Shown one piece after another: positions 1 through 64,000 of a stretch of DNA of 64,000 bases. Within the stretch, counting starts at the first letter, position 1, and every line of letters begins with the position of its first letter. The position numbers and the translations under genes were made by a program. Below the pieces are notes generated by a model that was given only the letters and a program-made list of their open reading frames with translations, ran no database searches and was not told the origin of the DNA. Source of the DNA: Lama guanicoe (Eukaryota); the NCBI GenBank assembly GCA_013239625.1, contig MU053557.1, forward strand, positions 3,812,123-3,876,122, given 5' to 3'.

Positions 1-1180
1 TCCCCTCTTGAGGCCCTTCCACCTGCTCCTTAAAGGAGAGGCACCAGCCACAAAGGAGGACATTACATCTCTCCTCCTTTCCGAGGTGGGTCAATGGGGG
101 TACATGTTGTAGGGAGTGTGGGCATTTGGCACTACGCTCTAGTGCAGCTGGATCTTCCATGAGTGACGCTCCATCCCTGAAGGAATTCAGAGATGCCAGG
201 AAGAGATGGGGGGGTGTTTAGCAAAAACATGGAGTCCAGGACTGTCTCAGGAGCAATCAGAGTAGACGGCTCTGGACATTGTGCCAAAAGCCCCCAGCCC
301 CTCTAGAAAGCGGAGTACTCTGGAGACATTTCAGTGTCTCCGATTAACACCTATCACCGTGACATGTTGGCAAAGGTTATGTAAATTACCTATCAACATA
401 CGCTACAGAGCAGAGGGAAGCGCTATCAGACGTAGGGAGGACCAGGTCACTTCTGCAGGGTTAGGAAGATACGGAGGGTTCGATGTAGTCCTTGGTCAGG
501 CCCTGGAACTGCCATGTACCATTCTTTAGGGTCAGAAAGGCTGCTACAAGGATTCACTGACTGACATTGTCCTTTCTGCATCTGGATGAAAGAGCTTTGG
601 AACTCCTGTGAGATGGCATGGGGTTTTTTTTTTTCTCTCCCTTGCATTCTCTCTGAATGCTCCAAGAGAGTCTAGCTTTCCAAGTCAGAAGATTCTCAGC
701 ACAGCCAAGTATGCCTGGAGTAACAGAAACCTTTGTCTTAATCTCAAAAGGCAATCTCTGCTTCATGACCAAATGCAGCCCTGCTTCCTCTATTGAGAAG
801 CTCTGGTCTAGAAGCCCCCAGCAGCCTCATCATTTCCCTTGTAACCCCTCAAACAAAAAATTTTTGAGAAAAAAATAAAATAACTCCTTATTAAAATAAT
901 ACAATTATTCCCAAAGAGCAATCTCTGATTTTCTTCTATCTTCTAAGTAGTCACAGATCTGTCATTGAGATCTACACTTTTATTTACGACTAGCCAAGGT
1001 TTAACTTTTCCTGAGCATTTGTTCTTAGGGAAGGAGGATACAAGGGGCAGGCTAGAGATGGGTATTCACTTCAAAAGGGGTCTAATCTCCTGATTACCTC
1101 CTCTTTGGTGACTGGATCAGAAGGCAACAGCCTGAAGCAATAGCTCAGAGCATCATTCTAAGGACATGCCAGGAGGAAAA

Positions 1181-1250
1181 ATGGCCAAATCCTTCCCAGC
1201 ACTCTGCTCACTTTTTTTCTTTATCCTGACACATTCGGCGTTATCATCTG
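1181..1250 (+). CDS. SPINK14: SPINK14 coding exon 1 (signal peptide MAKSFPALCSLFFFILTHSALSS + 1 nt)
   Basis: ATG at 1181 in aaaATGg context; hydrophobic leader resembling the recalled human SPINK14 start (MAKSFP...); phase-1 donor GTGAGT at 1251. An in-frame ATG also lies at 1166. Confidence 0.93.
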
Positions 1251-2136
1251 GTGAGTAATGTGGCTGTTGGTAGGCATGGAAGGTTGATCAGTGGGCTCTG
1301 ACATTATAATCTGAAAGAGAATGCTTTGAAATTCTTATCTATGTATTTTTTTAATTTATTTAAGTGTATCACTTTATGTATTTATCTGCATTTATATAGA
1401 GAGACAATGCAGTGTGATCAAAAAACAGGGGGAGGGTTCTGGGCCAATGGGCAGGGGCCTTAGTTTCCCATCTGTCAATGCAGATAATAAGACCTGACTC
1501 ATGGGGACGAGTGGGCTTTGGTGATTTAGTGAGTAACTTGTGAAAGTGACTGACAATATGCCTCTACTCTAGTGCATCTCAAAAATTCAGAACTTAAAAA
1601 AATGCTTTGCCATATATCTGAGTGGGTTACTATCTTTTGCATCCTTTTTTAAGAGAAGTCATGTAGGGAGTTATAAAGAGACCAAGCTTCAAGAACTGAA
1701 GAACTTGTTTTTTTTCCATATCTGCCATGAATTCTTGGGCATTTCATAAAATATGGGGATTGGGTTAAAAGATCTCTTGAAAGTTCCAGCATTTCTTAAT
1801 TTCTTTCATACACTGGCTGCTGGTTCTGAATCCTCTCAAGCCCAGGCTAATTACTGTTAGTCAAAAAATTTTTGGTACACAGGACAGGCAACATTTATGA
1901 AAACAATGATGCGTCTAGATAGTTCTCTGCTGATTATCTACCAGGAATAAAAGAGTTATTCCACATTTGGAAAAAATGAATGAATGAATATATATATATA
2001 TATAAATGAAACCATGTTTTCAATTATTACAAGCTTTCTTGTTAGCATATTGGAACTCTTTTCTTTTGCCAACAGATTAAGCTATGATTTCCCAGATAAT
2101 AGATTCTGTAACTATTTTCATTTGTTATGGTTTCAG

Positions 2137-2174
2137 GCCCTCAACACTGGTGGCCACCAAATGGAATTATTAAG
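2137..2174 (+). CDS. SPINK14: SPINK14 coding exon 2 (GPQHWWPPNGIIK)
   Basis: tttcAG acceptor at 2135-2136 and GTAATC donor at 2175; the 38 nt exon keeps the frame; HWWPP motif characteristic of SPINK14. Confidence 0.88.
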
Positions 2175-2949
2175 GTAATCTTTCTCTAGATTTCCCAGAA
2201 ATGAGATTCCAACCTCAGCTGTCTTTGGAATTGCTATTTTAGAATCCTACTGGGAGAAGGTCATATGTGATATTCATCAAGGTGCACTCACAAGAATGTG
2301 GCAGGCACCCTGCAGGTATAGAAGCCCAGAGTAGCGTAATCCTAACTGGGACCCAGGCTGAGATTTGGTCATTGGTAAACCAGGGAACCCTCAGTAGTGC
2401 CTAGAAAATGTTTATGGACACTGACAGTTGCCAGGGGCAGGGCAGGTTTTTAAAGGCCCACAGACATGGGTATAACACGGTTCCTGCTCTCAAGGGGCTG
2501 ACAGTTTGGTGCAAAGAATGCTCCTAACTGCCCTGAGACATGCAGAGAATGCCTACGTGAGTTGTTAATGGCAGACACATCCTATGAGAGACAGTTTGAG
2601 GATGTCAAGGAACAGGGTATCTCTGAAGAGAGCCTCAAATTCTATTCATAACTTGTATGAGGGCAAAGTGAAAAAGACACTTTTTTCCTTTTCACCTACC
2701 CCTCTGATCACGGAATATATTGTGAGGTCAATTATATGTTTGATAAATGAGGGAAAAGGTGAATGAAAGACTGTTTTGGTTTTTTGATGTGGATCTGCAT
2801 CACTGTACTTCACTTTAGGAGTATTTGCATTTTAAGATTTTGTCTCATTAGTAAATTTTATTTCTTAAAAAAATACATTCATGAGTTGACTGGTGAGAAA
2901 GATGTTTTGAGGGCCTTGAAGGCACCCACAGATCAGAGCGTAGAATCTG

Positions 2950-3420
2950 GTCAGAGGCTCCAGCTCCAGCAAAAGAACCTGTAGAATCTGTCTGGGGTTT
3001 ATACTCTGGGGTTTTCCTCTTCAGTCTCATTCTTAGTTATTTTTCCAAGAAATACTTATCGCCCATACTGTGCCCTAGGATACAATGTTGAGGAAAACAC
3101 AGTCCCTTCTCTCATGAAGCTTAATAGCCAGAATAAAGGAAGAGAGCGCCTTATTTATGGTAAACTCTATAAAGAAAAGCAGGCTGGTACAGCAGAGAGT
3201 ATCGAGTGAAAGTAGAGACACTACTGTCAGCAGTGTGATCAGTGAAGGCTTCTTGGGCATGGGAACATCTAAGTGAGACGTGAAGGGTGAAAAGGAGCCA
3301 TCCGGGTGGCGAACAGGGAGGAACATTCACCTACTTGCATCACTGACTGAAGGCCTGTGTGATTGGAACACCGAGATGGGGGGAGAGAGGGTGCAGCTGA
3401 CGTTACAGCGACACAGCACA
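2950..3420 (-). mobile_element. L2 fragment in SPINK14 intron 2
   Basis: Degenerate antisense L2 3' motifs (tactgtgccctaggatacaatg, cttctctcatgaagcttaatag); boundaries approximate. Confidence 0.5.
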
Positions 3421-4935
3421 TGAATGTGTATCCTAGCCACCTGGTGAATATACATCTCACTCTAAAGAGGGAAAAAAAGCTGTATTTACAGACGATACTA
3501 CCTAATATTATTATTATTTGATTACTCAACATTCATCTACTTTGAACTATTTTTATCTTATTCATTTTGCAGATACTCACAGGGCAATGACTAAGTGCCG
3601 ATACATGTGCTGGCTGGTCTGATCAGACACAGACTTTATCCGCATGGACTTATAATCCTTCAGGGTATAGAATTAGTCAAATAATTATACAAATGCTTTA
3701 TGACCTACTGATTAGAAGTATAAGAAGAACGGAAAGTTGGGGTTGTATTTTGAGAAGTACCTCTGAGAAAGTAGGTTATAATCTGAAGGCAGTATTGAGT
3801 CTAAGTTCAGGAAAAAGAGAAAACATTTGATGGGAGTAGTCATGACAAACCAGAAGACCCTGAGATGGAGGAGGCATGGAGCATCTGAAGGGGGAAAAAA
3901 ACTATAAAATGCAAAGAGCAAGGTGGTAAAGGCAAGGTTATAAAAATTGGTAGGGTACAGACCACATAGGGCCTTTTGCCCAAACTAAGAGCAATTTTTT
4001 TATGTGCAGTAAAATGCATTTGAAGGAGCTGAATTACATGAATAAAATGATTCAGTTGATGATTATAGAAAACAGCGGCCATAAAGGAACAGAGGAAGGA
4101 GGGATTTGCTGGGTGACAGATGGACAGGAGGCAAATAAATGGTGGTGGTGTCGGATAAGGGAAGAAAGAAGAGTTTCTCAGCTCAGATATGATCTCTCTT
4201 TCTCTAAATACTCAGCCCAAACTCTTTCCCACCTTCTGTCAGAGGTACTTTATCCACCTTATGGTACTACTCATAGAGCCCCTGAGATGGCCGTCCTCAA
4301 GCTCAGTCATCCCAGAGTCACTGCTTCCGAGCCATCCCTGGTCCCAGCACAGCAAGCAGACGTGGGTTCCAGCCCCTGCTGAGACAGCCCCTCTCCTTTG
4401 TTTTCAGTTTTCTCTACAAAATCAGGGTGTCATTCTAAATGCTCTTACATTTCACAACTTCAAGGTAAGAGCCTGGAGGCTCTCTGAGTAGATAAGATGT
4501 GACAAATATTTTAAGTTAAGGCACACAGATTTCAGTGAAACTTCTTTTCCAATTCTGGGGTTTCAGTCTCCTTAGCTGAGTTGCCACAGAAAATCTCTAA
4601 GACTAACCCCAAGTCTAACAGTCTGGGAATGAAGGAAATTGAGAGAGAAAGAAGCCACATTCCCCGAATCCATCCTGTTTATGCACTCTTCCTTTTCCCA
4701 CGACAGCACAGCAGGCCTCCTTTCTCTACTCCCGTCAGGAGGTCCTGACACCGAGGGCATCACGCTGTGAGCAGATGGGACTCACGTAGGCTCTGGTTCC
4801 CTTGCTTTGTGGAGGGGGAGCTAGAGAGCTTTTGTCAGACTGGGATATGATCCCACATTTAGATTTTCCTAATACAGTCCGGAGGCATCTGTGAGTGTGA
4901 TTCTAATCGGATCACTCTTTGCAACTCAATTTCAG

Positions 4936-5072
4936 GTGAAATGTCCATATAAGAAAGTAGACTTGAGTTGGTTCAGAGGAACAGCGAACCCCTGCCCTGG
5001 CGTGTATCAACCCATCTGTGGCACCAATTTTGTAACCTATGAAAACCCTTGCATCCTGTGTGTTGAGAGCTT
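4936..5072 (+). CDS. SPINK14: SPINK14 coding exon 3, Kazal core (VKCPYKKVDLSWFRGTANPCPGVYQPICGTNFVTYENPCILCVES)
   Basis: ttcAG acceptor, GTGAGT donor at 5073; Kazal cysteines I-V in the pattern C-x7-C-x6-Y-x-N-x-C-x2-C; overlaps ORF 4891..5076. Confidence 0.96.
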
Positions 5073-6037
5073 GTGAGTACTGTTGGGGGAAAAGAAGAGA
5101 AATACGAAAAAGCTTAGTCCATGGCAATTACCATCTATCTTTTCTACCAAGTATATCAGCCTTGAAGCCAGGAATTGGCTCCAGCTCACTCAGATAACAA
5201 TCAGCCCGCACTCAGGAGAACACGTAATAACACAAAGGCCACTGGAGGAGAAAGCAGGCTTGCTGTACTCAGTGCTCTCTGTCGGGCCCTTTCTTCTCTC
5301 TCAGTCCTCACATTCCCGTGTGCCAACTGAGGATGTTTTACCTGAGGCTTCAAATACCCCTTGAGTCCTTGAAATTCTTTGATTTTAAGACAAACTGCAG
5401 TTTTGCCTTCTCTCAGGCATCTTTAACCTCTTATGTGTCTGAAACTCTGAGCTAGGATGAGGTGACTACAAAGTGTGGGTCCTTTAGCTAAGAGTCAGTG
5501 TTTAGTTTGGGGATTGACGTGACATGATTATCAGTGATTAGACCCTCAGCTTTCACAAAACTGTGGCTGCAGGGTTGACCCAAGATTCCTGCAGTTCCCA
5601 AGGAGAAAAATCTCTCCCTATGGCATCAGACAGGAGCCCCTCTACCCGATGAGCATTTTGTAATTTTTTACAAAGAGCAATGACAGGAATGTGTAAACCC
5701 CAAGCTGTCCCCGCTAGTGAGGAATTCAGCCAAAGTGTCAGAGTGCTGACATAACATGATGAAGATTGATAAGCCTCACCTATCACAAGCTCAGGTCTCA
5801 TTAAATAACTTATTTTCAAAGAGACTGTAGTAGGGGTCATAGGATCCTCAGTGGCATCTTAGAATCACAGAAGGAGGACAGGGTAGAAAAGCTAGTACCC
5901 TGGCTTATATCTGCAGTCAGTTCCCCTCGTGCTCTTACTTCCTCAAATATAAAGTAAGGGTGGTAAGATAATTTTAAAAGTATTTCTGGAGCTCTGACAT
6001 TCTATTAATGAAGTATTTACTCCAATTCTTCCTTTAG

Positions 6038-6083
6038 GAAATCTCAGGGGAAAATTAGGTTTCTACGTGATGGAAAATGTTAG
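6038..6083 (+). CDS. SPINK14: SPINK14 coding exon 4 (LKSQGKIRFLRDGKC-stop)
   Basis: tttAG acceptor at 6036-6037, phase 2; ends with Kazal Cys VI and TAG at 6081-6083; spliced CDS is 291 nt, 96 aa. Confidence 0.95.
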
Positions 6084-6270
6084 CTGAGTGGATTCAAATG
6101 TAAAAGAAGAGCCTTCGCTTCTTTCCATCAAGAAAATCCTTCTCTGCAACTCACCCCTCCTTGCATTGTTCTCAGTGACAGAGAGCTGCCCTGCTGAGCT
6201 TGTATCAGACAGCCCAAGAGTCCTTCTTTACCTCTCCCCTCACTGATTCACTGCCTTCCATATTCTCCCT

Positions 6271-6280
6271 AATAAATAAA
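6271..6280 (+). terminator. SPINK14 polyadenylation signal (two overlapping AATAAA)
   Basis: aataaataaa about 190 nt after the stop codon. Confidence 0.75.
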
Positions 6281-6810
6281 CTTTTCTGCAAGTCTCACTT
6301 AACGTGGGTCTCAAATCTGTGTCTCAAGTCTTGGAAGTAGAACAAAATGAACATTTGAACAAAAGCTCAAAGACAAACATGGGGCTTAATCAGGTCACTG
6401 GGACAGTAAACTGTGGAGCAATCTATATAAAGGCTCCAGGTTGTCTTCCAAGGAACACAACAGAAATTTCTGCCTTATTCCTCTGGAATTTTTTTTAAAA
6501 CATCAATTAATAGGAATTATGGAGCTTTGTGCTCTTCCTGGCCATTCCTATTGCTCACTTTCCACAATTCCTCATTAAACAACCTCACTTTTATACTCAG
6601 TCTTGAAGCAGAGGCATTTATGCATGTCTGGCTTACATCAGCAGGGCCCCATATTTTCACCAGCCCCACTTTTCTCTATAGAAGGAGGTCTATATCAGTG
6701 GTATCCATGAATGTCCCATTGGTCACTAGTCTTTTTCTTAAGTTCTTTTGACACATTTTAACCTCTGAAACATATAGGGACATGTTTTTCTTTGGGTTAT
6801 ATTCTCTCTC

Positions 6811-6814
<4 letters not shown>

Positions 6815-6852
<38 letters not shown>
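6815..6852. repeat. (TA)n(CA)n microsatellite
   Basis: Directly visible dinucleotide runs. Confidence 0.9.
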
Positions 6853-6853
<1 letters not shown>

Positions 6854-7269
6854 TTATATGAAATATATATAAATATATATTCACACACTCATTTTATACG
6901 GAAAGAAGACTAATATACACTAACATGCTCTCTCTCCCTCAGCAGTTTGCTCCCAATTGGCAAAGAGTATCTCTTTTGCCTCTGAATAGACTGTAAGACT
7001 ATGGTCAGATTGTTTATACGTTCTGTTGGCTCTTTGAGATTAACTACCATGATCATTAGAGAGAAGACACGTGGCTCCAATCGAAAGGAAACAGTCACCT
7101 TTGGTCTGTCATTGTTAGAATATGAAAAGCAAATAGCTCTGGGGACAATGAGATATTCTCTACTCTACAGCAGGCCTGGTTCCATCACTCTGAGTGATGG
7201 GCCACACAGGAGCAGGCAAACCTCCAAGGAAGTTTGTTTTCCAACACCACTGCTTTGACTTCATGTTCA

Positions 7270-8180
7270 CAAATCTTTTTTTCTGCAGTAATCACTGCCA
7301 TTAATACCATTCAGTAGATTTTTCATATCAAACATTTTAATTTTCATCTCTACAAGTTTGATTTATATCGTCCATATTTCTAACTTTTTGAACATCTAGA
7401 ATATAGTTACGATAACTAACTTTATGACTTTATCTGCTAATTAAAATATCTGTGTCCATTTTAGGTTGGATGCTTCTCTTCTCATTATAGATTATATTTT
7501 TATGAATTTTACCTTGTTTGGTTCTAAATATTTTTGTATTTCTAGAATTACTCTTCAGCTTTCTTCTGAGTTATAGCACAATTACTTGGAAACAATCGGA
7601 TCCTCTGGAACTTTGCTTGTAAGAGTCAGGTGGGATCAGTACAGTATTCACTAAGTGGGCTAATTATCCTCATTCCCTGAAGCAAGAGTCTTTTGAATAC
7701 TCTACTCAGCGCACCAGGGGTGATAACGTTTTCTAGTCTGGCTAATAGGAACAAGCACCATGACCAGCTCTACATAAGAGCTGGGCTCTGTTGTCTCTAA
7801 TCCTCTCTGAGGTTCTTTCTTACCTTGGGCAGTTTCCTCACACACAAGCACTAATCAGTAATCTGCTGAGCTCTCTAATGCTCTGCAATGCTGTGGTCCT
7901 GCAAACTATAGTCACCTTGGTCCCTTTCCCCTCAGCTCTAAGTCAATTCAGGGCATCCACTTGCTCCATCTGGATTCCTCTTTCCTATTTCTAGAATCTC
8001 TTCCAAGGCAGAAACCAAAGCCAATCACAGAGCTCACCATATTTGTTTCTCAACTCTCTGGAATCAGCACCCTTCATTGCCTGATGTCATGTCATTCTTT
8101 ACTTTGTCTGATTTTTCGTCTTTTCAGCTAGGAAGTATATCTAGTTTCTCTTACTCCGTATTATCTGAAAGTAGAAGTCA
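7270..8180 (-). mobile_element. Ancient L1 (L1MC/L1M-like) 5' region fragment
   Basis: Loosely resembles the reverse complement of the L1 5' region at 52110-52900; boundaries approximate. Confidence 0.5.
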
Positions 8181-8875
8181 GCTTTATCTTTATCATGTCA
8201 TCGTGCCCATGCTTACCTCTGATACCTTCTGAAGTCTAGACTAGAGTACAATGCCATTATCTTACTTTTTCTAAGAATTGCAAAGGATAAGATTGTGCTC
8301 TGTAACAATTTTTTTCTAGGGGGGAATAACACATTTACTTAAATTTGCTATACACAATAGTGAAAAGAACTTTCATAATAATATTTTTTTCCTGTCATTT
8401 GATAGTAGACATTTTCGAAAAAGGAAGGGAGGTCATGTGCAAGACTTCCTTCTTCAGTGCAACCCCTAAAAGCTGCTCATTTGCACACATATCCTCCCAC
8501 TGCCAAGAAAGGAGCTGCCCCCTTAGCATTCCTGGCTCTGCCATCCCCTGCCTCTGCTTTCTCTCTCTTGCTCTCCCTCTCTGGTAGATGTTTTGAATTT
8601 TGAAATCCATGTATGTATTTCCCTCTGTTTTTCACCCTCTAATTATTGCTCAGTCCCAGGGCTTTGTCACAGCCACCTTCTCTCTACCCATCCCACTTCC
8701 TCTGCTTGATCATCATACTCATAACTGTAACTACTCTATTACCCCTCTACCTACAACTCACAAATTCACATCATGGGACTGTATCCATCTTTTTAGTATC
8801 AGATACCAAACATATTAATTTAATTGGCTCACGGAATTTTAAAAATCAGTCTGTCCAATATGAGTTCTATTTTAT

Positions 8876-9001
8876 GGGGGAGGGTATAGCACAAGCAGAA
8901 GAGCACATGCTTACCATGCACAAGGTCCTGGGTTCACTCCCCAGAGTCTTCTCTAAAAATAAATAAATCTAATTACCTCTCCCTACCAAAAAAAAATAAT
9001 A
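8876..9001 (+). mobile_element. tRNA-derived SINE, camelid Vic-1 type
   Basis: GGGGAGGGTATAGC head with A box, GGTTCACTCC B box, aataaatctaattacctc tail and poly(A); perfect 14 bp TSD atgagttctatttt at 8860-8873 and 9002-9015. Confidence 0.9.
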
Positions 9002-10389
9002 ATGAGTTCTATTTTCTTTCTTTTTGAATGGGCTCCTCCATGTGTTTTGAGTTAATGAAAGTTAGTCACTACTCTTGAGCCCTTTCTCACTCAAACTCAA
9101 TTTCAATATATCATTTCTATATATTTCTTATTTCAAGTATAAATTAAACCCATAAGCATGTGCTTAATCCAAGTCTTCATCGCGTTTCAGCGGGTTATTT
9201 TTATAGTCTTATTAACTATTACTTCAGCCTCCATTCTCTCCTCCCAGCCATCATTCTGCCTCCATTCTGTAACGATTTAAATACGAGCTGTTTTAAAAAG
9301 AACTCTCTTGTGTGTGTTATGATAACAAACATTTTATTGTGTCATCTGCTACAAGCACTCTCAAGCCCAACTTCACCCGTAATAGCTCTTGAAGGACTTT
9401 TAACAAACCCTATTTCCCCACAAGGTGGCAGTAAAGTGCTGCCGTTTAAACCAGTAACTGACTAGCTCTATGGCCAACTCACTGCATACCGATGATGTGA
9501 TTTGGGGCAAGCTGCTAATGCTCTGTGAGCTACATATTTCTCAACACTTAGAGTGGTGATAATAATAGCATATACTTGATTTTGAGGAGAGGTAAAGCTC
9601 CAAAAAGTTTAAATAGGGATGCCCAGATGAGTAACAAATGGGGGCAAAATCCTAGGTAGAAGCAAGAGGGCTGTCCTTCTTTGCCTGCTTACAAATGCCC
9701 ATGTCTGAATCCAAGTAAGGGGGAGAGCTTGAGATGAAGAGAGCTGGCAGCAATTTCTGATGTTATTTTTCTATTTTCCTTCTTCCCAGGAAGGTGAGAT
9801 CTCCCAACCCAGTCCATGCTGAGCTCTTATTTAGGTTTCACATTGGACGAGAGACTTGAGAAATGTTTCTTTCTAATGAACTAAATGTTACTCTTATAAT
9901 TCTATGAAGTCCTTTCTTTTTCTCTTGATTAGATCCTTTTTACCCAAAGAAAGTTAATCAACTCCAAGACCCAAACTGTTAACTATACATTTTCCAAACA
10001 AAAATTAGGAATTACTTGGAGTGTGGGTCTGTATAGGCAGCCAGCATTAGCAGCAGGCTCACTGTTATCTAAACTATCTTGCAAAAAATAAAACAACCTA
10101 CGCTGTAGATAATTTTCTTCAATTTAAATTTAAAATTTTTAATATTATTTTCCTCTAGAATAGTAATATATACTCTTCAAGAAGAACTTAAAAACCACGG
10201 ATAAGCAAATTTTAATTAAAAGAATAATATTAGGCAAACTATTACAACTAGGACTTACTGTAGTTAATCTTAGATGAACATCTTTCCTGAACTCTTCCTC
10301 TTTCTCTGTCTCCTAGTGACTAAGTGTATAGATCGAGTGCAATGGAAATAATATCATAAAAACAGGATCACACTATACGTGCTACTTTT

Positions 10390-11305
10390 GAAATGACACT
10401 TTGCTGAAAACAAGGTCAATATGCAAAATAAGAAATTATATTCTAAATGTGTGGATAATAGAAAATAAAACATTAAAAAGGTATTTCCCAGAATATCAAA
10501 AATAGCAAATGTATAAGGAAAAACAACTCTAAAAAAGGCGTGTATGATCTCTATCCTGAATATTACAAGACATTAATCAAAGATTTTTTTTTAAAAAAAA
10601 CTCTAAATAAAATGGAAGTATATACTCATTTATCAAACAATTCAATACTGTTTGATGAGGTACATTCACCTCTGTTTTATAGATTCAATATAATATTACT
10701 CAAAACAGGTAATCTTTTTTTGAGAGAATAACAATGTGATTTTCAAATCTGCATGAAATGTAATAGGAATAAAGAGTAGACAACATAATCCTGAGGAAAA
10801 ATGAAGATGGAGGGCTTACACTACCAGGTAACAAGACTTACTGTCAAGTAATAACAATTTTAAAAAATACACTGATGCAAAGATAGACAAAGAGACCACT
10901 GAGATGAAATTTAGAGTCCAGAAACAGACCCACACGTATACAATCTATGTGATTAATGACAAAAGACACCGCAAAATCATGAAAGAGAATATCCTTCCAT
11001 GTACACATGGGATATGCACATGGGAGAATATGAATATTGACTCATCTTTAATTTAAATTGATATTAAAAATAATTCAAAAATCTTTTGAAAGGAAATATA
11101 TCTTCATTAACTTAGTGTATGAAAATATTGCTCAAATTGGCAAAAAATTCCACCAAGCCTAAGTCAAACTATGGTGAACCGTGAAATATTAAAATTAAGA
11201 ACATCAGTTCATCAAAATACACCATTAGTAGAGTAAAAAGTAAGCCACCAACTAGGAGAAAATGTTTCCAACACATATCCAACAAGTGGCTCATACCAGA
11301 AATAG
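10390..11305 (+). mobile_element. Degenerate ancient L1 ORF2 3' fragment
   Basis: L1 motifs such as tatagattcaat, ccagaaacagacccacac and aaattaagaacatcagttcatcaaaa; many stops. Confidence 0.7.
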
Positions 11306-11889
11306 GTGCTGTGAAGTTTGAGATTAAATAAGGAGAGCTCAGCTAGACAGAATATATCCTTTGTCAGAAGAATCTGGCTGTCTCTGCTTTCTCTCCTTTT
11401 AAATTGTCATGAACAGTAATATATCTTAAGCACACGGAAAATATAGCTTAGTGATTCATTTATTCCCCCATTTTGGTCTGGAACTTGGGAGTCTAAGTTT
11501 CCATCAAAGAGGACTAGATCTAACTTCTGAATTCACTTCTTTCAACTTTCATTTCATGGTGTCTCTTTTCATTCTTTAAGTCTCCAAGCTATCAGAAGAG
11601 GAAAACAATAAAAATGCCCTCTTCCTAGTCTTCAAATAGTCTTACTTGTGAAAAACTTTCAGAGTTTTGTAATCTCATTATTTTCCATCTGAGGGTAAAT
11701 TTCAGGTTAGAAGTTACGTTTTGACATATCAGATTTTTCCCCCCTATTTTCAAATTTTGCAATGTACTTTACAACCTGGACCCTATGTATTTTTTTGATA
11801 CTGACAAAAAATTTTGACACTCTTTTCATTTTGTTTAAATTTAGAAGAAGGCAATTCTGTGGTCTGATTTCACTCTGCCATCGTGCTTT

Positions 11890-12295
11890 GGTGATCTACT
11901 GCTAAACAGCAAATACTCCAAAACTGAGTGGCTTAAAGCAATTATAACAATTTGTTGTTTTCACAATATGGGGGGTTGACTAATTCTGCTTCACATGGGG
12001 TCAGCTGGAGTGCTGATGTGGGTGGAAGTTTCAAAACAGCCTTACTCACAGAGCTGCAGTTGGTACCTCCTGGTAACATGAAGCTCAGTGGTACTGTCAC
12101 CTGGGAGTATCTGTTCTTTTCTATTCAGCCTCTCTGCCATAAAGAATATTAACTCAATTTCAACATAATTTCTAGCTAGCTGGAAAGGCTGTCCTGTGCC
12201 CTGAGCTTTTCATCTACATTCTTGAAAAGTGGATAATTCTTTTGGTTTACTTCTCCCTTCCCTAATCTTATTGACAGTTAAAAGAACCACATGGC
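11890..12295. mobile_element. MaLR (MLT1-like) LTR fragments
   Basis: ccaaaactgagtggcttaaagcaa motif typical of MLT LTRs. Confidence 0.5.
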
Positions 12296-14110
12296 AGACA
12301 AAGCAGACTTCAGAACAAGAAGTATTACCAGGGATAAACAGGAACATTACATAATGATAAAGGGGGCAATTACAGATGCATTTTTACCTAATAACAATCC
12401 TAGATGTATATTAATCTAATAACAGATCATGAAAATATGTTAAGCAAAAATCAATAGAACTCTAAGAATTTTTTAAATTAACAAATATAACTGGAGATGT
12501 TAACACTTCCCTGAGTAATTGACAGAACAAGTGGGCAGAAGATCTGAACACCACCACCAGATAAATCATCCTAGTTGACATTTATAGAGCACTTCACCCA
12601 ACAACAGCAGATTACATATTTTTTTTTTCAATTACACATATACACTAAGATAGACCATACCATGGGGCATAAAACTAATCTTAAAAAATTTAAAAGAAAT
12701 CACACAATGTATGTTCTCTGACCAAGAAAAAATTAAGTTAGAAGTCTACAATTGAAAAATATCTCAAAAAATCCACAATTCTTTGAAAGTTAAACAACAC
12801 ATGGTTTCTAAATAACTCATGGGTTACTGAGGAAGACTCAAGCAATTTTTAGTGGAATGAAAGATGAAAACATTCTATCAAAATTTATGGGTTGCACCAA
12901 AGTACTGCTTAGAGGGACATGCATAGCATTTAATGGTGTAAGTAAAGAAATATATCAATCAGCAGTCTAAGTTTCCCATTTAAATAAAAAGGAAACAAAA
13001 AGTAAATACAATCTAAAGCAAGAAGAATGAAGGTAATACCAAAAATCAGTGAAACTGAAAGGATAAAAACAATAGCTAAAATCAATGAAACCAAAAGTCA
13101 TTTCTTTTAAAATGGTTGCCCAAAAAGTGGGGATGTAGAGTAAAAATAACCAATATCAGAAATAGTAGAGGAAATTCACAGATACTGGTTGTATAATAAG
13201 AGAATATGATGAATGGAATCCATCCACATGAATTTAAGGGTCTAGATGAAACAGATCATGTTCTGAAAGTCACAAATTATCAAACCACTCAAGAAGAAAC
13301 AAATGACATGAATAGTCCTATCTAGTTAAAATTTTTTTCAATAAATATTTATTTCCAGGTCCAGATGGATCAACAATAAATGATTCAATGTAGATAAGCA
13401 AAAACAATGAATTTCAATCTGTAGCTTACACCATATTCAAATGTTAATTCAAAATGGATCCTAGAACTAAGATCTAAAACTAGAAAATTTTAGAAGATAT
13501 TTTGTGACCTTAGATTAGCCAAAAGTCCTTTAGATATGACACCAAAAGCATTATCCATAAAATAACTATTTGTAACATGGACTTCATCAAATTAAAATTT
13601 TTTTCCCAAAAACACTCATGAGAAAGAGAAGACAAATTAGAGAAAGTATATACAAAGACCGTATCGAATGAAAGAATGGAATTTAGCACAGATAACACTC
13701 CAAAACTTAATAAGAAGAAAACTAACAACCAAATATAAATGTGCAAAATATTTGAATAGACACATCAAAGCATATATATATATGGATGGTAAATAAGTCA
13801 TACAAAAATGAATATTTGCAAATCAAAGGGATGGATCTAAAAATTATTGTATGTGAAAGAAGCCTGTGAAAAGAAAAGTGCATCCCATATGATTCCACTT
13901 ATATCAATCAAAAAATTACAAACTAACTTACAGCCACAGAAACCGTATCAGTGGTAGAAGCTTTGGGGATGGTGGAGGATATGTTTATTATCTTGATGTT
14001 TGGTTTTTACGGGTGGACACAAATATCAAATTGTCAAACTGCACACTATCAATGTGTGTGGTTTATTACAGGTCAATTTTACCTCAATAAAACTTTGAAG
14101 AAAAAAATTA
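12295..14110 (+). mobile_element. Ancient L1 (endonuclease region to 3' end, internally deleted)
   Basis: aaagcagacttcagaacaaga...ataatgataaaggg start; 3' end ttttacctcaataaa followed by an A-rich tail. Confidence 0.8.
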
Positions 14111-14124
14111 AAAGACCCACCCTT

Positions 14125-15003
14125 CTCATCAAATCAAAACCGTAATGAGATATTACCTTACACCTGTTCAGCTTGTGATGATGGCTAGTATCTAAAAAGC
14201 AAATGATAACAAGTGTTGGTGAAAATATGGAGGAATGGGGACACTTGTACAGTGTTGGTGGGAATGTAAACTGGTAGAGCCATTATCCAAAAATATATTG
14301 AAGTTCCTCAAAAAACTAAATATAGAACTACCATATGGCCCATCAATCCCTCTTCTGAGTGTATCAAAGGAAATGAAATCAACACCTTGAAGGAAAATCA
14401 GTACCTGCCATATTCATCGCAACATTATTCACAATGGTCAAGACATGTAAACTCGGTGTCCACTGACAGATGAATGGATAAAGAAATTGTAACCACACAC
14501 ACACACACACACACACACAAATATACAATGGAATATTATTCAGCCTTAAAAAGAAGGAAACCCTGTCATTTGCAACTACATGAATGAACCTGGAAGACAT
14601 TATGCTAAATGAAATAAGCCAGACACAGAGAGACAGATACTGTATGATCCCACTTATATGTGGAATCTAAAAAAAGCAAATACACAGAAGCACAGAGTAG
14701 AAAGGTGGTTACCAGGGGTGGAGAGGTGGGGGAGATGGAAAGATGTTGGTCAAAGGGTACAGCATTGCAGTTATGCAGGATGAGTAAGACTAGAGACATA
14801 AGCACAGCATGGTGACTATAATTAATAATACAGCACTGAATACTGGAAACTTGCTAAAAGAATAGATTTCAGGTGCTCTCATTAAAAAATGCTAACTGTG
14901 CGCTAATTAGCTATGTTAATCAGCTTGACTATAGTAATCATTTTGCTATATATGTATATCAAATCATGTTGTACGCATTAAATACAATTTTAGTTATAAA
15001 AGA
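14125..15003 (+). mobile_element. L1MA-like 3' end with internal (CA)n at about 14494-14519
   Basis: aaatcaaaac...aatgagatattacc, gcaactacatgaatgaacctggaagacattatgctaa and an L1MA-type 3' UTR. Confidence 0.85.
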
Positions 15004-15062
15004 CCAACACCTCCATCTGTGCGTACTATCTCCTCCACTGTCTTCTCAAGAATGTTGTTTCA

Positions 15063-15581
15063 CAGCCTAAATGTCCATCAACAGATGACTGGATAAAGAA
15101 GATGTGGTATATTTATACAATGGAATACTATTCAGCCATAAAACCCGACAACATAATGCCATTTGCAGCAACATGGATGCTCCTGGAGAATGTCATTCTA
15201 AGTGAAGTAAGCCAGAGAGAGAAAGAAAAATACCATATGAGATCACTCATATGTGGAATCTAAAATAAAAACCAAACAAATAAACAAAACATAAATACAA
15301 AACAGAAACAGACTCATAGACATAGAATACAAACTTGTGGCTGCCAAGGGGGTGGGAGGTGGGAAGGGACAGACTGGGATTTCAAAATGTAGAATAGATA
15401 AATAAGATTATACTGTATAGCACAGGGAAATATATACGAGATCTTATGGTAGTTCACAGAGAAAAAAATGTGACAATGACTATATATATATATATGTTCA
15501 TGTATAACTGAAAAATTGTGCTCTACACTGGAATTTGACACATCATAAAATTATTATAAATCAATAAAAAATGTTTAAAAA
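15063..15581 (+). mobile_element. Young 5'-truncated L1
   Basis: ORF2 end, 3' UTR and A tail; perfect 15 bp TSD aagaatgttgtttca at 15048-15062 and 15582-15596. Confidence 0.93.
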
Positions 15582-15639
15582 AAGAATGTTGTTTCAGCAA
15601 TTATATCAATATACTGAATTCTCAATTTACTCTTTCTTC

Positions 15640-16710
15640 TGGACCTTTCCCAACAGTCTATATACTTCCTGTTATTTCTCCAATTAAAAAATGTATACAA
15701 AAAAGAAAATAAATAACTCCTGGATTCCACATCTTCCTTGACTTTTCTTCAGTAACTTCTTCCTATTAGACCAAAATTCTCTTAAAGAGTGGGCCACATA
15801 CATTGACTCCAGTTTATTCCCTTCTTTTTTCCCTAAAGTCTACTCTAATCAAGTTCCATCCATGACTATAGCAAAACTGTTATTATCAAGGCCAGAGATG
15901 CCTCTATTTTGCAAAAACCAATGGTCAATCCTTAATCCTCATTTCATGTCACATACCAACTGCATTTCATACAATTAAGCATTCCTTCCTCTATAAAATA
16001 TGTTTTATCCCCCATTAGGCTTCCAAGACAACATCCTCTTGGACTCTCCATCTCAGTCTCTTTGCAAATTCCTCTTCATCAGTTGACCACAAAACACTGG
16101 AGTGCTGCAATGCTTCAGCCTCTGAACTCTGGATTTTACCTCTACTTGTTTTCTTAGTGATCTCTATCCTCTATCCAGATTTCTCTCTCCAATCTATACT
16201 TCTTTCCTGAGATCTACATTCTTGTACACAACAGCCAACTCCTCGTTTTTATCTGAACATCTGATCTGAATGTCTAACTTACTCTGTCCCAAACTAAGCT
16301 CCTGCCATTCTTTCCCTCACTCGCACTGTTTCTTTCTCATTGCTCCCCAACTCATTAAATGGCAACTCCAGTTTTTCCAGTTGCTAAGCCAAAAACCTTA
16401 TAATCATCCTTGACTCCATTCTTCTTCTCACACCCAACATGTGATCCATCAGCAAATTCTTCTGGCTCTATCTTCGAATATACCCTAAAGCTAACCACTT
16501 TTCATCAGCTCCATTCTTAAGCCTCAGTGCAGCCACTGTCTTGTTTCACATCAGTTATTACTGTAATCTTTTAATGACCATCCTTGTTTCCACTCTTTCC
16601 GTCTGCATTCAACATTCAACATTATACACCAACACTACACATTCAGCCAGAATAATTCTGTCTAAATATAATTTTTATGCCATTTCCTTCAACGTAAATC
16701 TCTAATAACC
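15640..16710 (+). mobile_element. L2 fragment
   Basis: L2 motifs: aatggtcaatcc, aactaagctcctg, ccaaaaacctt...atccttgactcc, ccatcagcaaattct. Confidence 0.75.
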
Positions 16711-16719
16711 AGGCACCAG

Positions 16720-19560
16720 TTGCCAGTTCTTTGATAAAGGCCCCATACTGCTACCTGGGAATAACTCTGTGCTGTTCTTGATTCTGTCCTCTGGTCTGTT
16801 GGTCATTCCCTCTTAGTCACTTACCCCACACCCATCCCCTAGACACTCCCAACAAGAAATGGCCCATGCTTACAGCTGGGTACTTTTCTTAGCCTGCTTC
16901 CTGTCTATAGATGTCTTATATCAAATTTCACAAAACACGGCCTCTTCATTTTTTTTAATGTGTCTCTTTCAGTCTAGGCTTGTTTGATTTCTTCAAAAAT
17001 GTTTTGGGTTCTTTATGCATCATTCAGTATCACACTTTACTGGACAAAGGCACACTTCAAATCTATGTAAGAGAAGCCCTTCTCAACCTTTGGTCCCTGT
17101 GCGGTTACTGTCAGACAATGCCATGTAGGAGGCTCTGTTGTTTCAAGGAGAGTTGATGAGGTATATTCTTAAGATTCTTACAAGGCCTACTGACTAGTAC
17201 AAGGGGATTTTGAGGGATCATCTGAAAACTATCTGAGGTTGAAGAGGGTTTGTCAGTGTCAGGTTTGGATATATCTTGAGACATTTTATTGGCAGCAACC
17301 AGGCTTTAATTTTTACCCTGAGTCTCTTTTCTGATCTGAGAGACTGAGGATGAGAGACAATTATGGTTTCAAATCCAGAAAGTCCTAGGTCTTTTGTATT
17401 CCCTCTAGATTCTACTTGAAAACTGAAACATTCCATCTTTGGCTCAGCTCTCTCTTTCCTATACCTTATGATGAAATTGGTTGATATTTTTAGCATTTAA
17501 CCTGGAAACTTCCTGAGCAAGATCTGTCAGTCCATTAGATGATCTTTTCCCTATTTTCCATGTTATTCCAGCCCTCAGTTTTGCTAAACTTTTCAGCACT
17601 AAGTTTTTTAAAAAGCCTCCTTTCCGACAACTTCTTGTACCATTTTTATCATTTTTATTTAAGTCCTCTCTAACAGCCTCTCTGAGGCTCATCAGCCTTC
17701 TGTTAATAGTTTCTTCTAGGCCCTTCTAGCTTCTGCCTGCCACCTAGTCCCAAAGCCAGCACCGTATGTTTAGAAGTTTATTTCCAAACACAGCCTCCAG
17801 ATACCAAATTTGGTTATACTTATTAGTGCTGTATTATAAACCAGCATTAAATGAATGATATAAAATAACCATTTTTGTTGGGAAAATTAGACAGCTGCAT
17901 GTAAAGCAATGAAGCTAGAACACTCCTTACACCATACACAAAAATAAAGGTCAAAATGGATCAAAGACTTAAACATAAGACAAGATACAATAAATCTCCT
18001 AGAAGAAAACACAGGCAAAACATTATCTCACATACATCTCAAAAATGTTCTAGGACAGTCTACTCAAGCAATAGAAATAAAAGCAAGAATAAACAAATGG
18101 GACCTAATTAAATTTACAAGCTTTTGCACAGCAAAGGAAACCATAGCAAAACAATCACCTACAGACTGGGAGAAAATTTTTGCAAAACATGAAACTGACA
18201 AAGGCTTGATCTCCAGAATCTATAAGCAGCTCATACGACTTAATAAGAAACAACCAAACAACCCAATCCAAAAATGCACACAAGACCTAAACAAGCAATT
18301 CTCCAAGGAACACATACAAATCATCAATAGGCACATGAAAAATGCTCAATATCACTAATGATCAGAGAAATGCAAATCAAAACTATAATGCGGTATCACC
18401 TCACACCAGTCAGAATGGCCATCATTCAAAAGTTCACAAATGACAAATGCTGGAGAGGCTGTGGAGAAAAGGGAACCCTCCTACACTGCTGGTGGGAATG
18501 CAGTTTGGTGCAGCCACTGTGGAAAACAGTATGGAGATTCCTCAAAAGACTAGGAATAGACTTACCATATGACCCAGGAATCCTGCTCTTGGGCATATAT
18601 CCAGAAGGAACTCTAATTCGAAAAGATACATGCACCTCAATGTACACAGCAGCACTATTTACAATAGCCAAGCCATGAAAACAGCCTAAATGTCCATCAA
18701 CAGATGATTGGATAAAGAAGAGGTGGTATATGTATACAATGGAATACTGTTCAGCCATAAAATGACAACATAATGCCATTTGCAGCAACATGAATGTCCC
18801 TGAGAATGTCATTCTAGGTGAAGTAAACCAGAAAGAGAAAGAAAAATACCATATGAGATCGTTCATATGTGGTATCTAAAAAAAAAGAAAGGAAAAGAAA
18901 AAGACGAACATAAATACAAAACAGAAACAGATTCATAGACATAGAATACAAACTTGTGGTTGCCAGGGGGAAGGTGGGTAGGAAGGGATAGACTGGGAGT
19001 TCAAAATTTGTAGATACTGATAGGTATGTATAGAATAGATAAACAAGTTCATACTGTATAGCACACAGAAATATATACAAGATCTTGTGGTAGCTCACAG
19101 TGAAAAGAATGAGACAATGAATATATGTATGTTCATATATAATTGAAAAATTGTGCTCTACACTGAAATTGACAGAACATTGTAAACTGACTATAACTCA
19201 ATAAAGAAAAAAAGAAAAGAAAAACAACCATTTTATTGTATTCATGGATTCTACTGGGGCAAGAAACAGGCAATACAGTGTGTCTCTGGTCCATAATGTG
19301 AAACCTCCATTCCAGAAGACTCAGTTGGTTGAGATGACTTGAATGGCTGGGAAGTAAAATCATCTGAAGGTTCTGATATCTGGCCAGGAAGACTTAAAGG
19401 CTGAGTTCAGTTGGGACTCTTGATGGGAACACTTATGTAGGACAGTTTCATGTAACCTGGGCTTCTCACAGCATGGTAGCTACCTTCCAAAAAGGTACAC
19501 ACCAAGAAGCTCCTCCATTATACACTGAGTATGGGGAAGGTGATGAGGGCTGATAGCATG
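16720..19560 (-). mobile_element. MaLR (MLT1-like) LTR plus internal sequence, interrupted by a young L1
   Basis: On the minus strand the LTR end is followed by aaatttggtatc, resembling a MaLR internal start, near 17800; the LTR resumes after 19234. Confidence 0.55.
17876..19220 (+). mobile_element. Young 5'-truncated L1
   Basis: ORF 18358..18678 is the ORF2 C-terminus (REMQIKT...CWRGC...HCWWEC); TSD aaaa(t/c)aaccatttt at 17862-17875 and 19221-19234. Confidence 0.95.
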
Positions 19561-19719
19561 CCTTATAGTGTGTAGGTCTCCATAAAGAGCTACTTTCAGT
19601 AATCCTAAGCTTTTTGCTAGTTGAAATGACTGGATAGCACAAACGATTGTCTTCTTGGAGGAGTGGAGTATGTCCTAAGTGTGGGGAAAAGGATATGCAT
19701 AATTAGCTGGTAGTCACAG

Positions 19720-20160
19720 GGGCTAATTGTCTACAAAATTCATACACTTCTGTGAGAATACAGAATCACTGCTGGGAAATAGAAGTCCAACAAAGGAACT
19801 GATTTTTCTACCTCTCATTGTATGTAAGTGTGATCATGTGACTAGTTCTCAGCAATGATAAGTGTGCTGTGTTTCACTTTTAAACTAAATTGGTAAAAAA
19901 AAAAAAATAATCATGCATGACCCCTTTACAATATTTTTCTTCTTCCCATCACCTTGACACATGTAAGCATGGCAAATTGGAGCAATGTGTTGAAGCCAGA
20001 AATGAAAGGAAACTGAGTGTTTTCATCACAGCTTGGAAAAAAGCTGCCTGTAAATCAGATAGTCATCTGGACTTCACAGAATTGAAAAAGACTTCCTCTT
20101 GTGTAAGTTATTATGCATAGAGGTAAATTGTTTTATCACTTGGGATTATTCTACATAAAA
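19720..20160 (+). mobile_element. MLT1-like solo LTR
   Basis: catgtgactagttct motif and a typical MLT1 3' end; degenerate. Confidence 0.5.
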
Positions 20161-22299
20161 CAATCTGTAATAAAAAGTATGATGCAAAATTTACCTGCAT
20201 CAAGGGTATGGTAATAAGGGAGTCATTGGGTCATACTATCTGACAGATACAAGATTGTTTTTCATATACTCAGGCAACAAGACCAAGTCACACATACTGA
20301 CTTCTATATGCAACATAATTGCATAAAATAAATGTAGTTTCTGTAAATAGAATCATACAAGCACTGATGTATGCATTGATTCCACCCAACATTTTTAGTT
20401 CCTACTACTTTTTTCTAGTTGTTATGAAGGATACTGGCATATATCAAATAAATCTTTACCGTCAAAGGCTATAGAGTATTTTAAGTCATAATAAGTAACA
20501 TCTATCAGATAGCTATATATACTCATAATATAACATGCTGTAAGACATAAACAGTAAAATCTATGTTTAATTATAAATCAGAAGAGGGATTGATTCCTTC
20601 TTGGACAACTGTGGAAAACACTTTAGAATAGGCTTTATTTTATCTTGTTCAGGCAAACTAAATCAGATTCTGATAGGCAGCGGTATCAACAATTGTTTCA
20701 GAGAAAATATTAATGGGCAAAAGGAAGAGAAAAATGTAGATTACTCAGGATTTTAGTGGTTTGATCCTCTGATGTTTAGAAAGGAAATCAGGAGATGAAA
20801 TTGAGACAGGAGGTATGCCAGATCACAGAGGAACCCTGAATTTCAAGCTAAAGCTCTTTAACTTTACTGGCTAAGCTTTTTAAGCAATGGGGAGGCACTC
20901 CTACCTAGTTCCTGTTTCCCTGGGGTAACTTGTCTGGACCAGAGTTGACAGACCTGGGAGAGAATTTGTTCAGCAGAATTAACAACATTGTTGAACTTAG
21001 AATAAAAGTTCTTGCAGAGGCTTTTCTCTAGGGTTTCGGGCAAACCTAATAATAACTTGTTTGAACTAAATTACTTGACCTGGGAAATACTGCTTCCTTG
21101 TGATTTAAAAGGCTTTGGCAAACTTTCTCCCCATCTTGTAGAGTATGTTAGCAAGCATTTAAGAGGCTTCCCCTGAGGGTTATAATTAAACTTCAAAGGG
21201 AACAGGCAAAGCCAGATGTTGAGATGGGCTGAAACTATTTCCCTTTTCCCATTGTTACCAATATGCAATTCACCCTAGCTTGTTTTTCATCACATTTTCC
21301 CGAGGGTGAATAAATGTTTCGATTTAGGACGGTAGGGAAAATCAGTATGCCAGCAAGAAATTTTACTGCTGTGTGATTCAGAGCTAGCTGAATCACCTTG
21401 GGCCACTGTGCATGCTGCAAACAGGAACTTTTGGGTCCTGGCCTATATTCAGTCTCCTTTTCAACATCCTTACCAGGTATCCTATGCTTTGCCTTACTGA
21501 ACTACTTGGTGTTCAGAGTCAGTAGTTTTCACGGACTCATGTCTATTCTCATAGATTTCAGCTCAGTTTTATTTTTTCCTGTGTACCCTCCTCCTCTTCT
21601 TTAGCACCCCACCTCCACTTCCAACCAGTCTTATTTTGCTACAGAACTCTTATTTATCCTTCAAGACCCACATTTGTGCGAATTTTTTTTATAAGACTGT
21701 CTCTGATGATATGATCATTAGAAAAGATGTATGGCATGAGATGATACTATCTTAAAAAATTAATTGGGCCTTTATGCATTCACAGCACTTTGAAAAAATC
21801 TGTTTTCTAGAATGTTACTACATTATATTTGAATTTTATTGTCTATATCTGATTGTTAAACTGTGAGCTCCTTGAATATAAGGATAACACAATGTCATAA
21901 GTGCCATGTTCAACACATGTGCAAATTGCTATGAGAAGATAGAGGAGGCAAAGCCGAAAAAACCTATAGAAACCACGTAAAAGCCCCACTGTTCAAAGAG
22001 TGGTACAGAAAATTAGGAGGCAGTTTAGATAAGATAACCAAAAGATTAATAAGTTAAAAAATGTAAAGAAAAGTGAAAACAGTATTTTCACATTTTTCAC
22101 TTGAAAAGTATCAGTAGAACTTAGAATAATAAGATAAACCCGTCTTGTGTTCAAGATGGTTATAATATCACATTGTAGATAAAGCTACCAAACAAAAATT
22201 AATCAGTACATAATGCAGCACAGCGATTCAGTACCAATCTCTTTAGAAGAGATTTATAAACGTTCTAAGAAGAGAAAGATAAATGACCCCAGATGCAGA

Positions 22300-24340
22300 C
22301 TTCAGCCCTATTACCTTGAACACTTTTATTGATAAATTTGATGAAATCACTGAAGGTGGGATTCTGTGTCAGGAGTCAAAAAGATCTCTACATAATGGGA
22401 GTGATGACTGTCCAAAATGAACAAGATGAAATGCTCTCTATACAAGTCAAGAAAATGAATCCCAAAAGGAGAAGATGACAGAGACAGGACTTCATATTTA
22501 AAGCGTGCTTTCTATATGTTCCTTTAAGTCAGTTATAAAATTACCAACTGGGACAATATTCTATTCTTCTGGTTATGTTAATTCATCCATCATCACCTTT
22601 TTGCTCAGTTTTTCAACCAATTACAGAACTCTACTTATATGTCTTTAACCTTTCACATTACAGTATGAGAGATTTATCAAATGCCTTGCTGATGTTCAGT
22701 CCATTATGCCTACCATATACCTTAGCTCTACCAGTCTAGTTACCATGTCAAAGAAGAGAACAAAATTACTCTGACTCATTTTTTTTTTGACACCTAAGGA
22801 TAATGGCATCCTTTCATAATGTTCCTAAACCTATACTGTAATAATCTCTTCTTGACTCTTACCCAAATTAATGCCAAGGTGTAACACTTTAAATTTCAAA
22901 ATAAGAGATTTGAGGAGGCTTAATATAAAAACACATATACAAAATTCAACCATAAGAAATGAATTAAAGAGAGAACTGCCATTCAACCATGTGCAAATCG
23001 CAAAATCTGACTCCCAGTGATACAATTAGCAATGTGCTATTCCTTCTGTCTCATCAGGAAGCAGGGACATAGGCGTTTATAAGTGAGATTACAGTCCTGT
23101 TGAAATGTATCTACAGGAAATCAAAGAAATGAAAGGAATGGTAGAAAATTAGACATGAGAAAATACCTACATTTTTAAAACAAGGAAGAAGATAAATTTT
23201 GTAAACAGTTGGCTAGAATAATAACCACTGACCTCTGGTGAATATATAATGCAAATTATTTTATCAAATCATATTTGTTTTTGAGTAAGTATGAAATAAA
23301 ATCCTCCAGTTTGGAAGATAAAAGATTAATTAGATATACATTCTGTTCACAAGGAACATCCAGACAAATAGATGAGATGTCAGATGGCCATAATTTTACA
23401 AAGTAGAACATAAGAAAAGCATAAGATACATGTCATGAGAATCATGAAGAATAAGTATTTTTAGTGTCAAAGGGCAAGATTCTCAAACTCAAATGCCTTC
23501 TCAGGTCAGCAACAAATTAAGGACACATTCAAATGAGACAGTTACCATTAAACTTTAGCTGACTTTTTGACACAGCAACGAAGGGTCCAAATATTTTTTT
23601 CACACTTGTGTTTTATTTTTATTTCTTGTTAAATATTCAAACTATAAAAGTCATGGACTATTTTTTTTTAAATTTAAAAACATTGTGTGAGTCAAAAAAA
23701 AAAACATTTATCAACAAGCCACAACTGATCTTCATGCTACCAATTCAGGATAAACTCCTTAGAGTATTAAGAAATGTTCTGTGAAGAGTACAGTAATTTT
23801 GACTTCTCACTGTATGATATGTAGAATTTAGACATGTAGTGATTCAAGAAAAGAATATCCCAGGCAAAGGCAACACCATGAGTTAAGACAGGAAAACAGC
23901 AATGTAATGGAAGTAAATGAGAAACTACGGGGAGCTAATTTTGGAAGAGGTGGTACAGTCTATGAGGAGGAGAAGCAGGACATATGATAATATGAGCATT
24001 ACGGGGAAAAGGTGAGGATGATCAGCAGCCTACATAGATTCTTTAAAAGCAAGTTATGCCAAATATACCTTATCGTATTTCATAAGGCTGAGAGCTTGGC
24101 AGCACGCCAGATAAAATGTGAACACTGATTTCTGTAGAGTAACTTTGGTAATAAGTTGGTGAAATCTCTTCAAACCTATTCTGTTTAATACTTTTTCAAT
24201 GATACTGATGATGATCAGGAAGACAGTTACTAGATTTACAGTTGGCACAAAGTTGGGAGGGATCACTAATGTGATGACACACTCAAGCCTGAACAATTTT
24301 GAGGGACTAAATGCAAGATTTCAACAAAACACCAAAAAAT
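22300..24340. mobile_element. Scattered CR1/L3 fragments in both orientations
   Basis: Motifs such as ttatcaaatgccttgctga, cacaaagttgggagggat and gaacaagatgaaat; low identity. Confidence 0.4.
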
Positions 24341-26399
24341 GTTTCTGAGCCAAGAAAGTAAGAGAAATATGCGATGCATGAAAATAACCCAGAAAGCCAT
24401 CTCACTGGGAATAGGGAGACTCAGAAAGTTTAATTAACATCACTTAAGTCATAGAGTTTGTGGAATGCACACTCCATGTCTACCTAGAGTCAAAGTCTAT
24501 GGTCTTTCTTATCCATCACAGAACCACCAAGTATAAAAGTACTATGTCTATGAACTTTAGATTATATTTTATATTAAGTGAAAGACTAAAGTAAATGTTC
24601 TTGAAGGTCACAATTAATTTAAAAGTTTATGTTCTGTTATTTTCTGGCAAAACGTTAATAAAGGTTGGACCTAATCTCCTGAGTAGAGTGGGTCCAATTT
24701 TTATATAAGCTAAGGTTTATATGTGACAAAAAGGGAATTTCTTAATTGCTCTTTTCTTCATTTCATAGTAATAGCAGAAAATACTTGTCTCAACAAGGAT
24801 ATTTCAATCTCAGTCACTTAACAAACATCTTCTGAGTGCTTATTAATTGCTAAGAATGTCTGAAAGTCCTGTGGAGACCACACAATTTCTCCCATTAAGG
24901 ACTCACATTTTACCCAGTGGGTGTGTCTCTGGTTCAACCTTCTCATTGGTTCTCCTCACTCCTTCCTTTCCCCAAAGATGGCATCTGAATCCAGAAGGAA
25001 GTTTCATAACATCTGCAGAACAGTGTCTCATCTGCACTAGCTTCTGGTGAAGAGATTCTTATCAGTTGGTTCTTGGATATCGACTTCTATCCCCCCATGA
25101 ACTGCTGCAATGTTACATGGCTCCCATGGACACTGTATTCTGTGCATGTGTCTTCACTCCCTCCGACCCCCTTATTATCCATCTGATATTGAGAAACATT
25201 GTGGCAAGGAAAATTTATATTAACAAATAAAACCTTAAAAAATAAAACACAAATACGTATATCTCCCTGGACACAGACCTAAGCATTCTAAAAGCAGTAA
25301 AGCTACACCTGAATAGGTGTGGCGATATTATAAAACCAGCAGCAGAAATTATAGAATCAAAATCACCCTTAAAATTCTTTAAATAAGTGCCTATGATTTT
25401 GTGTGTATTACCCTGAATGGTAATATTTGTGGGTTAATGTATCATCTTTATATAATAAACTTTCCACGTGAAAATATAATTTTAGTGTTTTTGGTTTTAA
25501 TTACATAAAAGAAAACATGCAGTTAATTTTTGGAAGTCAACTGTATATATATTGGGACTGCATTCTACTATGTCTGTATAAAAGCCATGACTTTTACTGC
25601 CTTCTCCTGTATCTCCTTTTATTTTTTTGTGCGTGACTCAGCTCATTGAAACTTACCCTTAAATTATTCCCTATTTTCCTTTCAGAATACTACAGAGAAC
25701 AAAAATCAAACTTCTCTCATGTACTTACTCTGTAGCCAAAAAACTAGAATTAGACACAGCATCTTTAGTGTTTGTGAATAATTGGCTGTAACTTCTCTGT
25801 AACCTTTTATTACCTCAGCTTCTTATTTAAGGAGCTAATGAAGTGATCCCCAGAGAATATTTATCTTTTTCTTTAAGTTATATACAAAGAAAATAATTAT
25901 TTCACATGGGCTCAAAACCTAACAAAAATTATTGTTCAGGGTGCTGGATATATCTATATATCTATATCTATATGTATGTATGTGTGTGTATATATATATA
26001 TACACCTATATGCACACATTTACAATATTCACTTCCTAACACCTGCCCAGAGCCACAACTTATTTTGTACTTTCATACTCCCAAGCTCTGTTGTGATGAG
26101 CTGGATTATGTTGAAGATACAGAACTGAAAACATTCAGAAAAAGAGGGTACATTCACTCTACCTGAAAATCATTTTACGAAAAACAGCCGTTTAAGAAAA
26201 GCTCTTGAAGGATGGGGGAGGTAGGGAAGGAGAAAGTGGAAAGTGAAGAGAGAGTACTATTTAGGTAAACAGGGATGTTGAGGGTTTAGAGCAAGATATG
26301 GAAGCAACTACCGTAAATGAAATTTGGGGGAGAGACGTTTAAACAGGTATCTTAGAAAGGCCACCATGGATTTTATGGTGGACTATCACTGACTACCAC

Positions 26400-27482
26400 T
26401 GTTACGTTGTTTTTCGTTATTTGTTAATGCTTTTGAACTGTGTTCATTTTGAAACCTGAGGGTCTACTGAGACTGCCCCTATATGTTCTGATCACAAAGG
26501 AGAAGAAGGGAAAGGAGAAGGCAGAAGTGCTGGGGCTTGAAGTACTGAGAGTGGAACCCGGGCAAGGGAGGGAAGAAGCAGCACATGGAGAACCAAGCCT
26601 TTGTAACGTTTCAAAGTCCCTAAGCGCTGCTCTTTATATTACCTCTTTTAATGAGGCCAAAATAATGAAAGATCATGACATGTAGAGAAAATTGTTGTTT
26701 GAAAATTTCATAGCTATCCTTGAGCAATTTCCCCATTATTCTGTTTTTCTAAATATTCTCAGACTCCTCCCCTGATGAAGTGTTCAAGAAAAATTTAAGC
26801 ACAGGTTTTTAAGGTTGTTCATTAGTATCTTTGAAGCTTTTTCAGTCTTAGGCCTGCCCTATCACTTTCTGTATAGGACTTTAAGATCATGCATTTGTGA
26901 ATGTGTGTACGTTACGTGCGTGACATCACACCACCTTAGAATAAGAAGACTTTTAATACCTGTGAAACTGAAGGTAATCATCAATCTGATCCACTAAACC
27001 TGGAACCTGCCTTCAACCAAGCTCACTTTAATTGTTGCTACAAAACACTTGCATGTCCTCCAAGGGTCACAAAGCTTAATAAGATATTTGCCCCAATTGT
27101 TTTATCCAGTTTGAGTTTGAGCTGGTTAAGACCAGTTAAGACCATGAACCCTCCAACTGGGCCTGTGGGAGTGTCGGATCAGTGACCTTTTGACCATCAG
27201 AGGCATAAAACTCCACCTCAGAACATACTAATGCCACCATTTTCTGAACATGAGTCCCATGAAGAAGCCTGTAGCTTAGCTGCACCTTTTTCTTATCTCC
27301 AGTCACCTTTCTCCACGCTCCCCATGCCTCAGCTTTATCCCACAAACATGCCAGGTCCCTCACCTTTGGGGAGGTGGATCTGAGATTTGTTCTCCCATCT
27401 TCTAGTTGGATGCCTCATGAATAAACCCTTTCTCTGTTGCAAACCTCAGCATCCCAGCGTTTGGCTTGCTGGTTTGGTAACA
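26400..27482 (+). mobile_element. ERV1-like solo LTR upstream of SPINK6
   Basis: TGTTA...GGTAACA termini; AATAAA at 27420 followed by U5-like cccttttctctgttgcaaacc; no TSD recognised, so the left boundary is uncertain. Confidence 0.65.
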
Positions 27483-28869
27483 TCTGCCAAGCACATACCT
27501 TCCCTTTCCTCTTATTCCTCTCCTCTCCTCTCTGTACTGCTCTCTCTCCTCTTTCCTCTATCCTTCAAGTGCAAGTCTTTTAAAATTGTCAAGAAAGTAA
27601 TTAAAAAAAAACTATTCTTGTTTTTATCACAGTCACACTTCAGTTTTGATTACACAGTAATACCTTATTTGATTGCCAAATTCAATAAAATATAGTCACC
27701 ATTTTCACAGACAGAAAATTCATCCTAATTATTGAGATGAACCAAAATAAAATTCCTCAAAATATGTAATTTCCAAACAGAAAACAAATATCCTGAAATA
27801 AAGAGAATATCTGAACTTTGTATATATTTTCCAAAAGTGATTGCTTTAAAAGGAAACCAATTATTTAGTTGTAGACTTTCTGAATTACTCATCTATGCAT
27901 TGCATTAATCCCTTGCGTTTAATTAAACTGGGCACGTTTTGCATAATCTTCCCATAATTGAAATTGTTACATTTTTCTTCATGATATTTTAAGTAGTTGT
28001 TTATGATTTGAGGTTGACTTCCTCACTATTTATCACTATAACCATTGTGAGTTTTTGTTGTCATTCACCTAATGAAAGCTTTGGCATCATACTCGTTGAC
28101 CTTTCTAGCAATTAAATTGGCCATGATAGTATGATTCATCTTAGTTGTACAAAAAGTGTATTTTCAAGGAGTCAAAACATAAAGAGCTTCATTATGACTA
28201 CTTTTTACTTTACAGAAAAGGGGAAATAGTAAATAGTCCTTATTTCAAATATTCCTCAATCCAGTAACTGTTAAAAAATATTTTTTACAAATTAAAAAAA
28301 ATACACTGACTTCTTTGTTCATTTTGACTTAAAGATTGAAAATCACTGGCATTTGACTACAATGAAGATTATTTTAAAGTAACGATCTGATTTCTGTGCA
28401 GAAAATGATTTTTCTGATGCAGTTCTGATGACAATGTAGTACCTACCTCTTTGAGGTACACGCTGGTTGACATGAACTCCGAAAATCCAAGTTACACCCG
28501 AGATTCCATTCTCCCACGGTTACTCATTTGGATCCCAGACGTGTAGGACCTGTCTGAAAGAGACACAGGCGTCAAGTGGGGCTCCACCAGTGAATCATCC
28601 CTTTCATGTAACGAAACCGTAGAGGGAAGGACAGGGAGGGTATATTGGTTGTTAGGAAAATGTAGATTACTGGTGGAAAATAACATCCTCCATTAATAAG
28701 CTCTGAGGTGCGACTCATATAAATGTCCTAATTTTTAAGATTGATGGGAGCATGAAGCATTTCTTTACGTGACAGGTCCCAACAAATGCCTGCAGTATAG
28801 ACGACCACATACGGTTTTAGAATGTGAGTTTATAAAGAAGGTGGAGATCCCAACTCCATCTATCACGTC

Positions 28870-28877
28870 TATATATA
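28870..28877 (+). promoter_or_regulatory. Candidate TATA box of SPINK6
   Basis: TATATATA 100 nt upstream of the ATG. Confidence 0.5.
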
Positions 28878-28969
28878 TGTCTGTGTGTCTTTTAGTGCTC
28901 CAGGAAGTGTCTTGACAGAGAATCAGAGCTGGACAAAGCAGCCTGGATCTGAGTGAGCCAACTGGCACC

Positions 28970-29027
28970 ATGAAAATATCAGGTGTCTTTCTGCTTCTCT
29001 CTCTGGCTTTTTTCTGCTTTTTCTCAG
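28970..29027 (+). CDS. SPINK6: SPINK6 coding exon 1 (MKISGVFLLLSLAFFCFFS + 1 nt)
   Basis: caccATG Kozak context, signal peptide, GTGAGT donor at 29028. Confidence 0.95.
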
Positions 29028-29819
29028 GTGAGTTTTTTTTTTCCTTAAAATTAAAATCCAATATTTATACTGCATTGGAAGTGACAAGTGTATTTGTCCA
29101 CCATATTTCAAAATCCTAACAATTCTGATCTAAAAGACTAACTCTGGGAGATCATTATCTCAATCATTAATTATGATTGTGATGATGAAAATGGTCATTG
29201 TAATGTTAAAAATAACTTTTATTTGTTGAGCATATACTATATTTTAGGCATGTACTAAGAGTTTTTATGCCTTATCTCCAATGCAAATAGCAAGGTATTC
29301 ATACCCACATTCCACACACAAGAAAACTGAGTCCTGGGACCTTCCATGTGTGGTGTATCATTTTCTGTGATAAAAGAAATTGAATTTTGCTGCTATCAGA
29401 GATTTTAAATGCCCAAACGTGTAAAAACAACAATTTTTTAATGAGACTGAGAAGATGGAGAAGTCACTGTTCCCACAAAACTGGTCATATTTTCATAAAC
29501 AAATATGTTTAGAAACACGAAAAAGTGGATACACGATTTCTGTGATATAATGGATTAATTTTGATTACTAAAGCCAAGTAATTTGAGTAAGTGGCTTAGT
29601 CAACTGGTGAGATGACATAAAAATAGATCAGACTATATTAAAATGTACTTGCAAAGATAGTCTTAGAAATTAACTGATATCCTCTTAATTGCTTTTCTTT
29701 ACAGAGACAAATTGATCTTTTAATTCAATCTGGTTGACTAATACCAACAAATACTAATACTAAAACAAGGTTCCTTATAGACATGTTGGCATTTGGGAAA
29801 GCATAAGTGCCTAAGAGCC

Positions 29820-30025
29820 TTAATGCTGAGATCAAGAGAAATGAATTTCAGTCCTGGCATTTCTATTTTATAGCGGTGTGCCGTTTCTGGTCTCATTTTC
29901 CTCATCTGTAAAATGGGGATGTAACAGGAATAGCCCTAAATGAGGAATTAAATGAAAAAGTACATGTAAAATGCTTAGCATAGGGGATGGAACATAGTAA
30001 GTGTTTAACAAATGTCGATTAATAT
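29820..30025 (+). mobile_element. MIR SINE
   Basis: Core tctcattttcctcatctgtaaaatgggg and gaggaattaaatga...catgtaaaatgcttagca. Further MIR-like pieces lie near 1400-1600, 9470-9590, 31600-31790, 35620-35790 and 39560-39800. Confidence 0.8.
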
Positions 30026-31340
30026 TGCCACCACTAAATTTTAATAATGAGAGTACTAGCTGGACTCAGGCACTGGTATTAACCTTGCTTCCACTTTGAC
30101 ATTTCATGCATATGAAACTTTGGACAAAATCTCTCCTCTTCTGAGAGATTCTGAGATTTGTATAGTGGAGAATGGCTGAAAACTGTAACAATGAGTCCTC
30201 CCTAGTCGTAAAAATTGATTGAAGTGGTTCTAAAAAGGTACATTTCCAGACTCTATTTTCTCTTATTTAATGGAACTTTTCAAGGGGCTGTCCTAAGAAT
30301 TTGTATTTTTAATAACGACCCACACCACACTGTTGGAATAAGGTTGGTAGCCACAACAGTAGAAGATCATTCACTTTTTTTTTTGCAAATTTTGCAAAGC
30401 CCCGTTTTCTCCTTATCCACATTAACAGAGAAAGTACCTTGAGGTATTTCCAGCTGTCTTCCCATAAGTGCTAGCCACACTGGAGAAGACTGCATTTATC
30501 CGTGTACTTTCTGTCACTGAGGTGACCTCGGGCTTGCGTGTGAGAGGTACTGCTGGCGTTAGGAGGTCCACAGAAATGGCCAGAGATCAGAAGTCAGCAG
30601 CGTGTATCAGGAATGAACCTAACACTTTTATTATTTCAGTATTTTAAACCACTGTGCTAATAAGCCACAACGTAAAACCACACAGATGATCACAAAGATG
30701 GAAGGAGGGGCAACTGTTATTTATGAACTTATTTCCCTTTCAGGAGTTTAGAGAGATGTAGCAGGAAAAATGACTCACAGGAAAGAAAATGAGTTTGTCC
30801 TTGCCAGTCTAAATTTGCACCAAAGTCTTTAAAGCTGAGTATGAAGGGCAGAAGAACAATTTTGAGCTCAAAGAACAAACAACAAATCCAATCCCTTCCC
30901 TCAACTGCCTGTAACAAAGGCTTTGGGGAGGGACTAAATGCACTGAACTTTGGAACATCAGAGTTAGAGGGAAATTTCCAACACAACTTCTCCAAAAAGA
31001 GGCCAGAGATGATAAAGTAATTCCCACAGTAAATTAGTGATGGGCGAAGACTTAACATGACTCTCCAGAGCCTTAAACGATTTCTCTCAGCCCAACCCAA
31101 CCTCCAATAAATATTAACCCATCACCATCCATGTCCACACAGCACTTTCCAAGTTTCTACCATTCCCTAAGAAGACAGTCGGTGTGAAAAACAAAACAAC
31201 CATACCATGACTTATCGAGATGCCCACAAACCAGGATAAGTATCATCCCAGGCTTTGGTATTTCCTAATTTTGCAAATTCCCCTTTTGGCACCTTCAGAA
31301 ATTAGTGTTTGGATTTTATGCTTTTTTCTTTTTTTTCCAG

Positions 31341-31363
31341 GTATCTTCAGTCAAGGAGTTCAG
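31341..31363 (+). CDS. SPINK6: SPINK6 coding exon 2 (GIFSQGVQ)
   Basis: Long polypyrimidine tract plus cAG, 23 nt exon, GTCAGT donor; matches recalled human GVFSQGGQ. Confidence 0.93.
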
Positions 31364-32059
31364 GTCAGTACGCATTTTTATTTACTCTTAGGACCTGGGT
31401 GGTGCTTGGCTGGTATTTCCTGACCAAAGAGGTTTGTCTACGGGTAAAAGAGCAAAAAAATGAACAAGCAGGCCAGATGCAAAAATCAGGAGATATTTCT
31501 TTGCTTTTTAACTACAGTCTCTCTACGAGAATACTGTTCTCAGTTTAAAAGAGGCGAAACACCCATTCTCAGATTTTGTTAAAGTAAAATGAATACAAAT
31601 AAAAGTAGGTTGACTGTGTGGTCACATTCATGTTCTTTCACTGATTTCACTGTGTGATCTCGGGCAAGTTACTCAGCTTTTCTGAGCTGTAATTCCCACA
31701 ACAATAGAAAAGGAATAATACTATTTACCTCATAGAACTGGATTCAAATCACATAAACTACATGGAAGCATTTGGAAAACTATAAAAAAAATTATTGATT
31801 AATAATTAATAGTTTCTGAAGGAGTTAGGACAGAGGCTATCTTTTTTTTTTTTTAGAAGTAAGACAACCAAGAGTAGACAGAAAACTTGTTCAGTTTGGA
31901 TTTGGACTGAATATATATAAACTGGCTCAATCAAACTTAAATACAATTTGGGTTAAAAATTGGAATGGGTACAAATTATCTTTACTGTTGGCTGATTTTT
32001 TCCAAATCAATCCACCAACTTTATTTTCCAGTTTTCTTGTCCTAGCTATCAAAAGACAA

Positions 32060-32195
32060 CACAAACAGTGGTATTTGCTCTGCCAGACTCGCCCTTGCTT
32101 CCATATTGAACATTAACACCTGACCCTGGCTCTGGTCCTTGTTTGCCCTGATGTGCCCAAGAACCCTTGGCATCAAAATTTTCCAGACACTGCTG
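32060..32195. mobile_element. MER5-like hAT DNA transposon fragment
   Basis: cagtggt...agacactg termini; family assignment from recall. Confidence 0.4.
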
Positions 32196-35100
32196 CCAAC
32201 TAATAAGAGTTGGCAAAGAAGTTGAAAGATATTTTCCAACTCTAATATACCTACTACATTGCTTAAGGCTCTTTCTCCCCCCAGATTTTAGCATCTCAGA
32301 AACTGGGGTGTCTCTGACAATGAATGAAGTCTTACATTAAATACCCGCGTGAGTGTGCGTGTGCACGTGAGCGCATGCAATGCATGCACACGCTTGTGTT
32401 CATACCGGCATATATAATTGTACATCTTAAAATTTATTTCTTCTTATGTTTAAATACATAGGGTAGCCTGGTCTATGTTAAATATCAAAACAAACAAACA
32501 AGAAAAGGACGTAAGATCTGGCCAATATATTTTATACCCCATTAGGTGGTAAAATACGATAGGACCACTACTCACACGTTTTTAAAATACGGAATATAAT
32601 CCTAGTTTTCTCATTAACACAAATTCCCTTCTTTGGGCTTTGATTTCCCAGACTGTTAGTTTCCCAAATTTACAATAATCTGTTTACTGATTCTATTTCT
32701 TTAGATGGGCCTAAGTCTTATATTCTGCTTGCTTTAGGATCTCCTGCAGATGCTTACTAACTAAGTAGATCCTTAGGACCATGCCAGGCTTACTGGGTAA
32801 TAATCACAGTGGGGAGGTTTTAAATCTCCATTCTAAGCATCTAGTGCTGGCTGCACTGACTCTGGAGTGCTCAAATATATTGGCGACAATACAGATGAGT
32901 CCCAACATGAATACTTGCTGCCTGTGTGATTGGAAGAATGTCTCTTTCCCTTCTCATTGCCTTTGTTTCCATATCTCTAAAATAAACAGTTGGATTCAAT
33001 GGTCTCTAAAACCCCTTCTGGCTTTAGGCATCTGAATCAGTATGAACCAAGCATGCCTTGCCAAGACTGTTGTTTCTTTGCCATTCAAATATAAAAGGCA
33101 AAGAGGGTGGCACCTTTCAGAGGACATCAAGGCTACCCTTTCTCTTCCACATGCCAGGAGAGAGTGACAGTACCAATGGCAGGCAGAAGAAGTTGACACT
33201 AACCTTAGGAGCATGTCTGCCCGAGTCTGATCTAGCCAAGACAAACGGAAGGTTTTCTCTAACACTCAAGTCATTCTTTTCATGCCAAGAAGTCTCTTCA
33301 TTATGAAGCATCTGATGAGACATTATAGTTAGCAGTCTCAAGTACAGGGTTGTACAAGTTCCCCATTCTTTCAGAAATATTATTTAAGTGACACAAAAAG
33401 CACATTCCAGGGCTTCTGCAAGTCATGGTCCTATAAAATCCTCCCTGGAAATATAAACGACTAATATGCTACCAACTCTTTAATTTGCCATGTAGGAATA
33501 TTAAATAACATAAAAGTAATAATATAATAATTTAAGAATGAAACTATTAACCATCCCCAGCCTTCATGAAAGAAATTGCAGTGTAATACTAAATGCTTAA
33601 AAGTCATAATCTCAGAATAAGGATAGTCATTTAGCCTGGATAAATTTTGCTTTTACAATCACTTAACACCCTGTCTTTATTTTTCTAATTTCCTTTGTCA
33701 GGCTGTATATTTGAGAACCATATACTTACAGAGATTTTTAAATGAATATTCCAGATTGGAATTAATATAACAGACCTCTCAAAAACAATGATTGGCAACC
33801 ATTTGCTTTTACAGTAATTTGGGGGCTAAGTTTAGTTTTGTTTGTATTTTAAGATAAATATATGGTAAGTTTTAATACAGGTAGTGAAACAATACTCCAT
33901 GATAAGAATATGTTTGAGACTGTTCATTTTTCCTAAATAGCTTGAATTCACTTATAATTTTCAATCTGACAGGCTACCTAAATACAAGTTGGAGATGTTA
34001 ACTAGCTTCTGCAATTTACCTTCAGAGGAAAGCTGAGGGCTTAGAAAGAGGACCTCGCTGACTCAAGTTTACCAACAGCAGTAAAGGCAGCATCTCAGGA
34101 GCTCTGACTCCATAGAGAGCGAGCTTCCAGGGCTCCACGCTACCTCTAACCAGCACCAGTTCACGTCAAAGTGCTTTGAGCCGTGTAATTTTCTAATAAA
34201 TACACAATAGTGTTCACTAGCTTCACGTCTTAAGCAAAGAAGTAATGAAAACAGTAATTCAAAATAAGATAACTTGTTTCCACATGTGGAAGGGACATTG
34301 AACCTTGAAGGAAATGGACACAGAGAGCAGTCCTGACTGCGTGGGATCAGGTCAGACAAGTTGAGGGTGGGTGTAGGTTGTAAATGTGGAACTGGGGAAG
34401 AGGACTTGAGATGAAGAAACAGATGAAAGGTAGCACTTGCAAGGGGATAGAACTGGTGACATTTTAGTCTGAGGGTAGGTTAATAAACCTGAAGATGGGT
34501 GCTGTTATGGAAAAATGGAAAAATTAGAATGTAAAATCAGTATGGAGGGAAAAATAAAGTTATATACTGGGCATAAATGAATATTAAGTAGTATGAACCA
34601 AGCTTTAACTAAAGATAATCTTGCATATTTCTGACAAATAGAAGCTGGAGCTTGAGATTTTGATAAAGACTCAAGAAAAAAATTCTAGGACTCATTCATA
34701 TCACCTGGGACAATATATGTTCTTAGAGAAAATCAAGCATTTAAAATTTTCTTGAAAATGAACATACTGAATACTCAGGAGAAAACTAGAAAAGACAATA
34801 AAAAGGACAGAGAAGAAACAGCTGGAGAGCCAGAGCACTGACATACACACAAATCGGCAAAGAGTTTTGAAAGGTGGGAGTGTTCAAGAGCAGCACATAA
34901 CATAAAGAGATCATGGACATTTCATAAACAGCCAGGGGAAGTATCCTGTGAGGTGTCATTTTTAGAGCAGTTCTGGTAGTGTGGAGGGAATGTGAAGACA
35001 GGGGAAGTAGAAACCAAGTCAGGAAGGGGGGTAAGGAAAACTGACAAAATAAAGAAAGGAACTGATTTAACCACATAAGTAGTATTTTTCAGGAAAGGGA

Positions 35101-37123
35101 AGAAGAAATGAAGTCCTTCATCTTAGGTATGTGTGTGTGTATTTGCAAATTTTCATTGGCTGTATCTGTAGAACTAAGATGCTAAAGTATCAATGATGCT
35201 GACTCCTTAATTGATTTAGTGACCACATAAGCTTACTTTACAGCCAAGTTAAATGGTTTTGTAGTCACCATTAGCAACGATGACTAATTTGAGTACGCAA
35301 AGCGTCACTCTATTCCATTTTAGAAAGCATAGTTCTTTGAAGAACCACAAGGGGGCAGGCTGATACTAAACATTGGCACCCAAATGCCTAGAAGTCGTCT
35401 CTGGAAGCTGGACTATCTAAGGAAATAAAAGGAGGCGCTTGTTAAATCCAACACCAATCTAAAAAACAACAAAAAAACAAAAAAAAAAACCTTAAAAACT
35501 TTTTTTAAGCTAACTAAAATAGGGTAGGAAATAATGGGCGCAAAAATTCTAGTATGTGATATGACTTACATGGTTAGTGTTCGTTATAGCAATCTTCCAA
35601 TGGATACTTGATACTTCACTAAGTGTTTTTGTAACATTTATCATGTCAACAACCCTAGAACATAGGCATTGTCAGCCCCCCATAAAGAAGTCAGGAATGT
35701 AAACTCAGAGCAGTGAGTGTTTGCACAAAGTAATGCAGCCAATAAGCAGGAGAAGCAAAATTCAAACCTAGGCTAGTCTAATGCCATCTACAAGACAATA
35801 CCCTAGAACCACAGAACCCTGGGGCATTTCAACTAGACCTGGGGGCGGGGGCAGGGAGGGAGGGAATATTTCAGCTCTCCTAGATCGCCCAAATGCTTCA
35901 CAGAGGATACTAAGAGAAAAGATAATCCTATCATTACCCTTTGTCTAGACCTGCTTGACTTCCAGTGAGAAGCCAATTGCTTGGATTTCAATTAAGGGAG
36001 TCTAAAATAAAAAGATAAAAAAGGAGAGGAAATATAGGCAGTTGAATGACATTGCATTCAGGAATCAGTCTATCTCTTTCAGGGATGGGAGCTGTGTGGG
36101 CTCTTTTCTAGTCTCAACGCTGATATTCCTCTGCTTCACTCTTTGCTTCACAGAAGGGATTTCTGGCTGGCTTTGCAAAGGCATTCTTCACCTTCCCCAA
36201 CCTCCAGGGCTCTCACAGTGGCCCTTTTCTGTCCTCAGTCACCATGTGAACATTTTTCACACAATGAGTGAAGAGGATCTTTTAAACATAAAGGAGGAAG
36301 CATTTGGGCAACAGATGTTATTTCTCCCACCCAACTAAAGAATTAAAGAACTAAGTTAAGCTGCTCTACTAGAAAAATGCACTGCTAAATCCTGGATCAT
36401 CAAAGCTGATGCATCCTTAGAAACCGCCTAGTCCGGTGGTACTTGGCATTTTTTGAGCCACAGAGCCTTTCAGAATGTGATGAGAGCTACAGCTGGGGCA
36501 GGCCTACAATGAGCAGCTTATTTTCTACACTCCTCATCCAGGACTATTTCAAAAATTGTACACTGACTTTCTACAACTCTCAGGTGGCCACGTTTCATCC
36601 TTATAAAAACCCTGGTGAAAGGCATAGTAATTGTTTTTTGTTTGGTTGTTTTGTTTTAAATTTTTGGTTAAGAAAATTGAGGCACAGATACTGAGTACTT
36701 TGTTGAAGATAACACAACGGGCCAAAGGCAAATGGCAGAACAAATTCTGACGTGATTCCGGAGCTTCCTTCAGGGATCGTGGAAGGCCAGGGCAACTTAA
36801 AAGTATGAAATGCATCTATGTTAGGGAGGTTTGTTCATATGCCATTTGGTTGATTTGGTTTTATTCACTGAAATCCTGTGTTCTTCCTAGTCTCACTCCC
36901 AGGGCAGTGGAAGGGGGAAGTGGGTTTGGGGAGGGAGGTGAGATCTAGAAATTCTCAGAACGAAGACCCTCCCCAAGAGCCACTTCCATATCTGCTTTCT
37001 AAAGGACAAGAGAGGCTGGATCACAAGATCAGAGGGCCGGTGGCCAGGGAAAGGTGGCTTAAGGCGGCATCTCTTTCACGTAAGAGAATTTCTTTTTTCT
37101 TTTCCTTACCCTACCATGGAGAC

Positions 37124-37938
37124 CAGGTCCAGTATTTTTTAATAATCATTAGCTTATTTGCCACGAACATCTTTGCCACAGGTGTTTTTCCGCCCTGACT
37201 AATTAGCCATAAGGCATGTAAAAGATACACTAACTGGCTGATGGTTCCAGTTGACGATCTGGAGTCAGCTGGTAGACAGTTTGCTTTCATTTCTCCATTA
37301 ATGCTTTCATTTCCCCATTTTTGTATTACATAAATCTTAGCCCTCTTAATGGTCTAGACAGTGAGGAGTAGACGTGGTGGTCTTAAAATAGCAGATAACA
37401 ACAATGTATACTTGCTTGATAGAAAATGCAGTGATAAAACTTACTTGACAATATACCAGGGACAAACACAACACAATATAAAGCCGAGTAACAAATGTGC
37501 ATCCTAGTATTTGGGGAAAAAAAATGCCTCTCTTAATGAAGGCAGAAATTTTGGAAAAAAAAGAAAAAAAGAGTGCGATGTCCAACAAGGAGGCATATCA
37601 AGCAAAAAGGTTATAATATTATGAACTAAAGATTTCAAAGGCAAGTGCTTAGGTATAATCCACAAAATAAAACTGGGGATTTGTGCAATATTGCCATAAA
37701 TCTACGCACATTTAAAATGAATTTAAATAGTCTGTATTTTGCAATAAAGTCTTTTTAATTTTGTGATGAGAAATGAATTTCATTATACCCTCTCTAATGT
37801 CCCTCTTTACTTCTAGTGATTTTATCTTATACAGCAAAACTGCCTTATGGTTGGTTAGCTATTGATGAAAATGTGGGGGAAATACTTGTGGCAGAGATGT
37901 TCACAGCAAAGATGTTTACAGCGAAAATACCTAGAACC
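37124..37938. mobile_element. Non-autonomous DNA transposon with long TIRs (Mutator-like, Ricksha_c-like)
   Basis: gaacatctttgccacagg...ccataaggc on the left is inverted as gccttatgg...cttgtggcagagatgttc on the right; ends aaaatacctagaacc; decayed 9 bp TSD catggagac / tgtagagac. Confidence 0.65.
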
Positions 37939-38388
37939 TGTAGAGACGCCCTTCCCCCAGTTTCCACATTGCTTGCGGCTTGTCCCACTGGGGCACTGTG
38001 CCGTAATTACCTGTCCTCTGCCTCCCTGATGCAGGTAAGATAGTGAGCTTACTGATGTAGTGTTTATAACCAATTCCTGTTTCTATCACCAGCACCCGGC
38101 ACTGTTTTCCAAATACTAATTACCTGTTAGCTCTTTGTGAAATAAATGAAAATATCTATGATGACTCTGAGGTTTAAAGAATTTTCTTGACTCAAGCACA
38201 CAGTTATAAAAGTGTACAGCCAGAAACTCTGGCTTTGGGTTTGGGCCCTGGTCCGCTAACCAGAAGGCTGAAGGGCCCTGCCAAGACTTAGAAGAGGTTT
38301 GTAAGGTGGCGTGCCCACAGGGAGCAAGCGATCCTGAAAGCAGAAGGCACCAGATGGCTGGGGCTCTGGTCTGAACTGGGGGATGGGT

Positions 38389-38495
38389 TGGGGGCAGTGG
38401 GGGTTGGGGGCTGGAAGCAGCTAGGAGAGGCTAAGCAAGGCATGGGGGCAGTGGGGGTTGGGGGCTGGAAGCAGCCAGGAGAGGCTGAGCAAGGC
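38389..38495. repeat. G-rich tandem duplication, period 54, two copies
   Basis: tgggggcagtgggggttgggggctggaagcagc(t/c)aggagaggct(a/g)agcaaggc at 38389 and 38443; two mismatches. Confidence 0.9.
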
Positions 38496-40755
38496 TGCTG
38501 CAGGTGGGGGAGGCTGTGCAGGGAGGGCCTGGGCCTGAAGGCAGAGTGCACCGACTGACTGGCTCAGCCTACAGAGGGAGCCGGGTAGGAAAAGGACTGG
38601 AAGCTGGCACAGAGGGAGAGGGTGAGTAGGACCTCGCTGGGTGTGGTGCTGACAACCCAACGGTGAATGTTAACTGTAGAAAGGGCCGGCCCAGGGAGGA
38701 GGCACTTAGGAGGGGATATGGGGGAACGTGAAGGGGGTGCTTTCCTTTCTAGCTGAGAAGATCCCAACGGCAGCCTAGGGTGACCTGCTTGCACCCTATC
38801 CAGCCATGGCAGGGGGAGAGGGTAGGGAGGGCAGAAAGAGCATTCAGGGCCGGTCCCAGCTGTGCCATCAACTCAGTGTACTTGTCCAACCATGCCATGC
38901 GGCAGCCCTACCTGCCTGAGAACACTAAGGAGACAACAAAGCATTTATGCTTAAGGTGGAAAAAAATTAAAGTGTACATTAGTGACAAATACAAAATGCA
39001 TTAGCTTTTGAAAAAAAATCCTATAGTTTATAATGCCCGAAAGATTCTCCAGCTTTTTTTTTTTTTGAGACCTAAACTAAAGATGACTCCCCTGTAAGTA
39101 GTACGGGAGGATGTGTTATCCTTACGAGCAGTGGAGAAAGGGGCTGTAGGTAAGATTACAAGGAGCCTAGGTATCTTCTACTTGACTAAGCCCTAAGAAA
39201 ATCTCTGGTACTCTCTCAATAGTAGAAGACACCAAATTTCAACCAAATATATCAAAAGGTAAATTTAAGATTCTCAGATGCCTTAAATCTGATATATGTG
39301 ATAATATTTTTAAACTCAATCCTATGACTCTTTTGCTGTGCATTTCCTCGTGCAAACCTGGAAAGGGCTTTGTCAGTTCACATGGTTTGTTAATACCATA
39401 AACAAGCGACTCCTCTCACCTGTGCCCATACAGTCCCCCAATAAGGAATTTTAATAAAGCCTACATGGCACGACTGTAAGTGTGGTCAAGGGTATAGAGT
39501 GACGGTTGGTCTTAATTTCTCTCAACGAGGATGTGCTGGAAATCAACCAGAGCACATTGTTCGGAAACTCAGGGTCAGCAATAAGGAGTAGGTTCAAGTA
39601 CTGGTCTCAATGCTTCTGGTTGTGCGGCATTGGTGAGCCACGTAATTTTCCTGAGGATCAGCATTCACGTCTGTAAATTGGTTAATATAATATTGTTCAG
39701 TGTGCATCTCAGGGTTATTATGAGACTCAGCCGAGTTAATCCATATGAGAGGAGTTTGGATATTATGTAGCAACTGATAAACGTAAGATGGTATTATTTT
39801 AACGGAGCTTGGATGGGGTAAAGTGTGGTCCCTCTACTCATGTTTAAATGTCACTTCATTCCACACAGCTGCCATCTGAAGGACGCCAGTTCTACCTGTT
39901 GCCTGTACCCTGGAATAAGATGGCTCAAATGTCATTTGCACACCAAATATTGACTCAATTGACACTGGATTGAAAGGAATCTTAAAAGTCCAGACTATTT
40001 CTGAGAGACCACTATAACTGAGGGGACATGTTAGTAGCGCAGGCACTATCATTCCTGCAAAGCCCACGATGAGAATTATTAATTGGTCACAGCATGTGTT
40101 CTCACCGAGGTTGGACGCAATCTCAGAATCCTTCAAAATAAAGCAACTTAGGCAACCATTACTCAGTTATCACAGTGGCTACAGAAGTTCAAATTCCACA
40201 AACAAACTCTGGGACAGATTAAGTTAACACAAAGACATTAGAATTTTGTTTTCAAGAGACAGTGAAGGAACGCAGCAAGTCAAACTAACAAGCTATCAGA
40301 TAACATCTGGAAGCTCCTTGCAGTGATTATCCATATCTTTAAAGCAATGCAGAGGAGTGCTATGGGGTTACATTAATACAGTTTTTTAAAAAAAGCCATT
40401 TAAAGACCAAAACTACTCTCAATTGGAACAATTTTAGTGTTGAAGCAAAAAGTCATACCTATAGCTTTTGCTTTTCTCCGTACTTAAGAAGCATCTGCCT
40501 TACATCATTAACTTACTGCTCAATACAGTAACTGTAGCAATGTGTTTCCTACTTCTTAAAGAAAAAGCCTTAAATATGTTTAATATATTCTAGTTAGGCA
40601 GATAAGGAAAGTGAGTTTCTATTTCAGGGAACTTTACATCACAGCTATATACAACACTGTATATAAGTTTAAGTTTGCTGCCCAAGCTTCCATCTGAGGG
40701 ACAGTCCCGTAGACGGAATGCATTAACGTCAATGTCACTGTGCTTACTTCGTTAG

Positions 40756-40871
40756 GTTGACTGTGGTGAGTTCCAGGATCCCAAGGTTTACTGCACTCGA
40801 GAATCTAATCCCCACTGTGGTTCTGACGGCCAGACATATGGCAATAAATGTGCCTTCTGTAAGGCGGTGGT
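40756..40871 (+). CDS. SPINK6: SPINK6 coding exon 3 ([38 protein letters not shown])
   Basis: ttAG acceptor, GTAAGT donor at 40872; Kazal Cys I-V with P1 Arg. Confidence 0.97.
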
Positions 40872-42334
40872 GTAAGTATCACACTCACCAAACCTCCCTC
40901 GCAAACACAAACTTCTAGAATAAGACTATGATACTTTCCTTGAGATATTCTAGAAAGTTCTGCACATACCCACCAATAGAAACTGAAGAAGTTAGCTTCA
41001 GGCAAATAGGTTAAAAACAAATGGGTCAAAAACAAACTTAAAGAATTATATAATAAATTACCTGAAAACAATTTTAGTTATTTTACTTTGTTATTATTCA
41101 ATTTGACTCGGGGAAATTTTTACAGATCTTTAAGAATTTTAATACAGTGTCTTATTTTTTCATTTATCTCTGATTAAAATTTCAGTAATTTTCATCCAGT
41201 GATGTTTGTTGTTGCTGTTAATAATTTTGTAAAAGATGAAATAAATTCTTAGAGGTGTAGTCAAGTTTGAAAATTCATCAAAATCAGAAACATGGAAAAC
41301 TTGCGTAAAATATTTTTACCGATGATAAATTTTCTCACAAGTTATTTTCAGACATTTTATTTTATAACAACTTATATGTTGCTAAGGCATCATTCTCTTT
41401 TAGTCTGATAAAAAGAGCCTTTCAATAAAGAATAGAGGAGATTATCCCTTATTATTCAGACTATTCAAACTTTACAGATAGTAGGTATATTAGGAAGATT
41501 CTATCAAGGGCCAATATTTATTGAATTTGCATGTTCATAAGAAACAACAGGTACTATAGATTTTAGCTAACTGTGAGATTCCTGATGAATTGCAACTTAT
41601 TATTAATAAAAATTTATTTAATCAATCACTCTTTTGGTCTGATTGCTCTAAAAGCAGGGAGATTAAACCCAGATAAAAAGTACCTCACTTCCAATACCAT
41701 TCTCATCATTTTCTTGTATTAGAGTTTCTTCCATGAGTGCCTTAATTTCCCTCAAGTTAACCATAAAATTTCTAAGCAAAAGGACTATATAACTCCCTGT
41801 CAATAATAACAGGACTAAGCAGATAGAATGATATTAATAAATATTGAGTCAATACATAATACATACATGCCTACATTTATACATAACATGACTGACACAT
41901 CAACACCAAAATTTTCCCAAGGGCAGTAGGGTCAGGGAGGCTTGATTTAGTATCTGCTATAAAATTCCAAATGCTCAAATATAGTTCAACCTCCATCAGT
42001 TAAGAACTGTGACATTATAGCCTCTTTGCCATTATTTCTCCTGTTACTTTCTACCTTTTCCAGTTGTGCACATTTTTACTTTCAGATAATGAACAGTTAA
42101 AACCAAAAGGTCTAAACCTTAGTAAAACTCTGAAATTTGTTTAAGATTCATGCTTTCTGCAGTTAGGCCAGATGTTACTCTGAGTGTGTTTAATTAACAC
42201 CTGCCAAATCACAGACACAGATGTGTGTAAATCAAATGATTGCATGGACTGCGACAGAGTTAAACCTTCTTCCAACCTCTGTAATGAATACGAATGATAC
42301 TGCACTGAGCATCATTTGCGCTTCTTTTTTATAG

Positions 42335-42380
42335 GAAAAGCGGTGGGAAGATCAACCTAAAGCACCCTGGAAAATGCTGA
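42335..42380 (+). CDS. SPINK6: SPINK6 coding exon 4 (VKSGGKINLKHPGKC-stop)
   Basis: tttatAG acceptor, phase 2, TGA at 42378-42380; spliced CDS is 243 nt, 80 aa. Confidence 0.96.
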
Positions 42381-42535
42381 ATCAGAACTAGTGTTCTCTG
42401 CTGACTCACCAGCTCACTTGTCCTTCTCTCTTGCTTCTGCTGACTTTTCTCTAGTGACTCCCTTCAATTTATAAATACACTCCTACTCTGCCTGGATTTT
42501 GGGGAGTTCAATATATTTCCCTTGATTTACTTGTC

Positions 42536-42541
42536 AATAAA
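42536..42541 (+). terminator. SPINK6 polyadenylation signal
   Basis: AATAAA about 155 nt after the stop, followed by a GT-rich element (ttgtttgtgttttt). Confidence 0.85.
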
Positions 42542-43399
42542 GTAAATTCTGTAGAAGCATTGTTTGTGTTTTTACTTCATGATCAAAAAAATACAGATAC
42601 AACATGGATTATTAATCTAGCATAAACTTGGATGAAAAGACCTGTTTTTCTGATTGAAATCAATCATGTAGTCACTGTGGGATCCTGGGAAATTCCTTCC
42701 CCCTCTCTTCTTCTTGGAATTTCAATGTGAATAATGAATATTTCAATGTGAATAATTAACAACATTATCATATGTTTACTAATATTGTATAATATTTATT
42801 ATTATTAACTCTTAAGAATTATAGGTTCTTCCCAATTCCAGGAAGAGTATTTTATATAAAAACAAAACATTTATCCTTTCTAGACCATAGTTTTCTAGTC
42901 TCTATAGAATGATGGATTTGGACTATCCTACATAAAGACATACTTTATTTGGTTTCCCAGCAAAATCGAAGGATTTAACAGACAGAAAGAAGTGAATGAA
43001 TATTCAATAAATAATGAAGAGATGTAAAGTCCCTGAAAGTGTGCACCTTAAAGAATGCAGTTAATTGATCTTAATCATGGAATAATACAACTGGATGAAA
43101 CGTGAGGAATCTTATGGCCCAGAGAAAGTTTAATTATACTGTCAAAGAAAAAAAAGTTCCAGTCTGTAGAAAAGTCAAGGTTAAAACATAGCCCTTTTGA
43201 TAATCAACTCAGTCTCCGTGTTGTTGGCTCAATCCTGTGAAGACAAGTTGGATATAAAAATATCTCATTCTAAGCAATCAAGTTGGAAGTGCTGAGAAGT
43301 CTCCCTTTGAGTACTCACATTCAGTAGAGCTTTGTTCACAAATAACATCTTCCTGGGTGAACTCACACAGAAGACTTCTCTAGATGCATTTACTAGGTA

Positions 43400-43895
43400 A
43401 TCAGCCCTGTGTCAGCAAATGTTTACTGAGTGCCTACTCCAAGGCAAGCTCTTTTCTCAGTACTTGGGATACAGTTATAGATGGGGGTGAAAAAGGCAAA
43501 CAAAAACAAAATCCTATCTTAATGAAGTTTACACTTCAGGAGGGGGAAATAGACAAAAACAATTAACATAATAAGTGAGTAACATAGTAATACTTGGGGA
43601 GAGACAGTGGCCAATGGCAGCACTAAGCCAGATGGTTAGAAGGGTTCTAACTGGGAAGACAAGGAGATGAGGGAGTTGGCCAAGAAAATATCTTGTGGAA
43701 GAGCAAAAGAAGCAGCTAGAACACAGTCCTTAAGGCTGGAACATACCTGATTTGTTCAGGGTTCAGCCAGGAAGCAATGGTGACTGAAGAGAAACGAGTG
43801 AGCGGGCAGATTACAGGCGATAAGGTCAGAGAGCAATGAGCTCAAACCATGAAAGATTTTGTAGTCACTGTTAAGATTTTCTCTTTTATTCTGCT
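43400..43895 (-). mobile_element. L2 3' fragment
   Basis: agcaaatgtttactgagtgcctact and downstream antisense L2 motifs. Confidence 0.75.
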
Positions 43896-44179
43896 GTATA
43901 AAATATGCTAACTATAAATATTAAGATCATATTTCTGCTTACAAAATCTCAGTTATATTTTACGCACATAGCTGTTAGCCTTTATGTATTTAATTGAAGA
44001 CGGCCTAACCCAACTGGGGGATGTGTCTGATATTTAGATAAAGAGCCTGAGAGTGGACTGGGTTATGCTAGGGAAAATAAACACCTCCTACTCTTTCGAG
44101 TGTGGGCTGTGTACTCTCCCATGCTTAAAGATTATTTCCCTTGCTGAAGAAAAATAACCACATAGTATATAATTAGGGT

Positions 44180-44425
44180 AAGGCGACAGTAAGAGGGTGG
44201 ATCCTTGAGTCACACTGACCAGAACGTGAGTCATGGCTCTGACATAAGCTGTGTGTTTTTGAACAAGTCATCTGACTTCTTCGTATTGTGATTTATCCAT
44301 CTGTAAAATGTGGATACTAGTATTTATGTCCTAAATTTATTGTGAAGAGTAAGAGAATGATGCACATAAGCACTTCGTCTCTGATACGTAACAAGAGCTC
44401 AAAAATCAGTAGCTTTTATTATTAC
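44180..44425 (+). mobile_element. MIR SINE
   Basis: gctgtgtgtttttgaacaagtca...catctgtaaaatg core. Confidence 0.75.
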
Positions 44426-46689
44426 GTTCTGCCATCAATTTCAGCGTTATACTGTCTTTATAAAGCACTGGTCAGGATATTTTTGCTCTTTTTCTCAGTA
44501 TTTACATAGTTTTTAAAATGTCTATCTTCTGTTCATTTAACATTTTTGAAAATTCTGTTGAAATGCTTTTTCCTCCTGTCATTTTTATCTGTGTACTAAA
44601 TTCCCTGCTCCTGAGGAAAATGAAGCCCTTTTCTGCAGTTTAGTTTCTACTCCCTGAAGCTCCTTAGCTACTCTGATGTCAACATGTACAGCACTATGTA
44701 TGGTTTGATGACTGAATCATTGTGCATTTTTGAAAGAACTACCTCTCCACACAGCACACTCTTCCTGTCCTACTCACACGGTCCCCTCCAGCCGGGCCGG
44801 GTTCCTGCCGGCTGTCCACACAAAAGCTTCCTTTCCACCACTTTGCCCTTTCCTGCCACCTTCTGCCACTCTGTCTGCCCTTTCTCCCTCGTACAAATGT
44901 CTTATCTAAATCTTAAGACTTCCATTTATTTCAAGGCTTGTGTCAGGTGCCATAAGTACGTGAGCAAAACACCACCTCATATCTAGTTCAGAGCTATTCT
45001 TTGGGTATGAAAGGGAAGCACGTAAAAAGCAAAAGGCGGAAGACCAGGAATCATACGCTTCTTAGAAGAGTCAAGTCATAAGTAAGAATCAGCACTCAAA
45101 ACTGTAAGCGTTTGGGTTCAGCAATGTATACCGTCTGTCAAATCTCAGTGAATACACAGTTAAGATTTATGCCTGTCATAGTCTGTATGTTTTATATCAA
45201 AAAAGAGGATGTAAACATGTAGTCTTACCTACAATATACAGAGTGAAGTTTAATATCTGCGATTTACTTTGTATTGCATCAAAGATGGATTAATAAACAG
45301 ATAAACAGAGAGATATGGGATGAAACAAGTAAAATGTCATGGTTCAGTCTAGATGATGGGTTTCCAGGGCTTCACTATAAAAGTACTTTAACACTGCTGT
45401 GTGCTTAAAACTTTTCCTTAAAAATGCTTTTTTAATGATTTTTTTTAACCCAGAAACTCTGCCAACAGGAGCAAATATTCATAATCCTGTTTGTGTTCCT
45501 CATTGTCGTGACATTGAGGACAGAACACAATGTTTCAAGTATAGATTGTACTCTTCTCTTCAAAGCGTAAAAAACAATTTCTTTGATCTGAATACCCGTA
45601 TCTATCATTACACCTTCAGATAAGGTGGGAACATTGTCAAAAACCGGGTCACACTAAACTTATAACCTCTAACTATCCTCAAGTATTTTTTTTTCCACGC
45701 CAACTGCTGCCAAGTCACATCTTGGTCAGTTCTTCTCCTTTTCACTGGCTTTTTGAAGCTAAGTTCCTTGCAAATACGATGCGGTGTGTCAATAATTAGG
45801 CTTAAGTGAAGGGGCCTTAGCTGGGGGCTTTTCTGTGCCAATGTAAAGGTTTCTTGAAGTGGACACACAAACTCACACGCACACTCTGAAATGAAAAGGG
45901 GAACAAGAAGGGGAAAAGGCTAGAGAAAATAATAACTATGATAAAGACTGAAATCATTCACCACTAATAAGGAAACCAATCCATTTACTTTTTCCCCTGG
46001 TCTCTGTGATAAGCGCACAAGCATTAACACATTTAAAATCAGCAAGAGCTGTGAAGCTGTAGCCCCTTTTATAAAAAGGAAGCCTAAGGTGGAGAGATAC
46101 AAATGACTTGGCCATGATCTTATAGTCAGGGAATTTCGGGATCTGTATTTACTCAAGATGGTTACATCAATCCATGTTCCTAAACTGCCTTTCACATAAT
46201 CATAGTAATTTGAGCGACTTGGATGTAAGGGCTGTGTCAGAGGGATTAGTCATATGTATCTGTAGACATCATAAATAGAAGTACTCATATTCAACAAAGG
46301 CTTAAACAAGTATGTGGAGAGGGTGACATGCATGTGCCATAATACCTAATACGTGAACAATTATGTTAGTTTTTTGTGATGAGGCTACAGTTCTGAGAAG
46401 GCCTGGTTCCAAGGGGCTACTAACTCTAAACCAGGCACTTAGTGAAATGCTCTTTCTTTCTCTGACTTTCCTTTTTTACTTTCCCAGAGCTAGTATTCAT
46501 GACTTCACAAAATTTTGGTTAATTACATTTCTGTGGCTTGACTTAAGAGGAAGTAGAACATATTTTTCCTTCTCTGGTTGGAAAAAATTTAGACCTAGCC
46601 TAATAAGAAAAAGGTAGCTTGTAGGCTCACTACAGCTACCCTTTAATTTGGTAAGATTCGTTTACTAAAAGCATGTACATATAAAGCCC

Positions 46690-47275
46690 AATTCCATGAG
46701 TTTTCGTATGTTGTGCTTCCATTTTCATTTGCCTCAAGTTTTTTCCCCCTTTTGACTTTTCCTTTGACCCCTTAATTTTGGGAGAATGTGTTTGTTCTTT
46801 AATTTCTACATAATTATGAATTTTCCAGTTTTCCTCCTATGGATTTCCAGTTCAATACCACTGTGACTGGAAAAAATACTTGATATGATTTAAATTTTTG
46901 TAAGTTTGGTAAGACGTGTCTTGTGCCTAACATGTGATCTATCCCAGAGAATGTTCTCTGTGCACTTGAGAAGAATGTGTATTCTGCTGCTGTTGGATGG
47001 AATGTTCTGTTTCATCTCGTTCATAACTTCGGTCCATCTGGTTTAAAGTGTAACTCAAATCAAATGTTCCTGTCTGGATGAAATTTTGTTGAAAGCATGA
47101 TGCTGAAGTCCTCTACTATTACCATACTGCTCTCTACTTCTCCTTACAGTGCTGTTCATATTTACTTTATATATTTAGATGCTTCAATGTTGGGGGCATT
47201 TATATTTATAATTGTTATATCCTCTTGATGAATTGCCCCCTTTACCATTATATAATGACCTCCTTTATCTCTTGT
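46690..47275 (-). mobile_element. L1 ORF2 5' (endonuclease) region, antisense
   Basis: cttgagaagaatgtgtattctgctgctgttggatggaatgttctg and ttgccccctttaccattatataatgacc. Confidence 0.85.
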
Positions 47276-47276
47276 T

Positions 47277-49385
47277 AAAACTTCGATGGAAGAAATTGAA
47301 GACACAAATAAGTCGAAAGATATCCTGTGTTAACAGATAGGAAGAATTAATATTGTCTAAATGTCTATACTACCCAAACTGCTCTACAGGTTCAATGCAA
47401 TCCCTATAAAAATTCCAATGGCATTTTTTCACAGAAACAGACAAAACAATTCTAAAATTCACATGGAGCCAGAAGACTCTGAATAGTTGAAGCAACCTTA
47501 ACAAAGAACAAAGCTAGAAACACGACCCAACATGATTTCAAATTTTATTATAAATCTATAGTAATCAAAGCAGTATGGTACTGGCATAAAAAAGGACACA
47601 AAGACCAATGGAACAGAACAGAGGATCCAGAAATAAACACACCTATGTGGTTAACTAGTGTTTAACAAATGCACCAAGAATACACAATGATAAAGTAACC
47701 TCTGCAATAAATGGCACTGAGGAAGCTGGATATCCATGTGCAAAAGAATGAAATTGGACACTTTTCTTACAAAACACACAAAACCAACTTGACATGGATT
47801 AAATACTTAAACACAAGACCTTAAGACTCCAAGAAAAAAACCCCATAAACTCCTAGGAAAAAAATAGGGACATCTGCTTGACACTGGCTTTGACAACGAT
47901 ATTTTGGATATGACACCAAAAGCAACAAAAAGCAAAAGTGGGACTACATCACATTAAAAACCCTCTGCACAGGAAAAAAAAGAGGATTAACAAAATGAAA
48001 AAGCAACCTACAGAATGGGAGAAAATATTTGTAAACTACATACCTAGTAAGAGGTAAATATCTAAAATATATAAGGAACTCATGTAACTAAAAAGATCTG
48101 ATTAAATAATGGGTAGAGGAACTGAACAGACATTCAAGGCATACAAATGGCCAACAGGTACATGAAAAGGTGCCTAATATCACGAACCATCTTAAAAATG
48201 CAAATCAAAACCACAGTGGACTATCACCACAGAACTTTAGGGTGGACATTATCAAAAAGCCAGAAGAGAACAAGTGTTGACAAAGATGTAGAAAAAAGGG
48301 AACTCTTGTACACTGTTGGGATTATAAATTGGTACATTATGGAAAACAACACGGAAATTCCTCAAAAAATTAAAAATAGAACTACCCTATGGCTCAGCAA
48401 TCCCACTTCTGGGTATACACCCTAAGGAGATGAATTCAGATCTCAAAGAGGTATCTCTGCTCCCATGTTCACTGCAGAATTATTCACAATGGCCAAAACA
48501 TGAAAACAACATAAGTGGCCATCGACAGATGAAGAGAGAAATTATGCATATATCGTTAAACGATAAACTGAGGCACATTAAAATTTACAAAACTTTATCT
48601 GGGCAAAAATCCATTCAAATCAGCCAGGGCCAAACTGAAAGTAGTTAGGAGTGCTTTGCTGACAGACGCTAAGGGAAAGGCTTTTAAAGACAAGATGTGG
48701 TGGAAATGTTCCGTATCTTGATTGTGGCGGTAGTTTCATAGATGTACACATCTATCAAAATCCATCAAATTGTACATCTGAAATATGTATAGCTTACTGC
48801 ACAGAAATTATACTACTATAAAGTTGTTCAAATTTTTTTTAGAAAAAGAATATGTGGAAGCAAAGCAAAGAACTTCTCTGAACAGCTACAGCTTAAGTGG
48901 TTATCTTGTTTGGAGAATTCTAGTCGGCAGTTAGTGATTAGTTGTTCTTAAGTTTTGTGGGGTTTTTTTGGATTCAATTGCACTAACTCTGCCTTAGCTT
49001 TGGGTTTGCTTACTACAAAGGCTACCAAGGCATTAGAGCCACGTCAGCCTAATCGCCTCTTTATTTAATTACTTTAACAATATATACAATTGAATATTAT
49101 TCATCCAAAAAAATGATAAGAAAATTCTGCCATTTGTAACAGTAAGAAGGAACCCAGACTTCATTATGCTAAATGTAACAGCCAGACACGGAAAGATAAA
49201 TATTGCATGATCTCACCTATATGTAAAATCTAAAAAGACACAGAACCAGAGAAAAGACTGGTGGTTGCCTAGGGCTGGGTGGGTGGGGAAAGGGTCCAAA
49301 CTTACAAGTATAAGATGAATAGTAAGTTGTGGAGCTCTATTGTACAGCATAGTGACTACAGCTAATAACACAGTATTGAAAAAGT
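47277..49385 (+). mobile_element. L1MA-like ORF2 3' part and 3' UTR, interrupted by an LTR
   Basis: ORF 48147..48425 (MANRYMKRCL...KMQIKTT) is an ORF2 remnant; the element resumes at 49084. Confidence 0.85.
48554..49079. mobile_element. ERV1-like solo LTR inside L1, itself carrying a short L1-type 3' end at about 48700-48850
   Basis: (c)GTTAAA...TTTAACA inverted termini with 4 bp TSD atat at 48550-48553 and 49080-49083. Confidence 0.7.
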
Positions 49386-50369
49386 GTGTAAGAAAAGGAT
49401 GTAAAGGCATCTGCTGAGGAAAAGAAACAGTAGTGGGAGAAGGTAACCACACAATTCTCAGGTCAGAGCCACAATGACAGTTACCTGAGTTATTTTAGTT
49501 TTCATATGAGTAATCTGACAATAAACTCTATCCTCAAGTTCCCATTACACAGAAAACTATTGCTCACCCAATAAAATCTCACTCATTCTGTAGTAGTAAT
49601 CTTTTTAGATGTGCAATGCTTTGAAAACTGTTTTATAAGCTAAAGCAGACATCATTAAATACTTTCTGAGTATTTTAAAAGGCGTTGAGTCCCTCCTACA
49701 GGTGTCATAACTATAGGTTAATTTCTGGGACTTACTGAAAACCTTCATACTCTTTTACGTAGGTGAAACCAGCAGAAATCTCATGAACACATCACCATGT
49801 ACCATTTCATTTTGACCGTTCTCAGGACACTAAGCTTTTTGTTCCTGAAATCCTAGAATCGGGAAAGAGATTTGCTTCCACTTGCTAATAAGCTCTTTAT
49901 ATGCCTGGTTTGAAGGAAACTGTTGCACCGTGGTGCCTAGGTGAGAAGTACAGTACTGCAGAAACACACTGAGAGGGAAGCCCTGTCTGATGGAAATGTG
50001 TAGGCTAGCTGACTAAGCAAAACAAAAAGATGGCAAAAGGGAAGAATCATTCTTCTCCATGAATTTCCTTCTTTGCTCCTCCAGCTCAAAGGTCATCCCT
50101 TCAGCAGGGGACTGGGCAACCTTCCTCCTTGCCAGCAACCCTCTCCTTGCCAGCAACCACTCTGTGCGCTTGGTACACCTGTACTGTCAACAGTCTGTCA
50201 GTTTCCTCCAGGAGGCAGAGCCCTTGGAGGACTTGGATTTGGAGCTCGACAGATGTCTTTTGTGTGAGTCCTACTACCAATTATGGGTTAAACGATAATT
50301 TGCTAAGCCTCAACAGTGTCACCTACACAATAAGAATAAGTTCACAGCAAAATTGAGTGAGAAATAGAC

Positions 50370-50700
50370 TTCCCACCATCAACCTCCCCACTAACCAGGT
50401 ACATTTGTTAAAATAAATGAATCAACATTGACACATCACTATTAATCAAAGTCTATAGTTTAAAATAGGGTTCATTCTTTGTGTTGTAGATTCTCTGGGT
50501 TTTGACAAATGGGCTGTCGACATGTATCCAATATTATAGTATCATATAGAACAGTTTCACAGTCCTAAAAATTCCCTGGGCTTAAATATTTATCCCTTTC
50601 TTCCCTTGAAGCTCTGACAACTGATCTTTGTATTATCCCTATATGTTTGCCTTTTTCAGAATGTCACTTAGTTAGAATCATATAGTATGCAACTTTTTCT
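50370..50700 (-). mobile_element. L1MC-like 3' end
   Basis: ggtacatttgttaaaat...gacacatcactatt...gggttttgacaaatg antisense motifs. Confidence 0.7.
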
Positions 50701-51870
50701 GGTTTTGGGTCTTAACTTCAACGTAGAAGGGGAAATTTTCCCCACACCACCAAAAAATTATCGGACACTGGCTGGGTGTCCTTAAATTCAACTCAATTCT
50801 GACATCACCTACTCAGAAACAGCATCACATTCTACAGGTTAAGGGTTTAGTCCTACAAGACTGATTCCTGTCCCCCATTTCAGAGCCCAGTCACTAGCCC
50901 AAGTGGTTACCTGGGCTTCTGACTGGTTGCCTGAAATTTTTTAATGTGCAATGTGAGAGCTGTGAGTTTCAGTTTTATTCAGGGACATTACTGAGGACTA
51001 TAGCCCAGGAACAGCCTCTCCAATAGCTCTGAGGAACTGCTCTGAAGAGGTAGAAGAGGCTGTGTGTGTGTGTGTGTGTGTGGTTTTGGCTAAGGAATAC
51101 ATGCAGTCAAGCTATATCTTTCAGAACGTTACTGTTAGTTATAAGGAACAGATAATCTCAGTTAATGATTTTAGTGCTTTTCTAAGCATGGGAAGATGCA
51201 AAAATCTAGGTTCATAAAAACTTTTCCTGAATACATCTAATTATCTAAGGGCCTGGTTTGCCTGTTTTCCCAAAGTACAAAGTGCCTCATCCTGTTCTTT
51301 GTCCTCAATTCCTTTCAGAATGTACTGTAGGTCAGCAACTGCTGTGGCTACTGACTTAACCCTTGTAGAGCTGGATGGTGGGCAATGTTCTTTGCTTTAC
51401 ATTTACCAGCAACAGATCAGATCAACAATCCCATCCAACTCAGGATGCCAAGGGCAAGTCCAGGTTGTTACCTGTACTACTGACCACCAGGTATAGAGCA
51501 GAGGTTCCCATGACCCCTTCTTTGGGTTCAATTAATTTGTTAAAATAGCTTTACAGAATTCAGAAATGTTCTAATTGCTAGATTACTGGTTTATTATAAA
51601 AGGATATAACTCAAAATCAGCTAGATTGAAGAAATACATAGGGCAAGATATGCAGGAAGGGCAGAGAACTTCCATGCCCTTCCAAGTGTGCCACTCTCCC
51701 CAAATCACCAACCCAGGAGCTCTCTTTGGGTTTTTATGGAGGCTTCACTTCATAGGCATGATTGATAAAATCATTAGCCATTGAAGGCTGATTCAATCTG
51801 CAGCCCCTCTCCCCTGAGGTCAGTGGGGTGGAACTGAAACTTTCAACGCTCTAATCACATAAGATACAAT
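50701..51870. mobile_element. MER21-like LTR with a second LTR nested at about 50926-51410, which includes (TG)n at 51061-51081
   Basis: gctgggtgtcc...aattcaactcaattctgaca MER21-like motif; the inner element has ttttattcagggacattactgaggactatagccc. Confidence 0.65.
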
Positions 51871-52109
51871 AAGTTAGAGAGAATGAGTTGTGCGAAAGAA
51901 TATTTATGTCTCAGTTGAGGACAGAAGACTTCACTTCCTATTGCATACTCAGAAAATAATTTCCTAGACTCCAATGCCTCACAACACTACTCCCCCTTAA
52001 CCCATTTGTCATAAAATAAAATCAGTGATTTTCATAATTACTTTAAATTATGTAACTCCTGTATAGAAGTCTATCACTCAGAGTAAGAATAATATAAAGT
52101 AAAATCTTT

Positions 52110-53385
52110 AGCACAGAATTCCAGTATGTGCCAAAATGAAGTAAGAGAGATTGGATTTACCCTCTCACCTGAGATGACTAGTAATCTAGGCAGAATATGT
52201 GAAACAGTGGTTTTAATACATCAGAGACAAGCACAAGACACTGATCCCTGAGGGAAGAAAGAAATGAGGTGATCCCCAAGATCGCACCAGTGTACTTCCT
52301 GGGCGGTTTCCAGGTGAAAACACAGGAAAAGGAAACCAAGCAGAGCCCACAGTGTCCATGGTTTGAGGACATGGGGGAAGACGAGCAGCTAGCGTTCACA
52401 GGGCAGAGTAAGAGAGCTCTGTAGTCTTCTGAATACTGACCAGCATTTGTGTGTTAGGAAAATACATAAGGACAAGAAAATAAACACACCAGTGGAACAG
52501 ACAGAGAACAATCCCTGGTGTCACAAAGGGCTAAATATATTTTATGGTCCCATTAGCCAGATTGGAAAACTTCACAATCCATGGGCATCTAGTAGAGTGT
52601 TCAGAGGGTCACTGCCTCTGAAATGGGGTAAAATGGGCCCTAGACTAAAGGCTACTTTGGTCTCATCTAATAAAATTTTAAAGCCAATCTCCAAATATAT
52701 ATATATATGTAAAATTTTGTATATACATTATATGTGTATATATATCAAGCTGTTTCCTGTTTCTAAGTAATTTAACTGCAATCCAAAGACAGAGATAAAA
52801 ATATTTATAGAAATAAAAGTATTCAGTGTCCAATAAAGTAAAACTCACAGTGTCTGGTATGCAAAGAAACAGGAAAACATGACCCTAAATCTGGAAAAAC
52901 ATCAATAATATAAAAAATGACACAAATGATATAATTGATAGATGAGGTTATTAAATCACTTATCCCTTATGTTCAAGAAGGTAGAGGAAAGATAGAGGAT
53001 GCTAGGTAAATAGATGGAAGATATATACATACATATATATATGCAGAGTATACTTCTAAAGATTAAAAAAAGCAAAATGTTTGAGAAGAAAAATACACTA
53101 AGTGGTATTAACAGCAGATTAGCCAGTGCAGAAGAAAAGATTAGTAAACTTGAAGACATAGCATTGGGAATGAACAAAAATAAAACAAAGAGAAAAAAAA
53201 TTAAAAAAATTATTGAAGAAATTGTTAAACTGTGGGACAGCTTCATGCAGCCTGGGAAAAGGGTGATGGAATATAAATACACTTATTTGAAGAAATAATT
53301 GTTATACAAATTCTAAACTTGATGACCACAATAAAGCCACAGATCCAAGGATGTTAACAGACCCCAAGTGTAAGAAATACGACCA
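52110..53385 (+). mobile_element. Ancient L1 5' region with ORF1 remnant
   Basis: ORF 53014..53298 contains KNTLSGINSRLASAEEKISKLED, an L1 ORF1 coiled-coil motif. Confidence 0.8.
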
Positions 53386-54922
53386 GCCTTAGCATAGCTT
53401 ATAAAACCTGTTATCTTAAGGCCTGCGTTTGAGTCTAACCATTACTCTCATTTCTAAACATATACTTTACTTATTATTTGTTTTCTTTTTTCCATATTAT
53501 TCTTTATTCTTGAAATACTGGTCATCACTTATATGTCTCCAACTTTCTAATAACTCTGAGGGCCAAGTCCTCTGTGAAGCCTGGTTATGACAACCTCTGC
53601 CACTTCTCCAACTTACTCAAGTGAAAGTGCTCTCTTCAGTGTGACCCCACTTATTTCTGTATAACTTTAATCAGATAGCTTTATTCTCCTTTAGCCTGTG
53701 AACTTCTCTTACTCATCTTTAAATTCCCGGAATCTAATAAATTTCCTGGAATCAGTAGGTTGCACCCAGCAAGTGTTTGAGAAAAGAATGAAGAAGGTAA
53801 GCTCTATGAATCTATCTTTGTTGTCATTACATTTTCAGTATTTAGTAATACTTGGAATAACTGGTGCTAGATTATTACTTTTGAAGGAAGGAAGGAATTT
53901 TTATTGGTTAGCATTTATAAAATCAGAATGATATCTACGTGCGTCTGTGTTCACACAAAACACTGAAAAAGAAAGACCCAAGCTTATATCCTAGGGTGTG
54001 TGTGCATTTGCATGTTAAGATTATGTGCAAATATGCATACATATTTATTTCATAGTGGGAAAATGTAGAAGAAAATAAGTAGCAAAGATAATTTAAATGT
54101 TTAAAAGCATTGTGAAAGCAATAAAGCACATTGATCTGAGTTGGGATGGAGGTATTTTTGGTAATATTCAAATGGATATGTCTGAAAAAGAAACTACTCA
54201 TTCAAGTTTCTTGGCTGGGAGTGTTCCAGGCAGAGGGAGCAGTAAGAGCACAATCTCTAAGGTGAAGAGTACATGGTGTGTTTGAGAAAGAGAAAGATGG
54301 GAAGCATGGGTGGCATTTATGCCCAAAGACTAAAACCCATCTGTGAAATCCTTGTTAAAATAAAAATGTTAAATAGGAACCATCATGTATGTGTTGTCTA
54401 AAAGCAAAGGGCTGAAGAAAACAGCCCACTAAGTCACATTCACCTGGAATATCAAGGGTATTTACCTTAATGACCATTAGCAGTATGCCCTCTAATAGTT
54501 AGTCTAATAAATCCCTTGACTTCAAAATCCCTCATATTAGCATTTTTATTTTCCTACTAGTCGTGATACCAAATATTATTCATTTTGTGCACAAATTGTA
54601 CAGACAGTCCTACAGGTTACTGCCTGATGGAAGCTTTCTAGCCCAAAGGTTCTGCTAGGAGGACATTCAAAATCTGCAAATTGTTAGAAAGTGACTTGAT
54701 TGCAATTATTACTGAATGCTAATCAGAGAAAATTTAGAATGAAATTAATTATATGCAGCATCATTTTTGACCCATGTTCCTAGGTGTTTGAAAAAGGTCT
54801 AAAATAAGCTTGCTTGGTTTCTGGTGTTTCTCATCGCTGGTAAAATAGACTACACAATCAGGATACAGAACGTGATGGCTGGCAGATGTATACGTACTTA
54901 GCTGCATGCATATAGATTTATT

Positions 54923-54930
54923 TATAAATA
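54923..54930 (+). promoter_or_regulatory. Orphaned TATA box (TATAAATA) of the SPINK12-like gene
   Basis: Overlaps the left TSD of the L1; removing the insertion places it about 76 nt upstream of ATG 59722. Confidence 0.6.
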
Positions 54931-54939
54931 CAGCCTGTA

Positions 54940-55220
54940 AGAGGTTGAGAAGGATTGGTATGAGTTCTTCTTTGTATATTTGGTAAAATTCCCCAGTGAA
55001 GCCATCTGGTCCTGGACTTTTGTGTGTAGAGAGAATTTTATTGCTGATTCTATGTCATTTCTAGTGATCAGTCTGTTCAAGTGGTCTGTTTCTTCTTGAT
55101 TCAGTCTTGGTGGACTGTATGTTTCCAGAAACTTGTCCATTTCTTCTAGGTTGTCTAATTTGTTTCCATATAGTTGTTCATAGTATTCTCTTATGGTTTT
55201 TTGGTATTTCTGTGGTATTG
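54940..55220 (-). mobile_element. Inverted 5' segment of the outer L1
   Basis: Minus ORF 54922..55281 contains [26 protein letters not shown], the ORF2 part just upstream of the sense segment. Confidence 0.93.
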
Positions 55221-58200
55221 ACTGAAAAGGAGGGAGTACTCCCAAACTCATTCTATGAAGCCACCATAATCCTGACACCAAAACTAGACAAACACACTAC
55301 CAAAAAAGAAAATTACAGACCAATATCACTAATGAACATAGATGCAAAAATCCTCAACAAAATATTAGCAAACAGAATCCAACAACACATAAAAAAGATC
55401 ACACACCATGATAAAGTTGGATTTATGCCAGGAACACAAGGATGATTCAACATACACAAAATCAGTGTGATATACCACATCAACAAAAGAAAGAACAAAA
55501 ATCACATGATCATCTCATTAGATGCAGAAAAAGCATTTGATAAAATTCAACACCCATTTATGATAAAAACTCTAACCAAAGTGGGTACAGAGAGAACATA
55601 TATATAATAAAAGCTATTTATGACAAATACACAGCCAGCATAATACTCAATGGTGAAAACCTGAAAGCCCTCCCACTAAAATCTGGAACAAGACAAAAAT
55701 GCCTACTCTCACCTCTTCTATTCAACATAGTCTTGGAAGTCTGAGCCATAGCAATCAGGCAACAAAAAAAATAAAAAGGGATCCAAATTGGAAGAGAAAA
55801 GGTAAAATTGTCACTATATGCAGATGACATGATACTTCATATAGAAAATCCCAAAAGCTCCACACAGAAACTGTTAGACCTGATAAAAGAATTCAGCAAG
55901 GTAGCAGGATACAAGATTAGCACACAGAAATTAGTGGCATTTCTTTACACTAAAAATGAAATAGCAAAAAAGGAAAGGAAAGCAATCCCTTTTAAAATCA
56001 CATCCAAAACAATAAAATACTTAGTAATAAATCTGACCAAGGAAGTAAAAGACATACATGAACAACTACAAAACACTGATTAAAAAAATTAAAGATGACT
56101 TAAAGAAATGGAAAGATATCCCATGCCCTTGGATTGGAAGAATCAACATTGTTAAAATGGCCATAGTGCCCAAGGCAATCTACAGATTTAATGTGATCCT
56201 ATCAAATTACCCAGGACATTTTTCACAGAACTAGAAAAAATAATTCTAAAATTTATATGAAATCACTAAAGACCCAGAATTGCCAAAGCAATACTGAAGA
56301 AAAAGAACAAAGCTGGAGGAATAACCCTCCCAGATTTCACACAATGCTACAGATCTACAGTAATCAAAACAGCATGGTATTGCTCCTGGATTGGAAGAAT
56401 CAATATTGTTAAAATGGTCACACTGCCCAAGGCAATCTATGGATTTAATGCAATCCCTATCAAATTACCCAGAACATATTTCACAGAACTAGAACAAATC
56501 ATAATAAAATTTATATGGACTCACAAAGGACTTAGAATTGCCAAAGCATTACTGAAGAAAAAGAAAGAGGCTGGAGGAATAACTCTCTCAGACTTCAGAA
56601 AATACTATAGAGCTACAGTAATCAAAACAGCATGATATTGGTACAAAAACAGACATATGAACCAATGGAACAGAACAGAGGATCCAGAAATGAACCCACA
56701 AACTTTTGGTCAACTAATCTTCGACAAAGGAGGCAAGAACATACAATGGAATAAAGACAGTCTCTTCAGCAAATGGTGCTGGGAAAAGTGGACAGCAGCA
56801 TGTAAATCAGTGAAGCTAGAACACTCCTTACACCATACACAAAAATTAATTCAGAATGGATCAAAGACTTAAACATAAGACAAGATATAATAAACCTCCT
56901 AGAAGAAACAAAGGCAAAACATTATCTCACATGCAACTCAGAAACGTTCTCCTAGGGCAGTTTACCCAAGCAATAGAAATAAAAGCAAGAATAAATAAAC
57001 GGGACCTAATTAAATTTACAAGCTTTTGCACAGCAAAGGAAACCATAAGCAAAACAAAACAACAACCTATGGAATGGGAGAAAATTTTTGCAAGTACTGT
57101 GACTCACAAAGGCTTGATCTCCAGAATATATAAGCAGCTCATACGACTTAATAAGAAAAAAGCAAACAACCCCATCCAAAAATGGGCAGAAGACCTAAAC
57201 AAGCAATTCTCCAAGGAAGAAATATAAATGATCAATAGGCATGAGAAAAATTGCTCAATATCACTAATTATCAGAGAAATGCAAATCAAAACTACAATGA
57301 GGCATCATCTCATACCAGTCAGAATGGCCATCATTCAGAAGTCCACAAATGATAAATGTTGGAGAGGGTGTGGAGAAAAGGGAACCCTCCTACACTGCTG
57401 GTGGGAATGCAGTTTGGTGCAGCCACTGTGGAAAACAGTATGGAGATTCCTCAAAAAACTAAAAATAGACTTACCATATGATCCAGCAATCGTACTCCTG
57501 GGCTTATATCCAGAGAGAACTCTAATTTGAAAAGATACATGCACCTCAATGTTCATAGTAGCATTATTTACAATAGCCAAGACATGGAAACAGCCTAAAT
57601 GTCCATCAACAGATGACTGGATAAAGAAGAGGTGGTATATTTATACAAAGGAATACTATTAAGCCTTAAAAAAGACAACATAAAGCCATTTGGAGCAACA
57701 CAGATGTCCCCGGAGAATGTCATTCTAAGTGAAGTAAGCCAGAAAAAGAAAGAAAAATACCATATGAGATCACTCATATGTGGAATATAAAAAAAAAAGA
57801 AGAAGAAGAAAGAAAAAGACAAATGAACATAAATACAAAACAGAAATAGACTCATAGACATAGAATACAAATTTGTGGTTGTCAGGGGGAGGGGGGTCGG
57901 AAGGCACAAGCTGGGAGTTCAAAATTTGTAGATACTGACAGGCATATGTAGAATAGGTAAACAAGATTATACTGTATAGCACAGGGAAATATATACAAGA
58001 TCTTGTGGCAGCTCACAGTGGAAAAGAATGTGACAATGAATATACGTATTTTCATGTATAACTGAAAAATCGTGCTCTACACTGGAAATTGACACAACAT
58101 TGTAAACTGACTATAATTCAATAAAATAAAAAAAACAGCATGGTACTGGCATAACAACAGACATGTACCAATTGAACAGAATAGAGAACCCAGAAATAAA

Positions 58201-59649
58201 CCCACACACCTATGGTCAATTAATCTTCAAAAATGGAAGGAAGAATATACAATGGAATAAAGACAGTCTCTTCAGCAAGTGGTGTTGGGAAAACTGCACA
58301 GCCCCATGTAAATCAATGAAGTAAGAACACTCCCTCACACCATACACAAAAATAAACTTAAAATAGCTTAAACACCTAAATATAAGACGAGACACAATAA
58401 ACCTCCTAGGAGTAAACATAGGCAAAACATTCTCTGACATAAATCTCAGCAATGTTCTCCTAGGGCATTCTACCCAGGTAATAGAAATAAAAGCAAAAAT
58501 AAACAAATGGGACCTAATTAAACGTATAACCTTTTGCACAGCAAAGGAAACCACAAGCAAAACAAAATGACAACCTATGGAATGGGAGAAAATATTTGCA
58601 AGTAATGTGACTGACAAAGGTTTAACTTCCAGAACGTATAAACAGTTCATACAACTCAGTAACAAAAAAACAAACAATACAATCCAAAAATAGGTAGAGG
58701 ATCTAAACATGAAATTCTCCAATGAAGACATACAAATGGCCGATAGGCCCATGAAAAAATGCTCAAAATCACTAATTATCAGAGAAATGCAAATCAAAAC
58801 TACAATGAGGTATCACCTCACACCAGTCAGAATGCTCATCATTCAGAAATCCACAAGGGATAAATGTTGGAGAGGCTTTGGAGAAAAGGGAACCCTCCTG
58901 CATTGTTGGCAGGAATGTAGTTTGGTGGAGCCGTTATGGAAAATAGTATGGAAATTCCTCAAAAGACTAAAAATAGACTTACCATATGATCCAGCAATCG
59001 TACTCCTGGGCGTATATCCAGAGGGAACTCTAATTTGAAAAGATACATGCACCTCAATGTTCATAGCAGCACTATTTACAATAGCCAAGACATGGAAACA
59101 ACCTAAATGTCCATTGACAGACGGCTGTATAAGAAGGTGTGATATATTTATACAATGGAATACTACTCAGCCATAAAAAAGAATAAAACAATGCCATTTG
59201 CAGCAACATGGATGATCCTGGAGATAGTCAACTACGTGAAGTAAGCCAGAAAGAGAAAGAAAAATATAATATGTTATCATTCATATGTGGAATCTTAAAA
59301 TAAAAAGGACACTACTGAAGTCATATACAAAACAGAAACAGATTCGGAGACAAAGTAAACAATCTTATGATTACTAGAGGAAAGAGAGTGGGAAGGGATA
59401 AATTTGGGAGTTTGAGATTTGCAAATGTTAGCCACTATATAAATAGTAGATAAAAACAAAGTAAATTTATTCTGTATAGCACAGGGAACTATATTCAATA
59501 TCTTATAATAACCTTTAATGAAAAAGAATATGAAAACAAATATCTCTATATATATGCACGACTGGGATATTGTGCTGTACACCAGAAACTGACACTTTGT
59601 AACTGACTGTACAATCTAAAAAATAAATTAATAAAAATAAAGATAAATG
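55221..59649 (+). mobile_element. Outer L1, sense segment (RT domain to 3' tail), disrupted
   Basis: [28 protein letters not shown] and SLYADDM motifs with stops; TSD aat(a/c)cagcctgta at 54927-54939 and 59650-59662. Confidence 0.95.
56383..58131 (+). mobile_element. Younger 5'-truncated L1 nested in the outer L1
   Basis: Has its own 3' UTR and A tail; 17 bp TSD aaaacagcatggta(t/c)tg at 56366-56382 and 58132-58148. Confidence 0.93.
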
Positions 59650-59721
59650 AATCCAGCCTGTAGAACATACACAGTGAACTCTATTACACATTTCCTACAG
59701 CCCTGGCAAATCTCGTTGACC

Positions 59722-59782
59722 ATGAAGTCATCAGGCATCTTTCTGCTTTTGATCAGTGTGGCCTATTTGTTCATCTTTGCTG
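59722..59782 (+). CDS. Exon 1 of a third Kazal inhibitor gene, SPINK12-like (MKSSGIFLLLISVAYLFIFA + 1 nt); possibly a pseudogene
   Basis: gaccATG Kozak context; signal peptide paralogous to SPINK6 exon 1 (MKxSGxFLLL); same phase-1 donor position (GTGAAT); resemblance to rodent Spink12 and its position after Spink6 are from recall. Confidence 0.75.
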
Positions 59783-59857
59783 GTGAATTATATATATATA
59801 CACTAACTGGAATTCTGGACCAGACTGTCAATGTCAGCTGTCATGTGATGCTATTGT

Positions 59858-59905
59858 TGATGAAGATGATGGTAACGATGATGATGATGATGATGATGAT
59901 GATAA
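59858..59905. repeat. (GAT)n imperfect microsatellite
   Basis: Directly visible trinucleotide run. Confidence 0.85.
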
Positions 59906-60889
59906 TAATAAGGATGGTTAATGATGGTGACTGCCCATCACACTATTAATTTAGAGGAAATGTTTACTTACAAAATTAGCAACTTTAATTGTCACTATAA
60001 TACTATTCAAGAGATAGGTTTACCCAATGGCAAAAACATCTCATAGGATGAGATGGCCTGTTCTAGGTCAAATGGGCCCCAAATATGTAATCTAGGAGTT
60101 CCAGGCCACTTGTGTTGCCCTCAGCAAACCACAATTAAGAGCATAAAGTTACAAATAAACTTCATTCTTCAAGTAAACAATTCATATTGAAATTAGAAAT
60201 TCTCATTTAAAGTCACCTTCAAGAAATTCTTATCTAAAGAGTTTCAACCGCCAGAATGTTCCTGAGATGTTTCCATTTTACTGAAAGCCAAGTCATTCTT
60301 ACTTACCCTCTACATGAGCAAAGTAAAAGTTTTAGCACACTTTTTCATTATTTGAGAGAACTAATGATGTCAATGCCATTGCCACAAAAGAATTTCTCTT
60401 TAATTGCAGCCTTTTTGCAGCAACTATGAGTTTGGATGGAGGGATTATTTGAAACTGGTTACTTTGAATTGAATCCTGAAAGCTGAAAAGCATTTGAGTA
60501 GAGGCAAATTTAGGGAAAGGGTGTACTGAGGGGAGAGAACAAACAAAAAAATGACAAAATACCAAAAAAAAAAATCCTGAAATGGAAACAAGGTTGGAAT
60601 GATGAAGGGTGTGAGAAGCCAATTCATACAGAGCCTTGGGAGCCAAATTAAAGCATTGGGGTTCCTTACACAGATGTGCTAATACGGCTTTACTAGGGTT
60701 ACCTTCATGAAAACAATGACACTGTACTTGAGTTTCCTCATCAAATATTTAGGGTATTACCAAAATATTATTTTAAGTATCAAATGAGAACATGTACTTA
60801 GTGCCTCAAAAAATGGTAGCTATTATATTTATCACAGGATCTGAGTCAATGTGGAAAAGTAATCACTGTCTTCTCAACAATATTATAAC

Positions 60890-61345
60890 AACTTACCTAT
60901 TGCTGCGTGACTGATCACCCTCAACTTACTGGCTTAAAACAAAAACAGTCATTTATTTGCCTACAATTCTGCAATTCGTGCAGGCTCAGCAGAAATGGTC
61001 TGCCTCTGCTCCCTGATCCCAAGAGAGCCACTCAGCTAAATTAACAATAGCCCAAGTCAACTTAGTCACATTTCTGACGTTTCAGTGGAAGTTGCTACAA
61101 AGGATTCTCCTTTTCTCTCTTTCTGTCTGTTTCTGTCCATAGTCTCTCAGTCCATCCTGCCAGGATCTTAAGGCTTAGACCTAAAAAGGACACACTGTCA
61201 CATCCACTGCATTCTCATTGTCAAAGAAAGCCATCTGCCCAGCTCAGATTCAAAGAGAGGGTAAATGAACTCTTCTGTAGGAGAGGACTAACTTGCATAA
61301 ATAGGGATGTGAGGATTTGTTGGTGGCGAACTTCATAAACATTCT
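60890..61345 (-). mobile_element. MLT1-like solo LTR
   Basis: ttacctattgctgcgtgac...cttactggcttaaaacaa start; cccagctcagattcaaagagaggg. Confidence 0.7.
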
Positions 61346-61458
61346 GAAAACATGCTCCTTACTTTAAAATGTTAATTATAAGACCGTTTATAGGTGGACA
61401 TTATATGGAGGGTGACTAGAAGTAAGGTTTAAGAAACGAGTAACAGAAAATCTGGACC

Positions 61459-61692
61459 TGGGAAGGGATAGACTGGGATTTCAAAATTGTAGAATAGATA
61501 AACAAGATTACACTGTATAGCACAGGGAAATATACACAAAATGTTATGATAAATCACAGGAAAAAAAATGTGACAATGAGTGTGTATATGTCCATGAATG
61601 ACTGAAAAATTGTGCTGAACACTGGAATTTGACACAACATTGTAAAATGATTATAAATCAATAAAAAATGTTAAAAAAAAAAAAAAAAGAAA
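61459..61692 (+). mobile_element. Young L1 3' UTR-only insertion
   Basis: 3' UTR similar to 15063-15581, long A tail; perfect 14 bp TSD agaaaatctggacc at 61445-61458 and 61693-61706. Confidence 0.93.
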
Positions 61693-62011
61693 AGAAAATC
61701 TGGACCCAAATGGCTAAAGGTAATCAACCTGATGATCAACATGGGACCACATTATATAACATGTTTACTCTTAAGTATGGAGAGAAGGTTTTTAAAAAGC
61801 CATTGTAATTACTTATCCTGGTGATGAGGAAGTTAATTTGGGGGTGAGAAAGAGACTATTTCAGATTCTAGCCCTAGAATTTGTACTCCTGCATATCAAA
61901 AGATTTCTACATAGTGAAAGTCTCAGGAGTAAGTCAATAAATACCTGTTATAACAAAGTTAGTTCATGACTATTATCATTAGGGACTATTTTATATTTTT
62001 TTGTTCTCTAG

Positions 62012-62050
62012 ACACATTAAGTGTCTTCAACTAAAGTGAAGGTGGCAGAG
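62012..62050 (+). pseudogene. Candidate disrupted exon 2 of the SPINK12-like gene (D-T-L-S-V-F-N-stop-S-E-G-G-R)
   Basis: Strong polypyrimidine tract plus tAG 2.2 kb after exon 1 (SPINK6 intron 1 is 2.3 kb); SEGG resembles the SQGG mini-exon motif; in-frame TAA at 62032-62034. Confidence 0.35.
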
Positions 62051-64000
62051 GTCATGTTTCTAATCTCAAATGTTCACATGAGCATACTAACAACAGTTAA
62101 CAGCAATGGAACATTTTAGTGTGTGTGTCTTACATATGCATCAACTCAATAAATAATGATGAAACTGAGTATGTCTGAGTTTCAGTTTGCATGAAGCCAT
62201 TGTGTGCTGAATAAAGAAATCGATACCCAAAGCAGAGAAGAAGACATTCAAGATTCTATCTCAAGTATCAGTCACCCTCTAGGACTAAGTGTTCTGAAAC
62301 TAATGCCTCCACAGGGGTGAAGACTAGGTTAAAAGATCAAACAGAGAAATGGCAAAAGGCCTTAAGTTAGGTAGTGATTACTTAAGGACTTGACATTTGG
62401 TCTCTTTCTTAATATTGTAAAGTATTTAATGAGACTTGGTAACCAATTGGCAAGGCTCCCTCTGACAATTTTGGCAATGTGACACAGAATTTAAGACACA
62501 CTATGTCTTCCATGTAATATGAATTATATTTCAAAGACCAGACCAAATATTCAATTTGTCTGCTGGATTCAGTTCAACCTACTTGCTATGTAGGTTGCTA
62601 TGTGGGTGATGCCTTCTATTTTTTGTGCTTAAACTTTATACACCTCCTGGGGTTCAGAGAACAAAACTTGACATGTTTCCCCGCTGAGAGAGAATTAGCA
62701 GGAAACAGTGTTTAAAATATTTAGAAGAAAGCAAACAGAGAGTTCAAAGTCCCTTTCCCTGTAGCTGCATGACAAATGGCTTGTTGAGATTAAATCAGGT
62801 AACTGGACACAATGCTGTAAGACAGCCCACAGCCAGAAACCAGGATCACTAAAGTGCAGACTTAGCAGAATTTGACTCCTTCAGTTGGGAATTACTATCA
62901 TGATTTTAGAAATAAGAAAGAAACACAGGAATATGGAGAAACTGAGTTTAACTTGCATAAGATCATAGAGCTAAAAAAGAGGAGAGACCAGCACCTCAGG
63001 TCATCTGACTTCACTGCTATTGAAGTCAAAATTGTTACTATTTCCATAGAAATGTGATGACTGCTGAAAGAAGAGCCTTGATGGAGAATCTCACTCTGAA
63101 ATATGCTAGACATCCTCTCCCCTTCTCTAACAAGTGGCTGTGGTGAGCATTTTCTGAGCCTGCGCCAAGATAGAATTTTGACCTTACTCTCAAGTGTAAA
63201 GGAAGACAGTAATGCAAGACAATTCTAAAGACGGGAGAATTCCCACCACAAAGGAGAAATTAACCACCCCATTTCAGAAAATTGGAGGACTAAAAACAAT
63301 TATTCAAAAAGCCCTTTGGAATGGTTCAGAGAAGAGGTCCATAGAGCGCACTGTCTTACTCATCACAACCAACAGTACCTTCAGCCAATCCACCCAGGCA
63401 GTCTCTATACCTTCACCACATCGACTGTCTTCTGACTGCGCTATCCTCGCATACAAGGCACTCATCATGTGTGTTATTTATATGTGCTATTTTAAAGTAT
63501 AATAGCACGGAAGTTAGATAAAAAGGGTTGGTGGGACAGCTGAGGGCCCTAAGTACATAAGAAGCAATTGTTGAGGCAAACTGCAGATGCAGCTACTGTG
63601 GTCCATTTGTTGCTGTTTGAGAATTGACTGCATTGAGTTCTATACGTGAGTGTGTGGATGTGAAAATAACTTGTATCAAATCTGCCCATTTTGAGCAATA
63701 TATATGGTAGCACAAATCTAACAAAATATGATTGAAGAATCTTGATGTATTTTCTTGCATTTTCACTGCTCATTCTTTCAACTTGTCTGTATTCTAAAAC
63801 TCATCACAATAGAATTTTGGTAAAAATTGTCTGATCTTTAAAAAGACAAAAAATTCACATATTATATGGAGTATATTATATATGTGTGTGTGCATAAAAT
63901 CCAAGGCATTTAGGTTCAATTAGCCTCTTCTGACATTCATACAAATTCCAATCAGGACAGAGAAAAATTATGTTTTGGGGAAAAGTTGCCTTCTTACTGT

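Follow-up and report, generated by a model that had tools for sequence, protein, structure and literature searches.

The probable SPINK12 gene of the camelid window (the whole stretch of DNA that was analysed, 64,000 nt) is very probably a pseudogene, in which a 4.7 kb L1 element occupies the interval between the likely TATA box and exon 1 (54940-59646). Reading the sequence as it stands, we favor, at a probability of about 55%, the interpretation that the L1 came as a neutral passenger into a gene that had become dispensable before and whose Kazal exon was separately broken, which we regard as roughly twice as likely as the L1 having killed the gene. The insertion is likely to represent one of several lesions rather than the proven cause, and it was probably not the first of them.

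Structure of the L1 insertion

The outer element, here L1-A, is bounded by a target-site duplication. An initial sequence-only reading had placed a 13 bp duplication at 54927-54939 and 59650-59662 (plus strand); these coordinates proved right, with 12 of the 13 positions identical, and the duplication can be extended to 16 bp (54924-54939 and 59647-59662) at an identity of 14/16, both mismatches falling within the TATA-derived part. Matches of at least 12/13 arose by chance in 0.2% of 2000 random searches of 40 x 40 nt. The nick would correspond to TT/ATAA in the 16 bp reading or TA/AATA in the 13 bp reading, loose versions of TT/AAAA. In the right copy, substitutions have erased TATA-derived letters and created an in-frame upstream ATG at 59647.

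The inverted 5' segment of L1-A (54940-55220, minus strand) encodes ORF2p residues about 403-496, and its sense part (55221-56382, plus strand), which is frameshifted and carries stops, continues from residue about 499-500. With human ORF2p (PDB 8uw3/8sxt) as the reference for residue numbering, the inverted arm covers residues 403-459 and 465-499 and the sense arm takes over at residue 500. The duplication itself contributes the codon that aligns with Gln497 and thus provides the microhomology expected under twin priming, according to the available part of PMC2912911. The 3' part (58149-59646, plus strand) comprises the end of ORF2, the 3' UTR with AATAAA words at 59622, 59630 and 59636, and an A-rich tail that adjoins the right duplication; 23 AATAAA words occur inside the whole element. 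The sequence-only reading had also called the element composite, and a nested, younger and 5'-truncated L1-B (56383-58131, plus strand) with its own A-rich tail was indeed found between 17 bp duplications (56366-56382 and 58132-58148, plus strand; 16/17 identical; nick TC/AAAA). L1-A is a twin-primed, 5'-inverted L1 with a second L1 inside, and because the duplication and the twin-priming geometry are both present, a single L1 retrotransposition event split the site. For the internal repeats (258 bp and 1.5 kb) we rejected a tandem duplication as the origin, since their copies are only 80-86% similar and the inner unit carries a tail and a duplication of its own. Private differences amount to 9.7% in L1-A (against two other copies, and partly a subfamily difference) and 3.8% in L1-B; L1-A is an old insertion. 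The filled allele was present in three of three independent genomes (DNA runs from two studies under one species label).

The left duplication copy overlaps TATAAATA (54923-54930, plus strand), as the sequence-only reading had noted. This 8/8 match to TATAWAWR is the only one in the approximately 460 nt examined upstream, and today it stands 4.8 kb from exon 1. When the empty site was restored in silico, the word began 76 nt above the ATG, in agreement with the spacing first proposed, and pyrimidine-purine start candidates lay 25, 27 and 30 nt below it, a criterion of low specificity. Of all positions in the window, 4.0% have a TATAWAWR word at 60-110 nt on their upstream side, and among the 995 endonuclease-like sites 37 are overlapped by such a word, so that the TATA overlap alone goes only modestly beyond chance. 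From its sequence and position, we judge that TATAAATA was probably the real core promoter TATA.

Probable gene identity and the apparently truncated Kazal exon

The gene is probably the camelid copy of SPINK12, because it follows SPINK14 (1181-6083, plus strand) and SPINK6 (28970-42380, plus strand) and contains a match to a mouse Spink12 primer. The upstream genes were identified as camelid SPINK14, with South-American-camelid-type residues, and camelid SPINK6, which is intact and provided both context and a positive control; both proteins are present in the protein collection. Mouse Spink12 presumably holds the same position in the SPINK cluster, after SPINK6. The first 14 bases of a mouse primer given in the available part of PMC4447420 match 14/14 at 60417-60430, reading F-C-S-N-Y-E. 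This is the sole match at one mismatch or fewer in the window (0.04 expected), and any exact 14-mer of the primer would be expected 2.9e-4 times in 4.2 kb, or about 1.1e-3 times over four primers. The other three of the four published mouse Spink12 primers had no significant match, and the SPINK12 call combines one 14-nt match with position; the Kazal-exon reverse primer of PMC6377611 (source available in part), for example, reached a score of 19 over 59783-64000, where shuffles averaged 20.7. MARCOL as an alternative identity was set aside on the primer match. No SPINK12 sequence was among the 120 matches listed of 220 in the protein collection, and Rfam gave nothing in 42000-64000.

Exon 1 (59722-59782, plus strand) is a frame of 20 codons that resembles a signal peptide and is paralogous to SPINK6 exon 1 (alignment score 53; maximum 38 in 200 shuffles). 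It is intact, with its ATG at 59722, a hydrophobic core and a phase-1 GT donor, and it showed zero substitutions in three of three DNA runs. A single RNA-like run of unspecified tissue, sampled at about 1 read in 100, gave no read on exon 1, a result that carries no weight for expression. The donor reads GTGAAT, compared with GTGAGT in exon 1 of both SPINK6 and SPINK14, and the A at +5 may possibly reflect further decay. In a word-based protein search, a weak method that left fifteen longer candidates unscored, no protein of 41-132 aa shared three words with exon 1; representative proteins gave no match, and the best ESM Atlas score (0.79) was uninformative. This blank search weakly suggests that close intact orthologues are without annotation. 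Metagenome scans for host-derived orthologues returned 0 and 3 loci, and the three were dropped as GC-rich microbial signal peptides with flanks lacking similarity.

The apparent Kazal exon survives as a remnant, P-F-C-S-N-Y-E (60410-60430, plus strand), which lies behind a TTGCAG acceptor and includes the 14-base primer match. Counted from the acceptor, its cysteine is the third codon, just as it is in SPINK6 and SPINK14, and the acceptor has a pyrimidine fraction of 0.55, against 0.70-0.90 in five real acceptors of the window. The next 10 bases of the mouse primer do not match, and the sequence that follows (60431-60472, plus strand) is single-copy and ends in an in-frame TGA (60470-60472). 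The frame entered at this third acceptor thus contains one cysteine and stops at codon 21, ahead of the first GT-purine donor (60498). A deletion junction at 60430/60431 is likely from this arrangement, and the depth after 60430 (17.1, 12.9 and 16.9) is that of single-copy DNA, so this sequence is not a young repeat insertion. The sequence over 60410-60500 was identical in three of three DNA runs.

A Kazal domain was absent from all 59 cysteine-bearing pieces among 80 open pieces of at least 20 aa, in a scan that matched the SPINK14 control, and the best plus-strand downstream score of a local Kazal HMM was -5.9 bits. No six-cysteine Kazal domain was found from exon 1 to the window end (64000); with the window closing 3.6 kb past the break, the remainder of the exon could be located farther downstream. 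No intact SPINK-like exon 2 with both AG and GT was found in the stretch from exon 1 to the Kazal remnant. A possible decayed exon 2 (60083-60104, plus strand) weakly resembles SPINK6 exon 2, has GC instead of GT after it, and is not significant (72 of 1000 shuffles scored as high). Two further candidates for exon 2 lie at 62012 and 62765; despite their good acceptors, both were rejected for in-frame stops, a lack of significant likeness to SPINK6 exons and positions downstream of the exon-3 remnant. A 9-residue likeness to an optional SPINK6 exon at 61841 did not reach significance in the DNA comparison. The broken Kazal exon implies that the gene is likely a pseudogene whatever its promoter does.

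Passenger or founding lesion

In the history that we propose, a twin-primed L1 inserted with its 13-16 bp duplication, leaving the TATA word in the left copy, and a second L1 then landed inside the first; both of these steps are visible in the sequence. Transcripts from the old TATA would start inside the inverted L1 piece and would face 4.4 kb of sense L1 with its many AATAAA words, which would leave exon 1 without its core and proximal promoter. Within the window, the third-acceptor frame yields no Kazal domain, and the Kazal exon was likely broken through a separate deletion; the order of these lesions is the more conjectural part of the scheme. The sequence-only reading had described a promoter disruption: its claim of one L1 event splitting the site stands, while its picture of a lesion in an otherwise working gene does not, given the truncated Kazal exon.

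The L1 might instead have been the founding lesion, separating the TATA from a SPINK12 that still worked in the stem lineage of camelids and silencing it, with deletion and splice decay to follow. This sequence of events would fit an insertion that struck precisely the one 8/8 TATA word in the upstream sequence, and an L1-A old enough to hold a second L1 that itself has private differences; sense L1s also lower read-through and trigger premature polyadenylation, according to the available part of PMC3192792. However, several lesions are present or likely, making it a minority outcome for any one of them to have been first, and endonuclease-like sites in the window overlap TATA words anyway, at the frequency given above. 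The lack of a close intact orthologue in the protein collection speaks weakly in the same direction, the absence of a listed human orthologue in PMC12186831 fits an easily lost gene, and in some of the studies covered by the available part of PMC3192792 the inhibition of transcription was far weaker for 5'-truncated L1s. We therefore consider a founding role for the L1 rather unlikely, and prefer the passenger interpretation.

It is still less probable that the TATA word is fortuitous, as could be expected of an AT-rich L1 target, with the true start elsewhere and the L1 merely intronic or intergenic. The ATG exon could, for example, be entered via the acceptor-like TTTCCTACAG at 59699 (pyrimidine fraction 0.70), and such an arrangement would be consistent with the 4.0% background of TATA words and with the upstream regions of SPINK6 and SPINK14, which neither align with the empty site nor share its spacing. 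Equally pyrimidine-rich acceptor-like sites nevertheless occur in 10% of 60-nt stretches, SPINK6 also has such a site, with a fraction of 0.70, above its ATG, and the word is a perfect consensus with start candidates at suitable distances. One forward primer for mouse Spink12 may align at 59675-59694, on the upstream side of the acceptor, but with 47 of 300 shuffles this match lacks significance, and 60243 fits equally well.

The sequence-only reading had further suggested GATAAA (59642) as a weak TATA substitute. The corresponding GATAAATG (59642-59649, plus strand), in the L1 tail, is a 7/8 match 80 nt above the ATG; such words occur 66-92 nt upstream of 17% of positions, three of four other L1 tails checked end in 7/8 TATA-like words, and the L1 3' UTR has further TATA-like words at 59436-59445 and 59547-59556. 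A substitute of this kind could not restore the protein, because the Kazal exon breaks off and runs into a stop. A gene still working from GATAAATG or from the 3' UTR words, with a complete Kazal exon beyond the window, would suit the intact and invariant exon 1 and the position of GATAAATG, but is highly improbable given the truncation and early stop of the very exon that matches mouse Spink12, the lack of any camelid protein with exon 1 in our searches although the neighbors SPINK6 and SPINK14 are annotated, and the upstream ATGs and three AATAAA words that starts higher in the L1 UTR would meet.

Relation to known systems

The event is of an ordinary kind, with a textbook mechanism under either interpretation. 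Transposon-associated unitary pseudogenes are a known class. At the level of titles and abstracts, neither a loss of SPINK12 nor this L1 insertion was found described for camelids in the literature, and the locus offers an apparently unreported loss together with a well-preserved twin-primed, nested L1 at a likely core promoter. If the L1 came first, it would be a clean natural case in which a retrotransposon ended a gene by separating TATA from exon 1; the promoter of a protease inhibitor of skin, hair cycle and reproductive tract would have been knocked out in a single step that is fixed and datable, and decay would have followed. If it was a passenger, the locus would warn that even a striking promoter insertion may have had no causal role. 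The broader impact is small because the mechanism is textbook and SPINK12 is little studied, with no human orthologue listed (PMC12186831).

Twin priming (Ostertag and Kazazian 2001, as described in PMC2912911) produces 5'-inverted L1s, about 31% of human- and chimpanzee-specific L1 insertions according to the available part of PMC2912911. The camelid copy shares with these a duplication of 13-16 bp, an inverted arm contiguous in ORF2, microhomology at the 5' junction and an A-rich tail. There is no mechanistic difference; the camelid copy is old and has a nested second L1.

A 2011 study by Reiss et al. reportedly dealt with mouse Spink12. The mouse gene encodes a Kazal-type inhibitor of skin, uterus and epididymis (PMC4447420, PMC6377611, PMC3585347 and PMC4669787, each available in part). 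Common to the mouse and camelid genes are a signal-peptide exon 1 and the 14/14 primer match at the start of the Kazal exon. Unlike the mouse gene, the camelid gene has a Kazal exon cut after seven codons, no intact exon 2 that could be found and a likely promoter displaced by 4.7 kb. Transcriptional interference by sense L1s, as treated in the available part of PMC3192792, resembles the present case in having a sense L1 below a promoter with many poly(A) signals. The camelid element differs in its location, which is not an intron but the interval from a TATA word to exon 1, and in having no 5' UTR promoter.

The third gene of the SPINK cluster

Our analysis revealed an L1 inserted by twin priming at a TATA word (54923-54930), a second L1 nested within it, and a truncated Kazal frame in the SPINK12-like third gene (ATG at 59722). 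Judged by sequence, the window is part of a SPINK cluster of camelids: two Kazal exons emerged from motif scans in six frames, both confirmed by Pfam, and the annotated camelid SPINK6 and SPINK14 records from a profile search map to it with exons about 96-100% identical. At the SPINK14 diagnostic residues, the window agrees with the alpaca records and differs from the three Camelus records. SPINK6 is intact in the window; its optional 75-nt exon (37005-37079), also intact, yields a 105-aa form and is widely retained across mammalian SPINK6 records.

Exon 1 of the third gene (59722-59782) aligns with SPINK6 exon 1 (score 53 versus a maximum of 38 in 200 shuffles), and by this alignment is its paralogue. 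Protein searches with exon 1 found no relatives, and SPINK12 was absent among the best 120 of the 220 profile-search matches. The query for identity consisted of four published mouse Spink12 qPCR primers from PMC4447420 and PMC6377611. One forward primer is identical to 60417-60430 over its first 14 bases. This is its best local score in the window, and nowhere else in the window do those bases fit with one mismatch or fewer (0.04 matches expected). For the 4.2 kb after exon 1, the expectation for any exact 14-mer of that primer is 2.9e-4, or about 1.1e-3 over four primers, a figure that allows for the match having been spotted by eye before testing. A TTGCAG acceptor lies seven bases before the match, and the remnant exon (60410-60430) translates as P-F-C-S-N-Y-E; its cysteine, in codon 3, holds the same place as that of SPINK6 and SPINK14. 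None of the remaining three primers matched significantly; one may fit in the 5' UTR or at 60243 (47/300 and 43/1000 shuffles). The third gene is probably SPINK12, its expected position in the cluster being taken from the mouse gene order.

Published accounts disagree on the human copy: PMC12186831 lists no human SPINK12 orthologue, PMC13639018 counts SPINK12 among human SPINK-like paralogues, and PMC10291479 describes mouse Spink12 as a putative orthologue of SPINK9. Mouse expression is placed in skin, epididymis and uterus by PMC4447420, PMC4669787, PMC6377611, PMC3585347, PMC11580939 and PMC13194551.

The broken Kazal exon

The sequence-only reading had described a promoter lesion, and the insertion at the TATA word stands; it missed that the Kazal exon is also broken. 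After 60430 the window diverges from the mouse primer, the second cysteine is absent, and a stop (60470-60472) precedes the first GT-purine donor (60498). The reverse primer, which reads as a later part of the Kazal exon, scored below its own shuffles over 59783-64000. An HMM trained on 90 retrieved Kazal domains (controls 88.5 and 9.4 bits) detected no domain, on either strand, in the downstream sequence or in the interval from SPINK6 to the L1 (best 1.6 bits). Pfam, with a positive control, found none in any of the 59 plus-strand pieces that contain a cysteine, out of 80 open pieces in all. The stretch separating exon 1 from the remnant yielded no intact exon 2; within it, 60083-60104 is weakly SPINK6-like, not significantly so and without a GT donor.

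A search of sequencing runs with 59640-59830 (16 sampled words) returned 12 runs under one species label, with six matching runs from two studies, of which none is recorded as RNA, and three of these six, all DNA, were compared with 59450-61400: X1, which may be the window's own source, and X4 and X5, other samples from the second study. Each gave one unbranched contig of 320-322 nt (59583-59864) that runs from the L1 tail across the duplication into exon 1 and has zero exon-1 substitutions. One of the six RNA-labelled additions, sampled at about 1 read in 100, placed no read on exon 1, which says nothing about expression. Since contigs drop rare variants, the runs show the filled allele, with the L1, to be present, not the empty allele to be absent. 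The post-break sequence has single-copy depth in all three and so is not a young repeat insertion, and all three have it in common; a deletion after 60430 is the simplest reading, tested as far as the window end.

At +5 the donor of exon 1 carries A instead of the G of both SPINK6 and SPINK14, and the remnant's acceptor is weak (pyrimidine fraction 0.55), which could instead cast doubt on the remnant itself; the intact exon 1 counts against decay. Overall, the third gene is probably a SPINK12 pseudogene holding a real, well-formed L1 insertion.

A (TGA)n tract in intron 1 (59858-59903) runs to about 15 copies, and a TA repeat near 59788 is length-polymorphic among runs. Beyond the broken exon lies a short piece of an L1 3' end that includes a poly(A) tail (61459-61691) and is 85% like a copy at 15360-15586. 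Elsewhere, 50013-50300 is coding-like and richer in GC and includes a tandem repeat of 18 bp; its minus strand resembles a decayed retrocopy (Ser/Lys-rich, then charged), and neither of the two plus-strand frames that were scanned matched Pfam.

The TATA word and the order of lesions

On the empty site, reconstructed in silico without the outer L1 and one duplication copy, TATAAATA begins 76 nt above the ATG, the spacing proposed from sequence alone. It is the sole perfect consensus TATA word in about 460 nt, and pyrimidine-purine steps follow it at 25, 27 and 30 nt. Background frequencies count against this reading: 4.0% of window positions lie 60-110 nt downstream of a perfect TATA word, and among 995 endonuclease-like sites 37 overlap such a word. 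The SPINK6 and SPINK14 promoters gave no alignment with the empty site. We consider it likely, at roughly three chances in four, that TATAAATA was the ancestral TATA box. The word forms half of a 12-bp perfect palindrome (54919-54930), which thus places TATA-like and endonuclease-like sites on both strands; an overlapping 10-mer fits a MEF2-type consensus.

Transcripts driven by the old TATA would begin in the inverted arm and meet 4.4 kb of sense L1 that offers 23 AATAAA words; PMC3192792 reports that sense L1 reduces read-through, an effect that some studies found smaller for truncated copies. Exon 1 would be left with weak TATA-like words only. The filled allele carries GATAAATG, a 7/8 TATA match, at -80, but 17% of positions have a 7/8 word at a comparable distance; 7/8-type words end three of the four other L1 tails checked. 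The right duplication's two changes eliminate TATA letters and generate an in-frame upstream ATG (59647). This ATG, 25 codons above the gene's own, opens a 100-codon frame to 59949, through exon 1 into intron 1, with no Pfam match. The suggestion that GATAAATG could act as a substitute loses its force because the coding sequence is independently broken, so that promoter rescue would yield no inhibitor.

One lineage does not reveal the order of lesions. We judge the L1 about twice as likely to be a passenger as the founding lesion, given the several lesions and that no close intact SPINK12 orthologue surfaced in a protein collection holding SPINK6 and SPINK14 of many mammals, which is weak evidence.

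L1 anatomy and comparison with known insertions

Re-examination of the window bore out all coordinates of the sequence-only reading. The outer duplication is 12/13 identical over 54927-54939 and 59650-59662 (chance 0.2%, 2000 random searches), or 14/16 when extended to 16 bp (54924-54939 and 59647-59662). Compared with human ORF2p (PDB), the first 280 bp of the outer L1 (54940-59646) encode residues 403-459 and 465-499 on the minus strand, whereas the sense arm starts at residue 500. The arms abut at 499/500 and were therefore adjacent in one L1 RNA, an arrangement that is the signature of twin priming. This geometry and the duplication indicate that both junctions arose in one event, making the empty-site reconstruction reliable.

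The nested L1 (56383-58131) has its own tail and a 16/17 identical duplication at a TC|AAAA site; by nesting, the outer L1 is the older. This L1-in-L1 (56366-58148) sits at a near-consensus site, and the 5' end of the inner copy corresponds to an L1 coordinate 258 bp upstream of the point where it inserted, which mimics a tandem duplication. Over 1000 aligned ORF2 positions, private differences are 3.8% in the nested L1, 5.1% in a third copy and 9.7% in the outer L1, the last partly subfamily differences. An older L1 at 46700-48650, its sense part about 66-70% like the L1s studied here, has its first ~570 bp apparently opposite to the remainder, possibly another 5' inversion. A tRNA-like SINE with an A-rich tail (8877-8960) resembles the camelid SINE family. 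The camel/South American camelid split is dated to 11-25 million years in PMC13751797.

In the literature covered, which took in few subscription papers, neither a loss of SPINK12 in camelids nor this insertion is described, and all parts of the locus belong to known kinds. According to PMC2912911, the twin-primed form accounts for about 31% of L1 insertions that are recent in human and chimpanzee, and shows microhomology at the 5' junction. The outer L1 shares this feature: here the duplication itself provides the codon aligned to ORF2p Gln497.
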